64,000 bases of DNA, taken from assembly GCA_016178705.1 (NCBI GenBank), contig JACOST010000028.1, forward strand, positions 4,951 through 68,950, in the 5' to 3' direction. Numbering within the stretch: the stretch's first letter is position 1; the number at the start of each line of letters is the position of its first letter. Both the position numbers and the translations under genes were made by a program. Shown one piece after another: positions 1 through 64,000 of this stretch. This DNA comes from Deltaproteobacteria bacterium (lineage in GTDB: Bacteria; Desulfobacterota; Binatia; HRBIN30; JACQVA1). Under the pieces are notes generated by a model. It made no database searches and was not told the DNA's origin. It saw only the letters and a program-made list of their open reading frames with translations.

Positions 1-426
1 TGAAAGGCGTGTAGAAGGTCCACCCGGTATCGACGCCGCCGGTGACCATAGCGAACAACGTGAACAGCGCGCCGACGACGTAGATGTACCAACTCAGCAG
101 GTTGAGCCGCGGGAACGCGAGGTCGCGGGCGCCGATCATGATGGGAATGAGAAAATTACCCAGTACGGCGGGAATCGACGGCACCAGGAAGAAGAAGATC
201 ATCACGATGCCGTGCATGGTGAACAGCTTGTTGTAAGTGTCCGCCGTCACCAGGTCGCCCGCGGGGGTGAGCAATTCGAGGCGGATCAGCAACGCGAACA
301 CGCCGCCGAGAAAGAACATCAGCGTGATCGATGCCAGATAGAGCAAGGCGATCCGCTTGTGGTCCACGGTCAGCAGCCACGACCGGATGCCGTAGTCGGC
401 GTTGAGATAGTGTGTGCGGGGTTCCA
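1..426 (-). CDS. coxA: Cytochrome c oxidase subunit I, N-terminal part (gene continues beyond window start). It is not in the ORF track because there is no stop within the window
   Basis: Manual minus-strand translation gives [31 protein letters not shown]...[13 protein letters not shown]...GWTFYTPF, the canonical COX1 N-terminus. ATG at ~424-426. Confidence 0.85.
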
Positions 427-557
427 TAGGATTGGGGGTCAGACGATAATCGCAAGACGCGGGCGGGCCGCCCGCGCTACCGGGATGCTCTTGGATCCGG
501 TAGGGCGGGCCGCCCGCCCGCCTCCCTTCATTCTTGGAAGGCTCTTGATGGGGTGAC

Positions 558-1520
558 TCACGAGTGTGACTCCTGTCTGACCGGCCCCTGATCCCCAACC
601 CCCAGCCCCTTGAGATACGCGATCAACTGCAGCAGGCCCTCTTCGCTTACCAGGCCTTTGAACGTCGGCATGATCGGTTGATAGCCGGCGACGATCTTCG
701 CTTGCGGGTTGAGGATCGAATCACGCACGTAGGCTTCGTCGACGACGATGGTGTCGCCGCTCTGCATCTGGACCTTCTTGCCGAAGAGGCCATCGAGCGC
801 CGGACCGCGCGCGCCCGACTCGCCGCTGTGGCAGGTCACGCAGCCGAGTTGCTGGAAGAGCGTTTCGCCCGCCGACACCAGCGACTGCTTGACCCCGCCG
901 CTGAGCCACCCCTCGTAATCAGCCGGTTCCATCACGATCACCGATCCGATCATGCCGGAGTGCTGCGTGCCGCAGTACTCGGCGCAAAAGAGATGATACG
1001 TGCCGGGCTTGGTGGCCTCGAACCACGTCGCGGTGTAGCGGCCGGGAATCGCGTCTTGCTTGATGCGAAACGCCGGCACGTAAAAGCTGTGGATCACGTC
1101 TTCCGACGTCATCGTCACTTTCACCGGGCGACCGACCGGCACATGCAGCTCGTTGATCTCGCGCTGCCCCTCGATGTGTTGCAGCTTCCACATCCACTGC
1201 TTGCCGACGGCGAAGACTTGCAGCGCGTTGTCGGGCGGCCGTTGCAGTCGCACGAATACGCTCGCGCCCCACACGAACATGACCATCGCGATGCCGAACG
1301 GAATGATCGTCCACACCAACTCTAACGCAAGCGCCCCTTCGATGGCGTGCGGCCGATCGGTAGCCGAGCGACGCCGATAGCGGACTGCAAACACGACCAG
1401 CAGCACCGCGATCAGCGCAGCGAAGAACGCGCTCACCGCACACAGGAAAAAGAACAGCGCGTCCACGTCCTTCGCGACGGTGGAGGCTTGCTCCGGAAAC
1501 AGTGGCAGGTGCGACAGCAT
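558..1520 (-). CDS. coxB: Cytochrome c oxidase subunit II, caa3-type, with a C-terminal cytochrome c domain
   Basis: CuA site [14 protein letters not shown]-terminal CVTCH heme motif. Two N-terminal TM helices. Start MLSHLPLF chosen inside the long GC-rich ORF 558..2522. Confidence 0.9.
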
Positions 1521-1525
1521 GAGAC

Positions 1526-2446
1526 TTATATTCTCCCTCTCCCACTGGGAGAGGGCTGGGGTGAGGGCGGAGCAACGACGGGCTTTCGCTCCCCAACAGA
1601 GGCGAGAGCAATGTCTCGGCGGCGCTGCGCGCGCTCGCGGCGCAGCATAACGATCATGAAGGTAGCGATGCTGAGCACGGTGATGACGCCGCCGAGCCGG
1701 ACCATGTTCAAGGCGACGGCGCCGTAGCGGCCGGTCGCCGGATCGTAGTGGAAGCAGTACAGCAGCAACTGATCGATCGGCGAGCCGATGCGATTCTCCG
1801 CGGCTTCGACCAGTCCGAGTCGCAGATCGCGGGGCGCGTACTCGACACCGAAGAAGTAGCGCGCGATGCGTCCCGCCGGTGTCAGCAGCGTGATGCCGGC
1901 GGCGTGGGCGTACTGCTTTTGCTCGGGGACGTAGGTGTAGCGAAAGCCGATCGCAGCGGCCAAGGCCGTGATCGCCGGCTCGTCGCCGGTTAAGAAGTGC
2001 CAGCCGCGTTCCGCACCCGGGCGCTTGTAGCGTTCGAGGTAGGTCTGCTTCTTCGCCGCGGCGAGTGCCGGCGTTTCGCGCGGGTTGAAACTGACGGTGA
2101 CCACTTCGAATTGTTCGCCTACGTTGAAGCTGAGGACCGCAAGGGCGCTGGCGAGGCCGTTGAGCGTGAGGGTGCAGAGCATCGGGCATTCGTAGTAGAC
2201 CAGCGCGAGGATGACGGGCTTGCTTCCAAAATATTGCCCGAGCTGAACCGCCGCACCGGTTTCGTCGCGGAACATCAAATCCAACGGCACCTGCTGATCG
2301 AGGTGCTGGTCGATACCGACCTCGCGAAGTACGGCGGGCTGCGCGGTGTCTTCCGCGCGTGCGACGGTGGCGAACGCGAGGAGCAGCAGTGCGACAGCGA
2401 GTAGTGGGCGCCAGCCGCCGACCTCCGAACCGTAGGGGCGACGCAT
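1526..2446 (-). CDS. SCO1/SenC copper chaperone for oxidase assembly
   Basis: Thioredoxin-like fold with the CPMLCT (CxxxC) copper-binding motif. N-terminal signal/TM segment. Start MRRPYGS lies inside a palindromic repeat. Confidence 0.8.
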   Translation of the reverse strand: MRRPYGSEVGGWRPLLAVALLLLAFATVARAEDTAQPAVLREVGIDQHLDQQVPLDLMFRDETGAAVQLGQYFGSKPVILALVYYECPMLCTLTLNGLASALAVLSFNVGEQFEVVTVSFNPRETPALAAAKKQTYLERYKRPGAERGWHFLTGDEPAITALAAAIGFRYTYVPEQKQYAHAAGITLLTPAGRIARYFFGVEYAPRDLRLGLVEAAENRIGSPIDQLLLYCFHYDPATGRYGAVALNMVRLGGVITVLSIATFMIVMLRRERAQRRRDIALASVGERKPVVAPPSPQPSPSGRGRI

Positions 2447-2535
2447 GCGTCGCCCTCCGGCGTGACGGCGCGGGGATAGGAAGGCGATGTGTGCGATGAC
2501 ACCGAATCGGAGGGCGACGCATGCGTCGCCCCTAC
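2432..2535. repeat. Inverted pair of GC-rich palindromic REP-like units (GTAGGGGCGACGCATGCGTCGCCCTCCG / its reverse complement)
   Basis: Seen in sequence. The same unit recurs at four other loci. Confidence 0.85.
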
Positions 2536-2556
2536 AAGGACGGGCGGTGGTGCGTA

Positions 2557-2949
2557 TCATCGCGCCACCTTCGTCGGCGCCTGCCGCTGCGCCAGCAATT
2601 CCATTGCGCGCTCGATCGGAATGCGGGTCACGCCGGCCTTGCGATCGACCCAGCCGTAGGTTTGCAGCACCGCGTCTTCTTCGACGCGCATTTGTAGGAG
2701 ATCCTTGCGCGGATCGGTTTGCAGACGCGGCTCGGGCGGCACCTGCCGTCCGAAGCTGTGCGCCAACGGATTCGGCCGCGGGCTCTCTCTCGCCTCGTTT
2801 GTTGCCAGATGCGCGAGCAGTCCCCAGGTCAGCAGCAGCGATCCGCAGAGGAGCACGACCAGTCCGATGAGTCCGCCGACCACCGGCCGCAGGTAGACGT
2901 CGCGCGTCTCGTGGCCGACGTTGGTGCTGTGGGGATCGGAATGCGCCAT
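2557..2949 (-). CDS. Small single-TM membrane protein, possibly an ActG-like subunit of alternative complex III
   Basis: 130-aa product with one hydrophobic helix (LIGLVVLLCGSLLLTWGLL). Position directly downstream of actF. Confidence 0.45.
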   Translation of the reverse strand: MAHSDPHSTNVGHETRDVYLRPVVGGLIGLVVLLCGSLLLTWGLLAHLATNEARESPRPNPLAHSFGRQVPPEPRLQTDPRKDLLQMRVEEDAVLQTYGWVDRKAGVTRIPIERAMELLAQRQAPTKVAR

Positions 2950-2960
2950 GCCCTCAGTGC

Positions 2961-4151
2961 TCACGCGGCCTGCGGCAGCGAGGGATCGTGAATCGCCACC
3001 AGCGACCGACCCTTGAGTTGCCAGATGAAGAACCACAGCCAAATCCCGCCGACAGCAACGACGCAGGCGAGATCGAGCCAATGCACGCTGAACTCCGCCG
3101 GATGAAAGGCCGGCGTGACGAGCCAGAACAAATCGACGAAGCGAATCACGATGACGCCGAAGGCTACCGCGGCCAGCTTGCGAGCATCCCGCTTCACGTC
3201 GCGCGAGAGCAGGATGATGAACGGCAGCACGAAGTGGCCGAGGATCAACGCAATGCCGATCCACTGCCATCCGCCGCGCAGGCGACTGAGGTACCAGGGA
3301 ATCTCTTCGGGCAAATTGGCCGACCAGATGATGAGGAACTGCGACAGCGAGAAGTACGTCCACAACATCACGAACGCCAGCAGCAGTTTGCCGAGGTCAT
3401 GGAATTGCTCGATCTCGATCACATTGGCGAGCGGACCGCCGTCGGCCGCCAACAATGCCGCGAGCGGAATCACGAACGCCATAGCCGCCAGCACCTGGCC
3501 GCCCATGATGAGGATGCCGTAGATGGTCGAGGCCCAGTGCGGCTCGAGCGACATGATCCAGTCGATCGACGCGAAGGTCACGGTGAGGCCGATCAACAGG
3601 AGACCGCCGCGGCTGAGTTGCTCCAGCCAGTTGCCCGGCCCGGGATCGGTGGTGCGATCCTGCTCCAGCGACCAGCGGTTGAGGAAGTGCATCACCGTGA
3701 GCCAGGCACTGAAGTACAATACGGCTCGGGCAAGAAAGAACGGTACGTTGAGATACGCGCTCTTGTGCAACAGCGCCGCGTCGTGCGCGACGTGCTCGGG
3801 CTGCGCCCACGTGTACAGATGGTCGACGCCGAGCGCGATCGGCACGAACAGCACCGCCAGCAACGGTAGCGTGCGGGTACCGCATTCGAGCAAGCGGCGG
3901 ATCACCGCGCCCCACGCCCCGCCGGCGATGTGGTGGATCATCAGGATCGCCATGCTGCCCAGGGCGATGCCGAACCAGAACAGGTAGGCGATCAGATACG
4001 AGCGGAAGAATTGTGTCGGACTAGTCATCGCGCCGGCGCTGCACAGACCGATGCCGAGCACGCCGACCGCCAGCGCGAGTCGCTGCACGCGATTGAGCGC
4101 GTGGTCCGGGCTCAGCCGGATGTCGTCGAAGGCGTGAGCGCGGCTAGTCAT
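2961..4151 (-). CDS. actF: Alternative complex III subunit ActF (NrfD-like integral membrane protein)
   Basis: ~396 aa with multiple TM helices. Homologous in style to actC. Sits in the act gene order. Confidence 0.7.
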   Translation of the reverse strand: MTSRAHAFDDIRLSPDHALNRVQRLALAVGVLGIGLCSAGAMTSPTQFFRSYLIAYLFWFGIALGSMAILMIHHIAGGAWGAVIRRLLECGTRTLPLLAVLFVPIALGVDHLYTWAQPEHVAHDAALLHKSAYLNVPFFLARAVLYFSAWLTVMHFLNRWSLEQDRTTDPGPGNWLEQLSRGGLLLIGLTVTFASIDWIMSLEPHWASTIYGILIMGGQVLAAMAFVIPLAALLAADGGPLANVIEIEQFHDLGKLLLAFVMLWTYFSLSQFLIIWSANLPEEIPWYLSRLRGGWQWIGIALILGHFVLPFIILLSRDVKRDARKLAAVAFGVIVIRFVDLFWLVTPAFHPAEFSVHWLDLACVVAVGGIWLWFFIWQLKGRSLVAIHDPSLPQAA

Positions 4152-4752
4152 GACTCTGTGCCAGTGTCGCCCGTTCAGCCGGCGGGACATCCGACAGCGC
4201 GGCGTGCTGACTGAGCTGGAGCGCTCGTATGTAGGCGACGATCGCCCAGCGATCGGTGACGGGAATTTGCGACGTGTAGTCGGGCATCGCGCCGAAGCCA
4301 CGGCTGATGACATCGAAAACGTAGCCCGGCGCGGTAGCGCGCAGCCGGTCGATGTGCAGCGACGGCGGACGGCGATAGCCGCGGCGCACGATCATGCCCT
4401 CGCCGTTGCCGAGGCGGTCATGGCAGGGCGAGCAATAGATGTCGTAGCGTTCCTGTCCGCGATCGAGTACCTCGCGCGTGATCGGGAGCGGGAAGGTGGC
4501 CACGAAGTCCGCACCTGACTTGCCGGTGTGCAGCGCGTCGTCATCGTCGAGATGGCCGCGCGCGACCGTGTCGGGCACCAGCGGCCGTGACGCACGGCCG
4601 TCGTCGAAGAACGGACTCGATTTGAGCGGCTTGTACTTCGGCTGATCGTGCATGTCCTGCCGACAGCCGGCGAGTAGCAACAGGGCGAAAAGGCAGATAG
4701 CAGATGGCTGATGGCGAATCGCTCCCTTTAGCCGATCTGCGGCGTGCGACAT
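4144..4752 (-). CDS. actE: Alternative complex III subunit ActE, monoheme cytochrome c lipoprotein
   Basis: Single CSPCH heme-binding motif. Lipobox LLLAGC. Confidence 0.75.
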   Translation of the reverse strand: MSHAADRLKGAIRHQPSAICLFALLLLAGCRQDMHDQPKYKPLKSSPFFDDGRASRPLVPDTVARGHLDDDDALHTGKSGADFVATFPLPITREVLDRGQERYDIYCSPCHDRLGNGEGMIVRRGYRRPPSLHIDRLRATAPGYVFDVISRGFGAMPDYTSQIPVTDRWAIVAYIRALQLSQHAALSDVPPAERATLAQSHD

Positions 4753-4779
4753 GCGACGAGTGACCACGCGCGTCTTCAG

Positions 4780-4820
4780 ACAATCCGCAATCCCCAATCC
4801 GCAATCCGCAATCATCAATG
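4780..4820. repeat. AATCCGC heptamer array (about 5 units) at the actD/actE junction
   Basis: caatccgcaatccccaatccgcaatccgcaatcatcaatg. Confidence 0.8.
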
Positions 4821-5351
4821 CTCCACCTCGCTGATTGAACGCGGCACCTGCCGCTCGAGAAAGCGGCGCGTCGTGTCGCGATCGAACAGCGGATCGGTGC
4901 CTTCGATGCACAGGAAGAAGCGGTCGCGCGTCGCCAACGCGAAGCGCGGCACGTTGAACACCGGGTGATACGGCATCGGCAGCCCATTGAGCGCGAGCAT
5001 CCCGAGCACCGCCGTCAGCGCCGCGACCAGCACGGTGCACTCGAACGTGATCGGGATGAACGACACCCAGCTATGGAACGGCCGGCCGCCGACGTTGATG
5101 GGATACTCGATCACCGATGCCCAGTACTGCAACCCGTACCCGCCGAGCCCGCCGAGGATGCCGCCGATGAGCACGAGCAGCGGCAGGCGATTGTGATGGA
5201 AGCCGAGCGCCTCCGACACTTCTTCGATCGGATACGGCGTGTACGCATCGAGCTGGCGGTAGCCCGCCTCGCGGGCGCGGCGCACCGCGGCGATCAATTC
5301 GTTCGGTTCGCTGAACTCGGCCATCAGGCCATGGATCGGCGGTCGCTTCAC
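4815..5351 (-). CDS. actD: Alternative complex III subunit ActD (DUF3341-type membrane protein)
   Basis: 178 aa. TM segment GGILGGLGGYGLQYWASVIEYP. 4-bp overlap with actC. Confidence 0.7.
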   Translation of the reverse strand: MKRPPIHGLMAEFSEPNELIAAVRRAREAGYRQLDAYTPYPIEEVSEALGFHHNRLPLLVLIGGILGGLGGYGLQYWASVIEYPINVGGRPFHSWVSFIPITFECTVLVAALTAVLGMLALNGLPMPYHPVFNVPRFALATRDRFFLCIEGTDPLFDRDTTRRFLERQVPRSISEVEH

Positions 5352-6724
5352 AGCACGCCCTCCTTGACCTCAGCCTCGGGAACGAGCGTGCGCATTTCGA
5401 AGATCGAGATCATTGGCAAGAAGCGCAGGAACAAAAACAGCAAGCTGAGGAACAGTCCGATCGTACCGATGAACGTCGTCCAATCCCAGATCGTGCCGTG
5501 GTACATGCCCCACGACGACGGCAGGAAGTCGCGGTGCAAGCTGGTGACGACGATGATGAAGCGCTCGAGCCACATGCCGACATTGACGAACAGGCAGATG
5601 ACGAAGAGCAGCGGAACAGTGGCGCGCACTTTCCGGAACCACAGCAACTGCGGCACGACCACGTTGCACACCAGCAGCGACCAGTACATCTGCGCGTACG
5701 GACCGAAGAAGCGATTGGTGATCATGAACTGCTCGTAGGGGTTGGCGCTGTACCACGCCATGAAGGCTTCCATCATGTAGCCGTAGGCCACGATGAGGCC
5801 GGTGGCGAGCATGACCCTTCCCATGTAGTCGAGATGGCGTGCGGTGATGAAGTCTTCGAGGCCGTAGGCTTTGCGCAACGGGATCGCCAAGGTCATCACC
5901 ATCGCGAAACCCGCGTAGATCGCACCGGCGACGAAGTACGGCGGGAAAATCGTCGCGTGCCACCCCGGAGTCACACCGACGGCGAAGTCGAAGCTGACTA
6001 TCGTGTGCACCGACACCACCAGTGGCGTCGACAGGCCGGCGAGCAGCAGGTACGCCGTCTCGTAGCGATGCCAATGCGTCGCCGATCCGCGCCATCCCAT
6101 CGCCAGCATGCCGTAAATGAAGCGACCGGCGCGATTCGGCGACCGATCGCGCAACGTGGCGAGGTCGGGAATCAGACCAACGAACCAGAACATCAACGAC
6201 ACGATCGCGTACGTTGACACCGCGAACACGTCCCAAATCAGCGGGCTGCGAAACTGCGGCCACACGCCCATCGTGTTGGGGTAGGGGAGCAGCCAGTAGA
6301 ACAACCACGGCCGGCCGAGGTGGAGCAGCGGGAACATGCCGGCGCATGCAACCGCGAACAACGTCATCGCTTCCGCGAAGCGGTTGATCGAGGTGCGCCA
6401 CTCCTGACGCAGCAACAGTAGGATCGCCGAAATCAGTGTGCCGGCGTGGCCGATGCCGATCCACCACACGAAGTTGATGATGTCGAAGCCCCAGCCGACG
6501 GGGATGTTGACGCCCCAGATTCCGATGCCCTCGGTGAGCAGATAGGCCACCGAGTAAAGGAACAGCATCAGCAGGCTGAACGAGATGGCGAAGCCGACGA
6601 ACCACCAACGCGGCGTCTTCCCGGTCAACACCACCGCGCTGATCTTGTCGGTGACCGAGCCGAACGTATGCCCCGGCCCGATGATCGGGGCCGTCCGAGA
6701 TTCGGGCCGCGAGTCTTGGCTCAT
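5348..6724 (-). CDS. actC: Alternative complex III subunit ActC (NrfD/PsrC-like quinol-interacting membrane subunit)
   Basis: 458 aa, ~10 TM helices, NrfD-family signature regions. 4-bp overlap with actB. Confidence 0.85.
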   Translation of the reverse strand: MSQDSRPESRTAPIIGPGHTFGSVTDKISAVVLTGKTPRWWFVGFAISFSLLMLFLYSVAYLLTEGIGIWGVNIPVGWGFDIINFVWWIGIGHAGTLISAILLLLRQEWRTSINRFAEAMTLFAVACAGMFPLLHLGRPWLFYWLLPYPNTMGVWPQFRSPLIWDVFAVSTYAIVSLMFWFVGLIPDLATLRDRSPNRAGRFIYGMLAMGWRGSATHWHRYETAYLLLAGLSTPLVVSVHTIVSFDFAVGVTPGWHATIFPPYFVAGAIYAGFAMVMTLAIPLRKAYGLEDFITARHLDYMGRVMLATGLIVAYGYMMEAFMAWYSANPYEQFMITNRFFGPYAQMYWSLLVCNVVVPQLLWFRKVRATVPLLFVICLFVNVGMWLERFIIVVTSLHRDFLPSSWGMYHGTIWDWTTFIGTIGLFLSLLFLFLRFLPMISIFEMRTLVPEAEVKEGVL

Positions 6725-9700
6725 CCTCGATCCTCATCGCCGAGTTCCGGATTGGGATTGCGCAGGCGCGCCAAGTAGGTCGTGCGCGGGCGCGTGTTCA
6801 GCTCGCCGAGCAGCGAGTAGTTGCGCGCCTCGGCCTTGAGTTTGGCGACGCGGCTCTGCGGATCGTTGATGTTGCCGAACACGATGGCCTCGGCCGGGCA
6901 GACTTGCTGGCAGGCGGTGACGATTTCGCCGTCGCGGATGCTGCGGTCCTCTTTCTGCGCTTCGATGCGCGCAAAATTAATCCGCTGCACGCAATACGTA
7001 CACTTCTCCATCACGCCACGGGTGCGCACGGTGACATCCGGGTTTTCCGCCATCTTGAGGCTCTCGACAGTTTGGTTCGAGTACAAGAACCAGTTGAAGC
7101 GGCGCACTTTGTAGGGACAGTTGTTCGAGCAATACTTAGTCCCGACGCAGCGGTTGTAGACCATGTCATTGAGGCCTTCGCTGCTGTGCGTGGTGGCGCC
7201 GACCGGGCAGACGACTTCGCACGGCGCGTTCTCGCAATGCATGCACGGGACCGGTTGATGATAGGTCGTCGGGTTGTCGAGGTTGCCGGCGTAGTAGCGA
7301 TCGACGCGTATCCAATGCATCTCGTGCCCGCGCGCAACCTCGGTTTTGCCGACGATCGGAATGTTGTTCTCCGCCTGACACGCAATGGCGCAGGCGTTGC
7401 ATCCGGTACACGAGTTCAGATCGATCGCCATGCCCCACGCGTAGCTGTCGTACGGATGATCGTTCGGGTACAGCGTCATGTCCGCCGGCGGCGGCTCGGC
7501 TAATTCCCGGATGAAGTCGGGATGCGAGCGATACTCCTCGATGGCGCCGGCCAGAGCGAGGTGGCGGCCTTCCATGCTGTGGTGGTGCTGCGTGCAGGCG
7601 AGCGGATACGTCTCGCCGGTTTTGCGCAGCGTAGCGCCGCTCGCCGACCACGGGGCGTTGGCCGTACGAATCGTGTAAGCGTTGAAGCCGCTGCCGTTGC
7701 CGACCCGCCCGGCGCGGGTGCGGCCGTGTCCAAAATGAATCGTGATGGCATCGGCGACGTGGCCGGGCATGATCCAGATCGGCGCTCGCACGCTGCGGCC
7801 GGCGTAGCGCACTTCGACGAGATCTTCGCTGGCGAGCGCAAGCCGCTCGGCGGTGGCCGGCGCGATCAACGCGGCGTTGTCCCACGTCATGCGCGTCAGC
7901 GACTTGGGCAGTTCCTGCAACCAGCCGTTGTTGGCGAAGCGTCCGTCGAAGATGGTCGCGTCCGGCCGGAAGATGATTTCCAACGTGTCGTCCTTGGGAT
8001 TGCGTTCGACGCGGTCGCGCGCCTTGTCCCAGTCGGGTCGCAGCGACACGGACTTCGCGGGCAACGCGCTGCCGGCCACAACGCCGTTGTGCAGCGACTC
8101 GCGCCAGAAGCGCTCGAAGTCGAGCGCCGGGTGTTGGGTCTTCCAATGGTCGCGCACGATGTCGTGGCTGGTGCGATCAGGGTGGTCCGACATCGCGGCC
8201 AGCACTTCGTGCGCGGTCTTGCCGCCGTAGAGCGGGGCGATCAGCGGCTGCATGATCGTGATCGTGCCGTCATAGGCGCGCGCGTCGCTCCAAGATTCGA
8301 GGCAGTGCGCCTCGGGGATGTGCCAATGGCACAGCTCCGACGTCTCGTCGTTGTAGAGGCTGAGGTGAACGCTCAGCGGAACCTTGCTCAGCGCGGCGCC
8401 GAAGGCGATGTCGGCCGGCGCGTTGAACACCGGGTTGCCGCCGAGGATCATCAATGCCGCGACCTTGCCGGCATCCATGTCGGTCACCAATTCGCGCAGC
8501 GAATCGGTTTGCGGGACCACGGAGGCCGAGACCGGATCGGTATGAATCACCGTCTGTCCGTGGTTGCCGAGTGCGTGATTGACGACGTGCACGAGCGTGT
8601 GCACGATCGGCGGCTGCTCATCGCCGGCGATGACAATGCTGGTGCCGCGATGACGTTGCAGGTCGGCCACGATCGTCGCGGTCCAGCGTGGGTGAGCGCC
8701 GAGCCCGCCCGGTGTCTGCACTGGCACGCCCAAAGCCGCCGCGATCGAGCGTGCGAAGTCTTCGATCTCGCCCGGCCGTAGGGCAAGTCGATGATCCGCC
8801 ATCGCGCCGGTGTTCGACGGTGTGCTCTCGACCACGTAGAGCCGATTCATTTCGCTGCGCGGGTTTTGCACGCGGCGTTTGCCGCTGAAGTCGCGTACGT
8901 AGCGCACGTGCGCGGGACCGCATGAGAGGAAGTCCGCGTCGAGCGCGAGCACAACCTCCGCCTTGTCGAAGCGATACTGCGTCTCGACGTTCTCGCCGAA
9001 GGCGCGCCGGGCGCCGGCATACACCTGATCGCGGTTCGCGGGTTCGTACTGGTGCCACTTTGCGAGTGGAAACTCGGTGAGCAGCGCGCGAATCTGGCTG
9101 GCGAGCGTCGGCGAGGTGATCGTCTCAGTGAGCAGCCGCAACCCCGCGCCGCGTTGCTCACGCTGCGCTTCCAACGCGGTGCGCAGGCTGGCGAGCAGCG
9201 CACTCCACGGCCGAATGTCGCCGACGGTGGTAATCACTTGCGAACGATCGGGATCGTAGAGCGTCAACACCGCGGCCTGCGCGAAGGAGTCGGTGGCACC
9301 GAGGCTGGCGGGATGATCCGGGTTGCCCTCGACCTTGGTCGGGCGCCCCATGTGGCTTTCGACCAGCACGCCCGACGCGATGCCGCCGAGGGGAATCGCG
9401 GTGGCGAAGAAGAGCGGTCGACCCGGAACGATCTGCTCGGGCTGTCGGACGTACGGCACGATCTTCTCTTCCGGCTGGCGCGTGCACGCGTTCAAGCCGG
9501 CAAGCGCGAGCGACGCGCCCATCAGTTTCAAAAAGTCGCGCCGCTCGATCCCGTTGCCGCTCTCGCCGAAGGCAGCGCTGTGGCGCGGGAACTCGTTGTG
9601 CAGGAACCACTCGAAGTCGTCGGTCTCGGCCAGCTCTTCGAGGCTGCGCCAGTATTGCTTCCCGGTGGCGTTGGCGAGCTTGCGCCGGATGGCGGCGAGA

Positions 9701-9768
9701 TCGACACGCTTCTTCATCGGTTCGCTGTCGCGCAGTCGTTCCGGTTGTGTGGTCAACTTCTCGTCCAT
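6721..9768 (-). CDS. actB: Alternative complex III subunit ActB: fused molybdopterin-oxidoreductase-like domain plus 4Fe-4S ferredoxin domain, Tat-exported
   Basis: Twin-arginine signal RRDFLKLMGASLALAG. C-terminal Cys clusters CTGCNACAIAC and CMHCENAPCEVVCP. Confidence 0.9.
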   Translation of the reverse strand: MDEKLTTQPERLRDSEPMKKRVDLAAIRRKLANATGKQYWRSLEELAETDDFEWFLHNEFPRHSAAFGESGNGIERRDFLKLMGASLALAGLNACTRQPEEKIVPYVRQPEQIVPGRPLFFATAIPLGGIASGVLVESHMGRPTKVEGNPDHPASLGATDSFAQAAVLTLYDPDRSQVITTVGDIRPWSALLASLRTALEAQREQRGAGLRLLTETITSPTLASQIRALLTEFPLAKWHQYEPANRDQVYAGARRAFGENVETQYRFDKAEVVLALDADFLSCGPAHVRYVRDFSGKRRVQNPRSEMNRLYVVESTPSNTGAMADHRLALRPGEIEDFARSIAAALGVPVQTPGGLGAHPRWTATIVADLQRHRGTSIVIAGDEQPPIVHTLVHVVNHALGNHGQTVIHTDPVSASVVPQTDSLRELVTDMDAGKVAALMILGGNPVFNAPADIAFGAALSKVPLSVHLSLYNDETSELCHWHIPEAHCLESWSDARAYDGTITIMQPLIAPLYGGKTAHEVLAAMSDHPDRTSHDIVRDHWKTQHPALDFERFWRESLHNGVVAGSALPAKSVSLRPDWDKARDRVERNPKDDTLEIIFRPDATIFDGRFANNGWLQELPKSLTRMTWDNAALIAPATAERLALASEDLVEVRYAGRSVRAPIWIMPGHVADAITIHFGHGRTRAGRVGNGSGFNAYTIRTANAPWSASGATLRKTGETYPLACTQHHHSMEGRHLALAGAIEEYRSHPDFIRELAEPPPADMTLYPNDHPYDSYAWGMAIDLNSCTGCNACAIACQAENNIPIVGKTEVARGHEMHWIRVDRYYAGNLDNPTTYHQPVPCMHCENAPCEVVCPVGATTHSSEGLNDMVYNRCVGTKYCSNNCPYKVRRFNWFLYSNQTVESLKMAENPDVTVRTRGVMEKCTYCVQRINFARIEAQKEDRSIRDGEIVTACQQVCPAEAIVFGNINDPQSRVAKLKAEARNYSLLGELNTRPRTTYLARLRNPNPELGDEDRG

Positions 9769-9778
9769 TGAGTGTCGC

Positions 9779-10435
9779 TCAGCGATGACACGTCGAGCAA
9801 TTGGTCAGATGCGCGACTTCGATGTTGTAGGTCTTGAGCAACGCGAGCCCCTGCGTGATCTGGTCACTCGGCGGCTGCCAGTTCATGTCAAACACGTGCT
9901 CGCGCGGTCGCAGGTATTGTTCCGGATGGCGATGGCAGTCGAGGCACCACTCCATCTGCAGCGAGGTGGCTTGCCAGGTGAGGTTCATGCGATCGATGCG
10001 CCCGTGGCACGAGCCACAGCCGATGCCCTTCTGCACGTGAATGCTGTGATTGAAGTAGACGAAGTCGGGCAGGTCGTAGACCTTGGTCCACTGGATCGAC
10101 CGGTCGGTGCGAAAACTCGCGCGCACCGGTTCGAGCATCGGGCTGTCGACCCAGATTTGGGCGTGGCAGTTCATGCAGGTTTTCGTCGGCGGCACGCCGG
10201 CGTACGCGGTTCGTTCGACGGCGGTGTGGCAGTAACGGCAATCGATCCCGAGCTCGCCGGCATGATGGCGATGGCTGAACGGAATCGGTTGCTCGCGCGC
10301 GACCCCCGCCCGGGTGACGTAGCCCGAACGATTGATGAGCGCCAAGCCCCACAAACCACCGGCGATGACGAAGGCCGCCCCGAAGATGCTCAACCGCGAG
10401 AAGGTATTCGTACTCGGATGGAAGACCTGCGGCAT
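9779..10435 (-). CDS. actA: Alternative complex III subunit ActA, pentaheme cytochrome c
   Basis: Five CxxCH motifs (CRYCH, CMNCH, CGSCH, CLDCH, CSTCH). N-terminal TM anchor. Confidence 0.9.
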   Translation of the reverse strand: MPQVFHPSTNTFSRLSIFGAAFVIAGGLWGLALINRSGYVTRAGVAREQPIPFSHRHHAGELGIDCRYCHTAVERTAYAGVPPTKTCMNCHAQIWVDSPMLEPVRASFRTDRSIQWTKVYDLPDFVYFNHSIHVQKGIGCGSCHGRIDRMNLTWQATSLQMEWCLDCHRHPEQYLRPREHVFDMNWQPPSDQITQGLALLKTYNIEVAHLTNCSTCHR

Positions 10436-10614
10436 CCTGCCACCGTTGTGTTCGTGGAAAAGTGTTCGCCAAAAACTGCGGCAGCTCTATCAGGGTGCCG
10501 GGTCACCTGCCAAGCAGACGCGCGACTAAATCGCCTAACGACACTTGCAAGGGTGCCTTATCTGCTTCGTGTCGTGTCTCGCCAACGTCAGCAGCGTGCG
10601 ATCTTCTTCGAGGC

Positions 10615-10698
10615 GTAGGGGCGATGCATGCATCGCCCTCCGTGTGTCTTTGCGACGGTCACGTCCATTCGCGGGCGACGCATGCGTCGCCCCTACAG
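10615..10698. repeat. Inverted pair of REP-like palindromic units
   Basis: gtaggggcgatgcatgcatcgccctccg ... gcgggcgacgcatgcgtcgcccctacag. Confidence 0.85.
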
Positions 10699-10771
10699 GG
10701 AACCGGGATCGCTTCGTCGCGATGCTCGCCTCGCTGTCGGCTTGACTTCGGCGCGCACCGTAGCGCACAGC

Positions 10772-12043
10772 ATGCCGATGGCAATGCAGCCGAGACCAGA
10801 GGCGGCGCCGCGTCATGTGGCGCTGGTGATGTCGGGCGGCGGGGCGCGCGGCGCATACGAAGCGGGGGTGCTCTCGTACTTGTTCGGCGATCTCGCGGCG
10901 CGACTCGGTCGGCCGATTCACTTCGACATCGTGACCGGCACAAGCGTGGGCGCCGTCCACGCCTGCTACGTCGCGGCGACGCAACAAGAGCCCGACGCGG
11001 GTACACGCCTGACGGAGATCTGGCGCTCGCTGTCGTTCGAACGCATTTTCGAAATCGGTGCCACCGACGTGTTCCGCGTGCCGTGGCGGCTATTGGGCTT
11101 CGGAGGGCTCGGCGACTGGCTGCCCGCAAGCGACGAGAGTGCGCCGAAGCGCTTGCCGGGCCTGTTTGACACCGAGTCGCTGGAAGCGCTGGTGCTCGGA
11201 CGCATCGACTGGGCGCAGCTGCGCCGCAACATCGACGAGGGTGCGCTCGAAGCGTTGGCGATCGCCGCGACCGAGGTGGCGACTGGACGCTCGGTGGTGT
11301 TTGTCGACAACCAGAGCCAGACCGTGCCGCGTTGGGCGCGCGATCCGTTCGTGATCGCCCGCGCGGCGCGCATCGACGCCGACTATGCGCTGGCATCGGC
11401 GGCGATCCCGCTGGTGTTCCCCGCCGTGCGCATCGACCGCACGTATTACTGCGACGGTGGGCTGCGCCTCAACACGCCCCTGTCGCCCGCGTTGCGCTTG
11501 GGTGCCGACCGCGTGTTGGTGATCGGCCTGCGCTACCCGCGCTCGCCCGCCGAGGAGGATCGCATCGCGCGGCGGCGCGCGGCGAACTATGCCAGCCCGA
11601 CGTATCTGGTCGGCAAAGCGCTCAACGCGCTGCTGCTCGATCGCATCGAGTACGATGTCGACCGCCTGCGCTTGTTCAACGCGATTCTCGACAGCGGTGT
11701 GCGCAGCTATGGCGCCGACTTTCTCGTCCGCATCAACGAGCCGATCATCGCGCAGCGCAACACGCCGTACCGCATCGTGCGCGATCTATTTCTGCGGCCG
11801 TCGAAAGACCTGGGCGCGATCGCCGGCGAGTGTCTGCGCCATCAGCCGCGTAGCCACGGCCTGCGCGATTGGCTCAGCCGCAACGTCGCCCGCTACGCCG
11901 CCCGCGGCGCGATGGCTGAAGCGGATCTGCTCTCGTACCTGTTCTTCGATCGCTGCTACGCCGAGCACCTGATCGATCTCGGGCGTCACGACGCCGAGCA
12001 GGCAGCGGATGAGTTGATCGAGTTTCTTTCGATTGCGGATTGA
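10772..12043 (+). CDS. Patatin-like phospholipase
   Basis: GGGARG oxyanion motif and GTSVG (GxSxG) nucleophile. Confidence 0.85.
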   Translation: MPMAMQPRPEAAPRHVALVMSGGGARGAYEAGVLSYLFGDLAARLGRPIHFDIVTGTSVGAVHACYVAATQQEPDAGTRLTEIWRSLSFERIFEIGATDVFRVPWRLLGFGGLGDWLPASDESAPKRLPGLFDTESLEALVLGRIDWAQLRRNIDEGALEALAIAATEVATGRSVVFVDNQSQTVPRWARDPFVIARAARIDADYALASAAIPLVFPAVRIDRTYYCDGGLRLNTPLSPALRLGADRVLVIGLRYPRSPAEEDRIARRRAANYASPTYLVGKALNALLLDRIEYDVDRLRLFNAILDSGVRSYGADFLVRINEPIIAQRNTPYRIVRDLFLRPSKDLGAIAGECLRHQPRSHGLRDWLSRNVARYAARGAMAEADLLSYLFFDRCYAEHLIDLGRHDAEQAADELIEFLSIAD

Positions 12044-12062
12044 GGATTGCGGATTGCGGAAT
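12031..12062. repeat. GCGGATT heptamer array spanning the patatin stop codon, between convergent genes
   Basis: gattgcggattgaggattgcggattgcggaat. Confidence 0.8.
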
Positions 12063-12418
12063 CAGGTCGCGCGCTGGAATAGGACGAGGAAGGCACCGTT
12101 GGGATCGGTGACCCCAGCCGTCCGGCCGTGCGTGCCCATGTCGCGGATAGCGGTGGTGCGGTGGCCGCTGGCACTCAGCTCGGCGAGCGCGGTGTCGAGA
12201 TCGGCGACCTCAAACACCGGTGTCGGTACGTTGAGCGGCGCGCCCATGCCTTCCTCGGCGCACGCAATGGCGAGCGAGACATCACCGGCCTGAAATTGAA
12301 TCCAGCGATCGCCATCACGGAACTGGAGCGGCAGGCCCAAGGTCTCGGCATAGAAGCGCGCCTGCGCCGCTGGGTCGGTGGTGGCGATGAACACCTGCCG
12401 CAGCTTCTTGATCTGCAT
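12062..12418 (-). CDS. VOC/glyoxalase-bleomycin-resistance family protein
   Basis: 118-aa beta-alpha-beta-beta-beta module pattern typical of VOC domains. Confidence 0.6.
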   Translation of the reverse strand: MQIKKLRQVFIATTDPAAQARFYAETLGLPLQFRDGDRWIQFQAGDVSLAIACAEEGMGAPLNVPTPVFEVADLDTALAELSASGHRTTAIRDMGTHGRTAGVTDPNGAFLVLFQRAT

Positions 12419-12534
12419 GCGGCGTCCTTACCACGCCGCGAGCGAGATGGCACCGGGGGCCGTGCCCTCTTGAACGGAGCGCGTCCAACCAGTACGGAGC
12501 GGCTTGCGCCGGCGGGTATCAGGAGGACAGCAGC

Positions 12535-13683
12535 ATGCGACGGGACATCTTCAGCGCGGAGCACGAGTTGTTTCGCGATCAGTTCAAGCGCTTCGCCGAG
12601 AAGGAGATCGCGCCGAAAATCGAAGGCTGGAATGCGCGCGGCATGAGCGACCGCGAAACCTGGCGGCGCGCGGGCGTCGCAGGGTTTCTCGGCGCCAACG
12701 CGCCGGTCGAGTACGGCGGCGCCGGCGGCGACTTTCTCTACGATGCGATCGTGATGGAGGAGCTGGCGTGGCTGCGCGCGCACGCGATGATGATCTCGCT
12801 GCATTCGGACATCTGCATGCCGTACATTGCGACCTACGGTTCGGAAGCGCAGAAGCGCAAGTACCTTCCCGGTGCGATCAGCGGTGATCTCCTGCTCGGC
12901 ATCGCGATGACCGAACCCGGCACCGGCTCCGATCTCGCCAACGTGCAGACCAAAGCCATCCACCACGGCGATCACTACGTGCTCAACGGGTCGAAGACGT
13001 TCATCTCGAACGGCCAGATCGGCGACCTGTTCATCGTCGTGGCGAAAACCGATCCCGACGCCAAGCCCGCGCACAAGGGCATCAGCCTGCTGCTCGTCGA
13101 GGCCGACCGCCCGGGCTTCGTGCGCGGCCGCAAACTCGACAAGCTCGGCCTGCGCGGACAAGACACCAGTGAGTTGGCGTTCGAAGACTGCACCGTGCCG
13201 GCCGAGAACCTGCTCGGCAAAGCTGGGCAGGGCTTCAAGATGCTGATGGAGAAACTGCAGCAGGAACGGCTGTCGATCGCGGTGGCGTCGATCGTGTCGT
13301 GCCGCCGCGCGCTCGCCGACACCATCGACTACGTGAAACAACGGCGGGCCTTCGGCCGCGCGATCGCCTCGTTCCAGAACACGCAGTTCAAGCTCGCCGA
13401 GCTGGCAACCGAAGTCGAAATCGGCCAAGCCTTCGTCGACAAGTTGTTGGTAGCGCACGTGCGCGGCGAGGAGATCGTCACCGAAGTGAGCATGGCGAAG
13501 TGGTGGACCACGGATTTGCAGAAGCGCCTCACCAGCGAGTGCGTCCAGTTGCACGGCGGCTACGGCTTCATGCACGAATATCCGATCGCCACCGACTACG
13601 CCGATGCAGCAGTGCAAACGATCTATGCCGGCACCAACGAAATCATGAAGGTGATCATCGCGCGGCGAATGGGGCTCGAATAG
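12535..13683 (+). CDS. Acyl-CoA dehydrogenase
   Basis: Full ACAD architecture, including GTNEIMKVIIARRMG at the C-terminus. Good RBS AGGAGGA. Confidence 0.9.
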   Translation: MRRDIFSAEHELFRDQFKRFAEKEIAPKIEGWNARGMSDRETWRRAGVAGFLGANAPVEYGGAGGDFLYDAIVMEELAWLRAHAMMISLHSDICMPYIATYGSEAQKRKYLPGAISGDLLLGIAMTEPGTGSDLANVQTKAIHHGDHYVLNGSKTFISNGQIGDLFIVVAKTDPDAKPAHKGISLLLVEADRPGFVRGRKLDKLGLRGQDTSELAFEDCTVPAENLLGKAGQGFKMLMEKLQQERLSIAVASIVSCRRALADTIDYVKQRRAFGRAIASFQNTQFKLAELATEVEIGQAFVDKLLVAHVRGEEIVTEVSMAKWWTTDLQKRLTSECVQLHGGYGFMHEYPIATDYADAAVQTIYAGTNEIMKVIIARRMGLE

Positions 13684-13782
13684 TAGGCAGTAGGCAGAAG
13701 GCAGAGGGCAGTAAGAAGGTGAAGGACGGACCAGCGGGGCAGGGCGGGGACTGCATACTGCCTACCGCCTACTGCCTACTAC
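13681..13782. repeat. TAGGCAG heptamer array starting on the acd stop codon, plus its inverted copy. The pair forms a long potential hairpin between acd and xthA
   Basis: tagtaggcagtaggcagaaggcagagggcag ... ctgcctaccgcctactgcctacta. Confidence 0.8.
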
Positions 13783-13786
13783 GCGC

Positions 13787-14554
13787 ATGAAGATCGCGAC
13801 CTGGAACGTTAACTCACTGCGCGTGCGGCTGCCGCTGCTGATCGAGTGGCTCGCCACGGTGCAACCCGACGTGGTGGCTCTGCAGGAGACCAAACTCGTC
13901 GACGATGATTTCCCGGTCGCCGAAATCGAGGCGGCGGGCTATGACGCGGCGTTCGCGGGGCAGAAGACCTACAACGGCGTCGCGGTGCTCAGCCGCGGTG
14001 CGATCACCGACGTCGAACGCGATGTGCCCGGGCTCGACGACGTGCAGCGCCGCTTGCTGGCCGCGACCACCGGCGGCGTGCGGGTGATCAACGTGTACGT
14101 GCCGAACGGTGAGCACATCGGCTCAGACAAGTACGCCTACAAACTCGACTGGCTCGACAATCTGACGGCGTACGCCGCGGCGCAGCTTGGCGCTCATCCG
14201 CGTCTGGTGTTGCTCGGCGACTTCAACATCGCTCCGGAGGAGCGTGACGTGTACGATCCGAAAGAATTTCAGGGGCAGGTGCTGTTCAGCGAGCCCGAGC
14301 GCGCGGCTTTTCGCCGGCTCCTGGCGAGTGGACTCACCGACACGTTCCGCTTGTTCGAGCAGGCCGATCGCAGCTTCAGTTGGTGGGACTATCGAATGAA
14401 CGCGTTCAAGCGCAATCGCGGGTTGCGCATCGACCACGTCCTCGCCAGCTCGGCGCTGCGCGCCGCCTGTGTCGCCTGCCGCATCGACATCGAACCGCGC
14501 CGCCGCGAGCGGCCTTCGGATCATACGCCGGTGATGGCGGAGTTCGAAGGATGA
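13787..14554 (+). CDS. xthA: Exodeoxyribonuclease III (AP endonuclease)
   Basis: [18 protein letters not shown]...ALQETK...RIDHVL...DHTPV, the EEP-family catalytic motifs. Confidence 0.9.
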
Positions 14555-14585
14555 GCCGTCGAGCAGGAGTTGCTTACAACGGATT

Positions 14586-14616
14586 GAACGGATTCAACGG
14601 ATTCCGCTACGCATGA
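14586..14616. repeat. SAACGGATT 9-mer x3 array downstream of xthA
   Basis: caacggattgaacggattcaacggattccgc. Confidence 0.75.
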
Positions 14617-14640
14617 AATCGACAGGGAGGCCTTGGGCGT

Positions 14641-15108
14641 ATGAGCCAACATCCTCGACACTTTGACCGAATGACGGCGGCTGATCGTATCTTCAATCGT
14701 CTCTTCGGGGCACTTGTCGGACTCGGAGTCGGCCTGTCGCATAACTACTTACTGGAAGTACGTGGCCGGAAAACCGGGACCCTCTATTCAACCCCGATCG
14801 ATCTCTTGCGTCGAGAGAACCGACTCTTCTTGGTTGCGCCACGCGGATTCACGCAATGGGTCCGCAACGCGCTGGCGGCGGGCCGCGTGACGCTCAAGAA
14901 AGGTAGACAGCGGAACGAGTATCGTTTGCAGAATGTTGACGACGCGCAGAAACCGGAACTGCTCAAGGCGTATCTCGATCGCTTCAAACTGACCGTCCAG
15001 CGTTTCTTCCTCGTCCCAGCGGGCTCGCCGGTGGCGGGCTTCGTCCCCCTCATCGATCGCTACCCGGTATTCGAACTGGTGCGATCCGACGACACGCCGG
15101 GCCGATGA
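14641..15108 (+). CDS. Deazaflavin (F420)-dependent nitroreductase-like protein (DUF385 / PNPOx-like split barrel)
   Basis: 155 aa. NRLFLVAP...RNEYRLQNVDDAQKPELLKAY, typical of the DUF385 family. Confidence 0.6.
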   Translation: MSQHPRHFDRMTAADRIFNRLFGALVGLGVGLSHNYLLEVRGRKTGTLYSTPIDLLRRENRLFLVAPRGFTQWVRNALAAGRVTLKKGRQRNEYRLQNVDDAQKPELLKAYLDRFKLTVQRFFLVPAGSPVAGFVPLIDRYPVFELVRSDDTPGR

Positions 15109-15683
15109 AGACCGATCTCGCGAAACCGCGCTGCGGTTGGGCCACCCGCGATCCGCTCTACATCCGTTATCACGACGACGAGTGGGGCGTACCGGCGCAC
15201 GATGATCGGCGCTTGTTCGAATTTCTCATCCTCGAAGGCGCGCAGGCGGGATTGAGCTGGCTGACGATTCTCAAGAAGCGCGAGAACTATCGTCGCGCGC
15301 TGGCGCGCTTCGACGTAAAACGAGTGGCGACGTTCGGCGCAGCAGACGTGAAGCGTTTGCTCGCCGATGACGGCATCGTGCGCAACCGCCTGAAGATCGC
15401 AGCGACCATCGACAACGCGCGCGCGTTTCTCGCCGTGCGGAAGGAATATGGCAGCTTCGATCGCTTCGTGTGGTCGTTCACAGGCGGCCAGACGATTCAG
15501 AATCGCTGGCCGAGTCTGGCGCAAGTCCCCGCGCAGACCCCCGAGGCCGAGGCACTCAGCCGTGAGTTGAAGCGCCGCGGCTTTCGCTTCGTCGGTCCGA
15601 CGATCATGTACGCCTTCATGCAAGCGGTCGGGATGGTCAACGATCATGTCACGACGTGCTTCCGGCATCGGGAGTTGAGGTAG
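15105..15683 (+). CDS. tag: DNA-3-methyladenine glycosylase I
   Basis: RCGWATRDPLYIRYHDDEWGVP...FLILEGAQAGLSW. Conserved Cys/His zinc site. Confidence 0.9.
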   Translation: MKTDLAKPRCGWATRDPLYIRYHDDEWGVPAHDDRRLFEFLILEGAQAGLSWLTILKKRENYRRALARFDVKRVATFGAADVKRLLADDGIVRNRLKIAATIDNARAFLAVRKEYGSFDRFVWSFTGGQTIQNRWPSLAQVPAQTPEAEALSRELKRRGFRFVGPTIMYAFMQAVGMVNDHVTTCFRHRELR

Positions 15684-15732
15684 GTAGTGTCCTGTCTCAC
15701 GAGCGTCAGTAGCATGCGATCTTCTCTGAAGC

Positions 15733-15815
15733 GTAGGGGCGATGCATGCATCGCCCTCCGGCTTCTCCGCAGTGGACACGTCAATTCGCGGGCGACGCAT
15801 GCGTCGCCCCTACGG
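15733..15815. repeat. Inverted pair of REP-like palindromic units
   Basis: gtaggggcgatgcatgcatcgccctccgg ... cgcgggcgacgcatgcgtcgcccctacgg. Confidence 0.85.
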
Positions 15816-15975
15816 GGAAGGGGCAATCCGATGGAAACATCATCGCAACCACGTTCATCGACAATCTGCACAGGGACAGGGAGCCAGCAATTCACCACTA
15901 ACCGCTAACTCGGGCCATAGCGCTATGAGCGAGACGCACCACTAGAGAAGAGAGCAATCAGACTCGGGTGAGGGA

Positions 15976-17226
15976 ATGAAGAGCACTCCAAACAGCACCG
16001 GCGCACTCCTCTCTGGCGTGCGCATCATCGAAAGCTCGTTGCTCGGGCCCGCCGCAGTCGGGATGAACCTCGCCGATCTCGGCGCGGACGTGATCAAAGT
16101 CGAGAACCCCGGCGGCGACTACGTTCGCAAGATGGCGTTCCCGACCATCGACGAGGTGTCGCTGCTGCATTGGCACCTCAACCGCGGAAAGCGCAGCATC
16201 GTGCTCGACCTGCGCAAGCCGGAAGCCGTCGAGGCATATCTCGATCTCGTGCGCGATGCCGACGCGGTGATCGAAGCGATGCGGCCGGGAGCGCTGGCGC
16301 GCCGCGGACTCACGTTTGAGCGGTTGCAGGCCGTCAATCCGAAGATCGTCTTCTGTTCGATCTCGGGGTACGGCATGACCGGGCCGTACAAGGACATGCC
16401 GAGTCACGGCATCGCTTACGACGCGTGGGCCGGTGTCGCGCGGCCGACCGTCGACGCGAACGGCTTCCCGACGATCCCGAGTTACACCGCCGTCGGCATC
16501 AATGCCGGGCCGCTCTATGCCGCACTCGGCATTCTCGCGGCGATCATTCGCGCGCGTGCGACGGGTCGTGGTTGTCGCTTCGAAGTGGCGCAGAGCGACG
16601 CCGCGGCCGCGTTCAATTGGAACGGAATCGAAGGCAACAAGGCGTACGAGCGACCCGAAGACGAAGTGACCGGCAACGACGGCGACGGCAAGGGGCCGCG
16701 CCGCCCCGTTGGTGACAACAGCATGACCGAGTCGGTGCGCTATCAGTACTATCGTTCGAAGGACGGCATGGTTCTCTTCATGGCCTCGGAACGCGAGTTT
16801 TGGAAAAACTTCTGCGAGGGCATCGGACGACCCGAACTGTTCGCGCACAACCCCGGCTCGAAGTATGCCGACCACGCGCGCGGCAATGTCGCGCTGCGGC
16901 GCGAGCTAGCCACGATTTTCGCCACCAAGACCACGGCCGAGTGGCTCGCATTCGGGCTCAAGGTGAACACGCCGGTAGCCCCGGTGAACGATGTGAAGTC
17001 GATCACGCGCGATCCGCAGTTCGTCGCGCGCCTGCCGTTTCGCCCGCATCAGCAGCACGGCACCGAGCTGATGCCGTCACCGATCAAGTTGCTCGACGAA
17101 GAGCTGCCGGTCCCGTCCAAGGCCGCGGCGGTGCCGGGACATGACACCGCCGCGGTCCTGGCCGATGTGCTCGGCTACGATGCCGCGCGCATCGCCGCGC
17201 TGCGCCGCGCCGGCGCGCTTGGCTGA
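15976..17226 (+). CDS. CoA-transferase family III (CaiB/BaiF)
   Basis: N-terminal RIIE...GP...LADLGADVIKVE motif. 416 aa. Confidence 0.85.
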   Translation: MKSTPNSTGALLSGVRIIESSLLGPAAVGMNLADLGADVIKVENPGGDYVRKMAFPTIDEVSLLHWHLNRGKRSIVLDLRKPEAVEAYLDLVRDADAVIEAMRPGALARRGLTFERLQAVNPKIVFCSISGYGMTGPYKDMPSHGIAYDAWAGVARPTVDANGFPTIPSYTAVGINAGPLYAALGILAAIIRARATGRGCRFEVAQSDAAAAFNWNGIEGNKAYERPEDEVTGNDGDGKGPRRPVGDNSMTESVRYQYYRSKDGMVLFMASEREFWKNFCEGIGRPELFAHNPGSKYADHARGNVALRRELATIFATKTTAEWLAFGLKVNTPVAPVNDVKSITRDPQFVARLPFRPHQQHGTELMPSPIKLLDEELPVPSKAAAVPGHDTAAVLADVLGYDAARIAALRRAGALG

Positions 17227-17243
17227 CCGCGGCGCCGCAGGCG

Positions 17244-17723
17244 ATGACGATGAGCGTGGGGATCTGCATCGCCAGCGACGCCGATCTTGCCGCACTGGTG
17301 CGGCTCGCCTCCGCTTTTCGCGATCACCTCGGACGCTCGACGCCGACGGAGGCTGAGTTTCGAGCGTCGATCGCGCAGCTACTACGCGATCGACAGAGTG
17401 AGTTCTTCCTCGCCCGCGATGGTGGAGGTGCCGACCTTGGCTATGTGCAAGCTCGCTACCGCCACTCCGCATGGACTTCGGGGCTCGATATGGAGATCGA
17501 GGACGTCTTCGTGCTCAGCGGCGCGCGTGGCGGCGGGTGCGGACGACAACTGGTTGAGTTCGCGATCGCCCGCGCCGTCGAGAAGCGGTGTCGCCTGATC
17601 GGGCTCAACACCAACGAACGCAACGCCGGTGCGCTCGCACTGTATCGATCACTGGGATTTGCTGCCGAGCGCGCGTTGTGGAACGGCGCTCGGCAGCTCT
17701 GGCTGGAAAAGTCTCTGGGCTGA
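17244..17723 (+). CDS. GNAT family N-acetyltransferase
   Basis: Acetyl-CoA-binding motif RGGGCGRQLVEFAI...ALALYRSLGF. Confidence 0.75.
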   Translation: MTMSVGICIASDADLAALVRLASAFRDHLGRSTPTEAEFRASIAQLLRDRQSEFFLARDGGGADLGYVQARYRHSAWTSGLDMEIEDVFVLSGARGGGCGRQLVEFAIARAVEKRCRLIGLNTNERNAGALALYRSLGFAAERALWNGARQLWLEKSLG

Positions 17724-17744
17724 ATCGCGGGCGTTGACGGCTCA

Positions 17745-19304
17745 TCAGTTCAGGTCGAAGTCTGTCAGGCCATTGGTTCCCGGCACACCGGCGGGCGACG
17801 ACGCATCCGCTTTGGCGATGATGATCCCGCCGAAGAAACCCTGAAAGGGGAGCGCTCCATAGTACGCGAGTTGCTGGCCGTCGTGGCTGTACGCCGCCAT
17901 GCTGTTGGGCAGGATGATGGTGCCCGGCTGCGGGGTCTCGCCCGATCCATTGGGGTTGATGAACCAGATAAGCTGTCCCGTCGGCCGAGTGGACTGGAAC
18001 GCGATGCGCTGACCGTCCGCGCGCAACACCGGGAACTCATCGCGGAAGCTGTTGTTGGTCACGCGGGTGATGTTGGTTCCGTCGGGATTCATCAGATAGA
18101 TCTCCAGGTCCTCGGCCTTTGAGTCGTGCGCGATGTGGAGGGTCGAGGCGAACACGATGCGATTGCCAACCCAATGCGGCGAGTTAAATCGCTCGCCCGC
18201 GTCCGGCAGGATCGTCGTCGAGCCCGACCCGTCGGCGTTGATGACCTTGATCCGACCACGCCCCACGCCGTCGACAAAGACGATGCGATTGCCGTCAGGA
18301 CTCCACGACGGCTGTCCCACGTCGGACTCGTCCGGCGTCAGGTCGGCGCGTCCGGAGCCATCGGCGTTCATGGCAGAGATATGGTAGCGCAAGCCGCCGT
18401 TTTGGTCGCGCACACTTGCCGACCAGACGATGCGCATCCCGTTGGGACTCCATTCCGGATCGCGGTCGAACGCATCGGTGGTGTTGGTGAGATTGACCTT
18501 CCCCGATCCGTCGGTGTTGAGCAGCACGATATCGTTGACCAAGCCCGCATCGGGAGCGGCGCACACGAGGCGCTGGCCGCCCACAGTGCCGGTGGTCGGG
18601 GTGCGAGTTGGCGACGGTGTCGGCGTTGGGCTGGAATTGCTCACCGGTGTCGTAGGCGTGGCAGTGGCAGGCAGACGGGAATGCGTCGGCGTCGGCGTGC
18701 TGCCGTCCCCGGCCGCCACGGTTCCAGAAAAGGGCTGGCCGTTGATCGATATCATCAAGCTGCCACCACCCCCACCCAGGCCTGGCAATGTGCCGCTGAT
18801 GCTCACGTCGATGGTCCCGCCGTTGCCGTCGGGAATACTGCCGGTGACCGTGAAGACGCCGGTGTCCAAGTTGACGTCGCCGGTGATCGGACCGGAGGCG
18901 ATCACGGCCGACGCGCCGCCGAAGAAACCGGCCGCTGCCGCGTCGCGAATAGCGAACGTCCCGGTGACGCCTCCCGTACCGCCCACAGTCAGCGTCGCGG
19001 TGGCGCGGCGCCCATCGTTGAGCATTGCGGCGCCGAAGAACTGGCCAGTGAACGGACAGCTGTTTAGGGCGTTGTTCACGGCGACAATCAGCTCTTCAAC
19101 AGTCACTTCATTGTCGTGACCGGCATCGAACGACGGACACTGCTGCAGCGCCGTTGTGCCGAGCGCGATGTTGACGCCCAGCACCAACTCCTCGACGGTG
19201 ACCGCTCCATCGCTGCTGCAGTCGCCGTCGCATGCGCCCGAGGCCCAGGCACTCGGCTGCGCCAACGACATCGCCAGTATCACCGCAACAATCAGCTTCA
19301 ACAT
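17745..19304 (-). CDS. Secreted multidomain protein. It has a signal peptide, a pair of dockerin/EF-hand-like Ca-binding repeats, a Gly-rich beta domain, a Thr/Pro linker and a TolB-like PD40 beta-propeller
   Basis: Signal peptide MLKLIVAVILAMSLA. Two DGDCSSDGAVTVEEL / DAGHDNEVTVEEL repeats. PTPTPSPTRTPTT linker. Repeated DPEWSPNGMRIV / QPSWSPDGNRIV PD40 blades. Strong RBS GGAGGAGG. Confidence 0.8.
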   Translation of the reverse strand: MLKLIVAVILAMSLAQPSAWASGACDGDCSSDGAVTVEELVLGVNIALGTTALQQCPSFDAGHDNEVTVEELIVAVNNALNSCPFTGQFFGAAMLNDGRRATATLTVGGTGGVTGTFAIRDAAAAGFFGGASAVIASGPITGDVNLDTGVFTVTGSIPDGNGGTIDVSISGTLPGLGGGGGSLMISINGQPFSGTVAAGDGSTPTPTHSRLPATATPTTPVSNSSPTPTPSPTRTPTTGTVGGQRLVCAAPDAGLVNDIVLLNTDGSGKVNLTNTTDAFDRDPEWSPNGMRIVWSASVRDQNGGLRYHISAMNADGSGRADLTPDESDVGQPSWSPDGNRIVFVDGVGRGRIKVINADGSGSTTILPDAGERFNSPHWVGNRIVFASTLHIAHDSKAEDLEIYLMNPDGTNITRVTNNSFRDEFPVLRADGQRIAFQSTRPTGQLIWFINPNGSGETPQPGTIILPNSMAAYSHDGQQLAYYGALPFQGFFGGIIIAKADASSPAGVPGTNGLTDFDLN

Positions 19305-19371
19305 CGCTGTTCCTCCTCCGCCCGTATCGGTCAGATCAATGGCTTCCGATGCAGAAGGCGTTCAAAGCGAC

Positions 19372-19397
19372 TGAACAGTGTTCAGTGGCGGGTGAAC
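19372..19397. promoter_or_regulatory. Candidate operator: palindrome TGAACAGTGTTCA plus a downstream GTGAAC half-site, ~70 bp upstream of the start of 17745..19304
   Basis: Seen in sequence. Paralogous arrangement to 24197..24223. Confidence 0.55.
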
Positions 19398-19413
19398 AGA
19401 TGCCGTTTGGTCG

Positions 19414-22400
19414 TCAGAACTGCCAGCGGATCGGCAACCGCGGATCGGGGCGGTAGCTGCAGTAGGTCCCGGTCTTGATGGTGGTGGCGAGGTAGCGCCC
19501 AAGGTGGGCATCGCCGTCGCTGATGCGCTTGATCGTGGTCTTGATGGCGCGGGTCACGTTCACCCGCGCACGTTCGGCATCGGCGGCGCGTGCGGAGCCG
19601 CGGTTACCCAAGCCTGCGCCGGCCGCCAGTTGGTCGGCGAACATCTCGATCTCTTCGCGCAGTTTGCTCGCGCGCCCGAGGTCGTTAAATCGAGTCGCCT
19701 CGTCCAATTGGTCGCGCAGGTCTTCGATGCGCTGCTTGTCGGTGGTGCGTGCGCGCCCTTCGATTGCTGTCGCTGATGCCGTCGCCGGCGCCGCTAAATC
19801 AGTGGCGTGGAACTCGCGGCCGGGATGCTGCAGCAGTTGGCTGAGACAGCGCAGCCCCTTGGAATCCTTGAGGCGCAACAGAGTCGCGCCGCTACCGACG
19901 CTCCAGTACTGTCCCTCGAAGTGAAAGAGGCCGCGCACGCTGTCGAGTTGGTTGTCCTTCGCAGGTGACTGCTGGTGGTCAGAACCCGCGTGCGGCTCGG
20001 GTTGCCTGCGTTTGCTCTGCGGGCTGATCGTCCGAGCGGAACGCACGAGCCGGAGGCCTCCGCTCGCCGCCGCAACCGGGATCGGCTCTTCCAGTTCAGC
20101 GACAGCATGATCGCCCTCGGTGCGTACATCCAAGGTGCGCAGCTGCATCGCGAGGCTGACCATGCCGAGCGCTTCCGCTGTCGCGAGTGCGTGCGCCGCC
20201 AGGTCGCGCGCGCGCAGATGATCGCCGACGCGGCCGCGCGTCAACAGCGCGCAAGTGTAGGCGTACTGCGTGCGAGCGAGCCATGGTGGGCCGTCCATGC
20301 GGGCGTTGCGCGCCAATGCATCCTCGAAGTGCCGCGCCGCATCGTCCCATCGTGCCATCGTCGCCGCGAGGATGCCGAGATAGTGAGTCGCGGCACCGAA
20401 GCTGACGCTGGCCGCGTAGGCAATGGTGCTATCGACGTAGGGGAGCAACAGATCGTACAAGATGGCCGCGCGTCGATTATCGCGCAGGTATGCGCAGACT
20501 TCGGACAAGTACGGCAACACGCCCAGACGGCGTTCGCGCTGGAGATCGGCAAACTCGTGGTGCGCGACCTGTTCGAACTCGTAGCGGGCTTCCGCCTCCT
20601 GGTCCAACTCGCGGTGGACAAGTGCGAGAAATGTGCGCGGCACAGGGCTGAAGGGATAGCGTTCGACGAACACGTGGAGCATCGGCAACTGTCCTTCCAG
20701 TTGGCGGAGCTCGCGCTGTGCCACGAATGCTTGCACGAGGGGGTTGAGCCGAATCTCGGCGCGCTCGGCGAGCGGCGTGGCTTCCTGCGCGAGGGCGATG
20801 GCCTCGGTCCACTGTCCGCGCCACAGCGCTCGCATTGCGCGCAGGTTCGCGCCCATCCAGCGGTAGCGCGAACGACCCAACGCGGCGGCGAGCGGAGGAT
20901 AGGTTGCCAGCTCGGCGTCCAAACGATCGCCGTCACCGCCGTTCATCAGATCGATCAGGCGCCACATGCGCCCTTGGATCGCCAGCTCGCGGTCGCCGAG
21001 GCGATCGCCGAGTTGCGTAATCTCGTCGGCGATGGTGAGCCGGTCGGCGAGGTAGTCCGACCGCCACAGCACGAAGTGCTGCGCACTCAGCACGTGCGCC
21101 AGCGTCACCGGGTCGGCAAGCTCGCGCGCCATCGCCAGCGCGTGTCCAACCAAGGTGATGCCGCGCTCTCGATCGGAGACCGCCAGTTCCGCTGCCAAGC
21201 GCGCCAGCAAGCGGGCGCGCACAGCGGTCGGATCGCTGCCGAGGCCGGCGAGCGCTTCTTCGATCAGGGCCGCGACGGTGGGATCGGCGATGGATTGCGG
21301 CGCGCCGACCCCGCGGTCGGCGAAGCCGAGGGCGGCGCGCGCGAGCAGCGCCGGCGCCGCTAGGCGTCGAGCGATGGTGGCGGCGTGCGCAAACGTCGCG
21401 CGCGCGTCTTGATCGCGCCCACTGCCGAGTTGCGCTTCGCCGAGTCCGAGGAGCACCTCGCACCCCGCGGCATCCGTTTGGGTGTCGGTGAGGGCGAGCG
21501 CTTCGAGGGCGCGCTCGAACTGAATGGCGGCCTCTTCGTACGCGAACAGCGCGGCGGCGCGCTCCCCGGCGCGCACCGCGTAGCTGATGGCCTGGTGCGG
21601 ATCGCCGAGCGGTGTCGCGTGGAGAAAATGGTGCGCGATCTCGGCGTAGTGGGGTGCGAGATCGGCTGCGTCGAGTCGCTCCAAAATCTCCGCGACCTGT
21701 TGATGCATGCGGGCACGTTCACTCGGCGACAGATCACTGTACAACGTCTCGCGGATCAGCGTGTGCTGGAAGCTGTACCGCGACGATGCTCCGGGGAGCG
21801 TGGTGACGATGGCATTCGTGGACGCCTCGCCCAACAGATCGAGGAGCTGCGCCGCCGGTCGTTCGCACATCGCTAGCAGTGGTGCGAAGTCGAACTCTCG
21901 CCCGAGTACTGCGGCGATGTTGAGAACACGACGGCAGGCCGGTGAGAGTGGGCGCAAGCGCTGGCGGATCGCGTCGCCGACACCGTGCGGAATGGGCAAT
22001 CCATCGGGCGGGATCTCGGACAACCGAGCGGCGTGTTGCACGACCAATGTGCGCACCACTTCGTCGATGAAGAGCGGATTGCCTTCCGTTGTCTGATGCA
22101 CGGCTGCGACCACCGCGCGCGATGGCGCCAGCGCGAAGCCAGCCGTAATGAAGCGCGCGACATCATCGGCCGACAAGCCGCCGAGCGGCACGCGATGTCC
22201 TTCGCGGGCAATCGCCGCCAGCGTCTGCGCACACTCCGGGCGCGACGGCATCTCGATGTCGCGATACGTCCCGGCGATCAGCAGGTGCGCATCGCGCAGC
22301 TCGCGGGCGATGAACTGGAGCAGCAGGAGCGACGGTTGATCGGACGCGTGGAGGTCGTCGAGGATGAGCACAAGTGGACGCGCCGCGCCCGCACGCTTGA

Positions 22401-22926
22401 GCAGCCCACCGACGGCGCCGAACTGAGCGAAGCGCGCGTGTTCGGACGATAGCGCGGGTGGTGTCGGCGCCGGAAGATCCGGTTGCCACTCGATCAACTC
22501 GGGCACCAATTGCGCGATCAGCCCGGCCGTATCGCCGAGCAATTCGGTGCGCGCGGCGGGACCACGATCCCGCAGCACAGCGCGAATGATCTGCACCCAC
22601 GGCCAGTATGCGGGCGCTCCGCCACCTTCCCAACAGCGGCCCCAGAGAACCTGCGCGCCGCGCCGGGCGGCTTCGGCGGTCAGTTCCTCCGCGAGTCGCG
22701 TCTTGCCGATGCCGGGCTCGCCGGCGATGAGGAACACCCGCCCGCGCCCTGCCGCGGCATCGGCCAGTCCGGAGTAGAGTTCAGTGAGTTCGCGCTCGCG
22801 GCCAACAAACGATCGCGCCGTGAGCCGATGGAGCGCCTGGTTTGATTCGTTTTCCACCGGTTGTCCCGCGGCGTGCACTACTCTCGCCGCGGTCGCCTGT
22901 GTAGGTGCGGCGGCCGGGTTGGTCAA
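19414..22926 (-). CDS. Large AAA(AAA_16-like)-TPR regulator with an uncharacterised conserved C-terminal domain (paralog 1)
   Basis: Walker A LIAGEPGIGKTRLAEEL. Walker B LVLILDDLH. Long TPR/helical region. C-terminal ~200 aa (FEGQYWSVGSGATLLRLKDSKGLRCLSQLLQHPGREFHATDL...TTIKTGTYCSY) matches no domain I recognise, but is conserved in the downstream paralog. Confidence 0.8.
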   Translation of the reverse strand: MTNPAAAPTQATAARVVHAAGQPVENESNQALHRLTARSFVGRERELTELYSGLADAAAGRGRVFLIAGEPGIGKTRLAEELTAEAARRGAQVLWGRCWEGGGAPAYWPWVQIIRAVLRDRGPAARTELLGDTAGLIAQLVPELIEWQPDLPAPTPPALSSEHARFAQFGAVGGLLKRAGAARPLVLILDDLHASDQPSLLLLQFIARELRDAHLLIAGTYRDIEMPSRPECAQTLAAIAREGHRVPLGGLSADDVARFITAGFALAPSRAVVAAVHQTTEGNPLFIDEVVRTLVVQHAARLSEIPPDGLPIPHGVGDAIRQRLRPLSPACRRVLNIAAVLGREFDFAPLLAMCERPAAQLLDLLGEASTNAIVTTLPGASSRYSFQHTLIRETLYSDLSPSERARMHQQVAEILERLDAADLAPHYAEIAHHFLHATPLGDPHQAISYAVRAGERAAALFAYEEAAIQFERALEALALTDTQTDAAGCEVLLGLGEAQLGSGRDQDARATFAHAATIARRLAAPALLARAALGFADRGVGAPQSIADPTVAALIEEALAGLGSDPTAVRARLLARLAAELAVSDRERGITLVGHALAMARELADPVTLAHVLSAQHFVLWRSDYLADRLTIADEITQLGDRLGDRELAIQGRMWRLIDLMNGGDGDRLDAELATYPPLAAALGRSRYRWMGANLRAMRALWRGQWTEAIALAQEATPLAERAEIRLNPLVQAFVAQRELRQLEGQLPMLHVFVERYPFSPVPRTFLALVHRELDQEAEARYEFEQVAHHEFADLQRERRLGVLPYLSEVCAYLRDNRRAAILYDLLLPYVDSTIAYAASVSFGAATHYLGILAATMARWDDAARHFEDALARNARMDGPPWLARTQYAYTCALLTRGRVGDHLRARDLAAHALATAEALGMVSLAMQLRTLDVRTEGDHAVAELEEPIPVAAASGGLRLVRSARTISPQSKRRQPEPHAGSDHQQSPAKDNQLDSVRGLFHFEGQYWSVGSGATLLRLKDSKGLRCLSQLLQHPGREFHATDLAAPATASATAIEGRARTTDKQRIEDLRDQLDEATRFNDLGRASKLREEIEMFADQLAAGAGLGNRGSARAADAERARVNVTRAIKTTIKRISDGDAHLGRYLATTIKTGTYCSYRPDPRLPIRWQF

Positions 22927-22972
22927 GAGACGCGAGTAGCAACAAGGAAGCGGGCAGGCGTAAACGAGAAGA

Positions 22973-22998
22973 GTCGGCCCGCCTTGCGGCGGGCCGAC
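22973..22998 (-). terminator. Putative intrinsic terminator downstream of the second dockerin-like gene
   Basis: Perfect hairpin gtcggcccgcc-ttgc-ggcgggccgac. On the minus strand it is followed by TCTTCTCGTTT. A second GC hairpin lies at 23006-23040. Confidence 0.45.
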
Positions 22999-23056
22999 CG
23001 GTTCGCGGCTCGGCGCACTTCGGGAGAGCGCGCCGAGCCGTGAATAGGAAGATTCG

Positions 23057-24160
23057 TCAGTCCTTCGTCAAAGCGATCGCGAGCGCCAGCGGATGAAAGG
23101 GATCGCTGAACGAAACCTTTGAATACTGGCCGGCCAGACCGCCGGGGAAGAGCGAGTTCATAGTGAGGTTCTCGTTCGAGCTCCCGCCCGTCTTGTTGTA
23201 GAAAAATGCCCGCGGGCTCGCCACGGTTGCAATCACCGATGCGGTCGAAAGGAGATTCTTCTTGAGATCGGTGATCTTCAACTGCCCGCTGACCACTTCA
23301 ACTTTGATCTGCACTTGCCGATGATCGTTGGTCAGGTCGTTGTCGGCGTGACCGCTCCACGTACCGATCAAGTCGGCCGCGATACCGGGCGGATTGATGA
23401 GGCCGGTGGTCGGCGTCGCCGTCTGCGTCGGCAGATTGGTGTGCGTCGGGACCGGAGTGTTGGTCGGTATCAGTGACGTTGGCGTGATGGTCGGCGTCGG
23501 TGTTTGCGTCGCCGTCGGCGGGTGTGTTCGCGTCGGCGTAGGAGTGCTGCCGTCGCCGGTGACGATCGAACCCGTGAACACGGTACCGTCCAGGTTGACG
23601 CTGAGTGACCCGCCGCCGTGGAGACCGGGGAACGTACCGCCGAGATGGACGTTGTGAGTGCCGTCGCCGTCGGTGAAGCTGCCGTCGATGCTAAACGTGC
23701 CATTGTCGAGGTCGACCGAGCCGCTCAGCGACACGATCGCGATCACTGCGGCCGCGTTGCCCTGATCGAAGAGCGACGCCGACGCGGCTGAACGGATCGT
23801 CATGGTGCCGGTGACTTGGCCGTTGCCTTGTGCGACCAGATTGATGATGCCGGTCTGGCCATTGGCGAGCGCGACGGTACCGTAGAACTGGCCGGTGAAC
23901 GGACACGTCCCCAAGGCGTTGTTGACGGCGAGCACTAGCTCTTCAACTGTGACAGACTGGTCGTTGTTACTGTCGAATTGGTTGCACTGGGTGACCAAGA
24001 TGCTGCCGAGAGCGATGTTGACGCCCTGCACCAGCTCTTCGACCGTGACGACTCCGTCACTGTTGCAATCCCCATCGCATCCGGCGGCCAGCGCGCGTGG
24101 GCCGGTTGCTGCCAGTCCCAGCGCGGCCAATACGATCAACGTCCCGAATCGCTTGATCAT
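23057..24160 (-). CDS. Secreted protein with an N-terminal dockerin/EF-hand-like repeat pair, a Gly-rich beta domain, a Thr/Pro linker and a different ~130-aa C-terminal domain (paralogous N-terminal half to 17745..19304)
   Basis: Signal peptide MIKRFGTLIVLAALGLAATG. CDGDCNSDGVVTVEEL and DSNNDQSVTVEEL repeats. TPTPTRTHPPTATQTPTPT linker. RBS GGGGAGGA. Confidence 0.75.
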   Translation of the reverse strand: MIKRFGTLIVLAALGLAATGPRALAAGCDGDCNSDGVVTVEELVQGVNIALGSILVTQCNQFDSNNDQSVTVEELVLAVNNALGTCPFTGQFYGTVALANGQTGIINLVAQGNGQVTGTMTIRSAASASLFDQGNAAAVIAIVSLSGSVDLDNGTFSIDGSFTDGDGTHNVHLGGTFPGLHGGGSLSVNLDGTVFTGSIVTGDGSTPTPTRTHPPTATQTPTPTITPTSLIPTNTPVPTHTNLPTQTATPTTGLINPPGIAADLIGTWSGHADNDLTNDHRQVQIKVEVVSGQLKITDLKKNLLSTASVIATVASPRAFFYNKTGGSSNENLTMNSLFPGGLAGQYSKVSFSDPFHPLALAIALTKD

Positions 24161-24196
24161 GATGATCCTCCCCAGTCGGGGGGGCGTAACAAATCG

Positions 24197-24223
24197 TTGA
24201 ACAGTGTTCAATTCGGTTGAACG
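24197..24223. promoter_or_regulatory. Candidate operator: perfect palindrome TTGAACAGTGTTCAA plus a downstream TTGAAC half-site, ~40 bp upstream of the start of 23057..24160
   Basis: Seen in sequence. Near-identical to the site at 19372..19397. Confidence 0.55.
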
Positions 24224-24310
24224 AATGAAAATTTTGGCTTGTAGGTGTGCAATCATCGCTCGCCATCTCGTGGCTTGCACAAGAAGAATTGAGCGATCTC
24301 CCCGCTCGTC

Positions 24311-24378
24311 ATTCCGGCGAAAGCCGGAATCCAGGCACGGACCCCACGCGTCGCCTGGATACCGGCCTTCGCCGGTAT
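24311..24378 (-). terminator. Two tandem hairpins downstream of regulator paralog 2
   Basis: attccggcgaaagccggaat at 24311-24330 and ataccggccttcgccggtat at 24359-24378. Confidence 0.35.
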
Positions 24379-24434
24379 GACGACCCACTGTGAAAGCGCG
24401 TTGAGCAGGGACAAACGCGCCCAAACAATTCCAG

Positions 24435-27400
24435 CTACAAGCGCCAGCTCTTCGGCCAACGTGGATCGGGTGTGTAGGAACAGAACGTGCCGGTCTTGAT
24501 GGTGGTGCTGAGATGCCGGCCCAACGCTGAATCGCCGTCGGCAATTCGTTTCAGCACCGCTTTGATGGCGCGGGTGACGTTGACGCGAGCGCGTTCGGTT
24601 GCCGATGGCCCGCTGCGTGTACGACCGTGCAGACCAACCGCCCGCGCGAGTTCGCGCGTCAGAAACTCGATCTCGTTTTGTGTGCTGGTAATCCGCCCGA
24701 GGTCGTTGAAGCGGGTGGCTTCTTCCAACTCTGCGCGAAGACTTTGCAACTGGCGCTTGTATGCCGCCCGTGCTTGCGGGTCCAGCAGTGCCCCAAGGTC
24801 GCCGAGATTGCCGGCGCGCAACCCGAGTTGTTGCCGTTGCTCGTCGCTGAGTTGGTCGATCTGCGCCGCGGCGGGAGTCACACTGTCGGGCTTGTGAGCG
24901 ATCAAGTCGAGCGCATGAAATTCCCGGCTTGGGTGGCGCAAGAGATGTGCGATGTAGCGCAGACCCTTGGTGTCCTTGAGGCGGAGTGGGGCCATCCCTT
25001 CGCCGACGGTCCAGAACTCCCCTTCCAGACGAAAGCTGCACTCGGCAGTCGTAGCGCCGGTGGTCGCCGGGGAATGCTGCGGTGGAGCCGCGGTGATGGC
25101 TCGCCCGCGGTGTTTCGCCGGGAAACTCAGCACGCGGCCGCGAGTGGAAGCGCCCGACGGCTCCGCATCGTGCAGCGCGGAGGCATCGCCGCTGGCGAGC
25201 GCGCGGGTGATCGGTTCGCGCTGCTGCGCCGATGACGGCTCCAGACGCGCTACGTCGGCCAATGCTTGCGCGCGCTCGGCGAGCGGCGTCATCCCCAACT
25301 CGCGCGCGGTGTCGTGGGCGTGCTGCAACAGATCGCGCGCGTGTTCGCGGGAATTCGCGGCACGGAGCGCGGGCCCCGCATCCACTAGCATGCGAGCGTA
25401 GGCGTACTCGGTGGCGGCCACCGCCGGCCGGCCTCCGGCGGCTAGACTGCGCGCGCGCGCATCTTCGAAGTGTTTCGCGGCCTCATCCCATCTCTCCAAG
25501 GTTGTGGCCAGGAGACCGAGGGCGTGGAAGCCCGGGCCGAAGCAGTGCCGCGGACCGAACGAGATGAAGCGCGAACCAAACCGGAACAGTCGCTCATACA
25601 GCAGGGCCGCCGCGTGGCGATCGCCGAAGTGCGCGCACAGCTCCGCCAACCACGGCAGCATCGGTAGGAGCGCGTTGGTGCGCACGAGATCGACGAAGTC
25701 GTCGGCCGCCAGGCGACCGTACTCGGCCCGGGCCTCGGCGTCGTGTCCCTGGTCGATCTGTATCAACGCCAGCGCGCAGCGGATGATCGGCACGTGCGGC
25801 ATCTGTTCGACCCCGCGCCGCGCGATCATTTCCGCGACCTCGTACTGGCCGAGCGCCCGCTTCGCCACGTAGGCCTGAAAGCCGACGCTGCCCAGCGCAG
25901 TGTCGTCGCGCACCCGCTCGGCGAGTGCGCCAATCTCTTGGCCAAGCGCGTCGCTTTCGGCGAAGCGCCCGAGCCACAGGGCACGCATCGCTCGCAGCAT
26001 GATGGTGTTGCTGAGGTAGCGGGGTTGGCGCAGCTCGTCGGCGAGTCGACTGCACGCGTCGAGTTCGCGTTCCCACTCGCCGCCACCCACTCCCATCTCA
26101 ATGACGTCGAGCAACCGCCAGGTGTGCGCTTGCAGTGCAAGCTCACGATCGTCGGCACTCTCGGCGAGCTGAATGCCCTCGTTGGCGAGGCTGAGCCGCT
26201 CGTCGACGTCGGGCGAATCCCACAGCGCGAAATGGCGCGCATTGACGGCGTAGGCCAAAGCCGCCGACTGGCCGCAGCGGCGCGCCATCTCGACCGCTTG
26301 CCGGCTCAGTGCGGCGCGCCGCTCCTCGGCGTCCGAGAAGTACAGTTCGGCCGCCAGCCGCGCCAGTATCCGTGCGCGCAGAGGATGGTCGTGCTCGGCC
26401 AACCGCACCAGCGCTTCTTCGAGCGCGGCCACCAGAACCGGGTCGACGACTCCACCGCGCGGCAGTCCGTGACCGATGCCGCCGAGCGCGAGCACCGCCC
26501 GCGCGAACGAGTCGGACGCATTCGCGTACCGTGCGCGCTCTGCCGCACGCAGAAACGTCTCCCGCGCCTCGCTGGTGTGCCAGGCGCGCGCCTGCGCGTT
26601 GCCCAACGCCAGCAGCAGCTCGAACTCCCGCTGGGGGTCTGGGGCCCCGAGGACGAGGGCGTCGAGAGTGCGTGTGTAGTGCGCTGCCGCGTCTTCGTAC
26701 GCCAACAAGTCCGCCGCGCGGCGCCCGGCGCGCTCACCGTAGGTGATGGCCTTGGTCAGGTCGCCGGCGGGCGCGGCCTGGAGAAAATGATGGGCGAGCT
26801 CGGCGACATGGGCGTCGGGGTCGGTGGCCGACAGCGTCTCCAACACCTCGCCGATGCGTTGGTGCAAACTCAAACGTTGTGCCGCCGGCAGATCGTCGTA
26901 CACGGTCTGCCGAATCAGCATGTGCGTAAAACTGTACCGAGTGGTGATCCCCGGTAGCTTGGTGACGATGCCCGCGGTGATCGCTTCGCTGAGGATGTCG
27001 AGGACGTCGGGTGCGGGCAGCTCGGACACCCGTTGCAGCGTCAGCAGATCGAAGTCGCGACCGATCACCGCGGCTATGCTCACCACGCGCTGACAGGTCG
27101 CCGACAGCGGTCGCAGCCGCTCGTGCGTGACTTCACGAATCCCGGCTGGAATCCTCAGGCGCTCCGCGGTCGCATCAGCGAGTGTCAGGTCGCGTCCTTC
27201 TGCCAGCAGCCAGCGCACGACTTCATCGACGAAAAATGGATTGCCGTCAGTGGTGCGGTGCAGGGTCGTGATGACCGCGGGCGGTGGCGCGATCACAAAC
27301 GTGCGTTGAATAAAATGAGCGACGTCGGGTTCGGGCCAGCCGCTGAGTGGTAGGCGGTGGCCGTTGCGGGCCACGTCGCTCAGCAGGCGCGCGCACTCAG

Positions 27401-28166
27401 GTTGACGTCGCACCTCGACCTCACGGTAGGTGCCGATCAGCAGCACTCGCGCGCTGCGCAGTTCCCGTGCGGCGAACTGCAGCAACAACAGCGACGGGTC
27501 ATCGGCCGCGTGCAGATCGTCGAGCAGGATCACGAGCGGCTGGTCCACTGCCACCCGCTGCAGGAACGTGGTCGTCGCATCGAACAACGGAAAGCGGGCC
27601 TGTTCGGACTCGATCGTCGACGCCTGCGATCCGGCCGGAATGCCGGCCACGCGCTGTCGCAGGTCGGGCACCAGGGACGCGATGCACGACGCCCCGCCGC
27701 CGAGATGGTGCGCAAGTGCGTGTGGATCACGGTCGCGGATCAACGCGCGCAGGATCTGGATCCACGGCCAAAAGGCCGGCGCGCCGCCGCCTTCCCAACA
27801 CCGGCCCCACAGCACCTGCGCGCCACCGGCGCTCGCCGTTGCGGCGAGTTCTTCCGCCAGCCGCGTCTTGCCGATGCCCGGCTCGCCGACGATGAGGAAG
27901 ACGCGGCCGCGCCCGTTCAGCGCGTCGTCGAGTCCGGTGCGTAGCTCTGTCAGCTCGCGGTCGCGGCCGACGAAGGCGCGCGTGCCCGGGCGATCGGGGT
28001 CGGCGCTGGTGGTTGTCTGCCGAGGGTCACTCACGTGGGGTTGGTTAGTACGTGATCGGACGCATACGTCAAGAGACGAATGCCCGAGTCGCCGACAATC
28101 GCGGACGCGCTGTCCGTGGTTTCGCTTTCGGCGGGCTCGCGCTAGGGATGCGAGCCACAGTGCCAC
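24435..28166 (-). CDS. Large AAA(AAA_16-like)-TPR regulator with the same uncharacterised C-terminal domain (paralog 2). The true start may be the in-frame GTG at ~28034
   Basis: LIVGEPGIGKTRLAEEL, LVILLDDLH and TPR region are collinear with paralog 1. The C-terminal FRLEGEFWTVGEGMAPLRLKDTKGLRYIAHLLRHPSREFHALDL...TTIKTGTFCSY matches paralog 1. Confidence 0.8.
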   Translation of the reverse strand: MALWLASLARARRKRNHGQRVRDCRRLGHSSLDVCVRSRTNQPHVSDPRQTTTSADPDRPGTRAFVGRDRELTELRTGLDDALNGRGRVFLIVGEPGIGKTRLAEELAATASAGGAQVLWGRCWEGGGAPAFWPWIQILRALIRDRDPHALAHHLGGGASCIASLVPDLRQRVAGIPAGSQASTIESEQARFPLFDATTTFLQRVAVDQPLVILLDDLHAADDPSLLLLQFAARELRSARVLLIGTYREVEVRRQPECARLLSDVARNGHRLPLSGWPEPDVAHFIQRTFVIAPPPAVITTLHRTTDGNPFFVDEVVRWLLAEGRDLTLADATAERLRIPAGIREVTHERLRPLSATCQRVVSIAAVIGRDFDLLTLQRVSELPAPDVLDILSEAITAGIVTKLPGITTRYSFTHMLIRQTVYDDLPAAQRLSLHQRIGEVLETLSATDPDAHVAELAHHFLQAAPAGDLTKAITYGERAGRRAADLLAYEDAAAHYTRTLDALVLGAPDPQREFELLLALGNAQARAWHTSEARETFLRAAERARYANASDSFARAVLALGGIGHGLPRGGVVDPVLVAALEEALVRLAEHDHPLRARILARLAAELYFSDAEERRAALSRQAVEMARRCGQSAALAYAVNARHFALWDSPDVDERLSLANEGIQLAESADDRELALQAHTWRLLDVIEMGVGGGEWERELDACSRLADELRQPRYLSNTIMLRAMRALWLGRFAESDALGQEIGALAERVRDDTALGSVGFQAYVAKRALGQYEVAEMIARRGVEQMPHVPIIRCALALIQIDQGHDAEARAEYGRLAADDFVDLVRTNALLPMLPWLAELCAHFGDRHAAALLYERLFRFGSRFISFGPRHCFGPGFHALGLLATTLERWDEAAKHFEDARARSLAAGGRPAVAATEYAYARMLVDAGPALRAANSREHARDLLQHAHDTARELGMTPLAERAQALADVARLEPSSAQQREPITRALASGDASALHDAEPSGASTRGRVLSFPAKHRGRAITAAPPQHSPATTGATTAECSFRLEGEFWTVGEGMAPLRLKDTKGLRYIAHLLRHPSREFHALDLIAHKPDSVTPAAAQIDQLSDEQRQQLGLRAGNLGDLGALLDPQARAAYKRQLQSLRAELEEATRFNDLGRITSTQNEIEFLTRELARAVGLHGRTRSGPSATERARVNVTRAIKAVLKRIADGDSALGRHLSTTIKTGTFCSYTPDPRWPKSWRL

Positions 28167-29164
28167 CGCTGATCTCGATCCTGCTGCCCGCTTTGAACGC
28201 GGCCGCGACCTTGCCCGCGTGCGTGCGCAGTGTCTGGCGACAAACCGAGACGCGATGGCAATGCGTCATCGTCGACGATGGCTCGACTGACCATACGGCC
28301 GCGTATGTGCGCCAGGTCAGCGAACGCGACGCGCGCTTCACCATCGTCACGACGCCGCACCGCGGCTTGGTCGCGGCACTCAATACGGGTCTGGCGCACT
28401 GCCGCGGTCAGTTCATCGCGCGCATGGACGCGGACGATCTGATGCACCGTGATCGCTTGGCGCTGCAAGTGCGTGCGCTGAACCAGGCGCCGGCGTTGGC
28501 AGCGGTGGGCTGTCACGTGCGGCTATTTCCGCGCGCGCACTTACGCGACGGGCGCCGCGAGTATGAGCGTTGGCTGAATCACATCGATTCGCCCCGGCGG
28601 GTGCGCGAAGATGCCTTCGTTGAATGTCCGATCGCACATCCAACTTTACTGATCCGTCGCGACGTGCTGGCGGCCTTTGGGTATCGTGACGCCGGCTGGC
28701 CCGAGGACTACGATTTGGTGTTGCGCCTGCTCGTGTCCGGCCACGAAATCGGCGTGGTGCCGCGCCGCCTGCTGGCGTGGCGTGATGGTCCGGCGCGCCT
28801 GTCGCGCACGCACGCGATGTATGACTTGGCGCGTTTCGCCCCGTGCAAGGCGGCGTTTCTGGCGACGCACTTTTTGCGCGCGGCGGACACCTACGTGTTG
28901 TGGGGCTATGGCGAAACCGCGCGGGCGCTGCGACGGGCCTTGTTGGTGCACGGGAAGCGACCGGCCTATGTTGTCGAAGTGCATCGCGGCCGAGTCGGCA
29001 ACACAATTCACGGTGCGCCGGTGATCGGACCGTCGGAGTTGCCGCGCATCCCGCGGTTGCCGCTAGTCGCATCGGTGGCCGGCGAAACACCACGCCAGCA
29101 GATCCGCGCCGCCATGGCCGCGATGGGGTTCGTCGAGTTGCGCGACTTCATCTGCGCGGCCTGA
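28148..29164 (+). CDS. Family 2 glycosyltransferase
   Basis: ISILLPALNAA...VIVDDGSTD...RMDADD (DxD) motifs. Confidence 0.8.
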   Translation: MRATVPPLISILLPALNAAATLPACVRSVWRQTETRWQCVIVDDGSTDHTAAYVRQVSERDARFTIVTTPHRGLVAALNTGLAHCRGQFIARMDADDLMHRDRLALQVRALNQAPALAAVGCHVRLFPRAHLRDGRREYERWLNHIDSPRRVREDAFVECPIAHPTLLIRRDVLAAFGYRDAGWPEDYDLVLRLLVSGHEIGVVPRRLLAWRDGPARLSRTHAMYDLARFAPCKAAFLATHFLRAADTYVLWGYGETARALRRALLVHGKRPAYVVEVHRGRVGNTIHGAPVIGPSELPRIPRLPLVASVAGETPRQQIRAAMAAMGFVELRDFICAA

Positions 29165-29227
29165 TCGGGCGGCGCTCGCGTGCGCGTCGGCGCATCTGGT
29201 ATGGTCCGCGCCGATAGGAGTCTCACG

Positions 29228-30451
29228 ATGAAGCTGCCTCAGAACGGAATCTCCAGCGATGCGCTGTTCGCGACCATGCGCGAACGCAAGGCGGCAGACG
29301 CCGATTGGCGCGGTGGGCGCACGTGGAGCCTCGTCTATCCTGCCGGTGAGGATGTCGATGCGGTCCTGCGCGAGGCGAACAACCTGTACCTGTTCGAGAA
29401 CGCGCTCAATCCGTTCCGCTTTCCGAGCCTGCGCAAGATGCAGGCCGAGGTGGTCGCCATGACGGCGGATCTTCTCCACGGCGGCGACGACGCGAGCGGG
29501 ACGATGACCTCCGGCGGGACCGAGAGCATTCTGATGGCGGTGGAGACGGCGCGCGAGCGCGGCCGCGAGGAGAAGGGAATCACCAAACCGGAAATGGTCG
29601 TGCCGCACTCGGCGCACCCGGCGTTTGCCAAGGCGGCGAAGTATCTCTGCGTCGAGATGAGACAGGTGCCGTTGCGCGCGGATCTGCGCGCCGATGTCGC
29701 CGCCGCCGCGCAGTTGATCAGCGACAATACCGTGCTGCTGGTGGGATCGGCGCCGAGCTATCCGCACGGGGTCATCGATCCGATTACCGAACTGGCGGCA
29801 CTCGCCGCGGCGCGTAACATCACGTTTCATACGGACGCGTGTGTCGGCGGCTTCCTCTTGCCGTTTCTCGAACGACTCGGTCATCCGGTGCCGCCGTGGG
29901 ATTTTCGCGTGCCGGGCGTGACGACGATTTCCGCGGACGTGCACAAGTACGGCTATTGCACCAAGGGCGCATCGGTGATCGCGCATCGCTCGCAGGCGAC
30001 GATGCAATACCAGATCTTCATGTACGACGCGTGGCCAGGCGGATTGTACGGCTCGACCGCGATGGCCGGCACGCGTCCCGCCGCGCCGATCGCGGCCGCA
30101 TGGGCGGTGATGAACTATCTCGGCGAAGCCGGCTATCTGCGTCTACAGCGGATCGTGATCGAGACGGCGCAGCAACTGCGCGCGGGGATCGCCGCGATTC
30201 CGGGGTTGCACATCTGGGGCGAGCCCGACGCCAGTTTGCTGGCATTCGGCTCCGAGTCGTTTGACATCGCCGCGGTCGGTGATGCGATGGACGACAAGGG
30301 TTGGCACCTCGATCGCCAAAACAATCCCGCCGCGCTGCATCTCATGGTGACGCCGAATCACGCCAAGATCGTCGCGCAGTTTCTCACCGATCTGCGCGAT
30401 GCGGCCGCGCTCCACGGCACGTCACGCGGTGTGCAAGCGCGCTACAGCTAA
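29228..30451 (+). CDS. PLP-dependent group II decarboxylase / sphingosine-1-phosphate-lyase-like enzyme
   Basis: Fold-type I pattern with TISADVHKYGYCTKG (PLP lysine). RBS AGGAG. Confidence 0.75.
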   Translation: MKLPQNGISSDALFATMRERKAADADWRGGRTWSLVYPAGEDVDAVLREANNLYLFENALNPFRFPSLRKMQAEVVAMTADLLHGGDDASGTMTSGGTESILMAVETARERGREEKGITKPEMVVPHSAHPAFAKAAKYLCVEMRQVPLRADLRADVAAAAQLISDNTVLLVGSAPSYPHGVIDPITELAALAAARNITFHTDACVGGFLLPFLERLGHPVPPWDFRVPGVTTISADVHKYGYCTKGASVIAHRSQATMQYQIFMYDAWPGGLYGSTAMAGTRPAAPIAAAWAVMNYLGEAGYLRLQRIVIETAQQLRAGIAAIPGLHIWGEPDASLLAFGSESFDIAAVGDAMDDKGWHLDRQNNPAALHLMVTPNHAKIVAQFLTDLRDAAALHGTSRGVQARYS

Positions 30452-30647
30452 CCTTGATGTGACATGAACGGATTCACCGCAGAGCGCGCCGAGAACGCCG
30501 AGCCGTGGAGTGGGAGACGACGAAGGAGCCAACGAGTGTCCATTGCCAATGAGGTCAACGAAGATTGCTCGAATACCCTGGTGGCGGCTCTCTCTGCGAC
30601 CTTCGTCTCCTGGGCGGTGAGTGTTCTGTCGCATCAGGGTTGATCGG

Positions 30648-31184
30648 ATGAGCGCCGACGATCTGCGAATCGCACTGCGCCGCCTCGAGGATCGCGAAGC
30701 GATTCGCGAGTTGCACAACCAGTACTGTTTCATCCAGGACCGCGGCCATACGAGCCATGCCGAGGCCGACGTGCGGGCGTTCCTCGCGCTGTGCGCTCCT
30801 GATGTTGTGTGGGACAACAGCTCGGATGGCTCACGCGCGCACCGCGGGCATGCGGCGGTGGCGGCATATCTGCGGCAACTGTGGGCCCGTTTCGAAGACT
30901 GCATGCACTTCGTTCACAACCTGTCGATCACGTTCGACTCGGATGATCGCGCACGCGGCCGCTCCAGCTTCGATGCGGTCGGCGACGTCAATGGCGAGGC
31001 GTTCGTTGCCGCAGGCTATTACGAAGACGAGTACATTCGCACCGAGGCGGGCTGGCGCTTCCGATTGCATCGCGAAGTGCCGTTCTTCTTTGTGAAGACG
31101 ACGGAGAACTGGGCCGGCCCTAAGCCCCGCATCATGAAGGAATGGGCGGTTGCGGGCAGTCGAAAGTCAAAAGCAGAAAGTTGA
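30648..31184 (+). CDS. SnoaL/NTF2-like domain protein
   Basis: AIRELHNQYCFIQDRG start, typical of SnoaL_4/NTF2-like proteins. ~178 aa. Confidence 0.55.
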   Translation: MSADDLRIALRRLEDREAIRELHNQYCFIQDRGHTSHAEADVRAFLALCAPDVVWDNSSDGSRAHRGHAAVAAYLRQLWARFEDCMHFVHNLSITFDSDDRARGRSSFDAVGDVNGEAFVAAGYYEDEYIRTEAGWRFRLHREVPFFFVKTTENWAGPKPRIMKEWAVAGSRKSKAES

Positions 31185-31231
31185 AAGCCAAACGGGTCCG
31201 CATCTGGCTTTCAGTGTTTCACTTTGAACTT

Positions 31232-32488
31232 TCAGCTAGGTCTCTCCGGCGCAATCTCTTCCAACTCCCGGGCGGCAGTTTCGGGTAGCGTCAGGGCGAT
31301 GATGAGCGGCGCGATCGGCACAACGATCAACATAAGAGTGAGCGCGGCGGCGTGGCTGCCGACGACGCCGTAGAGCTGTCCTTCGACCCACAGGCCGAGC
31401 GCGGCACCGAGCGTGTAGACGACGGCGCGCACACCCGACGCGGTCGAGCGATAGGAGGTCGGGAACAGTTCGCCGCCGAGTGCCGCAAACAACACCAGCA
31501 CCATGGTCAACGTCATGACCATGAGCCCCCACGTCAACGGAACCCAGAAGCCAGCGACGTGATAGAAACCGGCGATTGCGCCGGCGTTCACCAGCGACCC
31601 CGCGATCATGATGCGCTTGCGGCCGAAGCGGTCGCCGAGTGAACCGGCCACCACGTTGCCGATCGGTGCGAGGACGCCGATGGTGAGATACATCACCGCC
31701 ACGTTGGCGGGCGAGTAGTGATGGACCTCTTGGAGAAACTTGGAGGCGAAGAGCAGACTGGTCTCGAACACGAAGGCGACCGGAAGGAGGGCCGCGCAGA
31801 GGGCGACAATGCGGCCGGGATACATGCGGACGAGATCGCGGAAGGGCTGCAGCGCCGCGTGCAGGCCGGATGCCGTCGCGCGCGTGGTCCGATGATATTC
31901 GAAGCGGGGCGTTTCGCTCAGCGTACGGCGGAACCACGCGATCAGCAGCAACGGGGCAACCCCGACCACGTAGAGCGCACGCCAGCCGAACGGGAGCAAG
32001 TTCACCACCGAAAAGATGATGGCGGCGAGTCCATGCCCGAGCGATCCGAGCGCGCCCATCATGCCGATGCCCCAGCCGCGGACGTTGGCGTCGAATTCTT
32101 CGATGATCACGACCACGGCCAACATGCCCTGACCGGCGATGAACACCCGGGCGAGAAACTGCAGCGCGGCGAACTCCGCCGCGGAGCGAACGAAGGCGGT
32201 CAGAAAGGTGCAGACGGTGAAGCCGAGAATCGTCGCCAGCAGTAGCCGGCGTCGTCCAGTGCGATCGGCGAGCACGGTGAGGAGGAGCGCCGGAATCACG
32301 CCGAGGCGGACCACCGCGATGAGTGCACCGACATCGGCTTCGGCCACGCCGAGTCCGGTTTGGATTTGCGGCAGCGCCAAGCCCAGCACCCCGAGATCGT
32401 AGTTGTCGATCAAGGCGGCGGCGCCCAACACACCGAGCACGTTCCACTGCCGGCTGGTCAACGCCGGCGGCTGTCCAAGCCACGGCAT
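31232..32488 (-). CDS. MFS transporter
   Basis: 12 predicted TM helices. DRTGRRRLL and GDRFGRKR loop motifs. Confidence 0.8.
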   Translation of the reverse strand: MPWLGQPPALTSRQWNVLGVLGAAALIDNYDLGVLGLALPQIQTGLGVAEADVGALIAVVRLGVIPALLLTVLADRTGRRRLLLATILGFTVCTFLTAFVRSAAEFAALQFLARVFIAGQGMLAVVVIIEEFDANVRGWGIGMMGALGSLGHGLAAIIFSVVNLLPFGWRALYVVGVAPLLLIAWFRRTLSETPRFEYHRTTRATASGLHAALQPFRDLVRMYPGRIVALCAALLPVAFVFETSLLFASKFLQEVHHYSPANVAVMYLTIGVLAPIGNVVAGSLGDRFGRKRIMIAGSLVNAGAIAGFYHVAGFWVPLTWGLMVMTLTMVLVLFAALGGELFPTSYRSTASGVRAVVYTLGAALGLWVEGQLYGVVGSHAAALTLMLIVVPIAPLIIALTLPETAARELEEIAPERPS

Positions 32489-32633
32489 CGCCCGCAGCCA
32501 CCACGGGCGCGCAGCCGAGCGTTCGGGGTCGGCGGTTGGTGATGGCGTTGTGATGATGGCGTGGCTCACGCGCGCGACAGTAGTCGAGGTGCGGGGCCGT
32601 TGCCAGGGGCGACGTACGATAGGCACTGGGACG

Positions 32634-32653
32634 GCGACGCATGCGTCGCCCCA
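32634..32653. repeat. Single REP-like palindromic unit
   Basis: ggcgacgcatgcgtcgcccc. Confidence 0.8.
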
Positions 32654-32735
32654 ACACTCGCGTCCACGATGCGCGGCCTTCTCTCTGAGCCCGTTCTCGG
32701 CCATAAGAGGGCAACGCTGCGACTCCGGAGATGCA

Positions 32736-33386
32736 ATGACCGACACACGCACCACGATCGACATCGACTCCATCGGCGAGGACGTTCCCCTACTCGCCGG
32801 CATTCGTACCACTCGCGCGATTCGGCGGCTCAAGCCTGATCCGGTGCCTCTCGAGTTGATCCGCAAGGTGTGCGAGGCGGGCACGTTCGCGCCTAGCGGC
32901 GGCAATCGTCAGCCGTGGATCTTCATTGCCGTGACCGAGCCGGAGCGCCGCGCATGGATCGCCGAGCGCTATCGCCGCGTGTTCCTCGCTTACATTCAGC
33001 CGGCCATCGAAGCGGCGCGCGATGCAAACTACCCGGCCGCGAAGCGGCGCAACATGGAGTCGGCGATCCATCTCGCCGAGCACTTGCACGAAGTACCCGT
33101 GCTGCTGTTCGTCGCCGGCTGGACACGGCGTGGCGCGCCGCAGACACAGGCGCTGTTTCCGGCGATTCAGAATGTTCTGCTCGCCTGCCGCGCGGTCGGG
33201 CTGGGTGCCTCGCTCACCAACGTCCACACCGCCTTCGGGAAGGAGATCGACGCGTGGCTCGACCTGCCGGAGAATTGCCCGACGTGCGCCATGCTGCCGA
33301 TCGGTTGGCCGCAGATTCCGTATCGCCGTCCATTGCGGCGATCGATCGATACGTGTCTGTTCTTCGAGCGGTTCGAGAAGCAGTGA
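32736..33386 (+). CDS. Nitroreductase family protein
   Basis: AIRRLKPDPVP...APSGGNRQPW motif. Confidence 0.8.
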   Translation: MTDTRTTIDIDSIGEDVPLLAGIRTTRAIRRLKPDPVPLELIRKVCEAGTFAPSGGNRQPWIFIAVTEPERRAWIAERYRRVFLAYIQPAIEAARDANYPAAKRRNMESAIHLAEHLHEVPVLLFVAGWTRRGAPQTQALFPAIQNVLLACRAVGLGASLTNVHTAFGKEIDAWLDLPENCPTCAMLPIGWPQIPYRRPLRRSIDTCLFFERFEKQ

Positions 33387-33408
33387 CCATCACGGTATGG
33401 AGAGTGGA

Positions 33409-34128
33409 ATGAACACGCGATGGCAAGGCTGGCGTAACGCTTCGCGGAACGCTGCAGCGACCGGCTGGATCGAACTCTCGCACCGTTTGCACGCTGATCT
33501 GGCGCGGATTCCTCTGTTCGACAAGCCGGACATTCGCCGGCGCATGAGCATGCCGCAGGATCCGTTCAATCTCACCGAGATTCACATGGCCTGTCACTTC
33601 GGCACGCATGTCGATGCGCCGATTCACTTCATTCCCGACGGTCCGGCGATGCACGAGATTGCGCCCGATCGCTTGTGCGGAACCGGCGTCGTCTGGCGGA
33701 TCGAGTGCGAGCAGTACGGCGTGATCGACGCCGACGCGTTCGAGTGCGCGCGCCCGGTCGTGCAAGCGGGCGACATCGTGCTGCTCGACACCGGCTGGGC
33801 GCAACACGTCGAGTCGGACCGTTACGGTGAGCACCCGTGCCTCAGCGTTACCGCCGCGCAGTGGCTGGTGGATCACGACGTCAAACTCCTCGGCGTCGAC
33901 GTGATGACTCCCGATCTCGCCGTCAACCGGCGACCGCCGGGCTTCGATTGGCCGGTCCATCACGTCTTGCTGAGCCAGGGCGTGTTGATTGCGGAGAATC
34001 TGATGAACCTCACGTCGTTGGTGGGCCAGCGAATCGAAGTCATGTTTCTGGCGCTCAACATCGAAGGCGCCGACGGCGCTCCGGCCCGGGTGGTCGCGCG
34101 GCGTGCGACTGCTGCGACCGCGGAGTGA
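33409..34128 (+). CDS. Cyclase family protein (kynurenine-formamidase-like)
   Basis: HFGTHVDAPIH motif. LLGVDVMTPD. Confidence 0.75.
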   Translation: MNTRWQGWRNASRNAAATGWIELSHRLHADLARIPLFDKPDIRRRMSMPQDPFNLTEIHMACHFGTHVDAPIHFIPDGPAMHEIAPDRLCGTGVVWRIECEQYGVIDADAFECARPVVQAGDIVLLDTGWAQHVESDRYGEHPCLSVTAAQWLVDHDVKLLGVDVMTPDLAVNRRPPGFDWPVHHVLLSQGVLIAENLMNLTSLVGQRIEVMFLALNIEGADGAPARVVARRATAATAE

Positions 34129-34205
34129 CAAGGGAAAGAAAATCGCACTCACAGGTCAACCAAAGGCACGGCTCGTTCGTCAGTGTAGGCAACGGAGGTA
34201 GCGAC

Positions 34206-34715
34206 ATGACGAAACGCAAGATGCTAATGATTGGCCTGGTAGCTGTTGGTATCTACGCAGCGGCCGCCGACGCGCAGCCGATCCCACCGGGGCCACCGAT
34301 GGAACACCATCATGAGGGACCCCATTGTGGGCACATGAAGGGTGGAGGTCCGGGACGGCTCATCCACTTGCTGCTGCGGTCCACTGATCTGACGGCGGAC
34401 CAAGAGACTCAAGCGCATCAGATTCTCGACGCGGGTCGCGTTGCTGTGCAGGACCTTTTCACCCAGTTGCATCAAGCCGATAACGATCTGGCGAATCTGC
34501 TACTCGGTGCGCAAGATGTGCTACCCGCTGCGTTGACGGCACAACAAGCGCTCATCACCCAGTTACAACAGCAGTTGGCACAACACGAAGCCGCCACCGT
34601 CTTGGCGATCCGCGCCATTTTGACGCCGGAACAGTTGGCCCAAGCGAGCGCCGCGTTGAGTGACATGGAGGCCCGGCACGCCGACGAATCGCGCCGCTTC
34701 GGAAATGGCGGTTGA
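34206..34715 (+). CDS. Periplasmic LTXXQ-motif protein (CpxP/Spy/ZraP family) with a His-rich segment
   Basis: Signal peptide. MEHHHEGPHCGHMKGGGPG. LTADQ / LTAQQ / LTPEQ motifs. RBS GGAGGT. Confidence 0.75.
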   Translation: MTKRKMLMIGLVAVGIYAAAADAQPIPPGPPMEHHHEGPHCGHMKGGGPGRLIHLLLRSTDLTADQETQAHQILDAGRVAVQDLFTQLHQADNDLANLLLGAQDVLPAALTAQQALITQLQQQLAQHEAATVLAIRAILTPEQLAQASAALSDMEARHADESRRFGNGG

Positions 34716-35335
34716 CCTGCACGCGTGTCGCAAGCGACGACGAGCGGCATTCAATTCCGTGTGCGGAGGACGGAACGGACGAGAGCGTGAAAGCGGCGGC
34801 AGCGAAAGATCAGTCAGACTACGACGCGCTCTTCCGGACGCACCATGCGCGCGTCGTGCGCTTGTGCCGACTCTTGCTCTCCGATCCAGACGAGGCTGAT
34901 GACGTGACGCAGGAGGTTTTTCTCAAATTGTTCCAAGCCTGCGAAAAATTGTCTCAAGCCTACGAACTGGGCGATCGTGAGATTGCCTGGGGAGCGTGGC
35001 TCACCCGGGTTGCCGTCAACGGGTGCCGGGATCGGCGACGCTCGGGCTGGTGGAAGTGGTGGCGCGAACGGCACGAGGAGTTTGCGGAAGCCAACCTACC
35101 GTCGGCGACACTCAACCCCGAGCAGCAGACGCTGAGTAACGAAGCCCGGCGCGGAATCTGGCGATGCTTCCGACAGTTGTCGGCGCGGCAGCAAGAAGTG
35201 TTCGCCTTGCGCCAATTGGAAGGCTGGTCGACCGAAGAGGTAGCGCAAACGCTCGGGCTGAGCCCAGGCAGCGTCAAGCGTCATCTCTATCGAGCGGTCC
35301 ATCACATGCGCACCGGGCTGGGAGGTTACCGATGA
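34712..35335 (+). CDS. ECF (sigma-70 family) RNA polymerase sigma factor (start uncertain)
   Basis: Region 2 DVTQEVFLKLF. Region 4 LSARQQEVFALRQLEGWSTEEVAQTLGLSPGSVKRHLYRA. Confidence 0.8.
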   Translation: MTCTRVASDDERHSIPCAEDGTDESVKAAAAKDQSDYDALFRTHHARVVRLCRLLLSDPDEADDVTQEVFLKLFQACEKLSQAYELGDREIAWGAWLTRVAVNGCRDRRRSGWWKWWRERHEEFAEANLPSATLNPEQQTLSNEARRGIWRCFRQLSARQQEVFALRQLEGWSTEEVAQTLGLSPGSVKRHLYRAVHHMRTGLGGYR

Positions 35336-35832
35336 ATCGATGCCTCGACGAGCGCGCGCTGCTGCGGATGTACACGCACGACGGTAGCGCCGCCGAACAA
35401 TCCCATTTGCGACTGTGTACGGAGTGTACTGAACACTACGACCAACTGGTTGGCGATCTTGAAACGATCGGCCACGCGCTCGCAACACCGCCACCGGCCG
35501 CCGTCAGCCGTCGCGCGTTGCCCGCTCGGATGTCTTGGGTGCCTGCCGGAATCGCGGGTGCGGCGCTCGCGGTCGTGATGCTAAATTTCGCCTGGGTTCG
35601 GCATTCATCGCCAGTACAGGTGGCGACTCGCCTTCACAACGTCTCGGCGTTCGCCGGGGACTTGTCCGATGCGCTGTTTGCGACGTCCGACGCGAGCGCC
35701 TTTGTGCCGCTAGCTGAGGAGGCTCCATATCTCGAGGCCGCGCTCAACGCCGGCCAACCCTGCACGCAGGATCAATTTTTCCGTGGCGCGTGCACTGATC
35801 AATTCTCCGCTCTCATGATTGAAGACGAGTAA
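35332..35832 (+). CDS. Anti-sigma factor with a zinc-finger (ZAS-like HxxxCxxC) N-terminus and one TM helix
   Basis: HLRLCTECTEH motif. TM VPAGIAGAALAVVMLNFAW. Its ATG overlaps the sigma factor stop. Confidence 0.7.
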   Translation: MNRCLDERALLRMYTHDGSAAEQSHLRLCTECTEHYDQLVGDLETIGHALATPPPAAVSRRALPARMSWVPAGIAGAALAVVMLNFAWVRHSSPVQVATRLHNVSAFAGDLSDALFATSDASAFVPLAEEAPYLEAALNAGQPCTQDQFFRGACTDQFSALMIEDE

Positions 35833-35860
35833 GGACGAACAAGATGGAGGAGATTGTCAC

Positions 35861-36358
35861 ATGTTGAAGTCCAAACTGCTGTTCACCGGGTTGGTGTTGG
35901 CCAGCCTGACCTCGGCTCCGCTGCACGCGCAACCGATGGGCGGACCTCCGATGGGCGGACCGCCGATGGGCCGCATGATGCACGGAGACGATCCGGCGAT
36001 GATGCTCCACATGGTCCTCAAACAGGCCAATCTCACAGCCGACCAGCAGGATCAGGTGCGGAAAATCATGGACGCCGATCATCAGAATTTGCGCGCGCTG
36101 TTTTCGAAATTGGAGGCGGCCAACCGTCAGTTGGCCGATAAGCTGTTTGGCCCGGGAACGGTCCAGCCGGCCGACTTGACGCCGCAGGTGCAGCAGATCA
36201 CCCAGCTCCGACAACAGTTGATGGAGCAAGGCGTGAAGACCGCCTTAGCCGTGCGGGCCGTGCTCAGCCCGCAACAACTGGCCAAGGTTGCGCAGACCAA
36301 AGATCAACTCGAGAAGCTGCAAACGCAGATGCGCAATATTATCGAGGGCAGCGACTAA
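35861..36358 (+). CDS. Periplasmic LTXXQ-motif protein (CpxP/Spy family) with a Met-rich segment
   Basis: Signal peptide. MGGPPMGGPPMGRMMHGDDPAMMLHM. LTADQQDQ / LTPQVQQ / LSPQQL. Confidence 0.75.
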   Translation: MLKSKLLFTGLVLASLTSAPLHAQPMGGPPMGGPPMGRMMHGDDPAMMLHMVLKQANLTADQQDQVRKIMDADHQNLRALFSKLEAANRQLADKLFGPGTVQPADLTPQVQQITQLRQQLMEQGVKTALAVRAVLSPQQLAKVAQTKDQLEKLQTQMRNIIEGSD

Positions 36359-36403
36359 GTCGACCAGAGGCGCTCGAATGGCAAAGTACAGCGGAGGTGC
36401 ACG

Positions 36404-36556
36404 ATGAAGCGAATTGCGATGCTGATAGTTCTGAGCTTAGGGCTGGCGATCCTCGGCAGGTTTTCCCCGACTGCCGCCAATTGTGGGCAAGCGATCGCTG
36501 CCGACGACGACGGCGGAGATGACGGCGACGGGGATGACGACGACTCCGGTGCCTAG
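36404..36556 (+). CDS. Unannotated 50-aa secreted peptide with a poly-acidic tail (below the ORF-track length cutoff)
   Basis: RBS GGAGGTGCACG then ATG. MKRIAMLIVLSLGLAILGRFSPTAANCGQAIAADDDGGDDGDGDDDDSGA*. Confidence 0.5.
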   Translation: MKRIAMLIVLSLGLAILGRFSPTAANCGQAIAADDDGGDDGDGDDDDSGA

Positions 36557-36723
36557 CGTCGAGGTCGGCGCTCTGGGCCACACCCCAGAACGCCTGGTCG
36601 TCTCGACCATCCCACACTTGGCTTCGGTTGTGGTGACCGCGCGCGCTTGATTTGGGCGCCGAGCTGGATTCGGGACGCGTCTCCGTCTATCTACGCGGCA
36701 CGCGCAACGAAGGGAGATGCGAC

Positions 36724-37104
36724 ATGAGTAGCGACCCCCATTTGCAGCTGGCTGAACGCCTAATGGCCGCGATCATGGCGGGCAACGTCGACGAGGTGCG
36801 CCACATCTACGCGCCGAACGCCGTGATCTGGCACAACAACGACAACCTCGAGCAATCGGTCGATGAGAATCTCGCGGTGCTCGGGTGGGTGGTGAAGCAC
36901 GTCTCGAATCTGCGCTACGAGATCATCCGGCGACAACGCATGGACAGCGGCTTCGTGCAGCAACACGTCCTGCGCGGCACCGCTCCGAACGGCAAGCCGC
37001 TCGAAGTGCCGGCGTGCTTGGTGTGCACGGTGCAGGACGGCCGCATCACGCGGCTCGACGAGTACCTCGACACCGCGCATCTCGCGCCGCTGGTACAACA
37101 GTAG
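36724..37104 (+). CDS. SnoaL-like / ketosteroid-isomerase-like (NTF2 fold) protein
   Basis: 126 aa. RLMAAIMAGNVDEVRHIYAPNAVIWHNN pattern. Confidence 0.6.
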   Translation: MSSDPHLQLAERLMAAIMAGNVDEVRHIYAPNAVIWHNNDNLEQSVDENLAVLGWVVKHVSNLRYEIIRRQRMDSGFVQQHVLRGTAPNGKPLEVPACLVCTVQDGRITRLDEYLDTAHLAPLVQQ

Positions 37105-37115
37105 GCAGTAGGCAG
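37101..37115. repeat. TAGGCAG heptamer pair incorporating the stop codon of 36724..37104
   Basis: gtaggcagtaggcag. Confidence 0.7.
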
Positions 37116-37133
37116 TTGCGAGCCAAGGGGAGA

Positions 37134-37922
37134 TTACTTGCCCGATTGCTGGCGACCTCTTGCCTGGATGCCGGCGCGGCGGGTGGCGATCTGCTCGGGG
37201 GTTAATTCGCGCGCATGCTCGGTAGACGCCTTGGTCTCGAGGCGCAGGCCCTCGCCCAAGGTAGTGGCGTAGCCCTCATCGATTACGCGTTTGTACGCGC
37301 GCATCGTCTCGGGCACACAGGAGAGAATGTCCGTTGCGAGTCGGCGACAAGTCGGCAGAAGGTCCTCTGGGTTGACGACACGATTCACCAAGCCCCACGC
37401 CTCGGCCAGCTCTGCGGAAAGATAGTTGCCGCTGAGGGACAGCTCCTTGGCGCGATAGATCCCGATCACTCGCGATAGTTTCTGACTCAATCCCCAGCCG
37501 GGCACGAGACCGACACGAGCATGGGTGTCGGCGAAGCGCGCGTTGGTCGACGCGATCAGAATGTCGCACGCGAGCGCGAGTTCGAAGCCACCGGTGATGG
37601 CGAAGCCGTTGATCGCGCCAATGATCGGCCGATTGAACGATGTTAGCGCGCGCACGACATCGGCGCCGGCGATGGCGGATTCGTTATCGCTCGGTGGCTC
37701 GCTCTCGCCGCTGAGTTCTTTGAGGTCTAACCCCGCGCAGAAGGCTTTGCCCGCGCCGGTGAGAATGACGACGCCGGTCCCCGCGTCGTTCTGGAGTTCA
37801 GCGAACGCTTGCACGATCGCCGCGCGTAAGGCGCGTGACAAGGCGTTCATCGCCTTGGGGCGGTTCAAGGTAAGCGTGGCGATGCCGTCGCTCTTTTCAA
37901 TGAGGAGAAGTGGTTCGGACAT
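37134..37922 (-). CDS. Enoyl-CoA hydratase/isomerase (crotonase family)
   Basis: LTLNRPKAMNAL...ILTGAGKAFCAGLDLKE. Confidence 0.9.
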   Translation of the reverse strand: MSEPLLLIEKSDGIATLTLNRPKAMNALSRALRAAIVQAFAELQNDAGTGVVILTGAGKAFCAGLDLKELSGESEPPSDNESAIAGADVVRALTSFNRPIIGAINGFAITGGFELALACDILIASTNARFADTHARVGLVPGWGLSQKLSRVIGIYRAKELSLSGNYLSAELAEAWGLVNRVVNPEDLLPTCRRLATDILSCVPETMRAYKRVIDEGYATTLGEGLRLETKASTEHARELTPEQIATRRAGIQARGRQQSGK

Positions 37923-38074
37923 TTGATCCCCCTTCGTGTCTTCGCTCAGTTCGTATCCAGCAACGGCGCCGTCGGTGCAAGTCCGAGGCGTCGCTTGCGG
38001 GACTTCCGCCTCCGTAGACCGTTGAATCGCGGCGTGTGTCCAAGTTGAAGGCGGGCTGCGCCGCGCGCGGATGT

Positions 38075-38104
38075 GAGAGAAAACCGACGGCGCGGTTTTC
38101 TCTC
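38075..38104. other. Perfect 12-bp-stem hairpin GAGAGAAAACCG-ACGGCG-CGGTTTTCTCTC in a ~700-bp noncoding region
   Basis: Seen in sequence. Near-identical second copy at 38524..38553. Confidence 0.5.
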
Positions 38105-38523
38105 ACGCTCTCTTTCGCGTCCGCTGCGCTCGGCGGAGCCTGCCCTGAGTAGCGAAGCGTATCGAAGGGGGCCGCTGCTCCCTGAGTCGGCCTCACGCGA
38201 ACGCCGCGCGACGACGGCGCCGTGCTGCGATACCAATGCTGGGCTGCTCAACGCCGAGGGTAGCCTCTGGGCTTCTGTGATCCGAGCGTCCCGCGCTCTC
38301 GCGAAGAGGTTCCGATGGCTTCTCTTCTTCTCTTGCCGGGCATCCGACTCCAACTGTGAAGGGAGTACGTGGCCTTCTTGAATCCCCGCAGAGGCCGTCG
38401 CTCGCGTGCAGCACTCGACCATTGGCGTGAACGCGGGGGTCGTCACTCGCCAATCTTTGCGCGAGGCCGTCGCTCAGTGACGCGCCCCATTTGCCCGGCT
38501 CTGAGGCGGGAAAGGAGAGCACG

Positions 38524-38553
38524 AGAGGAAAACCGGCCGCGGTTTTCCTCTCG
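38524..38553. other. Second hairpin GAGAGGAAAACCG-GCCG-CGGTTTTCCTCTC, followed by a GC hairpin (38560-38580)
   Basis: Seen in sequence. Confidence 0.5.
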
Positions 38554-38647
38554 TAGGGGCGCGGGGGCGCAAGCCCCGCTTCTAATGATTCCAGAGCGGC
38601 CGTGGCCCTGCTTGCGTCGCTGCCCGGCGGCGCGGTAGCGTCGCTCC

Positions 38648-39925
38648 ATGCCGCGAGTTCGGACGCGGGCGGGGACGCCCGCGCTACCAAGAAGAAAGAC
38701 GACGGGACGATCGCGGCAGTGGCCGGCTGAAGGCAACTGCCGTATCCCGTTCTGGGTCTATTCCGATCCCGCGATCTACGCGCGTGAGCAGGAACACATC
38801 TTTGGCGGCGCGAGCTGGTCGTACGTCGGGCTGACGGCTGAGATTCCCAAGGCGGGCGACTTCAAGCGTACCTTCATTGGCGATCAGCCGGTGGTGGCCG
38901 TGCGCGATGGTGAGGGCGGCATCAATGTCGTCGTCAATCGCTGCGCGCACCGCGGCGTGCAATTCTGCCGCGTCAATTTGGGCAACGCCAGCGAGTTCAT
39001 GTGCCCCTATCATCAGTGGACCTACGATCTGCGCGGCAACTTGATCGGCGTGCCGTTCCGCAAGGGGCTGCGACGGCAGGGCGGCATGCCGGACGACTTC
39101 ACGTTGGCAGATCATTCGCTGCAGCAGTTGCGCGTTGCCGAGCGCCACGGCGTCATCTTCGCCTCGTTTGCCGCGGCGATGCCGTCGCTCGAAGACTACC
39201 TCGGCGCCGCGATGCTCGCGTACCTCGACCGCGTCTTCGATGGCCGCGCGCTGCGCGTGCTCGGCTACATGCGGCAAGTGATTCCAAGCAATTGGAAGCT
39301 GATGTTCGAGAACATCAAGGACCCGTACCACGCCAGCCTGCTGCACGTGTTTCTCGTCACCTTCGGATTGTTTCGTGCGGATCAACCGTCGGCGGTGCAG
39401 ATGGATGACAGCGGCCGCCACGCCGCGCTGATCTCGCGCCGCGGTGAGCAGCCGCCGTCGGCGGGGACGGCGGAGATGAAATCGTTTCTCGCTGACTTCA
39501 AGCTGAACGATCCGACGCTGCTCACGCCGGTGAAGGAATTCCCCGGTGACGCGACCGTCGTGATGCAAACGATTTGGCCGAACCTGATTGTCCAACAACA
39601 ATCCAACACCCTCGCCACGCGCCAGTTGGTCACTCGCGGACCGGACGCGTTCGAGTTGGTGTGGACCTTCTTCGGCTACGAGAGCGACAGCGCGGAGATG
39701 ACGCAGATCCGGTTGCGCCAGGCGAATCTGATGGGACCGGCCGGCCTGGTGTCGATCGACGATAGCGAGATGATGGAGTTCTCGCAGGCCGGAGTGTCGT
39801 CCGCGGACGCCGGCGCCGCTGTGATCGAACTCGGCGGGCGCGACGCCGCCAACACCGACCACATGATCACCGAGACCGCGATCCGCGGCTTCTATCGCTA
39901 CTACCGCGAGGTGATGGGCTTGTGA
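38648..39925 (+). CDS. Rieske non-heme iron ring-hydroxylating oxygenase, alpha subunit (start uncertain)
   Basis: Rieske CAHRG...CPYHQW. Catalytic domain with conserved His/Asp. Confidence 0.8.
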   Translation: MPRVRTRAGTPALPRRKTTGRSRQWPAEGNCRIPFWVYSDPAIYAREQEHIFGGASWSYVGLTAEIPKAGDFKRTFIGDQPVVAVRDGEGGINVVVNRCAHRGVQFCRVNLGNASEFMCPYHQWTYDLRGNLIGVPFRKGLRRQGGMPDDFTLADHSLQQLRVAERHGVIFASFAAAMPSLEDYLGAAMLAYLDRVFDGRALRVLGYMRQVIPSNWKLMFENIKDPYHASLLHVFLVTFGLFRADQPSAVQMDDSGRHAALISRRGEQPPSAGTAEMKSFLADFKLNDPTLLTPVKEFPGDATVVMQTIWPNLIVQQQSNTLATRQLVTRGPDAFELVWTFFGYESDSAEMTQIRLRQANLMGPAGLVSIDDSEMMEFSQAGVSSADAGAAVIELGGRDAANTDHMITETAIRGFYRYYREVMGL

Positions 39926-39943
39926 GTAGTAGGCAGACGGCAG
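39926..39943. repeat. TAGGCAG-like heptamers immediately after the Rieske alpha stop
   Basis: gtagtaggcagacggcag. Confidence 0.65.
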
Positions 39944-39958
39944 TGGGAGGAAGGGCCG

Positions 39959-40432
39959 ATGGATCGCTACGCGCTGCGCATCGAGATCGATGAACTCTAC
40001 GCCGACTACGTCGCCTGTCTCGATGACGACGAATTGGAGCGCTGGCCGGAGTTTTTCACCGATTCGTGTCTCTACAAGATCGTCCCGCGCGAGAACTACG
40101 AGCGCGACCTGCCGCTCGCGCTGATGATGTGCGAGAGCCAGGGGATGTTGCGTGATCGCGTCGCGGCGGTGCGCAAGACCAGCGTATTCGCCCCGCGCGC
40201 TCTGCGCCATCTGGTCGGCAGCATCCGTATCAACGAAGAGCCCGACGGAGGCCTGCGCGTGCGCGCGAACTTTGTGCTGATGCAGAGCACGATCGACCAG
40301 GGAGTGGCGGTGTTCAACGCCGGTCAGTATCTCGATCGCCTCGTGCGTCTGGATGGACGACTCAAATTCCAAGAGAAACTGTGCATCCTCGACGGCAGCC
40401 TGATTGCCGGTTCGCTCATCTATCCCATCTGA
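39959..40432 (+). CDS. Ring-hydroxylating dioxygenase beta subunit (NTF2-like)
   Basis: 157 aa. Position after the alpha subunit. DxxxxF/Y-rich pattern. Confidence 0.7.
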   Translation: MDRYALRIEIDELYADYVACLDDDELERWPEFFTDSCLYKIVPRENYERDLPLALMMCESQGMLRDRVAAVRKTSVFAPRALRHLVGSIRINEEPDGGLRVRANFVLMQSTIDQGVAVFNAGQYLDRLVRLDGRLKFQEKLCILDGSLIAGSLIYPI

Positions 40433-40448
40433 GCCCATCGCAATGTGT

Positions 40449-40501
40449 GGGTAAATTTGCGGGCAAATTTGCCGGCAAAATTTGCGGGCAAAATTTGCGG
40501 G
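40449..40501. repeat. Tandem 13-mer array (GCGGGCAAAATTT-like), ~4 units
   Basis: gggtaaatttgcgggcaaatttgccggcaaaatttgcgggcaaaatttgcggg. Confidence 0.8.
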
Positions 40502-40563
40502 ATTGATTCGCGCGACGGGGTGCGGTTATGCTCCGGCTCGCACGGCCGAAGGGAGACCCAGCG

Positions 40564-41844
40564 ATGAAGTTTACGTGGTTCCATCTGATGCCCTATCGTT
40601 GGCTGCCGACTGACTTTCGCGAGCGCTATCACGGGGTGTGGGTCGACGTGCCCAATCGACTCTACGATCCCGAACGCGGACACGCGCTCTACAACGAATA
40701 CCTCGACATGCTCGAATTCGCCGACCAGTGCGGCTTCGATGCGGTCGGCGTCAACGAGCATCATCAGAACGCGTACGGGATGATGCCATCGCCCAACCTG
40801 ATGGCCGCGGCGCTCACCCGCCGCACCACCAACGCCATGATCCTGGTGCTCGGCAATTCGATCGCGCTCTACAATCCGCCGGTGCGCGTGGCAGAAGAGT
40901 TCGCGATGCTCGACGTGATATCCGGCGGGCGCCTGATCGCCGGCTTTCCGGTCGGTACCTCGATGGACATCAACTATTGCTACGGCCAGAACCCGGCGAC
41001 CGTTCGCGACAAGTATCGCGAGGGGCACGACCTCATCATCAAGGCGTGGTGCGAGCGCGAGCCGTTTGCGTGGAACGGCAAGTACACCAAACTGCGCTAC
41101 GTGAACTTGTGGCCGCGGCCGATCCAGCAGCCGTATCCGCCGATCTGGATTCCCGGCCTTGGCTCGATCGAGACCTGGGACTTCTGCCTCGATCACGACT
41201 ACAACTACAGCTACCTTTCGTTCAGCGGCTACAAGCGCGCGCTCAACATGATGAACGGTTACTGGGAGCATTGCGCGAAGAAGGGCAAGGAGACCAATCC
41301 GTATCGCGGCGCGTTCTTCCAGCAAGTGTGCATCAGCGATACCGATGCGGCGTGCGAACGCGAGTGGTGGCCGCACGTGGACTATTTCTTCAACAAGTGC
41401 TTGCACCTCTATCCCGGGATGGCGGGCGCCCCCGGTTACATGTCGGAAGCGTCAATGCGGGCGGGCGTGGTCTCCCAGGTCGGCAATACCAAGGGCAACA
41501 TGGGGATGGACAAAACGTGGAAGGAACTCGTCGATCAGCGCTACATCGTCGCGGGTTCGCCTGAGACCGTGCGGCAGCAACTGGAAGACCTGACGAAGTC
41601 GCTTCGCATCGGGCACTTGATCCTCGGCATGCAGATCGGCTCGGCACCGATCGATCTGGTGAATCGCTCGACGGAGGTATTCGCGCAGCAAGTGATGCCG
41701 AAATTGCGCCCGATCTGGAATGAGTTCGAAGATCACTGGTGGCCGAAGGCGCTGCCGAGCGCGCGGCGCGTGGCACCCGGCAGCACCAACGAGCCCACCG
41801 CGCGCGCGGCGCTGGTGGCCAGCGGACTGGAGGCGCGGTCGTGA
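40564..41844 (+). CDS. LLM-class flavin-dependent oxidoreductase (luciferase-like monooxygenase)
   Basis: MKFTWFHLMPY start. TIM-barrel LLM pattern with GFDAVGVNEHHQ. Confidence 0.8.
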   Translation: MKFTWFHLMPYRWLPTDFRERYHGVWVDVPNRLYDPERGHALYNEYLDMLEFADQCGFDAVGVNEHHQNAYGMMPSPNLMAAALTRRTTNAMILVLGNSIALYNPPVRVAEEFAMLDVISGGRLIAGFPVGTSMDINYCYGQNPATVRDKYREGHDLIIKAWCEREPFAWNGKYTKLRYVNLWPRPIQQPYPPIWIPGLGSIETWDFCLDHDYNYSYLSFSGYKRALNMMNGYWEHCAKKGKETNPYRGAFFQQVCISDTDAACEREWWPHVDYFFNKCLHLYPGMAGAPGYMSEASMRAGVVSQVGNTKGNMGMDKTWKELVDQRYIVAGSPETVRQQLEDLTKSLRIGHLILGMQIGSAPIDLVNRSTEVFAQQVMPKLRPIWNEFEDHWWPKALPSARRVAPGSTNEPTARAALVASGLEARS

Positions 41845-42668
41845 GCGCGGATACGGCGAAGTCTCGTATACTGGCGCTCGGCGCCGAGCGCCCGACGATT
41901 GAAGTGCTCGAAGCTGGCAGCGGCGCGCCGTTGCTGTTCCTGCACGGCGCCGGCGGCGTCGCGGCGTGGGCGGGGGTGCTGCCGCTGCTGGCGCGCGAGT
42001 TTCATGTCTATGCACCGCTATTGCCGGGATTCGGTCAGTCCACCGGTCTCGACTATCTCGACGATCAGTTTGATTTGTTTCTGCACGGCTTCGACGTGAT
42101 GGATGCGCTCGGCTTGAACCAGCCGTACGTCGTCGGTGAGTCGATGGGCGGCTGGATGGCGGCGGAGATGGCCGCGCTGCGTCCCGACAAGATCGGCCGG
42201 CTCGCGTTGGCGGCGCCGATCGGGTTGTGGCGCGACGAAGCACCGGTTGCCGACATGTTCGGCATGATGAACCACGAGATGGTGCCGTTGCTGTTTCACG
42301 ACGTCACGTGTCCGGCGGCGCAGGCGATGCTCGGACTGAATGCGCTCATCAGCGACAAGGACGATCGCACCGCCGCGCAGGTCGAGACGCTGATCGCGTT
42401 AGCGCGCGGCGCGCGCACCGCGGCGAAGTTTCTGTTCCCGGTACCGGAGAACGGACTCGAGCGGCGGCTATGGCGCATTCAAGCCGAGACACTGATCGTC
42501 TGGGGCGCCAATGATCGCTTCATCGCGCCGTCGTATGCTGACATCTTCAAGCAGAAGATCCGCAACGCCCAGGTGTTGCAGATCCCCAATGCCGGCCATC
42601 TGCTCGCGCTCGAAGCGTCGGCTGCCCTCGGCAAGGCCTTGTGCGACTGGGGCAAGCGCGAACGTTAG
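41841..42668 (+). CDS. Alpha/beta hydrolase
   Basis: GESMGG nucleophile elbow. GTG start overlaps the upstream stop. Confidence 0.75.
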   Translation: MSADTAKSRILALGAERPTIEVLEAGSGAPLLFLHGAGGVAAWAGVLPLLAREFHVYAPLLPGFGQSTGLDYLDDQFDLFLHGFDVMDALGLNQPYVVGESMGGWMAAEMAALRPDKIGRLALAAPIGLWRDEAPVADMFGMMNHEMVPLLFHDVTCPAAQAMLGLNALISDKDDRTAAQVETLIALARGARTAAKFLFPVPENGLERRLWRIQAETLIVWGANDRFIAPSYADIFKQKIRNAQVLQIPNAGHLLALEASAALGKALCDWGKRER

Positions 42669-42711
42669 TCCAAACAAGAGTGGTCCGCACAGCGGACCGT
42701 ACGGAGATCTC

Positions 42712-42737
42712 GTAGGGGCGACGCATGCGTCGCCCGC
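42712..42737. repeat. Single REP-like palindromic unit, preceded by the hairpin ggtccgcacagcggacc (42682-42698)
   Basis: gtaggggcgacgcatgcgtcgcccgc. Confidence 0.8.
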
Positions 42738-42791
42738 GAAGTGACGCGAACCGCCGCCACCAAAGGCGGCGAAAGAAAGAGAGGATGCTCT

Positions 42792-43952
42792 GTGACCCCA
42801 ACGATCCACGGAACTTGTGATGCGCGCTTCGCGCCGTTGCGCGACACCTTCGTGCGCAACTTCTCCACCTTCGGCGAGACCGGCGCTGCGCTGTCGATCA
42901 CGATCGACAACAAGCCCGTCGTCGATCTGTGGGCTGGCCACGCCGATGCCGCGCGCACCAAGGAGTGGCGGGCCGACACCATCGTCAACGTCTACTCGAC
43001 CACCAAAGGGATGGCGGCGATCTGCGCGCACCGCTTGGCGGATCAAGGGCGACTCGACTTCGACGCGCCGGTGACGAAGTACTGGCCTGAGTTCGCGCAA
43101 GCGGGCAAGAGCGACCTGCCGGTGCGCTATCTGCTCAGCCACCAAGCGGGGTTGCCGGCGGTGAAGCGCGCGATGGAACCGCACGCGATGTACGAGCCGC
43201 TGAAGATGGCGACGGCGCTGGCGGCGCAGGAACCGTGGTGGCAGCCCGGTACCAAACACGGCTATCACGCGGTGACGTATGGCTGGCTCGTTGGCGAAGT
43301 GGTGAGGCGGATCACCGGCAAGACGCTCGGCACGTTCTTCCGCGACGAAGTGGCGCAGCCGCTCGGCGTCGATTTCCACATTGGCTTGCCGGTGGAACAT
43401 GAGCCCCGCGTCGCACCGCTAATTCTCCCGCCACCGCCGACGGCGGAGCAGGCCGACCTGTTTGCCGAGATCCTCAAGGACCCGGAGTCGATGCTCGCCA
43501 AGGCGTTCATCAATCCGCCAGTGCCACTCGACGCGGTCAACTCGCGCGAATGGCGCGCCGCGGAAATTCCCGCGGCCAACGGGCACACCAACGCCCGTGC
43601 GCTGGCGCGCGTGTACGGTGTGCTCGCGAGTGGTGGTGCGCTCAACGGGACGCGCTTGCTGAGCCAAGCGGCGATTGATGGCGCGCTGATCCAGCAAGCG
43701 GACGGACCCGACGCGGTGCTGCCGCTCCACACGCGTTTCGGCCTCGGCTTCATGCTGTCGACCCCGAAGGAAAAGATGGGTCCGAACCCGCGCACCTTCG
43801 GCCACGGCGGCATGGGTGGCTCGATGGCATTTGCAGACCCCGACGCGCGTCTGGGGTTCGGCTACGTGATGAACGAAATGCACAGCGGCCTGTGGCTGAT
43901 CGACCCGCGCCCGGTGGCGTTGATCGAGGCGCTCTACGCGTCACTGGCGTGA
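42792..43952 (+). CDS. Serine hydrolase, beta-lactamase class C / esterase family
   Basis: STTK (SxxK) motif. YxN-like and HGG motifs. GTG start with RBS GAGAGGA. Confidence 0.75.
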   Translation: MTPTIHGTCDARFAPLRDTFVRNFSTFGETGAALSITIDNKPVVDLWAGHADAARTKEWRADTIVNVYSTTKGMAAICAHRLADQGRLDFDAPVTKYWPEFAQAGKSDLPVRYLLSHQAGLPAVKRAMEPHAMYEPLKMATALAAQEPWWQPGTKHGYHAVTYGWLVGEVVRRITGKTLGTFFRDEVAQPLGVDFHIGLPVEHEPRVAPLILPPPPTAEQADLFAEILKDPESMLAKAFINPPVPLDAVNSREWRAAEIPAANGHTNARALARVYGVLASGGALNGTRLLSQAAIDGALIQQADGPDAVLPLHTRFGLGFMLSTPKEKMGPNPRTFGHGGMGGSMAFADPDARLGFGYVMNEMHSGLWLIDPRPVALIEALYASLA

Positions 43953-43978
43953 GCACCGATGCGTTTCGATCAAAGCTT

Positions 43979-44127
43979 TGCGCAAGACGGCCCTCGATAC
44001 GATCGCTTCGCGATCTACTCGGGCAAACGGATATTTGGAGAGATCGTGAAAACAAACCGCTTCCCCGAGTAGTCGCACTGAGTAGAAGCCGAAGGCTTCG
44101 TATCGAAGGGCGGCGCATCGAGGGGCT
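43979..44127. repeat. ~140-bp structured dispersed element (copy 1)
   Basis: TGCGCAAGACGGCCCTCGATACGATCGCTTCGCGATCTACTCGGGCAAACGG...CCCCGAGTAG...GAAGCCGAAGGCTTCGTATCGA...ATCGAGGGGC, with internal inverted repeats. Confidence 0.8.
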
Positions 44128-44164
44128 ACTTTATGCAGCGCTCGCTCAGAAGGAGGGACAACCA

Positions 44165-44638
44165 ATGACGCTAGTTACCAAGTCGCTGTGCACTGCGACG
44201 ATCACTCTCATTGCGCTCGCCGTCGCCGCCGGCGCGTCGGCCAAAGGACACGGCTCGAAGACCCGCGCGGCAATCGAGGCCGCCAACCAACGCTTCATGG
44301 TGGCGGCTGCTCGGGGTGATGCGACCGCTATAGCGGCGCTCTACACCGCGACGGGAGAAGTGTTGCCTCCCAACGGCGAAACTCGCAGCGGCACCCAAGC
44401 CCTGGAGGCATTCTGGAAAGCCGCGTTGGATGCGGGCGTCAAGCAGGCCAAGCTCGACACTGTCGAGGTGGAAGACTGCGGCGACACGGCCTACGAGGTC
44501 GGGCGGTACAGCATGAGCGGCGCCGATGGGCAGGCGATCGACACGGGAAAGTACATCGTGGTGTGGAAACGGCAGAGGGGTCAGTGGAAGTTGCACCGCG
44601 ATATCTGGAACAGCAACCGCGCGGTGGGCGCGAAGTAG
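44165..44638 (+). CDS. Secreted SnoaL-like / DUF4440 (NTF2 fold) protein
   Basis: Signal peptide ITLIALAVAAGASA. YIVVWKRQRGQWKLHRDIWNS, typical of DUF4440. Confidence 0.6.
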   Translation: MTLVTKSLCTATITLIALAVAAGASAKGHGSKTRAAIEAANQRFMVAAARGDATAIAALYTATGEVLPPNGETRSGTQALEAFWKAALDAGVKQAKLDTVEVEDCGDTAYEVGRYSMSGADGQAIDTGKYIVVWKRQRGQWKLHRDIWNSNRAVGAK

Positions 44639-44665
44639 GCCGCGGCGAATCAAGCGCGATTCATT

Positions 44666-47600
44666 TCAGTCCGCATCCCACGCGACCGCGTGGATTCGCT
44701 GCGGTTCGGTGATGCCCTTGAGCGCTACCTCGCGAGGCGCGCCGAAGCGCGCTGCCGTGTCGCCGGTGGCCGCCTGCAACGCCGCCGACACCAGGATCTC
44801 ACCGCCTTGCGCCGTGCCGGCGATGCGCGCGGCGAGCACGACGTTCTTGCCGAAGAAGTCGTCGGCCTCGCGAATCACTTCGCCGGCGTGCAAACCGATG
44901 CGGACGCGCAACGGCTCGTCCGCATGCCGTTGATTGTAGGCGGTGAACCCTCGTTGCATGGCGATGGCGCAGTGCAGGGCGCGCCGCGCACTCTGGAAGA
45001 CGATCATGAAACCATCGCCTTGCGATTTCACTTCGACGCCGTTGTGGGCTGCGACGTGCTCGCGCACGATCGCGTTATGGGCGCGCAACACGTCGAGCCA
45101 TTTTCGGTCGCCGAGACGCTCGTTGATCACGGTCGAACCCTCGATGTCGCTGAACATGAGCGTGACCGAGCCGTCGCTCGCCGCAACCGAACGCAGATCG
45201 GGGCGGTGGCGTTGCACGTCCGCGGCGACGACCTCGATCGAGGTGGTCATCGTGCCCGACTCCACGCCTTGCGCGCGCAGCTTGAGTGCCAGCGCCATGT
45301 CGAGCCAGCCCTTGAGCCCGAGTTCCTGCGACGTGGCGAGCGCCGCGCCGAGAAGGACGCGCGCCTGCTCACGATCGCCCGGCCCGTCGCGGTCGAGCCG
45401 CATGCGAGCGTAGTCGATCTGCGTGCGCGCTTCCCACGCGCGCGCGCCGAGCCGGCGATCCATCGCCAGCGCGTCTTCGAAGTGCCGCGCCGCGCCCTCG
45501 TAGTAGCGCATGACGCCCGCTAGGTTACCGAGGGCGCGCGTGGCTGCGCCGTAGGTGGTGGCGTGGGCAAAGTGTAGATACAGTTGTTCGTACGGCAACA
45601 GAGTCCGGTACAGCTCTTTCGCACACTCGGAGTCTCGCAGCAGCGTGCAGGTGTCGGCGAGGAGCGCAAGATTCATCAAGTAGTTGCTGTCACGTAAAGT
45701 TGCGAAGCCGGCCTGCGCGATGCGATCGAACTCCGCCCGCGCTTCCGCGTCGCGAGCGAGCTCGGCTAGGTAGCAGGCGAGATGGATGGAGTAGCCCTCG
45801 ACATTCGGGTACAGATCCCGGCCGCGGCGGGTGCCGCGTTCGACCTCGGTCAACCGACCTTGGAAGCGCCGCAGCGCGCCGACCTGCGTAACGAAGACCT
45901 GAAATGCTGCTTCGGGCGCATGCTCTCGTCGCCCCAATGCGGCCTGAATGCACCGTTCCGCTTCATCGAGATGGCCTCGCCACAGAGCGCGGTCAGCCAA
46001 CGTCTGATCCACAATGCGGACGAAGTCCCGTTGTCTGAGCTCGACCGCCAGACGCTGCAAATGAACAAGCTCACGATCCACGCCTTCGCCGTCTCCGCTC
46101 CGAATGCACTCGCGGAGGATGTTGGTCCGCGTGCGGAACTCCTGCTCGCGGTCACCGGTCTCGACAGCCAAACGCAGCGACTCGGTCAACAAGCCCCGCC
46201 GCTCGTCGCTCCGTACCGACAAGCCGAGGAAGAACACGCTGGCTTGCAAATGAATGGCAACCCGGAGCGACTCAGGGTCGTCAATCGAGCGCGCCAGGTC
46301 GATCGCATGCCAGAGTCGAGCATCCCGGTCGTCATTCGTTTCGACCCAACCGCGGACCACCGTGAGCGCGTACAGTATCCGCACGCGCAGCAGGGTGGGG
46401 GCATCTCCGAGTCGCTCCATCGCCTCGTTGAGAGCCTGGCTGCGCTCATCGATCGCGGACATGCTGAAAGGCGTCCCCACATTAATGGCCAGCCCGAGCG
46501 CGGCCCGCGCGAAGAGTTCCGCGTCATCCAGTTCGCGTGCGAGTGCGAGTGCACGCCGATCAGCCTCGTCCGCCTTCGGCACCGAGCCGGAGCAGATTTC
46601 CGCCGTCGCGAGCGCGAGCAGGATCTCGCACCGGCGCCGGCCGTCGACGGTCGTGCCGACCTCAAGAGTCTGCAACGCCCGCTCGTAGTGGTTGGCGGCT
46701 TCCTCGAAGGCGAGCAGGGCGCTCGCGCGCTCGGCGGCGCGCACCGCGTAGTCGACGGCCTTGCCGACGTCGCCGCCGGGCGCGGCCTCGCAGAAGTGAT
46801 GCGCCAGCTCGGCGAGATGCGGCTCGGGCTTGGTGCCGTAGAGCGCTTCGAGCACCTCGGCGGCGCGGCGATGTGAGCGAATGCGCTGGGCAGTGCGCAG
46901 CTCGCCGTAGAGCGTCTCGCGGATCAACGCGTGCGAGAAGCGGTAACGGCCGGCAACCGGCGGCAGCGGGGCGATGATGCGTGCGGCTTCGGCTTCATCG
47001 AGCGCTTCGGCAACTGCGTCGACGGACAATTCACTGACGCCGGGGAGCACGCGCAGCTCGAACTCACGACCGAGTACCGCCGCGATCGTCAGCACCTGGT
47101 TGCAGCGTTCGGAGAGCGTGCTGAGTCGCCGGCCAATCACTTGCCGGACGCCTTGCGGAATCTCGACGCTCCACGATGCCACGGTGTCGGCTCGATCGAG
47201 ACGCCCGTCCGACTGTAAGAGGCGCACGACCTCGGTGATGAAGAAGGGATTGCCTTCGGTCTCGCGGTACACCGCCTCTACGAGTGCAGGTGGTGGTGTA
47301 CGGCCGGCGGTCAACTCGATGAAGCGCGCCACGTCGTCGCCGCTCAAACCGCGCAACAGCACACGTTCGCCGCGCTGATTGCGTACCAATTCGGCGAGCG
47401 TCTGTTCCAGCGGATGCTGGCGGCCGAGCTCGACGTCGCGATAGGTCCCCATCAGCAGCAGACGGGCGTCGCCGATTTCCCGCGCCAGGAATTCGAGCAA
47501 CAGTAACGACGGCTTGTCCGCCCAATGGAGATCGTCGAGCACGACGACCAGCGGTTTGGCGCGCGATGCGTTCCTGAGAAACGTGGTGACGCTTTCGAAC

Positions 47601-49147
47601 AGGCGGAACCGCGCTTGTTCCGGTTCGAGCCGGGGAGCGACCGGCAAGCCCGGTAATCGGTCCCGCACCTCGGAGACCACTTCGGCGATGTCGGCCGCGC
47701 CCGGACCCATCTCCGCGGCGAGCAGTTTCGGTTCGCGCGTGTGCACATAGGCGCGGATCGCGTTGACCCACGGCCAATACGCCGGCGCGCCCTCGCCTTC
47801 GTGGCAACGCCCCCACAGCACTTGCGCGCCACGCATCTGCGCGTAGGTGGCGAGTTCTTCCGCGGTGCGGGTCTTGCCGATACCAGGTTCGCCGACGAGG
47901 AGAAGAATCCGGCCGCGGCCGGAGAGTGCGTCATCGAAGGCGGCGCGCAGTTGCTGGGTTTCCTTGTCGCGCCCCACGAAAATGCCGCTGGCGAGGCGAT
48001 CCAGTGGATTCACCGCCGGGCTTGACGCTGGTATCACTCCGGCGACGGCGCTCGGAGCGTTGGCGATTTGCGCGAGTCGCTCGCCAACGATCGCCGCGCT
48101 GGCGGGGCGCTGCGCTGGACTCTTCGCGAGCAATTGCAAGGTGAGCGCTTCCAGCTCGCGCGTGATGGCTGGATTGTGCCACGAGGGCGCGACCGGCGGT
48201 GTGTTGATGTGTTGGCTGATCACCGCGACCACATCGTCACCGAGAAAGGGTGGCCGGCCGGTCAGCAATTCGTACAGCAGTGCGCCGAGCGCGTAGAGGT
48301 CGACGCTGGCAGTCACCTCGCCGGACAGGGCCTGTTCAGGTGCCATGTAGGCGGCAGTGCCGACCATCGTCCCCATCTGCGTCAGGCGCGTCTGATCAAT
48401 GTCGAGCGCGAGACCGAAGTCCCCGAGCTTGGCGCTGCCGTCAGCGGCGAGCCACACGTTGCCGGGCTTGAGGTCGCGATGGATGACGCCTCGTGCGTGC
48501 GCGTGATCGAGCGCGAGGCAGATTTGCTGGGCGATGCGCAGGGCGTCGGTGATGGATAGGGGTGCACGGCTATGCGCCGCTACAGACTCTTCGCTGCCTA
48601 CTGCTCTCTGCCTACCGCCTACTGATTCACGCAGCAGATCATCCACGCTGCCGCCAGCCATGTACTGACTGACGATGTAGGCTTGTCCGTCCTCCTCGCC
48701 GATGTCGAAAACGGTGACGATGTGGGGATGATCGCCAAGCCGCGCCATCGCTTGCGCCTCGCGCTGAACGCGCGCGCGGCCCGCGTCGTCGAGCCCTTCG
48801 GTTTTGATCAACCCGAGCGCGACGTCGCGATCGAGCCGATGGTCGCGGGCGAGGTAGACGCGCTTGCGCGCGCCTTCGCCGAGGAGGCGCTGCACCCGAT
48901 AACGTCCGGAGGCGAAGGCAGCAGGCAGGTTGTTCGTGGTTAGGTTGTTGGTTGTTTGTGGAGGAGGGGCACTACCGATTGCGGTCGGCGTACCGGCTCC
49001 CAGTGAGGCACCACATTCGCCGCAGAACTTCTCTCCCGACTCGTTGAATGCTTGGCACTGTGGGCAGCGCAGCGCGAGCAGCGCGCCGCAGTCCGAGCAG
49101 AACATCCGACCTTCACGATTGTCGCGACCGCACGTTGCGCAACGCAT
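44666..49147 (-). CDS. Multidomain signalling protein: N-terminal double zinc-ribbon, Ser/Thr protein kinase, AAA(AAA_16-like) ATPase, TPR region and C-terminal class III adenylyl/guanylyl cyclase
   Basis: CxxC x4 at the N-terminus. HRDLKPGNV and DFGLA kinase motifs. LLVGEPGIGKTRTAEEL. C-terminal VTLMFSDIEGST...GDGFMIVF...RIGLHAGEV cyclase motifs. The ATPase-TPR core is ~collinear with the two regulators at 19-28 kb. Confidence 0.85.
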   Translation of the reverse strand: MRCATCGRDNREGRMFCSDCGALLALRCPQCQAFNESGEKFCGECGASLGAGTPTAIGSAPPPQTTNNLTTNNLPAAFASGRYRVQRLLGEGARKRVYLARDHRLDRDVALGLIKTEGLDDAGRARVQREAQAMARLGDHPHIVTVFDIGEEDGQAYIVSQYMAGGSVDDLLRESVGGRQRAVGSEESVAAHSRAPLSITDALRIAQQICLALDHAHARGVIHRDLKPGNVWLAADGSAKLGDFGLALDIDQTRLTQMGTMVGTAAYMAPEQALSGEVTASVDLYALGALLYELLTGRPPFLGDDVVAVISQHINTPPVAPSWHNPAITRELEALTLQLLAKSPAQRPASAAIVGERLAQIANAPSAVAGVIPASSPAVNPLDRLASGIFVGRDKETQQLRAAFDDALSGRGRILLLVGEPGIGKTRTAEELATYAQMRGAQVLWGRCHEGEGAPAYWPWVNAIRAYVHTREPKLLAAEMGPGAADIAEVVSEVRDRLPGLPVAPRLEPEQARFRLFESVTTFLRNASRAKPLVVVLDDLHWADKPSLLLLEFLAREIGDARLLLMGTYRDVELGRQHPLEQTLAELVRNQRGERVLLRGLSGDDVARFIELTAGRTPPPALVEAVYRETEGNPFFITEVVRLLQSDGRLDRADTVASWSVEIPQGVRQVIGRRLSTLSERCNQVLTIAAVLGREFELRVLPGVSELSVDAVAEALDEAEAARIIAPLPPVAGRYRFSHALIRETLYGELRTAQRIRSHRRAAEVLEALYGTKPEPHLAELAHHFCEAAPGGDVGKAVDYAVRAAERASALLAFEEAANHYERALQTLEVGTTVDGRRRCEILLALATAEICSGSVPKADEADRRALALARELDDAELFARAALGLAINVGTPFSMSAIDERSQALNEAMERLGDAPTLLRVRILYALTVVRGWVETNDDRDARLWHAIDLARSIDDPESLRVAIHLQASVFFLGLSVRSDERRGLLTESLRLAVETGDREQEFRTRTNILRECIRSGDGEGVDRELVHLQRLAVELRQRDFVRIVDQTLADRALWRGHLDEAERCIQAALGRREHAPEAAFQVFVTQVGALRRFQGRLTEVERGTRRGRDLYPNVEGYSIHLACYLAELARDAEARAEFDRIAQAGFATLRDSNYLMNLALLADTCTLLRDSECAKELYRTLLPYEQLYLHFAHATTYGAATRALGNLAGVMRYYEGAARHFEDALAMDRRLGARAWEARTQIDYARMRLDRDGPGDREQARVLLGAALATSQELGLKGWLDMALALKLRAQGVESGTMTTSIEVVAADVQRHRPDLRSVAASDGSVTLMFSDIEGSTVINERLGDRKWLDVLRAHNAIVREHVAAHNGVEVKSQGDGFMIVFQSARRALHCAIAMQRGFTAYNQRHADEPLRVRIGLHAGEVIREADDFFGKNVVLAARIAGTAQGGEILVSAALQAATGDTAARFGAPREVALKGITEPQRIHAVAWDAD
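48594..48624. repeat. TAGGCAG-like heptamer array embedded in-frame inside the kinase domain of 44666..49147
   Basis: ctgcctactgctctctgcctaccgcctactg encodes VGGRQRAVGSEE on the minus strand. Confidence 0.7.
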
Positions 49148-49233
49148 CCCCTACTCCTGGGTGACGCGGGATAGGACGGTGGTGTTCAACGACACGGGTC
49201 TCCGCGCCCCTCACGACGCCACATCGCGGGAAC

Positions 49234-49623
49234 TCACGCTGTCTTCAGGCCCAAATGGTCGACCATCGGATCGAAGTCGCGATCGGAGTAGAGCAGCGGC
49301 AATTTCCGCTCAATGCAGTAGGTGCCGATCATCACGTCGACCGTCTTTCGCACCGTCACGCCGGCGGCGCGCAGCGCGCGGTAGTTGCGTGCGGCGCGAA
49401 CGGCCAGGGTAGGACCGAACATGCTGACCACGGGGAACACTCTGAGCAGGCGGTATGCACGGCCAAACGCCTGCTCGCTCCGGAAACCTTGTAACACCTC
49501 GGTCAGCACGAGATCACCAATCACGATGGGTTGCTCTCCGAGCGCTTCGTGGAGTCGGTCGGTTTGCGGTGTCGCGCGACCGTTGAAGTAATCGATCCAC
49601 ACCGACGAATCGACGGCGATCAT
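49234..49623 (-). CDS. vapC: Type II toxin VapC (PIN-domain ribonuclease)
   Basis: MIAVDSSVWIDYF...TEVLQG...PIN acidic residues. 4-bp overlap with the upstream antitoxin. Confidence 0.85.
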   Translation of the reverse strand: MIAVDSSVWIDYFNGRATPQTDRLHEALGEQPIVIGDLVLTEVLQGFRSEQAFGRAYRLLRVFPVVSMFGPTLAVRAARNYRALRAAGVTVRKTVDVMIGTYCIERKLPLLYSDRDFDPMVDHLGLKTA

Positions 49624-49820
49624 GCACGGCCATCGGCTCGCATGGCGTCCAGATCACCCTCCCAGCGCAGCTTGCCGCGCCACGCCTTGAGCGCGCGCTG
49701 GCGTTGCAAGCGCACGAGCACGCGGAGCCCTTCCTCCACAACGGCTCGCTTGGTCCGGATGCCGGTGGCTCGCTGCGCTGCGGCGATCAGCTTCTCATCA
49801 ATCACGATGTTGGTTCGCAT
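49620..49820 (-). CDS. vapB: Type II antitoxin VapB
   Basis: 66 aa. MRTNIVIDEKLIAAAQRATG. RBS GGGGAGA. Confidence 0.75.
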   Translation of the reverse strand: MRTNIVIDEKLIAAAQRATGIRTKRAVVEEGLRVLVRLQRQRALKAWRGKLRWEGDLDAMRADGRA

Positions 49821-50015
49821 GCATCTCCCCTCGATGTGTATGAGCGAGCATACGTATACACACTCTTGGTGCGAGCGACAACGATTTCGTTCTATGCAGG
49901 ATGGCGGCGAGAAACGTGCGGCGACGCCGAATCGCCGCACCGCGAGGATGCGCTCGGAGGCGTGATCGAGGCGGGCGATGCCAGAACGACATCGCCCGCC
50001 CGTGTGTGCGGATGC

Positions 50016-51038
50016 TTACTGGGTGTTGAGTTCGACGCGACGGTTCTGCTGCATCCCGTCGGCCGTCTTGTTGGTCGCCACCGGGTTTGCCTCGCCGAAG
50101 CCGACGATCTTGACTAAGCGGCTCTTCGGAACGCCACCCTTCTCCAGGTACTCGGCCACCGAGTTCGCGCGCTGCTCGGAGAGGTGTTGGTTGTACGCGT
50201 CGCCGCCGCGGCTGTCGGTGTGACCTTCGACCGACACGTTCACGTCACCGTTCTCCTTGAGCGTCGAGATCGCCTCGTCGAGAATCGGCTTCGCATCAGC
50301 TCGGATATTCCACTTGGCGGTGTCGAAGTGGACGCCGCGGAGCACGATCTTCTTCTTCATCGGCGCGGGCGGTGGCGGGGCTGGTGCTTCCGCCACGACG
50401 GGGGCAGGCTTCGGTGCCGGCGGTGGCGCATTGAAGGAGTACTTCATCGAGATGCCACCGGTCAGCCACTGCGCGTCCGATGGACCCTGTTGGTCGGGTT
50501 GTTGACCGATCAGTTGGTCCGGCTTCGGCGACATGTAGGCACGGTTCCATCGCCCCGACACGCCGACTGCGACTTGCGGCGTGAGGTTGTAGTCGAGGCC
50601 GCCGCCGACCGAGAAGCCGGGCGCTGAGTGTGTAAGGCTGCCGCTGACGCCGGCAAAGTATCCACCTTGCGCCGTCGCGTAGAACTCGAAAAGGTCGCCG
50701 AGCGGCAGTGACAAGCGCGGACCGACCGCGCCGCCGAGCACCGTGGTCATTTGGTTCTGGTTGTCGAGTCGGTGAGCGATGTTGGGGCGACTATCGTTGT
50801 CAGGCTCCAACGTGGTGGCGAGAAGCTGCGCTTGCACGCCGAGGTACTTGTTGAACATATATCCGGCGAACGGATTGCCGGCGACGCCTTCCTCTGCGTG
50901 CGCGAGGAAGGCATCGTTCGTCGGTTTTGCATAGCCAATGTCGACGCCGATATACGGGCCCTCGGCGGCACGTACGGACGACGCGACGGCCAATAGGCCT
51001 ATCGACAGCGACGCAAGAAGCGTTCGTGAACGTTTCAT
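50016..51038 (-). CDS. OmpA family outer-membrane protein (beta-barrel N-domain, Pro-rich linker, OmpA_C peptidoglycan-binding domain)
   Basis: Signal peptide. C-terminal NVSVEGHTDSRGGDAYNQHLSEQRANSV...RRVELN. Confidence 0.85.
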   Translation of the reverse strand: MKRSRTLLASLSIGLLAVASSVRAAEGPYIGVDIGYAKPTNDAFLAHAEEGVAGNPFAGYMFNKYLGVQAQLLATTLEPDNDSRPNIAHRLDNQNQMTTVLGGAVGPRLSLPLGDLFEFYATAQGGYFAGVSGSLTHSAPGFSVGGGLDYNLTPQVAVGVSGRWNRAYMSPKPDQLIGQQPDQQGPSDAQWLTGGISMKYSFNAPPPAPKPAPVVAEAPAPPPPAPMKKKIVLRGVHFDTAKWNIRADAKPILDEAISTLKENGDVNVSVEGHTDSRGGDAYNQHLSEQRANSVAEYLEKGGVPKSRLVKIVGFGEANPVATNKTADGMQQNRRVELNTQ

Positions 51039-51252
51039 ATGCACCCTCCTTAACGCTATTGGCAGACGGAACAACTGCGACTGTTGGGCTCCGCTCATCG
51101 TACCCATCCTCAACCTACCCGCTTCGGCAACTAGAGGACTTCGAGCAAGAAGTCAAGTGCAGAAGCTGCTGTAAGTAGGTAAACAGTCGTGTCTATCTAG
51201 TCTTGAAGCTCGGCCGTGCAATGCCCGGCGCCGGCGGTGGACATGACCGTCG

Positions 51253-54200
51253 TCAGGAACCGGCGGTGCCGATTTGGACTGTCACTGAGGGCGTGGCATC
51301 GAGGATGTCTGCCGCGGGTTCGTGACGGGTAATGCGCTGAGCGTCGATGCCGTGCAATTCGCGCAGCGCCTGTTCGACGTACGCAAGGCGTCCGTTCGCC
51401 AACGCGCGCAATTCCTCAGGGGCGATCGCGGGGCGCTCAGCTAACCAGCTATCGAGCGTGGCGGCGTCGTCCGGCGACAACTCGCCGGGCTCGTCATTCG
51501 CCCGCGCATCGAGGGCGTGTTGGATGATCTCACGAGTGCCGCGCTGCGGCAGCCCGCGCAGCTTGCTCAGCAAGCCCTGCTTGCCCCACTCGGCGCGCAG
51601 CGCTTGCTCGCGCAGCCAACGCACGTCGGCGGTGGTGACGGCGGTTTCGAGGGTGACGCCGATGGCGGGCCGGCCGGCGACGAAGCCCGCCAAACGCGTG
51701 AGCTGCTCCTCGCCTTCGCTGGCGAGTGCGCTGCGCCCAGGGCGAAAGGCGATCGTGGGCGGCGCGCTGGTGGCGACCTTGCCGTCGCTGAACACACCGC
51801 CGACGAGTTTGAGCGGCGAGGTGAGCGCACCGACGATGGCGCTCTGCAGCGCACTGCGCACGACAGTGCCGAGACCGACCTGCATGCCCTCTGCGTCGGC
51901 GGTGACCGGAATGCCCAGCGCGATGTCCCCCTGCGGATCGCGCATCAATGCAAGCGCGAACGACAGTGGAATGCCGAATTGCTGCTGGAACAGCGAGTCA
52001 CCGCTCGCCCCCTGCACATCAAGGCCGTGGAGAGTCAGCCAGTTGTCCGCATCGTAGCGTCCGTTGCCAACGCTGACCTTGGACGTCAAGGAGACCGCAC
52101 CATCCCCGATGCTATAGCTCGAATAGTGCGCTGCATACGGATTGAATGGCAGCAGCAAGAGGTGGTCGGCATTCACCTCGATCCAGCCCGCACCGTCGCG
52201 CGCGAGCGCACCGAAGATGCTGAGCTTGCCTTCCGTGGCGCTGGTGGCGTCGATTCGCAAATCACTCACGGTCGGATCGGGCCAGCGCAGATCGCGCGCC
52301 GAAATGTTGAGGGGGGCGAGGCCGCCGTTGAAAAATGGCTTCACCGCGCGATCGTCCACCGCGATTCGCCCGTTCGCCAGCCTGAACGAAGCGAGCGTTA
52401 CTTCGAAGGGTCGCGGCGGTGTGGCGGACTCCGGCGGTGTGGGCGGTGTCGCCGGCGCCGCGGCATCACCCGAGAATTTCGGCAGCACGAGACCCTCGGG
52501 CACTCGGGTCAGTTGGACGGTGGGATCGGTGAGGCGAAGGTCGCCGAGTGCGACCCGTAACGGACGCGCCGGCACATTCTGCTCGGTGGCAGGCACGATG
52601 AGTTCGGTGATCGGCAGATCGAGCGACCGAGTCGCCACGTTGAAAGTCTTCGGATCGGCGCCAACCAGCCGCAGATCGCTGAGCGTGAGGCGCCCGCGAG
52701 TGCGCAGATCGGCAGGCTGCGCGATCGGCGCCACCAACTCTGCGAGCGCAAGTTCGAGCGAGTGCAGAGTCAGCGTGAAGGCCTGCGAGCCGACACTGGC
52801 GATCTTTACGTCGCTGACCGTCAGCTGGCCACCCGCGTGCAGCGGACCAGCGATCGTGTTGGCATCGTCAGTCGAGGCGGCTGGCAGCAGCGCAGCGGCG
52901 AGCACCTCCGTGATCGCCAGGTCGATCGAGTGGATTCCAACGGTCACGCGCTGCGGATCCGGAGTAGTCGCGCCGAGGTCGGCCAGGGAGAGCTTGCCCC
53001 GTACTCGCAGATCACGTGCCGCAAGCGGACTTCCGTTTGCCGCCGCTATACCGGCTTCGACGGTCACGTCCGCGGCGAGCCGAGCGGACTGCAACTGATC
53101 GGGGGGCAGCGCGCCTGTCGTCGCGATCAACTCGGGCAGCGAGAGATCGGTGATGCGGACCGTGCCCGCAAATCCCAGCGGCGCAATCCGCGCGGCTCCA
53201 TCGACGTTCAGCGAGCCCGTGCCCACACTGAGCGCTAGCTGAACTTGCGCGGGGCGTTCGGCGTCGTCTGCGAGGTCGCTGGCCGAAACCCCGACACCAA
53301 CATCGAGCGGCGCGGCCGCACCGAGCACGTGCACGTGCGAGTCGGACAGGTGCAGGGCTGTTACGGTCCAGTGCCACGGAGCTTCCGGAGCGTCGGCGGG
53401 TGGGGGTGGCGGCGGTGCGGCTGTGTTCGATGGAGCTGCGTGGGGCCCGCCCGCCAGCAATGGCAACGAGTCGCTGCCCTGCGCGCGAACAGGAAGCTCC
53501 AGGCCAACGAGATCGACCGCTCCGACAACGACGCGATGATTGCTCAGATCGACGGGGTCGACCTTCACCGTCAGGGTTTGCCAGGCGAGCGCCGGTTCGT
53601 CGAAGTTCGGGACGCGCACGCTGACGTCACGCAACGTCACCGCGCCGCGCAATTCGTTCTGTGTCCCAGTGTCGAATCGGTAGGCCAGCGTTGCGTCGAG
53701 CGCGCCTTGCAGCGCGTTCCAGCCGACGTTCGGGATGTACAACCGGGCGCGTTGGATCGGCAGGTTCTTGGCTTCCACCTCGGTGTCAAACTTGACCCCC
53801 GCTTCACTCAACGTCAGATGCGCGTCGATGGTGAGCGATCCCTGCTCGAGCGCGAGCGCTAGGTGCAGATGCGCCGGCTCGCCGTAGAAGCCGGGGCTAA
53901 CGGCTATGCCGGTGACTTCAACAGCGTCGATGGAGCTATCGATCGGTTCGCTGTCCTTGATTTTCAAGTCGCGAAAGCGCACCCCACCATCGCGCAGGAC
54001 AAAGCGGTCGAGTCCGAAGCCCCAGCCAGACGCCGCTGCGGCGGGTGCCGCGGTGGGCGTGGCACTCTCTGGGGTGTTCTCCGGTGTCGGGGCTGGAGTG
54101 CTACTCGCTGGTACAAGTGCGAGCAAATTGATCCCGCCGTCGGCCAGCCGATCGAGCGCAACGCGGGGCGACTCCAACACGACCTCGCGCAGTTGGATCG

Positions 54201-54525
54201 TCTTGCGGAACAGCGGCAGCCACCGTACTTCGATGGCGAATCGCTTCCAGGCGATGAGCGGCGGCGCGGTGTTGGGCACATCCTCCGGCGAGCCGTTAGG
54301 TAGCGCCGCCCGCACGGTCACATCCTTCAGGGCGATGCCACCACGCAGCAGCGCGAGATCGACATCCCCAATTTCCACCTGCGCGTGCAACGCCTGCGAG
54401 GCTTGCGACATCGCGACCCGGCGAACGATCGCGGGCAACGCGATGCGGATGATGAACACCACGGCGAGCACAGTCAGCCAGCGGCGCCAGCGGTACAGGT
54501 GGGGGAGCAGCAACGAGGGAGACAT
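51253..54525 (-). CDS. Large AsmA-like / DUF748-family envelope protein with an N-terminal membrane anchor
   Basis: 1090 aa. N-terminal TM. Repetitive beta-rich sequence typical of the AsmA/TamB-like family. Assignment by overall pattern only. Confidence 0.5.
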   Translation of the reverse strand: MSPSLLLPHLYRWRRWLTVLAVVFIIRIALPAIVRRVAMSQASQALHAQVEIGDVDLALLRGGIALKDVTVRAALPNGSPEDVPNTAPPLIAWKRFAIEVRWLPLFRKTIQLREVVLESPRVALDRLADGGINLLALVPASSTPAPTPENTPESATPTAAPAAAASGWGFGLDRFVLRDGGVRFRDLKIKDSEPIDSSIDAVEVTGIAVSPGFYGEPAHLHLALALEQGSLTIDAHLTLSEAGVKFDTEVEAKNLPIQRARLYIPNVGWNALQGALDATLAYRFDTGTQNELRGAVTLRDVSVRVPNFDEPALAWQTLTVKVDPVDLSNHRVVVGAVDLVGLELPVRAQGSDSLPLLAGGPHAAPSNTAAPPPPPPADAPEAPWHWTVTALHLSDSHVHVLGAAAPLDVGVGVSASDLADDAERPAQVQLALSVGTGSLNVDGAARIAPLGFAGTVRITDLSLPELIATTGALPPDQLQSARLAADVTVEAGIAAANGSPLAARDLRVRGKLSLADLGATTPDPQRVTVGIHSIDLAITEVLAAALLPAASTDDANTIAGPLHAGGQLTVSDVKIASVGSQAFTLTLHSLELALAELVAPIAQPADLRTRGRLTLSDLRLVGADPKTFNVATRSLDLPITELIVPATEQNVPARPLRVALGDLRLTDPTVQLTRVPEGLVLPKFSGDAAAPATPPTPPESATPPRPFEVTLASFRLANGRIAVDDRAVKPFFNGGLAPLNISARDLRWPDPTVSDLRIDATSATEGKLSIFGALARDGAGWIEVNADHLLLLPFNPYAAHYSSYSIGDGAVSLTSKVSVGNGRYDADNWLTLHGLDVQGASGDSLFQQQFGIPLSFALALMRDPQGDIALGIPVTADAEGMQVGLGTVVRSALQSAIVGALTSPLKLVGGVFSDGKVATSAPPTIAFRPGRSALASEGEEQLTRLAGFVAGRPAIGVTLETAVTTADVRWLREQALRAEWGKQGLLSKLRGLPQRGTREIIQHALDARANDEPGELSPDDAATLDSWLAERPAIAPEELRALANGRLAYVEQALRELHGIDAQRITRHEPAADILDATPSVTVQIGTAGS

Positions 54526-54606
54526 CGTCGTGGCGTTCAGGCAATGAGTGGCATCTCTACACCGTCTGGTGGCGGCAGAGTAGAGCCCACGTGGGGAAGG
54601 ATCGAG

Positions 54607-55311
54607 TTAGGGCGTTCCGCTGCCGCTGTCCGCACACGGTGGAGTGCCGGCGTTGGCGACGAGACGGCTGAGGAGGATCTGGTCGTCGGGCACCAGTGCG
54701 GATTTGTGCGCCAGACAGAGACAGAGGTGCGGATAGGCCGGGACCATGTCGCCGAGGGCGATGTAGGCTTCGGCCAGGCGCAGATGATTTTCGAGCGTAT
54801 CGGGAAACGTCACCACCAGACCTTCGAGCAGTTCGACGCCGACTTCGGAGTCGCCGTGCGTGAGCAGCGTGCTGGGCGCGATCACGTACATCGTGCCGAG
54901 CAGTCGCGTCGCGGCGCCGTCGCGAAAGCTCGGGTCGAGTTCGCGGCTGCGGCGGGCACAGCGCTCGATGTCCCCGATCAAGTTGGCGCCGAGCAGGCCC
55001 CGCTGTTGGACGAATCGCCCGGTCACCGCGGCGCGCGCGAACATCGCGGGCGCCGTGTCCTCTTCGTGCGTGTGCACGATCTTGTAAGCGTACTCGCGAT
55101 CGGCGGGGGTATCGGTGCGGGCATTGATCAACGCTTCGAGCGCGTCGCTCAGCGCCAATACGTCGTTGCTTTGTGCGGCGGCCGTGACTTCGGGGTGAAC
55201 GGGCTTGCGGCCGGCACACGCGGACAGCAGGCAGAAGACGATCGCGAGCCACCAAACGGGGCGCAGCGCCAGAATGGGGCGGCATGCAATGATGCGAACG
55301 GAACACATCAT
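54607..55311 (-). CDS. Lipoprotein of unknown function
   Basis: Lipobox LLSAC. 234 aa. Confidence 0.5.
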   Translation of the reverse strand: MMCSVRIIACRPILALRPVWWLAIVFCLLSACAGRKPVHPEVTAAAQSNDVLALSDALEALINARTDTPADREYAYKIVHTHEEDTAPAMFARAAVTGRFVQQRGLLGANLIGDIERCARRSRELDPSFRDGAATRLLGTMYVIAPSTLLTHGDSEVGVELLEGLVVTFPDTLENHLRLAEAYIALGDMVPAYPHLCLCLAHKSALVPDDQILLSRLVANAGTPPCADSGSGTP

Positions 55312-55337
55312 GTGAATTGAAAGCTGCGAGAACTCGG

Positions 55338-56153
55338 CTAGTGGCCGTACGCGGCAATCGCGGCGGCGTAGTCTTCACCGCCAGTGGCGCTGAGCGAAAC
55401 AATACCGACTTCGCCGCAGGCACCATGGCCATCGTCAGCGCACACCTTGCTCAGGTTGTCCTCGAAACGTTTGCGCTCGGCAGCGGGCACCGCCGGAAAT
55501 GCCACCACCGCCATCGGCGGCAACTGCGCGCCCTGCCACACGGTGTGGATGCCGGCCGCGCCCTCGAGGTGCGGCAATTCCGCCAACTGCGCATCGTCAA
55601 TCAGGGCGCACACCGCCTCGCCGTTCAAAACCTTCTTGATCGTCTGCAGCGGTCGTTGGGTTTGCATCATCGTGAACTCGCTCAGCTTGAACTCGTTGCG
55701 GGCGACGACCCGCTCGATGAAGCGCACGTCATCGGTATGGTCGCTGGCGAGCGTCTTGCCCTTGCACCCGGCGAGATCCGAGGCGCTCTGGCTGATGATC
55801 GAGTACTGCCGCCCGCCCACCAGTGACACGGCAACCTGACCGATGATCTCAAGGTGGTACTTGTCTTTCAACCCCAAGAACGCCGCCAGGGACAGGATGC
55901 CGTAGTGGGGATGCTGCGCGCTGATGAACGCCTCCGCCGCGCTGCGACTGACGTAGTACTCGCCTTTGGCGCTCGGCCAATCGTTGAGTTCGGCTGCCAG
56001 TGCAACGAACTTGTCGAGGTACGGCTGCGCCAGCGCCGGGCTACCGACTCCGTGCTCCTTCAAGACGAGAATACTCACGCTCGGGCCATCACCTTCGGCG
56101 AAGGCCGTCGCCGAGCCGGTCACTGCGGCGAGCGCAATTGCGAACTGGAGCAT
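55338..56153 (-). CDS. Periplasmic protein, possibly PhnD/SsuA-like substrate-binding fold
   Basis: Signal peptide MLQFAIALAAVTGSATAFA. Weak family call. Confidence 0.4.
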   Translation of the reverse strand: MLQFAIALAAVTGSATAFAEGDGPSVSILVLKEHGVGSPALAQPYLDKFVALAAELNDWPSAKGEYYVSRSAAEAFISAQHPHYGILSLAAFLGLKDKYHLEIIGQVAVSLVGGRQYSIISQSASDLAGCKGKTLASDHTDDVRFIERVVARNEFKLSEFTMMQTQRPLQTIKKVLNGEAVCALIDDAQLAELPHLEGAAGIHTVWQGAQLPPMAVVAFPAVPAAERKRFEDNLSKVCADDGHGACGEVGIVSLSATGGEDYAAAIAAYGH

Positions 56154-56335
56154 GACAATGACAGAGACGCGCACCCGTGGACCTCCTCCTGTGCGAACGC
56201 CGATGGGGCGAAGCGCGAAACCGCTGTGCATTCACTACCGCTCGAAGACGCGCCGACATTCACGCCGGCCCTTTTGCCCCAAATTGCGGCGAAAGGATAG
56301 ATCCCCGAAGCGGGTATTCCAACCGGGGGCGAAGC

Positions 56336-57304
56336 TCAACGCAGACTCGCCAGGAACTCGAGTAGCAGCGCGTTGACTTCGGCGGGACGCTCTTGGTGAA
56401 TCCAGTGACCGGCACCGGGCAGCAGAACTTTCCGGTACAGCCGCGGCGCGGTTGTCTCCATCGCAGCGATGGCGGCGCCGAAGATCGCGACCACCGCGTC
56501 GCTCTCACCGCCGATGAACAGCGTCGGCTGTGGCAACGTGGCGCCAGCCAGGAATGACGTGCATTCCCACCCGCGATCGATGTTGCGATACCAGTTGAGT
56601 CCGCCGCGGAAGCCGGTGCGCTCGAACTCGTGCGCGAGGACGTCGAGATCCGCTTCGCTCACCCACGGCGGCAAGCTGTCGGGTAGCGAGAGGGTATCGA
56701 GAAAGCCCTCCGACCGAGTGAGGAACGGGCGCGCGCGTTGCTCCGGTGGCGGGTCACCGGAGAGCGAGTACAACATCATCAACAGCGTCTTGCGCGGGTC
56801 GGCGTTGAGTTCGGCGTCGGCGATGCCGGGGGTCTGAAAGTATTCCTGATAGAAGATCTGCTCGCCGGCGAGCAGTCGCATCAACTTGGTGGGTTGTATG
56901 TCTTGCCACGAGCGCTGGAGAAACGGCACGCTGAGCAGCGCGACGGCGTGGAACAGGTCCGGCCGCAACAAGGCGCAGCGATACGCGACCGGCGAGCCGA
57001 AGTCATGTCCGACGATGATCGCGCGCGTTTCCCCCAACGCCTGCACCAGGCCGACGATGTCGCCGCACAGTTGGAACATCTCGTACGCGGCGATCGGTTC
57101 GGGACAATCGGTTTGTCCGAAGCCTCGTTGATCCGCCGCCACCGCATGGAATCCGGCGGCGGCCAGTGCCGACAACTGATGCCGCCACGAATACCAGCAC
57201 TCGGGGAATCCATGACAGAGAACGACCAATGGCCCCGCGCCCTGCTCGGCGATGTGCATGCGGATGCCGTTGGTCTCAACGAAACGATGGGTCAGTGCAG
57301 TCAT
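56336..57304 (-). CDS. Alpha/beta hydrolase, epoxide-hydrolase-like
   Basis: HGFPECWYSWRHQ motif. GHDFGS nucleophile. Confidence 0.8.
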   Translation of the reverse strand: MTALTHRFVETNGIRMHIAEQGAGPLVVLCHGFPECWYSWRHQLSALAAAGFHAVAADQRGFGQTDCPEPIAAYEMFQLCGDIVGLVQALGETRAIIVGHDFGSPVAYRCALLRPDLFHAVALLSVPFLQRSWQDIQPTKLMRLLAGEQIFYQEYFQTPGIADAELNADPRKTLLMMLYSLSGDPPPEQRARPFLTRSEGFLDTLSLPDSLPPWVSEADLDVLAHEFERTGFRGGLNWYRNIDRGWECTSFLAGATLPQPTLFIGGESDAVVAIFGAAIAAMETTAPRLYRKVLLPGAGHWIHQERPAEVNALLLEFLASLR

Positions 57305-57347
57305 GGCGATAGCGGCGAGAGGAGAGTGAGCCGAGTCTTCCGGTTCC

Positions 57348-58814
57348 TCACACCCACGGTTCGACAGAGTCGGTCCGCACCATGTGCACCAAGTTGTCGC
57401 AGCGCAGGCCGTTGACGCGTCCGCGTTGGTCGCGCGTCAGCAGCAAGTACGCGGGCTCGTCGCCGGGCTTGTCGATCAGCATGAAGGCCACATCGGTGGG
57501 ATCGGCCGGACGGAGGCGGGCCCCGTCCTTCCATGTGCCCCGCCGCGAGTGCAGCACCAGACCCTGGCTGTCGGCGGAGATTTGGATGCGACCAATGCTC
57601 GAACTGACGCGGAAGCTCGTCAGCTTGCCCGGCGGCGCCTCATACACACCCGACGCACTCGCCCGCAGATCCGCATCGAGCGGCTGATTCGGTGGCGCTG
57701 CCTGCGGTTCGTTCAGCACCGCACGAACGATCGGTGTGAAGACCCGATCGGAGTCGTACAGAAAAACGTTCATGTGAATGATGATGGCCAGGCCGCGTTC
57801 GGCGACGACCAGCAGGTCGGTATTCCACCCGCCAAAGGTCTTGCCGCCGTGACCGAATGCCCGTGGTCGCGCGGAACGCGCAAACGCAAGCCCGGCGCTG
57901 TTCAGCCGCGCGTCGGGGCACCACTGCGGCGCCACCATCGCGGCGAACGCGGCAGGGCGTACGATACCGGCGCCATTGTTCAACAGCACCGCGGCATAGC
58001 GCGCCATGTCGGGAATCGTCGACTGCACGGCGCCGGCTGCCATCATCGGGCTCTCCGGCTCCCAGTGGTACTCGCCACGGATGTTGTGGCCATCGGCTGT
58101 CTCTTCGTGCGGCGGAGTGCGGCCGACGCGCTGGAACAAATCGGCCATCTCGGGCGGCAGCGGCCGATGATAGCCGGTCGCGAGTCGTGGATGAGATCGT
58201 TCGTGGCATTGAGTGTCGCGCATACCGAGCGGCGCGAAGATGCGCCGTCTCAGGATTTCGTGCAACGATGCCTTTTCCATGCGCATGAGAATCTCACCCA
58301 GCAGCGCGAAGCCGTGATTCGCGTAGGCCCATCTCGTTCCCGGCGCGGCCTCCACCACGATGCCATCCGCATAGGTCGCGGCAAAGTCGTGCGCGCGCGC
58401 CGAAGCCTGGCGGTGCGGATCCACGGAATCGGCCAACGCCGCGAGGCTCGGCGCTTCGCCGATGCCCGAGGTGTGAGTGAGCAAATGGCGAATCGCCATC
58501 GATTCCGCCGGGCCGTGGAAGACGACGTCCGTAAGCAACTCGGCAACACGGCTATCGAGCGACAAGCGCCCTTCATCGACCAGCGCCATCGTGCACAGGC
58601 CGACCATCGTCTTGGTCACCGAACCGATGCACTGACCGTGATCGGGCCGCATGGGTTGCTGGTGCTCGATGTCGGCAAAGCCGAAACCCTCACTGTACAC
58701 GAGCGTCTCCCCCGCAACCACACCGACCGCGATGCCAGGCAGATGGAACTGGGCGACGGCGGCAGCCACTGCGGCGCGAGTCCGTTCGCAGTCGCTGGAT
58801 GTGAACGAAATCAC
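57348..58814 (-). CDS. Serine hydrolase (beta-lactamase-related) with an extra C-terminal domain. The GTG start overlaps the upstream stop (GTGA)
   Basis: SVTK (SxxK) motif. The long upstream ORF extension is spurious. Confidence 0.7.
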   Translation of the reverse strand: MISFTSSDCERTRAAVAAAVAQFHLPGIAVGVVAGETLVYSEGFGFADIEHQQPMRPDHGQCIGSVTKTMVGLCTMALVDEGRLSLDSRVAELLTDVVFHGPAESMAIRHLLTHTSGIGEAPSLAALADSVDPHRQASARAHDFAATYADGIVVEAAPGTRWAYANHGFALLGEILMRMEKASLHEILRRRIFAPLGMRDTQCHERSHPRLATGYHRPLPPEMADLFQRVGRTPPHEETADGHNIRGEYHWEPESPMMAAGAVQSTIPDMARYAAVLLNNGAGIVRPAAFAAMVAPQWCPDARLNSAGLAFARSARPRAFGHGGKTFGGWNTDLLVVAERGLAIIIHMNVFLYDSDRVFTPIVRAVLNEPQAAPPNQPLDADLRASASGVYEAPPGKLTSFRVSSSIGRIQISADSQGLVLHSRRGTWKDGARLRPADPTDVAFMLIDKPGDEPAYLLLTRDQRGRVNGLRCDNLVHMVRTDSVEPWV

Positions 58815-59608
58815 CGCTGACCTCGCGCCGACAGGAAGTTGTCGACGATCTCGTTGAAGCGTTGCGGGCGCTCGAAGTACACCGAGTGTCCCGCTTGCGG
58901 TACCGACTCGATGCGCGCGTTCGTGAAGTGTCCTGCCGCCAGTTCGAGCGCGCGCGGCGGGATGACGATGTCCTCTTCGCCGATGACGAACAGGACGGGG
59001 TGCGCGAGCGCTGCGACGGTGCCGGGTGTCACGGTGCCGGCGGCGCGGATGATCTCGCCCATTTCGGCCAGCGTGCGCGCCGGGTTGAGCTCGCTGATCT
59101 GCTGGTAGAGAAAGTGCAGTGCCGGTTGCTCGCGATACATGCGGGCGCCCGCGGCGGGATGCACGCCTTCGGGAAGCGTTACGGCGTTGGTTTCCTTGCT
59201 GCTCCAGGCCGCGCCGATCTCGGGGGTGAGAAGACCGCCCGGGGTGTCGCACAACACCAGGCGGTCAACTCGCTCCGGATGTCGAATCGTGAATCCCAGA
59301 CACGTCCACCCGCCCATCGACTGCGCGACGAGATGGACGCGCGCCAGTCCGAGGTGATCGAGCAGGGCGCGCAAATCGTCGACGAACGCGGCGCCACTGC
59401 TGCCGCCGGGCTTCTCGATCGATTGTCCGAATCCGCGATGGTCGAAGGTGATGCATGTGAAGCGATCGCGGAAGTTCGGCACTTGCTGCCACCACGAGAG
59501 ATGGTTGCCGCCCATCCCGTGCGCGAACACGATCGCCGGCGCCGCGCCCGGCGGCGGGCCGTGCACTTCGTAGTAGAGATCGATATCACCGGTCGCGGCG
59601 AACGGCAT
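58811..59608 (-). CDS. Alpha/beta hydrolase
   Basis: AQSMGGW nucleophile elbow. HGMGGNHLSW. Confidence 0.75.
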   Translation of the reverse strand: MPFAATGDIDLYYEVHGPPPGAAPAIVFAHGMGGNHLSWWQQVPNFRDRFTCITFDHRGFGQSIEKPGGSSGAAFVDDLRALLDHLGLARVHLVAQSMGGWTCLGFTIRHPERVDRLVLCDTPGGLLTPEIGAAWSSKETNAVTLPEGVHPAAGARMYREQPALHFLYQQISELNPARTLAEMGEIIRAAGTVTPGTVAALAHPVLFVIGEEDIVIPPRALELAAGHFTNARIESVPQAGHSVYFERPQRFNEIVDNFLSARGQR

Positions 59609-59625
59609 ATGCGCGCGCCTGCGGG

Positions 59626-60639
59626 CTACGTCCGAGTGCCTGGCTCGACCAGCGCGTCGATGCGCGCGCAGTGTTCGTCGGGAATGCGCACGTTGAGTGC
59701 GGCGAGTCCGTCGTCGAGATGGCGCATGAGCCGCGGGCCGATGATCGCCGCGGTCACCGCTGGGTGGCGCAAGGTCCACGCTGTCGCGTACGCCGCCAGC
59801 GACGCGTCGACTTGCTTCGCCATGCCGACCAGTTCCTCGATTACTTCGAGCCGGCGCTGGCCGCGCGCGTTGGTGAGATCGAAGTTGTCGCGCACGAACA
59901 TGCCGAACTCGGTCTCATTCGTCGCGCGCGAATCCGGCGGTGGCGGCTGTCCCTTGCGGTAGCGGCCTGCCAGCCATCCCCCTTCGAGCGGGCTCCACAC
60001 GATCGCGCCGAAACCGAACTTTTCGCACACCGGGAAAATGTCGCGCTCCACTTCGCGCGAGAAGATCGAGTACGGCGGCTGCGTCGAGATGAAGCGCTCG
60101 AAGCTGTGCCGTTCGCTCAGCCACAGCGACTCGACCATACGCCAGGCGCTGAACTGGATGTCGGCGGGATCGGCGGCGTGCCCGGTCGAGACGCCGATGT
60201 AACGGAGCTTGCCCTGGCGGATCAGATCGGTGAGCGCGCTCAGCGTTTCTTCGATCGGCGTGTCGCGATCGTTGCGATGGAGTTGGTAGAGATCGATCCA
60301 GTCGGTGCCGAGCCGTCGCAAACTCTCCTCGACTTGCAGCATGATGTGCCGGCGCGAGGTGCCGCGATCGAGGATGCCGCCCATGCCGGGCATGAACACC
60401 TTGGTGGCGAGCACGACCGCATCGCGTCGTCCGCGCAGCGCTTTGCCGACAATCTCCTCCGACTCACCCCAGCAGTAGCGGTTCGCCGTGTCGATGAAAT
60501 TGATGCCTTCATCGAGCGCGCGATGGACGATGCGCGCGCAGTCGTCGTGATCCGTATTACCCCAGCGCCCGAACATCATCGTGCCCAGGCAGAGCCGCGA
60601 GACCTTGAGTCCAGTGTGACCGAGTCGATGATAGTCCAT
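59626..60639 (-). CDS. Aldo/keto reductase
   Basis: LGTMMFG...IDTANRY...GVS AKR signatures. Confidence 0.9.
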   Translation of the reverse strand: MDYHRLGHTGLKVSRLCLGTMMFGRWGNTDHDDCARIVHRALDEGINFIDTANRYCWGESEEIVGKALRGRRDAVVLATKVFMPGMGGILDRGTSRRHIMLQVEESLRRLGTDWIDLYQLHRNDRDTPIEETLSALTDLIRQGKLRYIGVSTGHAADPADIQFSAWRMVESLWLSERHSFERFISTQPPYSIFSREVERDIFPVCEKFGFGAIVWSPLEGGWLAGRYRKGQPPPPDSRATNETEFGMFVRDNFDLTNARGQRRLEVIEELVGMAKQVDASLAAYATAWTLRHPAVTAAIIGPRLMRHLDDGLAALNVRIPDEHCARIDALVEPGTRT

Positions 60640-60708
60640 GGCGACGGCTTGTACTCCAGATGGAGAGTGGAACTCAACGCGCTGGTCGCGTGCCCGCCGG
60701 CTGGGTCT

Positions 60709-60844
60709 TGCGCAAGACGGCCCTCGATACGATCGCTTCGCGATCTACTCGGGCAAACGGGCATTGGGCAAACACCGCTTCCCCGAGTAGGCGCACCGAG
60801 TAGAAGCCGAAGGCTTCGTATCGAGGTGCGGCGTATCGAGGGGC
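60709..60844. repeat. ~140-bp structured dispersed element (copy 2)
   Basis: Same sequence as 43979..44127 with a variable central segment. Confidence 0.8.
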
Positions 60845-60864
60845 ACCCGCAACGAGGCGCGACA

Positions 60865-62076
60865 CTACATCCGCTTCGCCACCGTCTCCAGGTGCTCGAT
60901 CTGGCCGTCGGCGCGCTGATGGAGAACGTCGTTGTAGCTGCTCTCGCCGCGGTGATGGCGGGCATCGGGTCGGGCGAAGGAGACTATGGCGCTGATGCGG
61001 TAGCCGTCGCGTTGGTCTGCCCTTGGCGGCGGCGCCGAGTGAACGGTATCGCTGAAGTGCAGCGAGACGTCGCCGGGCCGAGCGCGGAAGTGCGCGGCGT
61101 ACGCTGTGATGTCGCGGCGCGGGTCGTGGGCGTTGAACGCCGCCTGGTGCGACCCCGGCAGCATCGCCAACTCGCCGGTCTGCGGCGTTGCGTCGGTGAG
61201 ATACACAGAGATCACCAAAGTCGGGCACACGACCGCGTGACCGCCCATCCCACAATCGCGGTGCCACGGCAGATCGCCAAGGCCCTCAGTCACGTCAGGG
61301 TTCTTGAAGATCACGGTGACGCCCTGGCCTTCGCCCTTGCGGTAGACGAATGATTCGTCGGCAAGGTCTTTGAGGTTCAACAAGCGCGGGTCTGTCGGCA
61401 GTGTTGCTAGCTGAGGCTTGGCAACCCCGCGAGTGACCCGACACAAGACCTCGTTACCTGCGGGGGTCTTTCCCCACCACGACAGCTTGTCGCCCTGACG
61501 TGCCTCGCGTTGCAACTGGCGGGCTTCGTCGAGAAATGTCTCCAGTTCTTCAGCGCGAAATACGTCGCGCACGAACAGATAACCCGCGGTGCGGAGGAAG
61601 TGCGCCATCTCATCACGGTCCGACGCGGGAGAGAACGTCGCCTGCGGATCGAGGACGCGTCCGCTGCGATCGTGCAGCGCTTGCGTGGTCGGATCATACG
61701 GCGGACGACCATTGTAGAGAGCGCGCAATGCCGACTCCCACGCCATCAGGTCGACCGCGTTGCCACGCACGCAGCGGACCCGGCCTGCATACAGCAGTCC
61801 GGCGGGCGCTTCCAACTCGTGAACCAATCCCTGCCACGCGTCGAGATCCATCTCGATCACCGTATCCGCGCCGTCATCTCCGCGAGTGACGTCGATGCCG
61901 TTCTCTCCAACCCGATAGGTATACGCGGTTCCGGCCGGTACTCGCAGCGCGATGCTGCTGAGACCGGCGGCGGCACGCGCCGCAAATTCCGCGCGCCCCG
62001 CGGTGAGGAGCGCCGGGAGCGCTTCGTCGTGGAAGCGGTTGAAGTCGATCGCAGCAAAACCTGCAGGCAGTGCCAT
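60865..62076 (-). CDS. Phytanoyl-CoA dioxygenase (PhyH) family Fe(II)/2OG oxygenase
   Basis: LPWHRDCG (HxD) and a distal His. Start MALPAGF chosen inside the 797-aa spurious ORF extension. Confidence 0.7.
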   Translation of the reverse strand: MALPAGFAAIDFNRFHDEALPALLTAGRAEFAARAAAGLSSIALRVPAGTAYTYRVGENGIDVTRGDDGADTVIEMDLDAWQGLVHELEAPAGLLYAGRVRCVRGNAVDLMAWESALRALYNGRPPYDPTTQALHDRSGRVLDPQATFSPASDRDEMAHFLRTAGYLFVRDVFRAEELETFLDEARQLQREARQGDKLSWWGKTPAGNEVLCRVTRGVAKPQLATLPTDPRLLNLKDLADESFVYRKGEGQGVTVIFKNPDVTEGLGDLPWHRDCGMGGHAVVCPTLVISVYLTDATPQTGELAMLPGSHQAAFNAHDPRRDITAYAAHFRARPGDVSLHFSDTVHSAPPPRADQRDGYRISAIVSFARPDARHHRGESSYNDVLHQRADGQIEHLETVAKRM

Positions 62077-62155
62077 CGGCGTGGGGATCCCTTTCACGCC
62101 GGCTATAACACAGGCATCGCAAGCGACGAAGGGAAGGAGGGGTCCTGCGTTCGAA

Positions 62156-62187
62156 ATTCCGCAATCCGCATTCCGCAATCCACAATG
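62156..62187. repeat. AATCCGC-like heptamer array, followed by the hairpin gggctgcgggcgtcagcccgc
   Basis: attccgcaatccgcattccgcaatccacaatg. Confidence 0.75.
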
Positions 62188-62198
62188 GGCTGCGGGCG

Positions 62199-64000
62199 TC
62201 AGCCCGCGCTGAGCGTCCAGCGCTCGAGCCACTCGACCAGGCGCCGGTTGTAGTCGAGGCGATGGCTCGGCCGGCCGCTGACGACGAAGGCGTGGCTGCT
62301 GCCGGGGTAGCGCACGAACTGCGTGGGAACCTTGCCCGCCAGTTGCAACGCGGCGAAGAACTCTTCGCTCTGACTGATAGGACAGCGATCGTCGGCTTCG
62401 CCGTGCAGCAGCAATGTCGGCGTCGTCGCGCGCTCGGCATAGTTCAGCGGCGACAAGCGGCGATAGGTCTCGCGGTCTGTGAAGAAGTTTCCAAAATTCC
62501 ACTCGTCCACGAACGCGCCGAGATCCTGGGTGCCGGAGGCCGACTCGAGATTCGTCAGTGGCGCTCCGACGACCGCGGCTTTGAAGCGGTCGCTGTGCGT
62601 GATCATCCACGCGGTCATATATCCGCCGTAGGAGTAGCCGCACACGGCGAGACGATCGGCATCGACGAGCCCTTCGGCAATGAGCGCATCGATGGCCGCC
62701 ATCTGCTCGGGGAGATCGTATTGGCCCCAGCGCGCGCGCAAGCTGTGATTGCACGCTCTGCCGTACGATCCCGAGCCGCTCGGGTTGAGCGCGAGCACCG
62801 CCCAGCCGCGCGCCGCCAGTGTCAGCCAATACAGGCAACGCGGAAACGAGGCGCCGACGAATCCTTGCGGACCGCCGTGAATGTCGACCAACAGCGGTGC
62901 CGGGCGTGCGGCGGTGAGCGGGTGAATCACGAAGCCGTCGATGTCGCCGTGCGGGCCGGCGAAGCGGCGGCGCTCGACGCGCGGCAGCGCGATCTCGCCG
63001 AGCAGCGCGTCGTTGACGTGTGTGAGTTGCCGCTCGCCGGAACCGTCGAGCGCGCAGACGCACACGTCGCCGACATTGACGGGCGAGCTGACGACGAACG
63101 CGATGCGCCCCGCGGCCGGCCGGATGCTCGGATTCAGCACGTGCCGCTCGCCGTCGAGCACCGTGCGAACGGTGCCGCGCGCAAGATCGCAACTTGCGAG
63201 GTGTACGTTGCCAGCGTCGGCAATCGAGAAGAACAGCGCTGTGCCGTCGGCCGACCACACTGGAGGTGGACTAACCAAACTACCCAGGGCCGGAACCTCG
63301 CGGTCGAACTCCGCTGTGTGTGGCCGTGCCTTGCCACCGTCCGCTGGCACCGTCCACACCCAACCGAAGAAATCCGCGGCGCCCTCAGAGCCGTAGAACG
63401 CGATCGTCTTGCCGTCGGGCGACCACGACGGCAACGACACTGTCGGCGGTTGCTCAGTGATCCGGCGCGCGCCGCCGCCATCGCTGTCGATCGTCCACAA
63501 ATCGAACGCGTGCGAATCCATCAGACCCGTGCGCGAGGCGGCGAAGGCGATGCGCGCGCCATCCGGCGACCACGCCGGTTGCCAATGCGTGCGATCGTCG
63601 CTGGTCAACTGGCTCGGGTCGCCGCCGTTTGCGGCGACGACGAAGAGTTGCAAGCGCGCCTGCAACAGAAACCCGGTGCCGTCGAATTTATAGAGCGCAC
63701 CATCGACGACTTTGGGGCGATTGCGCCAGCGCTCGAACCCGTCGTGGTCCTTCGGTGGCGGCTCGAGTACAACCGGGGCGGCGAACAGGATTTGCGATCC
63801 GTCCGGTGACCACTGCGGCTCGCCGGCGCCCGCCGCTAGTGTCGTCAGCTTGCGCGGCTCACCGCCGTCGCGCGGCATCAGGTAGATTTGCGCTCGGCCG
63901 CCGTCGCGATCGGAAAGGAACGCGAGCGTCTGACCATCCGGCGACCAACGCGGCGCGCGATCCGTTTTAGGACCGCGGGTAAACCGCACCGGCTCTGTAC
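62199..64000 (-). CDS. S9 family serine peptidase (PD40 beta-propeller plus prolyl-oligopeptidase/acylaminoacyl-peptidase domain), N-terminus beyond window end
   Basis: WSPDG repeats. GYSYGG nucleophile. C-terminal Asp/His. Confidence 0.85.
   Translation of the reverse strand, partial: TEPVRFTRGPKTDRAPRWSPDGQTLAFLSDRDGGRAQIYLMPRDGGEPRKLTTLAAGAGEPQWSPDGSQILFAAPVVLEPPPKDHDGFERWRNRPKVVDGALYKFDGTGFLLQARLQLFVVAANGGDPSQLTSDDRTHWQPAWSPDGARIAFAASRTGLMDSHAFDLWTIDSDGGGARRITEQPPTVSLPSWSPDGKTIAFYGSEGAADFFGWVWTVPADGGKARPHTAEFDREVPALGSLVSPPPVWSADGTALFFSIADAGNVHLASCDLARGTVRTVLDGERHVLNPSIRPAAGRIAFVVSSPVNVGDVCVCALDGSGERQLTHVNDALLGEIALPRVERRRFAGPHGDIDGFVIHPLTAARPAPLLVDIHGGPQGFVGASFPRCLYWLTLAARGWAVLALNPSGSGSYGRACNHSLRARWGQYDLPEQMAAIDALIAEGLVDADRLAVCGYSYGGYMTAWMITHSDRFKAAVVGAPLTNLESASGTQDLGAFVDEWNFGNFFTDRETYRRLSPLNYAERATTPTLLLHGEADDRCPISQSEEFFAALQLAGKVPTQFVRYPGSSHAFVVSGRPSHRLDYNRRLVEWLERWTLSAG

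Follow-up and report, generated by a model that had tools for sequence, protein, structure and literature searches.

AfsR joins an OmpR-type DNA-binding domain to a NOD ATPase and a TPR region; ATP relieves its inhibition, and its site overlaps the -35 element (PMC10936776). In PhoB the loop between helices α2 and α3 is the transactivation loop that contacts sigma region 4 (PMC3973317). In the 64,000-nt stretch of DNA analyzed here (the window) we found two regulators that, like AfsR and the other large SARPs (OmpR-type wHTH and BTAD, NOD ATPase and TPR), carry a P-loop ATPase and a TPR region:

19414..22926, minus strand: ORF of regulator A (1170 aa, stop codon 19414..19416), AAA_16 ATPase, TPR-like region and C-terminal module, from the ORF list and translation
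24435..28166, minus strand: ORF of regulator B, AAA_16 ATPase, TPR-like region and C-terminal module, from the ORF list and translation; the length of 1243 aa is counted from the first possible start codon and the true start may lie further downstream
22972..22999, minus strand: strong terminator-like hairpin of the intrinsic type between cassette B and regulator A (12-bp stem, of which 10 pairs are G-C, with a T-rich tail after it)

The two regulators are 45% identical over their full length. Pfam places AAA_16 at residues 40–217 of regulator A (E 1.9e-26) and 65–244 of regulator B (E 1.1e-25), and the Walker A sequence GEPGIGKT was seen in both. Both contain TPR-like repeats, with TPR_12 and TPR_19 matches below the Pfam cut-off (TPR_12 in regulator A at residues 846–918, E 3e-5). 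The sequence-only reading of a STAND-like AAA_16/TPR ATPase with an output-type module at its tail is supported. The regulators differ from AfsR in that the module is C-terminal whereas the wHTH of AfsR is N-terminal, and the helical element lies inside the winged helix of the module, whereas it follows the wHTH in SARPs. Pfam detected neither BTAD nor Trans_reg_C in either protein, so that the N-terminal wHTH with BTAD that marks a SARP was not found. TPR_MalT matches in 6 of 74 module family members recall MalT and the LAL regulators, but the four-helix LuxR/GerE HTH of that group contrasts with the predicted β-sheets and wing of the module, and neither Pfam nor NCBIfam located a LuxR/GerE HTH in A or B. 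The ATPase/TPR part of the TOMM system kinase/cyclase fusion (TIGR03903) aligns to the AAA_16-TPR core of A and B with E 3.6e-51 and 6.9e-54, and some module family members likewise carry cyclase or kinase domains. However, A and B have no kinase or cyclase domain, the match leaves the tail uncovered and the scores of 174 and 183 bits lie far under the 705.75-bit cut-off.

The conserved end block ascribed to both proteins from the letters alone was recovered in the alignment: GExW..LRLKD.KGLR..LL.HP.REFHA.DL, EATRFNDLGR, ERARVNVTRAIK and TTIKTGT.CSY.PDPR.P..W are all present, EATRFNDLGR and ERARVNVTRAIK being the same in tails A and B. With the variable linker taken out, the tail cores share 59% identity. 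The second copy exists, but the interval 24435..25050 assigned to it is not codon-aligned; the in-frame tail spans 24438..25049, preceded on the numbering by the stop codon at 24435..24437. A database search with the tail returned 1,369 relatives (E<=1e-3, about 50% identity, 98% query coverage), and in an exhaustive profile search 16,593 cluster representatives carry the module. With so many relatives, chance can by no means explain the shared tail block. Although it had been described as C-terminal, the module is not confined to that position: it is found at either end of the ATPase-TPR core, many relatives having it N-terminal to the same core or fused to other domains (REC, GAF, Pkinase, cyclase and hydrolase domains). 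Another recognized DNA-binding domain (PadR) was present in only one of 74 sampled module proteins. The module is a mobile unit on signal-input domains (AAA_16 with TPR, REC, GAF, kinase, cyclase) that otherwise have no DNA-binding domain. Our literature search found nothing relevant on an inserted OmpR-type variant or on Binatia regulators.

To describe the tails we used predicted structure models, in which both show the OmpR/PhoB-type fold, predicted with confidence. The module elements are:

19792..19938, minus strand: module A, N-terminal half with β-sheet (VRGLFHFE / YWSVGS / LRLK), α1 (KGLRCLSQLLQ), short β-strand (EFH) and α2
19600..19791, minus strand: module A, insert of about 64 aa with flexible linker, antiparallel two-helix hairpin containing EATRFNDLGR, and GLGNRG loop (AF2 model, family-wide conservation)
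19417..19599, minus strand: module A, C-terminal half with recognition helix α3 (AERARVNVTRAIKTTIKRI), α4 and β-hairpin wing (YCSY / IRWQ)
24894..25046, minus strand: module B, N-terminal half with β1–β3, α1 (KGLRYIAHLLR), β-strand and α2
24603..24893, minus strand: module B, insert of about 97 aa with low-confidence linker bearing a GDLGALLD motif, helical hairpin and GLHGRTR arm (predicted model, family conservation)
24438..24602, minus strand: module B, C-terminal half with α3 (ATERARVNVTRAIKAVLKRIADG), α4 and wing (FCSY / KSWR) (predicted model, superposition, HMM register)

On solved OmpR/PhoB effector domains 81–91 residues of tail models A and B superpose at 2.4–3.4 Å. Both models contain the N-terminal antiparallel β-sheet, α1-β-α2, α3 and C-terminal β-hairpin wing of this fold, in the predicted order of β-sheet, α1, short β-strand, α2, recognition helix α3, short α4 and wing. 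In predicted fold and element order the module resembles Trans_reg_C (PhoB, OmpR, BaeR, GlnR, CadC, ToxR). It differs by a short additional helix before the wing, an invariant Cys within the wing and the absence of a significant sequence-profile match. Both tails very probably adopt the OmpR/PhoB-type fold, and the tail probably functions in DNA binding. The sequence-only reading had proposed a novel domain with OmpR excluded, and had stated that it would be contradicted if the structure confidently matched a domain family already established; the almost complete superposition on OmpR/PhoB effector domains largely provides such a match at the level of fold, which is therefore not new. The resemblance to winged-helix DNA-binding domains was well seen, but the segment chosen for it, KGLRYLAxLLxxPGxEFHALDL, is the α1-β-α2 scaffold; in the tail models the recognition helix is ERARVNVTRAIKxxLKRI.

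No curated model recognizes the tail, in agreement with the earlier statement that it shows no known LuxR, SARP, BTAD or HTH_XRE pattern: searches of full proteins and tails against Pfam and NCBIfam gave no tail match above cut-off. Trans_reg_C (PF00486) did not match the full proteins or tail A in Pfam, nor 24 insert-spliced cores even at E<=10, and PDB sequence searches with the native tail or the spliced profile returned no OmpR-family match. Native-tail searches of the PDB yielded chance coiled-coil matches only. The only match there, to DUF6416 (E 0.036; six of the 24 spliced cores, E>=0.023), stayed far under its cut-off and was dismissed. An armadillo-repeat match of the spliced profile (PDB, E 1.6e-9) is the sum of many weak 'GL..La.LL' matches (best single stretch i-E 0.03); since the predicted β-sheets have no place in an all-α repeat, we rejected it as a repeat artefact. 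Foldseek of the tail model against the PDB gave no significant match (best E 0.14), the alignment being probably interrupted by the insert. The lack of Pfam, NCBIfam, PDB-sequence and Foldseek matches, together with a profile-profile signal that is not conclusive, would fit a tail domain that is truly new and has no relation to the DNA-binding folds known so far, the OmpR-like superposition being a prediction artefact or convergence. We consider this very improbable.

Profile comparisons were made with eight annotated E. coli K-12 paralogs as reference effector domains; the fetched loci contained one canonical Trans_reg_C (L028). Alignment of the module with an OmpR-type profile by hhalign scored 20.1 (P 0.0064) with α1 and α2 in register, a score reached by none of 200 column shuffles and by 32 of 200 block shuffles; the signal is suggestive and does not withstand block shuffling. 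With the E. coli effector-domain HMM, 219 of the 258 spliced cores had positive bit scores, as opposed to 29 reversed and 18 shuffled ones, with α1, α2 and α3 in register. As in the OmpR/PhoB family, the module serves as output domain of REC response regulators, and the models that score highest on the REC domains of these proteins are those of the OmpR family (and PleD). In REC-fused members the full-length CreB/PhoB NCBIfam models run collinearly from REC into the module, to about α2: in P0066 residues 5–187 align to profile positions 3–171 of 228, and the alignments of P0069 and P0120 cover residues 5–178 and 5–192.

A further difference from PhoB lies between α2 and α3. The canonical short transactivation loop of about 10 residues, which contacts RNA polymerase, is replaced by a conserved insert of 65–95 residues (tail A, about 64 aa; tail B, about 97 aa). 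Its predicted parts are the acidic segment DAGExLD, an antiparallel hairpin of two helices and, leading into α3, the basic arm GLGGRxR; the hairpin helices span residues 60–87 and 91–112 of the 178-aa AF2 model of module A and 91–113 and 117–138 of tail B in its predicted model. The 'charged coiled segment' of the sequence-only reading is part of this hairpin insert and is not a linker between two domains. The insert is present in all 261 family members compared, where 79–107 aa separate the reference points of α2 and α3, and it carries many of the most conserved family residues. Positions conserved to at least 90% among the 261 are D84, A85, G86, L89, D90, A93, Y97, R100, G139, L140, G142, R143, R145 and S149, and the motifs DAGExLD, A..Y..R and AvGLgGR.R are kept family-wide. 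Because its position corresponds to the sigma region 4 contact of PhoB, the insert probably serves in dimerization, RNA polymerase contact or both; dimerization through it would fit a two-fold symmetric site. A bolder proposal, which we regard as rather unlikely, is that the insert turns an OmpR-type winged helix, normally bound head-to-tail on direct repeats, into a self-dimerizing, symmetric reader of the TGAACAnTGTTCA palindrome, in which the acidic DAGExLD takes over the contact to RNA polymerase from the transactivation loop. The module would then be a distinct, self-contained 'plug-in' class of activator domain, attached to many sensor types in soil phyla such as Binatia, Actinomycetota and Chloroflexota and driving an exported-protein regulon.

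The same conservation can be read differently. The module might have the OmpR-like fold and be no sequence-specific DNA reader at all, docking instead on a conserved partner protein, for instance RNA polymerase or sigma, or on its own ATPase-TPR core while the neighboring element is read by something else. From phylum to phylum the α3 helix, wing and insert show very strong conservation (top matches about 50% identical), with ERAR, TG..C.Y.P and W202 conserved to at least 90%, which is unusual for paralogous DNA-binding domains, whose recognition helices normally diversify. Two highly conserved insert segments (78–85 and 141–144) are predicted to be disordered, as for partner-induced folding, and the insert occupies the RNA-polymerase-contacting loop. 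However, DNA binders typically have such a fold and such a basic surface on α3 (R153, R155, R160, K163, K167, R168) and on the GRxR arm. The REC-, GAF- and AAA/TPR-fused regulators offer no other candidate for a DNA-binding domain, and the neighboring palindrome is enriched and covaries with residue 160 (see below). We consider a purely protein-docking module quite improbable.

Downstream of each regulator gene lies a candidate site, followed by a gene for a putative secreted protein:

19357..19398, minus strand: candidate operator/promoter element A, TGTTCA-N8-TGAACAcTGTTCA-N6-TTGAACGCC (from the sequence, with enrichment and covariation in related loci)
24183..24223, minus strand: candidate operator/promoter element B, CGTTCA-N7-TGAACAcTGTTCA-N6-TGTTACGCC (from the sequence)
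17745..19304, minus strand: putative target A, secreted, dockerin/EF-hand-like at its N-terminus (CDGDCxSDGxVTVEEL) and containing a PD40 β-propeller (Pfam PD40 E 2.9e-19)
23057..24160, minus strand: putative target B, secreted paralog with N-terminal repeats as in target A (start ATG 24160, GGAGG ribosome-binding site); its EF-hand match is weak (Pfam, E 2e-4, below cut-off)

Element A begins 16 nt past the stop codon of regulator A; its palindrome starts 30 nt past the stop codon and ends 68 nt before the ATG at 19304. The palindrome of element B lies 225 nt past the stop codon of regulator B, and 38 nt separate the end of this palindrome from the ATG at 24160. These are the only two sites in the window, both perfect and each located between a regulator and the next gene. 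Unlike the simple tandem repeat of OmpR/PhoB sites, the candidate site is an inverted repeat with a third half-site. In related loci (933 kb) all four perfect sites, six of the eight with at most one mismatch and nine of the 25 with at most two were located within 250 nt past stop codons of C-terminal-type regulators, a zone covering 1.2% of the sequence (about 30-fold enrichment or more, P 2e-8 to 1e-11). Half-sites were not enriched near N-terminal-type genes. In two loci (L014 and L071) symmetric changes in the arms keep the palindrome. L014 also has the only one of 44 regulators without Arg/Lys160 in α3 (NVTLSI), and this R160L change coincides with loss of G at position 2 in all three half-sites. 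The composite element TGAACAnTGTTCA-N6-TTGAACGCC may be the module's site, an assignment we make tentatively.

An alternative is that TGAACAnTGTTCA-N6-TTGAACGCC is an ECF-type sigma promoter, or that a global regulator of exported proteins, unrelated to the module, uses it as its operator. The AAA-TPR neighborhood would then come from shared regulon membership, without the module itself binding there. The spacing of its two parts is fixed, it is found 38–100 nt upstream of start codons, neither intergenic region contains a sigma-70-like promoter, and the window encodes an ECF sigma/anti-sigma pair at 34712..35832. GAAC...CG(C/T)C of the element resembles ECF -35/-10 motifs. Of 49 high-GC metagenome matches found by searching in reverse from the motif, about 40 have no adjoining module gene even given room, and seven have a module-bearing ORF ending 1–564 nt upstream. 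Since most metagenome instances thus have no such neighbor, we rejected the motif as an exclusive marker of these regulators. In contrast, a -35 element needs no compensatory changes on both arms, nor does this alternative account for the loss of G together with R160L in the adjoining regulator or the enrichment past regulator stop codons, and an ECF-like ORF was close to the motif in one locus pair only. We lean against the ECF or foreign-operator explanation while regarding it as a distinct possibility.

Taken as a whole, the likely account is a split OmpR/PhoB-type winged-helix DNA-binding output domain with a candidate target next to its gene. By analogy with AfsR and MalT, the AAA_16/TPR part of regulators A and B would act as a nucleotide- and ligand-gated switch that releases or oligomerizes the module; the module would bind the composite element just downstream of its own gene and thereby control the adjoining secreted-protein gene. 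If this is correct, a family of over 16,000 clusters (50% identity), now 'hypothetical' or 'ATP-binding protein', would be assigned a function as transcription factors, improving the annotation of little-known phyla from soil and groundwater, among them Binatia, Thermoleophilia and Chloroflexota. Secreted dockerin/EF-hand-like proteins would form a putative regulon, and the insert at the PhoB-type RNA polymerase contact would represent a natural experiment in rebuilding that contact. The R160L/G-to-A covariation and the candidate operator would further provide a concrete binding hypothesis. Apart from the high-GC instances, 29 low-GC motif matches with a 6-nt spacer represent a different, unrelated sequence class.

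Both regulators are encoded on the minus strand, each followed by a gene for a secreted protein:

24435..28166, minus strand: regulator B, ORF of 1243 aa
23057..24160, minus strand: secreted protein B, ATG at 24160
22972..22999: strong terminator-like hairpin between secreted protein B and regulator A
19414..22926, minus strand: regulator A, ORF of 1170 aa
17745..19304, minus strand: secreted protein A, ATG at 19304

The order regulator B, secreted protein B, terminator, regulator A, secreted protein A forms two tandem cassettes. The regulators are 45% identical across their full length. An N-terminal AAA_16 P-loop domain (E 1.9e-26 for A, 1.1e-25 for B) with the Walker A motif GEPGIGKT is followed in both by a long helical TPR-like stretch; matches to TPR_12 and TPR_19 were under the cut-offs, and TIGR03903 was matched partially, in its ATPase/TPR portion. 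The sequence-only reading that two real ORFs share a conserved C-terminal block was confirmed, and the strings EATRFNDLGR and ERARVNVTRAIK are the same in A and B. The interval proposed for the second copy (24435..25050) does contain the block but is off the codon frame; codon-aligned, tail B occupies 24438..25049.

Sequence searches of Pfam-A, NCBIfam and PDB with the tail gave no significant match, nor did a Pfam search with 24 insert-spliced cores. The sole PDB profile matches of the spliced core, to armadillo repeats, were rejected as a repeat artefact of summed weak GL..La.LL motif matches. Foldseek returned no significant match (best E 0.14), although its list consisted mostly of OmpR/PhoB DNA-binding domains. 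Tail models superposed on OmpR/PhoB effector domains with 81–91 aligned residues, which must span both sides of the insert because neither half of the core reaches 60 residues. Based on this superposition and the Foldseek list, the tail is very probably a winged helix of the OmpR/PhoB type, split by the insert between α2 and α3. The KGLRYLA segment, previously a candidate for the recognition helix, corresponds to α1, and the ERARVNVTRAIK segment is assigned to the recognition helix, α3.

At the sequence level the apparent homology to OmpR/PhoB domains is weak. A profile built on the effector domains of eight annotated paralogs of E. coli K-12 (OmpR, PhoB, KdpE, CpxR, BaeR, CreB, ArcA and PhoP) aligned with the spliced family profile in hhalign (score 20.1, P 0.0064), and the alignment kept α1, the "hPG+" turn and α2 in register; the score beat 200/200 column shuffles but only 168/200 block shuffles. 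Of 258 real cores, 219 exceeded 0 bits with the E. coli-domain HMM, compared with 29 reversed, 18 shuffled and 115 half-swapped ones, and the best alignments placed α3 on α3. In REC-fused members the full-length CreB and PhoB NCBIfam models run collinearly from REC into the module, to about α2. Jointly these signals point to divergent homology, short of proof, and we therefore class the domain as OmpR/PhoB-like by fold and not as a demonstrated PF00486 member. Fold assignment and family anatomy are tool-based, whereas we infer that the module binds DNA, which site it reads and what the insert does. At one related locus, L028, a canonical Trans_reg_C-like domain (phmmer E 1.4e-6 to the PhoB effector domain) forms the N-terminus of an ORF of at least 871 aa (3..2615, minus strand) that adjoins a module-bearing regulator. 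Classical and insert-bearing OmpR-type large regulators thus share one genome.

The insert was found in 261/261 measurable members, with 79–107 residues between reference points. Some of the most conserved positions of the family lie in it, namely DAGE.LD, A93, Y97, R100, the heptad-like hairpin leucines and AvGLgGR.R..S immediately ahead of ERAR. The corresponding α2-α3 loop of PhoB and PmrA, known as the "transactivation loop", touches sigma region 4 through an acidic patch (PMC3973317). By analogy, the insert may serve as a dimerisation element, as a rebuilt contact with RNA polymerase, or in both roles. The first wing strand (FCSY) contains a single Cys, C190 by tail B numbering, that is invariant family-wide, as are W13 and W202; this Cys may have a redox or structural function. 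It lies in these regions:

19417..19599 and 24438..24602: wing-containing C-terminal halves of the modules

The module family is large though it lacks a curated model. A word-indexed search with tail B gave 1,369 relatives, the best 120 of them ~50% identical across 98% of the query. A HMMER profile run exhaustively over 1.84 billion cluster representatives retrieved 16,593 proteins at E<=1e-3, of which 12,696 reached E<=1e-10 and 6,143 reached E<=1e-30. Scanning species-representative genomes confirmed at least 503 module loci; those listed include Candidatus Binatia/Binatus (several paralogs per genome), Actinomycetota (Conexibacteraceae, Baekduia, Thermoleophilaceae), Chloroflexota, Methylomirabilota and Thermodesulfobacteriota. 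Tandem regulator genes recur in several genomes besides the window (L054 910..4329 and 4333..7968; L072 2836..6603 and 6576..9845; L045 2277..3170 and 5248..6564), which suggests recurrent local cassette duplication.

The module is mobile. It occurs N-terminally ahead of AAA_16, C-terminally behind REC, cyclase or zinc-ribbon domains, or nearly alone. Two architectures of ~1,100–1,300 aa dominate 79 genome loci, the module followed by ~950 aa and, as in the window, ~950–1,100 aa followed by the module. Partners in 74 diverse representatives were TPR (21), AAA_16 (20), REC (3), GAF (2), α/β-hydrolase (2), Ser/Thr kinase, cyclase, DUF899 and double zinc ribbon; a further recognised DNA-binding domain, PadR, was present in just one of the 74. 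Since these are typical signal-input domains, the module is marked as the output domain. In a few long ORFs (L037 3796..7545; L018 5884..9459; L048 5857..9444) the HMM match is much longer than one module, for example residues 92–1245 of 1250, hinting at putative modules at both ends or a second partial copy.

Secreted proteins A and B are paralogous and start with tandem CDGDCxSDGxVTVEEL...GVNIALG repeats, which look dockerin- or EF-hand-like; in A a PD40 β-propeller follows. Neither intergenic region between regulator and secreted-protein gene contained a sigma-70-like promoter. Both hold the perfect palindrome TGAACAcTGTTCA (19372..19384 and 24198..24210), found nowhere else in the window even at two mismatches, within the longer element (T/C)GTTCA-N7-8-TGAACAcTGTTCA-N6-T(T)GAACGCC. 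The palindrome lies 30 nt from the regulator stop in cassette A vs 225 nt in cassette B. Because the B spacer (24253..24434) is longer and holds terminator-like hairpins, read-through out of the regulator gene may not be equal in the two cassettes:

24291..24307 and 24431..24447: terminator-like hairpins

In 933 kb made up of loci selected for the module together with the window, the 250 nt past stops of C-terminal-type regulators (1.2% of the sequence) contained 4/4 perfect sites, 6/8 with <=1 mismatch and 9/25 with <=2 mismatches (binomial P 2e-8 to 1e-11). Around N-terminal-type or actinobacterial members, no site of this kind turned up. Genes 3' of the site vary by locus and encode dockerin-like proteins, a methyltransferase or lipoproteins; proteins with the N-terminus of A and B follow the motif at at least 11 other loci (e.g. 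L003, L004, L089, L103, L108, L110, L125, L128, L165). Symmetric changes keep the dyad in TAAACAcTGTTTA (twice, locus L014) and TGAACGtCGTTCA (L071). The L014 regulator is the sole one of 44 without Arg/Lys at α3 position 160 (NVTRAI to NVTLSI), and G at position 2 is gone from 3/3 of its half-sites, an apparent Arg/guanine-type covariation in a single lineage.

In AfsR, an OmpR-type DNA-binding domain is joined to NOD and TPR parts; ATP binding frees that domain from inhibition, and the AfsR site overlaps the -35 element (PMC10936776). By analogy, the AAA_16/TPR core would be a switch gated by nucleotide and ligand, the split winged helix would serve as DNA-binding output with α3 reading GAACA-type half-sites, and the insert would provide dimerisation and/or polymerase contact. 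AfsR/SARP and MalT/LAL regulators join an output domain to a STAND-like ATPase in a related way. We found no inserted OmpR/PhoB variant described in the literature or curated models, and we regard the module, here joined to STAND-like ATPases, as a new, unannotated and very large variant of the OmpR/PhoB winged-helix output domain. The supposed novelty thus applies to the variant, but not to the fold.

A metagenome search with the composite motif gave 78 loci, 29 low-GC and 49 high-GC. Among the latter, a module-bearing ORF ends 1–564 nt upstream in 7 and dockerin-like genes lie downstream in at least 8. Most have no module gene near, even given room. The element is therefore read as a regulon-type promoter motif upstream of exported-protein genes, enriched beside module regulators but not exclusive to them. 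A serious rival to module binding is that the element is an alternative-sigma promoter or the site of another regulator. A possible alternative reader of GAAC...CGCC, though 7–10 kb distant, is a sigma/anti-sigma pair recognized from translations only, like the proteins flanking it:

34712..35335 and 35164..35832, plus strand: ECF-type sigma factor and putative zinc-finger anti-sigma factor
33837..34715 and 35819..36358: two small, helix-rich periplasmic proteins ("LTADQ...")

The 29 low-GC contigs (0.32–0.57) share a 6-nt spacer and near-identical TGAACAnTGTTCA-N6-GAACGCC, e.g. TGAACATTGTTCAATGACTGAACGCC (among them L090, L092, L095, L100, L101, L104, L112, L114, L118, L122, L124, L127, L129, L133, L138, L141 and L154). 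This class is apparently a conserved sequence unconnected to the high-GC, regulator-associated element.

What the first reader, a model, noticed from the sequence alone, without database searches (positions are those of the whole stretch)
34206..36556. ECF sigma / zinc-type anti-sigma pair bracketed by two LTXXQ periplasmic proteins with His-rich and Met-rich metal motifs, plus an acidic mini-peptide
The gene order is: LTXXQ protein with MEHHHEGPHCGH (ZraP-like, Zn/Ni-type ligands); ECF sigma; anti-sigma with an HLRLCTECTEH zinc-finger motif; a second LTXXQ protein with MGGPPMGGPPMGRMMHG (Met-rich, Cu(I)-type ligands); then a 50-aa secreted peptide ending DDDGGDDGDGDDDDSGA. This looks like a self-contained envelope metal-stress module in which both chaperone-like proteins and the sigma/anti-sigma pair are co-transcribed. 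Pairing a His-type and a Met-type CpxP-family protein around an ECF pair is not a standard described arrangement.
Basis: partly seen in the sequence, partly recalled or inferred. Interest (0 to 1): 0.6.

Follow-up and report, generated by a model that had tools for sequence, protein, structure and literature searches.

The report
ECF sigma operon with CpxP-like proteins
This is a real five-gene, self-activating stress-response operon from an uncultured Binatia bacterium; its three-gene core (sigma factor, zinc-motif anti-sigma factor, Spy/CpxP-like periplasmic protein) is already catalogued though untested, and only the extra His-rich paralog and a tiny acidic membrane peptide are new local additions.

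Summary
All five ORFs and all quoted motifs are present at 34206-36556 on the + strand.

- **Core cassette.** Sigma, then anti-sigma with Hx3Cx2C, then a PF13801/CpxP-like protein occurs in 67 of 68 complete related loci (Binatia, Rokubacteria/Methylomirabilota). It matches the published description of ECF group ECF281: zinc-finger anti-sigma at +1, 'heavy-metal resistance protein' at +2.
- **Promoter.** A conserved ECF-type promoter (TGTCAACC-N16-TCGTY) lies upstream of sigma in relatives. In this window it lies upstream of the first CpxP-like gene (34155-34182). The whole operon is therefore probably autoregulated.
- **Upstream paralog.** It occurs in only 7 of 80 loci. Its His/Cys tract is found only in the window and one close relative.
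- **Met-rich tail.** The downstream copy's tail is retained in close Binatia relatives but fades or disappears in distant orthologs.
- **CnrX site.** The aligned CnrX Ni/Co ligands (His119, Met123) are replaced.
- **Regulon in relatives.** The same promoter motif drives MdtB-type RND and MacB-type exporters and Cys-rich secreted proteins. This suggests a Bae/Cpx-like envelope-stress response rather than a strictly metal-specific switch.
- **Acidic mini-peptide.** It is conserved in four relatives, and each stand-alone copy has the motif upstream.

Verdict: a new variant of a known kind, of moderate-to-low interest.

The parts
34155..34182 (+). ECF-type promoter: -35 GTCAACC (34155-34161), 16-nt spacing, -10 TCGTCA (34177-34182). 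It lies in the 77-bp gap after the upstream cyclase gene, 22 nt before the LTXXQ-A ATG.
   Evidence: The exact dyad match is at 34155-34180. The same dyad occurs in 48 of 80 sigma-upstream regions, against 11 on the reverse-strand control. It sits at -70 to -100 from sigma in three-gene loci and upstream of the extra paralog in loci that have one. The site scores 29.1 bits on the PWM. It is the only site above 15 bits in the 64-kb window, and five shuffles gave no site at 14 bits or more.
34206..34715 (+). LTXXQ-A: secreted CpxP/Spy-family paralog (169 aa). Signal peptide, then a disordered His/Cys/Met tail (MEHHHEGPHCGHM), then a helical core with two LTXXQ motifs.
   Evidence: PF13801 matches at 5e-8, above its cut-off. 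It is 37% identical to LTXXQ-B. An upstream copy is present in 7 of 80 loci, and the six that could be placed in the tree form a separate, faster-evolving paralog clade. The His/Cys tract occurs only in the window and L001.
34787..35335 (+). ECF (group 4) sigma factor, 182 aa from the GTG start. The start codon is uncertain; a TTG at 34712 is possible.
   Evidence: Sigma70_r2, Sigma70_r4_2 and TIGR02937 match. P0001 is 100% identical, from a MAG labelled 'Deltaproteobacteria bacterium'. Hundreds of orthologs at 60-70% identity come from Candidatus Binatia.
35332..35832 (+). Single-pass membrane anti-sigma factor (166 aa). Cytoplasmic three-helix N-domain with Cys4 and His25-x3-Cys29-x2-Cys32, a TM helix at about residues 65-91, and a short periplasmic tail with a Cys144/Cys154 pair.
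   Evidence: Its start overlaps the sigma stop as ATGA. H25, C29 and C32 are invariant in 50 and in 62 homologs. Position 4 is Cys, or a nearby His (positions 3-4) in six loci. AF2 gives pLDDT of 89-98 for residues 1-50 and a helix at 65-91. The only fold hits are the ZAS anti-sigmas RsiW and ChrR, and they are weak. Pfam zf-HC2 is not significant.
35861..36358 (+). LTXXQ-B: secreted CpxP/Spy-family protein (165 aa). This is the conserved third gene of the cassette. Signal peptide, then a disordered Met/His/Gly/Pro tail (MGGPPMGGPPMGRMMHG), then a helical hairpin core.
   Evidence: PF13801 matches at 2.8e-14. It is present downstream of the anti-sigma in 67 of 68 complete loci. In the AF2 model residues 1-43 are disordered and helices span 45-162. 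Foldseek hits are CnrXs (TMt 0.70-0.75), ZraP (0.87), Spy and CpxP. The best PDB sequence hit is Spy, at 3.6e-4.
36404..36556 (+). Mini-protein (50 aa): an N-terminal hydrophobic helix (signal or anchor; conserved G-R-F/L-S) followed by an Asp/Gly/Ser-rich acidic tail.
   Evidence: A GGAGG ribosome-binding site precedes the ATG. Homologs with the same architecture occur in L001, L002, L005 and L009. The stand-alone copies in L005 and L009 have the ECF promoter motif about 60 nt upstream, scoring 22.8-23.9 bits. L002 has a 27.1-bit site about 257 nt upstream on the same strand. Between the window and L001 there are 5 synonymous and 3 non-synonymous codon changes. There is no Pfam or NCBIfam hit.

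Best explanation
This is an autoregulated ECF sigma / membrane anti-sigma envelope-stress module of the type catalogued as ECF281. It carries two lineage-specific add-ons.

**Shown**
- One ECF-type promoter (GTCAACC-N16-TCGTCA) precedes a five-gene operon: CpxP-like A, sigma, Hx3Cx2C anti-sigma, CpxP-like B, acidic mini-protein.
- The sigma / anti-sigma / CpxP-like B triad is almost invariably linked in relatives.

**Inferred**
- At rest the anti-sigma's zinc-motif cytoplasmic domain holds the sigma at the membrane.
- A periplasmic insult releases the sigma. Candidate insults are metal excess (Cu/Zn) or toxic compounds that damage envelope proteins. Release probably occurs by regulated proteolysis of the anti-sigma, as for the structurally closest anti-sigma, RsiW.
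- The freed sigma then transcribes its own operon.
- CpxP-like B is a soluble Spy/CpxP/ZraP-type protein. It probably acts both as a periplasmic chaperone or metal buffer and as a feedback modulator or co-sensor acting on the anti-sigma's short periplasmic tail. This would parallel CpxP on CpxA, ZraP on ZraS and CnrX on CnrY.
- The disordered Met/His tails add low-specificity soft-metal binding in this lineage.
- The His/Cys-tailed paralog A and the acidic mini-protein are recent regulon recruits. They broaden cation handling and are not core signalling parts.
For: - Domain assignments.
- Conserved triad in 67 of 68 complete loci.
- Published ECF281 context, a zinc-finger anti-sigma at +1 and a PF13801 protein at +2: PMC7826278.
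- Conserved promoter with 16-nt spacing in 51 of 53 sites. It is placed upstream of sigma in three-gene loci, and upstream of paralog A in the window, L001, L004, L005 and L007.
- Sigma and anti-sigma overlap as ATGA. No internal sigma-70-type promoter and no + strand terminator.
- Invariant H25/C29/C32, plus Cys at position 4 or a nearby His.
- The only fold hits for the anti-sigma are RsiW and ChrR.
- CpxP-superfamily fold of protein B with a disordered N-tail.
- Spy is the best sequence match in the PDB, and Spy's own N-terminus aligns as PMMHHKGKFGPHQDMMF.
- In relatives the motif also drives MdtB/MuxB-type RND and MacB-type exporters, further CpxP paralogs and Cys-rich secreted proteins. 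By established knowledge this resembles the E. coli Bae/Cpx regulons (spy, mdtABC, cpxP).
- The same operon type is noted in Azospirillum brasilense (RpoE8, a hypothetical protein, a periplasmic heavy metal sensor): PMC12826043.
Against: - There is no experimental datum for any member, so the inducing signal is unknown.
- No interaction between CpxP-like B and the anti-sigma was tested.
- The anti-sigma's periplasmic tail is poorly conserved outside Binatia, which weakens the idea of a conserved docking site.
- Pfam zf-HC2 does not recognise the anti-sigma, and the fold hits are statistically weak (E = 2.2).
- Assignment of the sigma to ECF281 rests on gene context only.
- No exporter or other target site was found in this 64-kb window. 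The exporter link is therefore borrowed from distant relatives at 46-55% sigma identity.
Confidence: 0.6

Rival explanations
1. This is the first reader's model: a dedicated two-metal sensor module. The His/Cys-tailed protein A senses Zn/Ni-type ions and the Met-tailed protein B senses Cu(I)/Ag(I). Each relays metal occupancy to the anti-sigma, as CnrX does to CnrY, so the operon is a self-contained metal-stress switch.
For: - The PF13801 family was founded on CnrX, and CnrXs is the top structural match.
- The tails are strongly enriched in M/H/C: 8-9 of 28-37 residues here, and 5-13 of about 25 in Binatia orthologs.
- ECF281, ECF290 and ECF291 are proposed to be heavy-metal related.
- A Sphingobium plasmid carries a PF13801 'sensor' and an ECF sigma inside a cop copper-resistance cluster.
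Against: - CnrX His119 and Met123 align to Thr127 and Val131. His42, His46 and Glu63 have no conserved counterpart (and the A3 consensus).
- A and B are soluble, with cleavable signal peptides. They are not membrane-anchored like CnrX.
- The His/Cys tract is found only in the window and L001.
- Several orthologs of B have little or no M/H in the tail (L008, L033, L038, L047; 1-3 in most Rokubacteria) yet keep the cassette.
- The exporters under the same motif in relatives are MdtB-type (1169 bits) rather than CusA/CzcA-type (278 bits).
- No metal-resistance gene lies in the window.
Confidence: 0.2
2. Output-only model. The CpxP-like proteins are merely Spy-like ATP-independent chaperones produced by the response. 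The anti-sigma alone senses the signal, and A, B and the mini-protein play no part in signalling.
For: - Spy is the closest sequence relative in the PDB.
- By established knowledge, Spy is a pure regulon output of Bae/Cpx.
- The number and type of accessory periplasmic proteins under the motif vary freely between lineages. This is typical of regulon members rather than sensors.
Against: - Linkage of B with the sigma / anti-sigma pair is near-absolute across phyla (67 of 68 loci). That is tighter than expected for an ordinary target gene.
- By established knowledge, three of the four characterised family members (CpxP, ZraP, CnrX) modulate their cognate membrane signalling protein.
- NCBIfam's Spy equivalog scores 31.6 bits against a cut-off of 174, so B is not a Spy ortholog.
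Confidence: 0.3
3. Cytoplasmic thiol/redox switch. The Cys4/His25/Cys29/Cys32 site works like RsrA, releasing the sigma on oxidation or on attack by thiol-reactive metals. The periplasmic proteins are downstream repair factors.
For: - The four candidate ligands are conserved, including a Cys at position 4 as in RsrA-type ZAS proteins.
- ChrR is among the few fold hits.
Against: - The protein is membrane-anchored, with a conserved periplasmic Cys pair.
- By established knowledge, membrane ZAS anti-sigmas such as RsiW use zinc structurally and are inactivated by proteolysis.
- In six orthologs Cys4 is absent and a His lies at position 3-4 instead, which argues for a metal ligand rather than a redox-active thiol.
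- The regulon is periplasmic or envelope-directed.
Confidence: 0.1

Closest known systems
ECF281 (ECF classification 2.0, Casas-Pastor et al. 2021, PMC7826278), split from original group ECF20
   Same: The gene context is identical for the core: the ECF sigma, a zinc-finger-type anti-sigma at +1 and a PF13801 'heavy-metal resistance' protein at +2.
   Different: - Membership of the sigma itself could not be tested, because the ECF Hub HMMs are not available here.
- Pfam zf-HC2 does not detect this anti-sigma.
- The window adds an upstream CpxP paralog and a downstream acidic mini-protein.
- No ECF281 member has been characterised experimentally in the literature I could search.
CnrYXH of Cupriavidus metallidurans (ECF291)
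   Same: An ECF sigma is controlled through a membrane anti-sigma together with a periplasmic CpxP-fold protein. The operon is autoregulated. CnrXs is the top fold match for protein B.
   Different: - Gene order is Y-X-H, with a short class II anti-sigma (CnrY, 95 aa, no zinc motif).
- CnrX is membrane-anchored and has a His42/His46/Glu63/His119/Met123 site. That site is not conserved here.
- cnr is linked to a CzcA-type efflux operon, and none is present here.
Spy and CpxP of E. coli (Bae and Cpx envelope-stress regulons)
   Same: Soluble periplasmic LTXXQ hairpin proteins with disordered Met/His-containing N-termini. Spy gives the best PDB sequence match (3.6e-4). In relatives the regulon pairs a Spy-like protein with an MdtB-type RND pump, as Bae does.
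   Different: - Control is by an ECF sigma / anti-sigma pair rather than a two-component system.
- The proteins are not orthologs: the NCBIfam Spy and CpxP equivalogs score far below their cut-offs.
ZraP-ZraSR (zinc-responsive accessory protein and two-component system)
   Same: A CpxP-family protein with Gly/His/Met-rich termini is both a regulon member and a modulator of its sensor. ZraP (3lay) aligns with TMt 0.87 over 80 residues.
   Different: The signalling machinery is different. Sequence similarity is negligible (PDB E = 0.55; NCBIfam 13 bits against a cut-off of 200).
SigW-RsiW of Bacillus subtilis (membrane ZAS anti-sigma, regulated proteolysis)
   Same: A single-pass anti-sigma with an N-terminal zinc-motif anti-sigma domain. 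RsiW gives the best, though weak, fold match. SigW is the best PDB match for the sigma profile (1.6e-20).
   Different: RsiW has no CpxP-family partner. The extracytoplasmic domains are unrelated. The fold match is not significant (E = 2.2).

Membership tests
ECF (group 4) sigma-70 factors | [quoted passage not shown] | tested here: met
   PF04542 matches at 1.9e-12 and PF08281 at 3.8e-17. TIGR02937 scores 96.3 bits against a cut-off of 42.9.
ECF281 (Casas-Pastor 2021) | An anti-sigma with a zinc-finger motif is encoded at +1. | tested here: met
   Hx3Cx2C is invariant in 50 of 50 and in 62 of 62 homologs, with Cys at position 4 or a nearby His. One caveat: Pfam zf-HC2 itself is not significant, with a best E of 0.16.
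ECF281 (Casas-Pastor 2021) | A PF13801 heavy-metal resistance protein is encoded at +2. | tested here: met
   PF13801 scores 53.8 bits against a cut-off of 29.2. The protein is present at +2 in 67 of 68 complete loci.
ECF281 (Casas-Pastor 2021) | The sigma core sequence scores best with the ECF281 group HMM. | not testable with these tools
   The ECF Hub models and the paper's supplementary tables are not held.
ECF290 | A RskA-like anti-sigma is encoded at +1. | tested here: not met
   None of 50 anti-sigma homologs has any RskA or other Pfam hit. The protein is only 166 aa, with an Hx3Cx2C motif.
ECF291 / CnrYXH | A CnrY-like class II anti-sigma lies upstream (-2), in gene order Y-X-H. | tested here: not met
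   The order here is X'-H-antisigma-X. The match to CnrY is E = 0.13.
ECF291 / CnrYXH | The CnrX metal site (His42, His46, Glu63, His119, Met123). | tested here: not met
   hhalign maps His119 to Thr127 and Met123 to Val131. The N-terminal ligands fall outside the aligned region and have no conserved His or Glu counterpart. Its numbering agrees with the ligand list in PMC6851896 and with the PDB mutant names.
ECF291 / CnrYXH | An adjacent heavy-metal RND efflux operon. | tested here: not met
   The flanking genes encode an MFS transporter, a nitroreductase, a cyclase, a SnoaL-like protein, an enoyl-CoA hydratase and a Rieske oxygenase. No RND gene is among the window's large ORFs.
CpxP/Spy/ZraP/CnrX superfamily (PF13801 / PF07813) | A Pfam match above the gathering score and two LTXXQ motifs. 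| tested here: met
   Protein A scores 33.6 and protein B 53.8 bits against a cut-off of 29.2. The motifs are LTADQ plus LTPEQ in A, and LTADQ plus LSPQQ in B, read directly from the sequences.
CpxP/Spy/ZraP/CnrX superfamily (PF13801 / PF07813) | The bent helical-hairpin fold. | tested here: met
   The AF2 core has pLDDT of 80-93. The top Foldseek hits are CnrXs, ZraP, Spy and CpxP with probabilities of 0.99-1.0, although E-values are only 0.008-0.09.
Spy, CpxP and ZraP orthologs (NCBIfam equivalogs) | A score above the equivalog cut-off. | tested here: not met
   Spy scores 31.6 against 174, CpxP 18.4 against 238 and ZraP 13.1 against 200.
ZAS (zinc-binding) class I anti-sigma factors | An anti-sigma-domain helical fold that binds zinc. 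| tested here: inconclusive
   The AF2 N-domain is confident (pLDDT 89-98) with three helices. The only fold hits are RsiW and ChrR, but at E of 2.2 or worse. Zinc binding cannot be tested computationally.

The most novel reading that the evidence does not exclude
In this Binatia sub-lineage the ECF281-type switch may have become a multi-input device. Under this reading, two diverged CpxP-fold paralogs with chemically different disordered tails (His/Cys versus Met) compete for, or cooperate on, the anti-sigma's periplasmic tail, so that different metal classes tune one sigma factor. The membrane-anchored poly-Asp mini-protein, which carries the same ECF promoter motif upstream wherever it is a stand-alone gene, would be a previously unrecognised small component of the system, acting for example as a cation sink or a tether at the membrane surface.
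Probability: 0.12. Interest if true: 0.6.

Novelty: new variant of a known kind. Interest (0 to 1): 0.33.

Why it matters
ECF sigma, anti-sigma and CpxP-fold triads are widespread. They occur in Binatia, Rokubacteria/Methylomirabilota and Alphaproteobacteria, and are catalogued as ECF281 and ECF290. None has been characterised, so it is unknown whether the CpxP-fold partner is a sensor, a feedback inhibitor or merely a chaperone output.

This analysis adds three things for the family:
- a well-defined promoter motif;
- a predicted regulon (Spy-like proteins, MdtB-type and MacB-type exporters, Cys-rich secreted proteins, an acidic mini-protein);
- a natural 'two-paralog' variant that could be used to test tail-dependent specificity.

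It is useful background for annotating soil MAG phyla and for synthetic-biology use of orthogonal ECF switches. It does not overturn any current view.

Tried and rejected
- **Direct ECF-group classification.** The supplementary tables and HMMs of the ECF classification paper are not held. A search for 'ECF281' returns only that paper.
- **Pfam detection of the anti-sigma.** None of 50 homologs hits zf-HC2 or RskA. A permissive scan of the N-domains gave one zf-HC2 hit at E = 0.16. A PDB profile search found nothing significant.
- **Second exact promoter match, window 14915-14940 (-).** Rejected as chance. It lies antisense inside a + strand ORF, has no downstream gene, and fell below 14 bits on the PWM.
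- **Other sigma targets in the window.** None found. None of the five largest ORFs is a metal or RND pump.
- **Wider homologs of the mini-peptide.** Only one 92% relative was found in the 5.8-billion-protein database. The more distant homologs came only from my own HMM search of the fetched loci.
- **Comparison with plasmid-borne ECF sigmas.** All hits are below 35% identity. The best one is a CnrYXH-like cop-linked module with a different architecture. Another is a FecI/FecR system and is irrelevant.
- **Literature on Binatia sigma factors.** None found.
- **AF2 model coordinates.** They are not exposed, so ligand geometry of the putative zinc site could not be measured.


Full report
**1. 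Observation**

ORF listing and start-codon inspection confirm five consecutive + strand genes.
- LTXXQ-A, 34206-34715: 169 aa, MTKRKMLMIGLVAVGIYAAAADA|QP...MEHHHEGPHCGHM.
- An ECF sigma, 34787-35335. It has a GTG start and is identical to database protein P0001. A TTG at 34712 is an alternative start.
- A 166-aa protein, 35332-35832. Its ATG overlaps the sigma stop as ATGA, and it contains HLRLCTEC.
- LTXXQ-B, 35861-36358: 165 aa, ...LHA|QPMGGPPMGGPPMGRMMHG.
- A 50-aa ORF, 36404-36556, ending DDDGGDDGDGDDDDSGA.

Pfam and NCBIfam place A and B in PF13801 (Metal_resist, the CnrX/CpxP/Spy superfamily), both above the gathering score. They place the sigma in the ECF family. The third and fifth proteins have no family hit.

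**2. Origin and relatives**

The sigma is 100% identical to a protein from a MAG labelled 'Deltaproteobacteria bacterium'. It has hundreds of orthologs at 60-70% identity, mostly from Candidatus Binatia.

A scan of one genome per GTDB species returned 80 related loci, from Binatia, Rokubacteria/Methylomirabilota and a few others. I translated all ORFs of these loci and searched them with profiles built from the five window proteins.

The order sigma, anti-sigma, LTXXQ-B is present in 67 of 68 loci whose downstream sequence is complete. The single exception, L021, has a truncated anti-sigma.

An upstream LTXXQ copy is present in only 7 of 80 loci: L001, L004, L005, L007, L009, L064 (weak) and L075. 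The six that could be placed in the neighbour-joining tree, together with the window's copy, form a separate and faster-evolving paralog clade. A and B in the window are 37% identical.

**3. The core arrangement is already described**

Casas-Pastor et al. 2021 (PMC7826278) split the old group ECF20 into four groups.
- ECF290: a RskA-like anti-sigma and the same +2 protein.
- ECF289.
- ECF291: CnrH.

The window's core matches the ECF281 context. I could not run the ECF Hub HMMs, so membership of the sigma itself is untested.

No experimentally studied ECF281 member turned up. An operon of the same shape in Azospirillum brasilense (RpoE8, a hypothetical protein, a 'periplasmic heavy metal sensor') is mentioned only as being upregulated (PMC12826043).

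**4. The anti-sigma**

In alignments of 50 and of 62 homologs, His25, Cys29 and Cys32 are invariant. Position 4 is Cys, or a nearby His (positions 3-4) in L008, L030, L065, L051, L067 and L076. This is the pattern expected for a fourth zinc ligand.

AF2 gives a confident three-helix N-domain (pLDDT 89-98), a TM helix at 65-91, and a less confident periplasmic tail of about 75 residues. That tail carries a nearly invariant Cys144/Cys154 pair.

Foldseek returns only seven hits. The top four are the ZAS anti-sigmas RsiW and ChrR, but with E of 2.2 or worse. Pfam zf-HC2 fails to detect the family.

I therefore call it a divergent ZAS-type single-pass anti-sigma. The motif and gene-context evidence is strong. 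The fold evidence is weak.

**5. The CpxP-like proteins**

*Fold and closest relatives.* The AF2 model of B has residues 1-43 disordered (the signal peptide plus the Met-rich tail) and a helical hairpin core. Foldseek ranks CnrXs first (TMt 0.70-0.75), then ZraP (0.87 over 80 residues), Spy and CpxP. By sequence profile the closest solved protein is Spy (3.6e-4). Spy's own N-terminus (PMMHHKGKFGPHQDMMF) aligns with the Met/His tail.

*CnrX site.* The CnrX Ni/Co site is not conserved: His119 aligns to Thr127 and Met123 to Val131. There is no conserved counterpart for His42, His46 or Glu63. Both A and B have cleavable signal peptides rather than CnrX's membrane anchor.

*Tail composition across orthologs.*

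| Group | Met/His/Cys in the tail |
|---|---|
| Close Binatia copies of B | 5-13 of about 25 residues |
| Most Rokubacteria copies | 1-3 |
| L008, L033 | 0 |
| L038, L047 | 1 |

The His/Cys tract of A is found only in the window and in L001, where it reads MEHHQVGPHCGH. The other upstream paralogs carry MMMMGDGP (L004, L005, L009) or no tract (L007, L075).

The tails are thus lineage-specific decorations on a conserved helical core. They are plausible low-specificity metal binders, but they do not define the system.

**6. Promoter and regulon**

An unbiased dyad count on the 300 nt around each sigma start found CAAC-N16-TCGT in 48 of 80 sequences, against 11 on the reverse-strand control.

The refined motif is TGTCAACC(A/G)A...TTCGT(T/C)A, with 16-nt spacing in 51 of 53 sites. 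By general knowledge it fits the usual ECF pattern of AAC at -35 and CGT at -10.

The motif's position depends on locus type.
- In three-gene loci it lies 70-100 nt upstream of the sigma.
- In the window, L001, L004, L005 and L007 it lies upstream of paralog A.
- L075 has only a weaker, regex-level match upstream of its copy.

In the window the site is at 34155-34182, 22 nt before the ATG of A, and scores 29.1 bits. It is the only strong site in 64 kb. The one other hit at 14 bits or more scores 14.7, and shuffles gave none.

No sigma-70-type promoter and no + strand terminator lie inside the operon. The five genes are therefore most likely one autoregulated transcript.

Scanning the related loci shows the motif also in front of:
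- the mini-peptide genes of L005 and L009 (about 60 nt upstream) and of L002 (about 257 nt upstream);
- secreted PF00839 Cys-rich-repeat proteins in six cases;
- MdtB/MuxB-type RND pumps in L045 and L056 (1169 bits for MdtB against 278 for CusA/CzcA);
- MacB-type permeases in seven Methylomirabilota/Rokubacteria loci;
- a further CpxP-like paralog in L063.

This regulon resembles the E. coli Bae/Cpx envelope-stress regulons (spy, mdtABC, cpxP; established knowledge) more than it resembles a czc- or cnr-type metal determinant.

**7. The mini-peptide**

Homologs in L001, L002, L005 and L009 share three features: a K/R-R-I/V start, a hydrophobic helix ending in G-R-F/L-S, and an Asp/Gly/Ser-rich tail. 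The tail is lost in L005.

Nucleotide identity is only 63-68% between the distant copies, yet the reading frame and architecture are kept. Between the window and L001 there are 5 synonymous and 3 non-synonymous codon changes.

Together with the promoter motif upstream of the stand-alone copies, this makes a real gene and a real member of the regulon likely (about 0.7). It is essentially unannotated in public data. Its function is unknown. A membrane-tethered cation-binding tail is a reasonable guess.

**8. Context in the window**

The flanking genes are metabolic: an MFS transporter, a nitroreductase, a cyclase, a SnoaL-like protein, an enoyl-CoA hydratase and a Rieske oxygenase. None of the window's large ORFs is an efflux pump. 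The module is thus 'self-contained' here, but this also means there is no local evidence for a metal role.

**9. Mechanism**

*Shown:* gene content, conservation of the triad, the promoter, the zinc-type motif, the CpxP fold, and the disordered Met/His tails.

*Inferred:*
- The anti-sigma sequesters the sigma.
- Periplasmic stress inactivates the anti-sigma, probably by regulated proteolysis as for RsiW.
- The sigma then amplifies its own operon.
- B acts as chaperone or buffer and, by analogy with CpxP/CpxA, ZraP/ZraS and CnrX/CnrY, as a feedback modulator or co-sensor on the anti-sigma's periplasmic tail.
- A and the mini-protein are recent regulon recruits.

*Rivals:*
- an output-only chaperone model (0.3);
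- a cytoplasmic thiol switch (0.1).

**10. Verdict**

The feature is real. The core is a member of a catalogued but uncharacterised ECF module type. The flanking paralog with a His/Cys tail and the acidic mini-protein make it a local variant. Interest is moderate to low. The most useful outputs are the promoter motif, the predicted regulon and the mini-protein family.

Noticed in passing
window 44666-49147 (-): A 1492-aa multidomain protein: double zinc ribbon, Ser/Thr protein kinase, AAA_16 (STAND-like ATPase) and a C-terminal adenylate/guanylate cyclase domain.
   Followed up: no
window 19414-22926 (-) and 24435-28166 (-): Two further giant (about 1170 and 1240 aa) AAA_16 STAND-type ATPases lie close together.
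   Followed up: no
L002 4135-4590 (+); L004 8275-8817 (-); L005 3281-3766 (+); also L009 and L011: Secreted proteins of about 150-180 aa with Cys-rich repeats (PF00839), some with His-rich ends (e.g. HHGYHHHH in L002). In Binatia relatives they sit directly behind the same ECF promoter motif, so they are probable regulon members of unknown function.
   Followed up: partly
L045 1803-4844 (-); L056 1700-4807 (-); L049 3526-4767 (-); also L053, L057, L061, L062, L066, L072: In Rokubacteria/Methylomirabilota relatives a second copy of the motif points divergently from the sigma operon. It faces an MdtB/MuxB-type RND pump or a MacB-type ABC permease.
   Followed up: partly
L081 (Sphingobium yanoikuyae plasmid pSES220, record 84588-85866): A CnrYXH-ordered trio (small hypothetical protein, 'periplasmic heavy metal sensor', ECF sigma) is embedded in a copper-resistance cluster with copCD, a multicopper oxidase and copB. 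The sigma is 34% identical to the window's.
   Followed up: no
L012 3979-4317 (+) and L029 4331-4717 (-): Secreted Pro/Tyr-rich proteins with a YYWYYC...YYP...CPGGW motif lie behind the same promoter motif. They have no family hit.
   Followed up: no
L002, L005, L009: about 365 nt upstream of the sigma: A strong motif copy (25-27 bits) lies far upstream of the sigma coding region with no convincing ORF behind it. This implies a long leader or a small unrecognised gene.
   Followed up: no
window 14915-14940 (-): An exact GTCAAC-N16-TCGT match lies antisense inside a + strand ORF (14641-15108). I judged it a chance match.
   Followed up: yes

Follow-up and report, generated by a model that had tools for sequence, protein, structure and literature searches.

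The gene described here lies on the minus strand of the window, which is the whole 64-kb stretch of DNA that was analysed, and encodes a protein of 1493 amino acids deposited as NCBI protein MBI1816733.1 under the record title 'MAG: protein kinase [Deltaproteobacteria bacterium]'. From the N- to the C-terminus its domains are a double zinc ribbon, a Hanks-type kinase, a STAND NTPase (AAA_16), a TPR sensor and a class III cyclase, where the individual features are located as follows.

44666..49147, minus strand: whole gene, 1493 aa, with an ATG start
49154..49158, minus strand: Shine-Dalgarno-like AGGAG, 7-11 nt 5' of the ATG, read directly from the sequence
49010..49141, minus strand: double zinc ribbon, residues 3-46, four CxxC pairs (Pfam DZR, 1.4e-08)
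48902..49009, minus strand: low-complexity linker rich in Pro, Thr and Asn, residues 47-82, weakly conserved
48086..48901, minus strand: Hanks-type Ser/Thr kinase domain, residues 83-354 (Pfam Pkinase, 9.1e-47)
46898..47995, minus strand: STAND nucleotide-binding oligomerisation module, residues 385-750, made up of a P-loop NTPase, a helical domain and a winged helix
45272..46897, minus strand: TPR-like superhelical sensor domain, residues 751-1292
45179..45262, minus strand: conserved pre-cyclase segment, residues 1296-1323, common to the Ma1120 N-terminus
44714..45178, minus strand: class III nucleotidyl cyclase domain, residues 1324-1478 (Pfam Guanylate_cyc, 2.5e-20)

Both enzymatic domains score well above their Pfam gathering cut-offs (Pkinase, 160.1 bits against 31.7; Guanylate_cyc, 73.3 bits against 21.9) and AAA_16 was matched at residues 390-565 (9.7e-33). 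A preceding sequence-only reading of the window had listed these same five modules, and that list proved right: four of them were matched by Pfam and the TPR region, for which there was no Pfam TPR call in this protein, was recovered by an AlphaFold2 model and a profile search. Every motif quoted in that reading is likewise present in the translation (HRDLKPGNV, DFGLA, LLVGEPGIGKTRTAEEL, FSDIEGST, GDGFMIVF and RIGLHAGEV). The N-terminus fits the family consensus MxCxSC, and all eight zinc-ribbon cysteines are kept in 83 of 120 homologues. No transmembrane segment was found in the protein, in which no hydrophobic stretch reaches transmembrane level, and it is predicted to be a large cytoplasmic signalling protein. 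The 64-kb window gave no Rfam match.

Two further proteins encoded in the window share the central part of this protein.

19414..22926, minus strand: paralog 1, with the STAND-TPR core and, after it, a C-terminal module of ~200 aa (BLASTP, Pfam)
24435..28166, minus strand: paralog 2, likewise with the STAND-TPR core and, after it, the C-terminal module seen in paralog 1 (BLASTP)

The shared core is ~920 aa long, and its likeness, which the earlier reading had drawn by eye, survives alignment statistics. By BLASTP the 1493-aa protein is 42% identical to paralog 1 over 935 aa with 31 gap positions (E = 6e-169) and 43% identical to paralog 2 over 924 aa (E = 0), while the two paralogs are 45% identical to each other over 1200 aa. 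The same reading had described the cores as aligning nearly residue for residue; this holds for their collinearity but not for their identity, which is 53-55% within the NTPase domain and drops to 29-31% midway along the TPR sensor, the part that diverges most among the paralogs. Paralog 1 carries neither a kinase nor a cyclase, and its C-terminal module matched no Pfam family. In the PDB nothing matched the paralogs' C-terminal module significantly (best E = 0.13); OmpR/PhoB-type winged helices take most of the leading places in that list, which is a hint only.

A search with the single core sequence found no solved relatives, so that a fold comparison was needed, and a profile built from 40 sequences matched only TPR proteins in the PDB. 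The AlphaFold2 model of the core (residues 385-1300) has a mean pLDDT of 86.1 and a pTM of 0.68, where residues 750-1292 form a TPR-like solenoid of ~27 helices (mean pLDDT 86). The top PDB match of this model in Foldseek was PH0952 of Pyrococcus horikoshii, a STAND protein with a TPR sensor (E = 6.8e-13 over 742 columns), followed by Apaf-1, SAMD9, CED-4, NLRP3 and plant NLRs, and the fold also matches the nucleotide-binding oligomerisation domain of MalT. As modelled, the core runs through a nucleotide-binding domain, a helical domain and a winged helix before the repeat sensor. This is the fold and order of PH0952 and of E. coli MalT, both of which have TPR/SUPR sensors, although sequence identity to the core is only 12-17%. 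Walker A (G419-T426, GEPGIGKT) is invariant in the family, the Walker B pair D538-D539 (VVLDD) is kept in 119 of 120 homologues, and R570 and H739 of the winged helix are invariant or nearly so. On these motifs and the modelled fold, the core module is assigned as a MalT-like, STAND-type P-loop NTPase. The label 'AAA ATPase' given previously is loose, as the module is of the STAND type and not a classical AAA+ unfoldase. A published cycle for PH0952 and MalT takes the protein from a closed, ADP-bound monomer through inducer binding to an ATP-bound multimer (PMC6468293). The output domain of MalT is a LuxR DNA-binding domain, whereas the 1493-aa protein has two predicted enzymatic outputs.

The proposal that end modules have been swapped on a shared core was borne out by the wider clade, in which six layouts were observed among 80 related loci: core alone (38), (zinc ribbon)-kinase-core-cyclase (22), kinase-core (14), core-cyclase (5), cyclase-core (4) and kinase-cyclase-core (1). 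Variable end modules are a general property of the core clade. It had also been suggested that this domain order, with a kinase and a cyclase in one chain, is unusual, and this we must withdraw. All 120 best database matches, at 51-87% identity, combine Pkinase, AAA_16 and Guanylate_cyc in the same full-length layout, and full-length copies were found in metagenome-assembled genomes labelled Chloroflexota, Actinomycetota, Myxococcota and Acidobacteriota. NCBIfam has a curated model of a kinase/cyclase/AAA-TPR fusion (TIGR03903), and a 2005 catalogue (PMC1262709) already lists related fusions, namely kinase with a MalT-like region, kinase with a cyclase-like domain and kinase with TPR and GGDEF. 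Uncultured soil bacteria commonly carry the fusion, which is frequent in metagenomes from soil and sediment; every close relative is from a metagenome-assembled genome, and no experimental work on any family member was found in the literature searched.

Clustering of the flanking open reading frames at 20 full-length loci and in the window revealed no gene partner conserved across phyla, and synteny was observed only among closely related Solirubrobacterales genomes. The protein looks self-contained because no neighbour is conserved in this way. Its neighbours in the window encode VapBC, OmpA, AsmA/DUF748, a SnoaL-like protein, a beta-lactamase-fold protein, hydrolases and oxygenases, and no FHA, PP2C or cNMP-binding protein was found within the window.

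Several known systems resemble the protein in part. PknK of Mycobacterium tuberculosis, compared here by its description, likewise has an N-terminal Hanks kinase followed by a MalT-like NTPase/helical region, a layout given for the present protein by its Pfam order and core fold and already noted in 2005 (PMC1262709); PknK, however, lacks the zinc ribbon and the cyclase. A preprint atlas of bacterial kinases includes a 'PknK' family that carries several further domains. The mycobacterial proteins Rv0386, Rv1358 and Rv2488c join a class III cyclase to an AAA_16/TPR STAND core, as here, but their cyclase is N-terminal and they end in a LuxR helix-turn-helix, whereas here the cyclase is C-terminal, the kinase is N-terminal and no GerE/LuxR domain was matched by Pfam. 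Earlier-reported fusions of a bacterial Ser/Thr kinase with a cyclic-nucleotide-type cyclase domain are Pkn2 of Myxococcus xanthus, whose second domain is cyclase-like, and a kinase-TPR-GGDEF protein of Clostridium thermocellum (PMC1262709). Pkn2 is a membrane protein without a STAND core, and the messenger of the Clostridium protein is a different one, c-di-GMP. As a domain fusion, the protein is one more of the well-known bacterial STAND multidomain signalling proteins.

The kinase domain departs from the canonical pattern in a way that involves two codons.

48863..48865, minus strand: codon of K95, a lysine of the Gly-rich loop (GEGARK) and candidate catalytic lysine, aligning with WNK1 K233
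48812..48814, minus strand: codon of G112, at the canonical beta3 (VAIK) lysine position, aligning with PknB K40 and WNK1 C250

The beta3 lysine is missing, its place being taken by G112 in this protein and by Ala (109), Ser (6) or Gly (3) in the family, while K95, which takes the place of the third glycine in the Gly-rich loop, is Lys in all 118 aligned homologues. The remaining catalytic residues are in place: HRD D225, N230, DFG D243 and alphaC E130, which align with D138, N143, D156 and E59 of PknB, are kept in every aligned homologue, as are the APE motif and the activation-loop T256, which aligns with PknB T171. All 33 kinases from the related loci in which the Gly-loop region is present have the Gly-loop lysine and no beta3 lysine; four outgroup kinases that sit on similar cores show the canonical arrangement. 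PknK carries a canonical beta3 lysine (K55), in contrast to the Gly-rich-loop lysine of the present clade. Counted over the best 150 representatives from 1.8 billion proteins, the shift was found in 85 of 85 kinase domains at 47.8% identity or above and in none of 146 at 45% or below, and the clade that carries it comprises at least 84 clusters at 50% identity. As aligned, the relocation of the lysine is clade-wide and sharply bounded.

The only other conserved lysine nearby, K115, was considered as a substitute and rejected. It cannot fill this role because it is Asp in Solirubrobacterales members, and it corresponds to the ordinary Arg of the PknB/StkP 'VLR'.

The combination of a lysine in place of the third glycine of the Gly-rich loop and none in beta3 is known elsewhere only from the WNK ('with no lysine') kinases of animals and plants. 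The best PDB matches of the kinase domain were StkP, PknB, PknE and PknA (StkP and PknB at E ~1e-54 to 1e-50), with no WNK among the best 60, and where WNK kinases have DLG, which is part of their chloride-binding site, the present protein has a family-invariant GDFGLA. The likeness to WNK is judged from these comparisons to be convergent, and the kinase is not placed as a WNK relative. WNK kinases are active, and in a 2007 survey their arrangement was called unique to them among functional protein kinases (PMC1821047). By this analogy and from its retained residues, the kinase is predicted to be active without a beta3 lysine, by means of Lys95. No description of a WNK-like lysine shift in bacteria was found in the searchable bacterial kinase literature, and neither the atlas preprint nor a 2025 review mentions the cyclase fusion or a bacterial WNK-like family. 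We would put it at an even chance that these proteins represent a large clade of bacterial Hanks kinases that has so far gone undescribed and uses a convergent WNK solution, mostly on one STAND-TPR core and in many cases together with a class III cyclase.

The cyclase domain also departs from the canonical pattern at one position. Its metal-binding residues D1334 and D1378 are present in all 120 homologues and R1441 in 119, whereas the transition-state Asn expected four residues before this Arg is replaced by V1437; the family has Ile (87), Asn (28), Val (4) or Thr (1) there. Two Asp, an Asn and an Arg had been named beforehand as the residues to be checked, and all except the Asn were found. 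The adenine-specifying residues K1374 and D1430 align with K101 and D157 of Ma1120, and the Lys/Asp pair occurs in 84 of 120 homologues, from which the product is predicted to be cAMP. Ma1120 is the closest solved relative (E = 6.4e-45) and resembles the domain in its Lys/Asp pair, in the loss of the transition-state Asn and in the segment ahead of the domain, where the alignment begins at Ma1120 residue 17 and so covers the pre-cyclase segment. Residues 1296-1323 may pass the signal to the cyclase. Ma1120 is a stand-alone enzyme of 210 aa, whereas here the domain is the C-terminal end of a 1493-aa STAND protein. Adenylyl cyclase activity was shown experimentally for Ma1120, which has K101/D157 and R168 and carries Ala164 where the Asn would stand, and its A164N mutant loses activity (PMC4215837). 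Mammalian cyclases were observed to be less active after loss of the transition-state Asn (cited within PMC4215837). Degenerate catalytic residues had been put forward as grounds for giving up the kinase or the cyclase. Each enzyme is indeed off-canon at one position, which was overlooked in the sequence-only reading, but neither change points to a dead enzyme, since active precedents exist for both, in WNK kinases and in Ma1120 respectively.

We infer, with slightly better than even confidence, that the protein is an inducer-gated STAND hub in which multimerisation turns on both cAMP synthesis and kinase autophosphorylation. The switch would consist of the MalT-like nucleotide-binding oligomerisation module and the TPR sensor, with the zinc ribbon-kinase part attached at the N-terminus and the adenylyl cyclase at the C-terminus. 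At rest, the TPR sensor would keep the ADP-bound NTPase module closed and the protein monomeric. Binding of an inducer to the sensor would release this autoinhibition, ATP would replace ADP and the protein would multimerise, as in the published activation cycle of PH0952 and MalT (PMC6468293). The cyclase domains could then pair into the dimer that class III cyclases need and produce cAMP, and the kinase domains would meet, which would permit trans-autophosphorylation of Thr256 and switch on substrate phosphorylation. Lys95 in the Gly-rich loop would serve catalysis as a convergent copy of the WNK solution. The kinase could also act on the input side, as a regulator of the switch, instead of being one of its outputs.

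A different assignment of the enzymatic roles would make the kinase a pseudokinase, a nucleotide-binding or dimerisation/scaffold module that regulates the STAND switch and leaves the cyclase as the sole catalytic output. Loss of the beta3 lysine marks a pseudokinase by the usual definition, and it is missing in the 1493-aa protein and in every clade member examined. Large surveys class bacterial kinases without this lysine in the same way, and some such families keep HRD or DFG (PMC12599244). It would, however, be unusual for a non-catalytic domain to keep the HRD Asp, N230, the DFG Asp, the alphaC Glu and the activation-loop Thr together, and the strict coupling of the Gly-loop lysine to the beta3 loss is the pattern of active WNK kinases (PMC1821047), so that we regard this assignment as rather unlikely. 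The converse, a dead or very weak cyclase that acts in nucleotide binding or dimerisation while the kinase provides the real output, is highly improbable to us. V1437, and Ile in 87 of 120 homologues, do occupy the position of an Asn required in mammalian cyclases, but Ma1120 is active with Ala there and has lower activity once Asn is restored, and the metal Asp pair is invariant, with the Arg (119 of 120) and the Lys/Asp pair (84 of 120) widely retained.

Two other readings concern the role of the whole protein. Among bacterial immune sensors, STAND NTPases with a repeat sensor form a major class, and the fold search also matched Apaf-1, NLRP3 and plant NLRs. The gene and its two paralogs are found together within 30 kb and differ most in the sensor region, and a VapBC toxin-antitoxin pair is directly upstream of the gene. 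These observations would suit an anti-phage or conflict sensor related to Avs and bacterial NLRs, whose TPR region recognises a phage protein and whose kinase and cyclase arrest or kill the cell. This role nonetheless appears quite improbable: the PADLOC hits are confined to the generic kinase domain, with no match to any of the three STAND cores, no defence-type neighbour is conserved among the loci compared, and the surrounding genes are metabolic and envelope genes. Furthermore, the whole protein including its sensor is kept at 51-59% identity across phylum labels, which suits a housekeeping signal over an arms race. The best NCBIfam match raises the other possibility, as TIGR03903, the 'TOMM system kinase/cyclase fusion protein' (298.1 bits, E = 1.4e-88), also matches both paralogs and describes a single polypeptide in which kinase and cyclase domains are joined to a homologous NTPase/helical core. 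Membership in this family, with a part in thiazole/oxazole-modified peptide biosynthesis or its control, was considered and is scarcely credible. The score is far under the curated cut-off of 705.75, as are the scores of nine further members of the clade, among them kinase-cyclase proteins that lack the core, and the best-scoring stretch is the NTPase/helical core only. In TIGR03903 the cyclase stands between the kinase and the core, an order which was inferred from the matched model positions and which we take to be that of the family description, whereas here it follows the core. No TOMM genes (cyclodehydratase, precursor peptide) were found near the gene.

The inducer-gated hub would place both Ser/Thr phosphorylation and cAMP, its two predicted signalling chemistries, under the control of one ligand-gated switch, and the family offers a compact system for studying how STAND multimerisation activates enzymes that need dimerisation. 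If the kinases are active, the protein would convert, within a single chain, the sensing of one ligand into two outputs, protein phosphorylation and cAMP, and WNKs would no longer be the sole functional protein kinases without a beta3 lysine. In WNKs the relocated lysine goes together with direct anion sensing at the active site, and a similar regulatory use in bacteria is conceivable, if speculative. Pipelines that define pseudokinases by the loss of the VAIK lysine would then misclassify the whole clade.

The open reading frame proposed by the sequence-only reading was recovered exactly as claimed, and every motif quoted in that reading was found in the translation. Four domains were matched by Pfam. 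The features discussed here are as follows:

44666..49147, minus strand: open reading frame of 1493 codons, start ATG
7-11 nt 5' of the ATG, minus strand: AGGAG, seen in the sequence
residues 3-46: double zinc ribbon (Pfam)
residues 83-354: protein kinase (Pfam, E = 9.1e-47)
residues 390-565: AAA_16 (Pfam, E = 9.7e-33)
residues 1324-1478: class III cyclase (Pfam, E = 2.5e-20)
49234-49623, minus strand: VapC toxin, PIN domain, 86 nt from the gene start
49620-49940, minus strand: VapB antitoxin, directly on the upstream side of the gene
19414-20136 and 24435-25190, minus strand: C-terminal module of the two paralogs, ~200 aa, following the core, no Pfam family

The N-terminus of the 1493-aa protein agrees with the homologue consensus and no transmembrane segment was found. 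Its sequence is exactly that of NCBI MBI1816733.1 ('MAG: protein kinase [Deltaproteobacteria bacterium]'), which is carried on an 850-kb contig. The linker that tethers the zinc ribbons is 35 residues long and poorly conserved. PknG has a rubredoxin-like domain and, by comparison with it, the zinc ribbons could modulate the kinase. The G+C content of the window is ~65%. Farther upstream on the same strand are genes for an OmpA-family protein and an AsmA/DUF748 protein, while SnoaL-like and beta-lactamase-fold proteins, hydrolases and oxygenases are encoded convergently downstream. No FHA, PP2C or cyclic-nucleotide-binding protein was observed within the 64-kb window. When 20 full-length loci from other genomes were compared, no neighbour was conserved beyond close relatives; the gene appears to stand as a self-contained unit. 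Elsewhere in the window, a cluster at 4815-10435 (minus strand) resembles alternative complex III, with genes for a multihaem cytochrome c, a 1015-aa molybdopterin/4Fe-4S subunit, an NrfD-like subunit and ActD, and a SCO1/SenC gene lies nearby.

The central region (residues 385-1300) was modelled with AlphaFold2 from a 44-sequence alignment, giving a mean pLDDT of 86 and a pTM of 0.68. The model contains an alpha/beta NTPase domain, a helical domain, a winged helix and a TPR-like solenoid of ~27 helices. In a Foldseek search of the PDB it matches best to PH0952, a 'STAND protein with a tetratricopeptide repeat sensor' (E = 6.8e-13, 742 columns), followed by Apaf-1, SAMD9, CED-4, NLRP3 and plant NLRs; solved relatives found by sequence alone covered the TPR part only. 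Among homologues, Walker A (GEPGIGKT), Walker B (LDD), R570 and H739 show little or no variation. H739 is located in the predicted winged helix and by analogy would be the counterpart of the nucleotide-contacting histidine in other STAND proteins. The core is assigned as a STAND switch. In the published PH0952/MalT model, a closed ADP-bound monomer is kept by contacts between sensor and NOD until an inducer shifts it to an open, ATP-bound state, which multimerises and activates targets (PMC6468293).

The claim that this core is shared with two nearby regulators holds under BLASTP, with 42% identity over 935 residues (E = 6e-169) to ORF 19414-22926 and 43% over 924 residues (E = 0) to ORF 24435-28166; the two regulators are 45% identical to each other over their whole length. 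Identity is uneven along the core: the NTPase domain reaches 53-55%, the helical and winged-helix part has 44-45%, and the mid-TPR region 29-31%. The paralogs thus share a common switch and have probably diverged in the signal sensed. Neither paralog has a kinase or cyclase domain in Pfam. Their C-terminal module has 634 database relatives with the consensus FRxEGEYWTV...LKDTKGLxYLAHLLRHPGxEFHVLDL...TIKTGTFCSYTPDP and occurs alone or fused to receiver, GAF, AAA_16, cyclase, zinc-ribbon and hydrolase domains, a distribution as expected for an output domain. Its AlphaFold2 model (mean pLDDT 79) has no significant PDB match (best E = 0.13), and the non-significant top matches are almost all OmpR/PhoB-type winged-helix DNA-binding domains. 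The module may therefore be an undescribed DNA-binding output module. Given the fusion distribution and this fold list, 'regulators' is a plausible but weakly supported name. Between the two paralogs, ORF 23057-24400 (minus strand) has a weaker coding signal and probably encodes a secreted protein with a signal-peptide-like start MIKRFGTLIVLAALGLAA, a Thr/Pro-rich linker and two dockerin/EF-hand-like repeats, DCNSDGVVTVEELV and DSNNDQSVTVEELV.

Among solved proteins, Mycobacterium avium Ma1120 is nearest to the cyclase (E = 6.4e-45), with similarity starting in the segment that precedes the catalytic domain. Among the 120 homologues, the metal-binding residues D1334 and D1378 are invariant and the transition-state arginine R1441 is found in 119. 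The position of the transition-state asparagine is occupied by V1437; the homologues have Ile (87), Asn (28) or Val (4) here. The adenine-specifying pair is K1374/D1430, and 26 of the 28 Asn-bearing homologues also keep a Lys/Asp pair. Ma1120, an experimentally active adenylyl cyclase, likewise combines such a pair (K101/D157) with a missing asparagine (Ala164) and R168, and the activity of its Ala164-to-Asn mutant was reduced or lost (PMC4215837). The conserved residues and the likeness to Ma1120 predict an adenylyl cyclase. At columns 1374 and 1430, ~32 of the 120 homologues carry Glu with Lys/Arg in place of the Lys/Asp pair, so nucleotide preference may differ between subgroups of the family.

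The homologue set comprises the best 120 matches (P0001-P0120) in a collection of 5.8 billion proteins. All 120 align over the full length of the query, are 51-87% identical to it and have Pkinase, AAA_16 and Guanylate_cyc, so the architecture is not unusual, contrary to what had been supposed; most also have the zinc ribbon, with all eight cysteines in 83. Full-length copies were found in species-representative MAGs labelled Chloroflexota/Dehalococcoidia, Solirubrobacterales, Acidimicrobiia, other Actinomycetota, Myxococcota, 'delta proteobacterium' and Acidobacteriota, with no cultured isolate among the best 80 loci from species-representative genomes. These loci encode the core without kinase or cyclase (38), (zinc ribbon)-kinase-core-cyclase (22), kinase-core (14), core-cyclase (5), cyclase-core (4) and kinase-cyclase-core (1). 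The idea of swapped modules was therefore right, and is a general property of the STAND clade. On some MAG contigs kinase-core(-cyclase) genes occur as tandem pairs (locus L002, 7926-12428 and 12669-16325; locus L034), so local expansion of the family is also seen outside this genome. A 2005 list already included kinase proteins combined with MalT-like (M. tuberculosis), cyclase-like (M. xanthus Pkn2) and TPR plus GGDEF parts (PMC1262709). PknK and the mycobacterial cyclase-AAA-TPR regulators are comparable. Considered as a fusion, the protein belongs to a widespread, uncharacterised family of a known kind, the STAND multidomain signalling proteins. Overall, the observation in the sequence-only reading was confirmed and its interpretation was supported in part.

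In the kinase, the HRD and DFG motifs that had been noted are present and conserved, but the missing beta3 lysine and K95 had been overlooked. Alignment to StkP, PknB and WNK1 places G112 at the beta3 lysine position (PknB K40) and K95 at the third-glycine position of the Gly-rich loop (GEGARK; GRGSFK in WNK1). All 118 aligned homologues keep K95 and have Ala, Ser or Gly at the beta3 site. E130 (alphaC), HRD D225, N230, DFG D243 and APE are conserved in every aligned homologue, and T256 aligns with PknB T171, an activation-loop phosphosite. The other nearby lysine, K115, was rejected as a substitute; it corresponds to the usual Arg of PknB 'VLR' and is Asp in Solirubrobacterales members.

From the computed domain make-up, fold and conservation we infer, with a modest preference over other readings, an inducer-gated hub with cAMP and kinase outputs. 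A ligand would bind the TPR sensor and the ADP-bound NTPase module would be freed from autoinhibition, with ATP binding driving multimerisation. The C-terminal cyclase domains would then pair into active dimers producing cAMP, and the N-terminal kinase domains would trans-autophosphorylate on T256 before phosphorylating targets, with K95 as the ATP-anchoring lysine. The empty beta3 position could instead mark a pseudokinase acting as regulator or scaffold, which we consider rather unlikely beside the invariant K95 and the conserved catalytic residues. An anti-phage STAND sensor is a still weaker candidate, as PADLOC matches only the generic kinase domain. An inactive cyclase is slightly more doubtful again; V1437 is no argument for a dead enzyme because Ma1120 is active with Ala164. 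The best curated NCBIfam match is TIGR03903, 'TOMM system kinase/cyclase fusion protein', likewise a kinase/cyclase fusion but with another domain order. Its score (298 bits) is below the cut-off of 705.75 and TOMM genes are absent nearby; membership was rejected and a TOMM-associated protein is very improbable.

Returning to the lysine of the proposed hub, the shift was observed in 33 of 33 related-loci kinases with the Gly-loop region present, whereas four more distant kinases on similar cores are canonical (GxGGMG and VAIK). An exhaustive search with the kinase domain alone against 1.8 billion representatives found a Gly-loop lysine without a beta3 lysine in all 85 domains of at least 47.8% identity and in none of the 146 at or below 45%. 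The shift is clade-wide. Of the 84 clade representative proteins, 64 are visibly fused to this STAND core, 27 have a C-terminal cyclase and 7 combine kinase and cyclase without the core (P0297, P0328, P0326, P0338, P0311, P0330 and P0316; 510-1029 aa, some maybe fragments). In P0302 the cyclase precedes the kinase. The likeness to WNK is convergent: among solved structures the closest relatives come from bacteria (StkP, 2.8e-54; PknB, ~1e-50), no WNK occurs among the best 60 PDB matches to the kinase domain, and the motif is DFG instead of the DLG of WNK. In a literature search that was not exhaustive, we could not find a description of such a relocation in bacteria; a 2025 bacterial pseudokinase review and a bacterial kinase atlas preprint contain no cyclase-linked or Gly-loop-Lys family and have WNK as a eukaryotic example only. 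This clade-wide, WNK-like relocation of the catalytic lysine is the feature that raises the protein above routine annotation.
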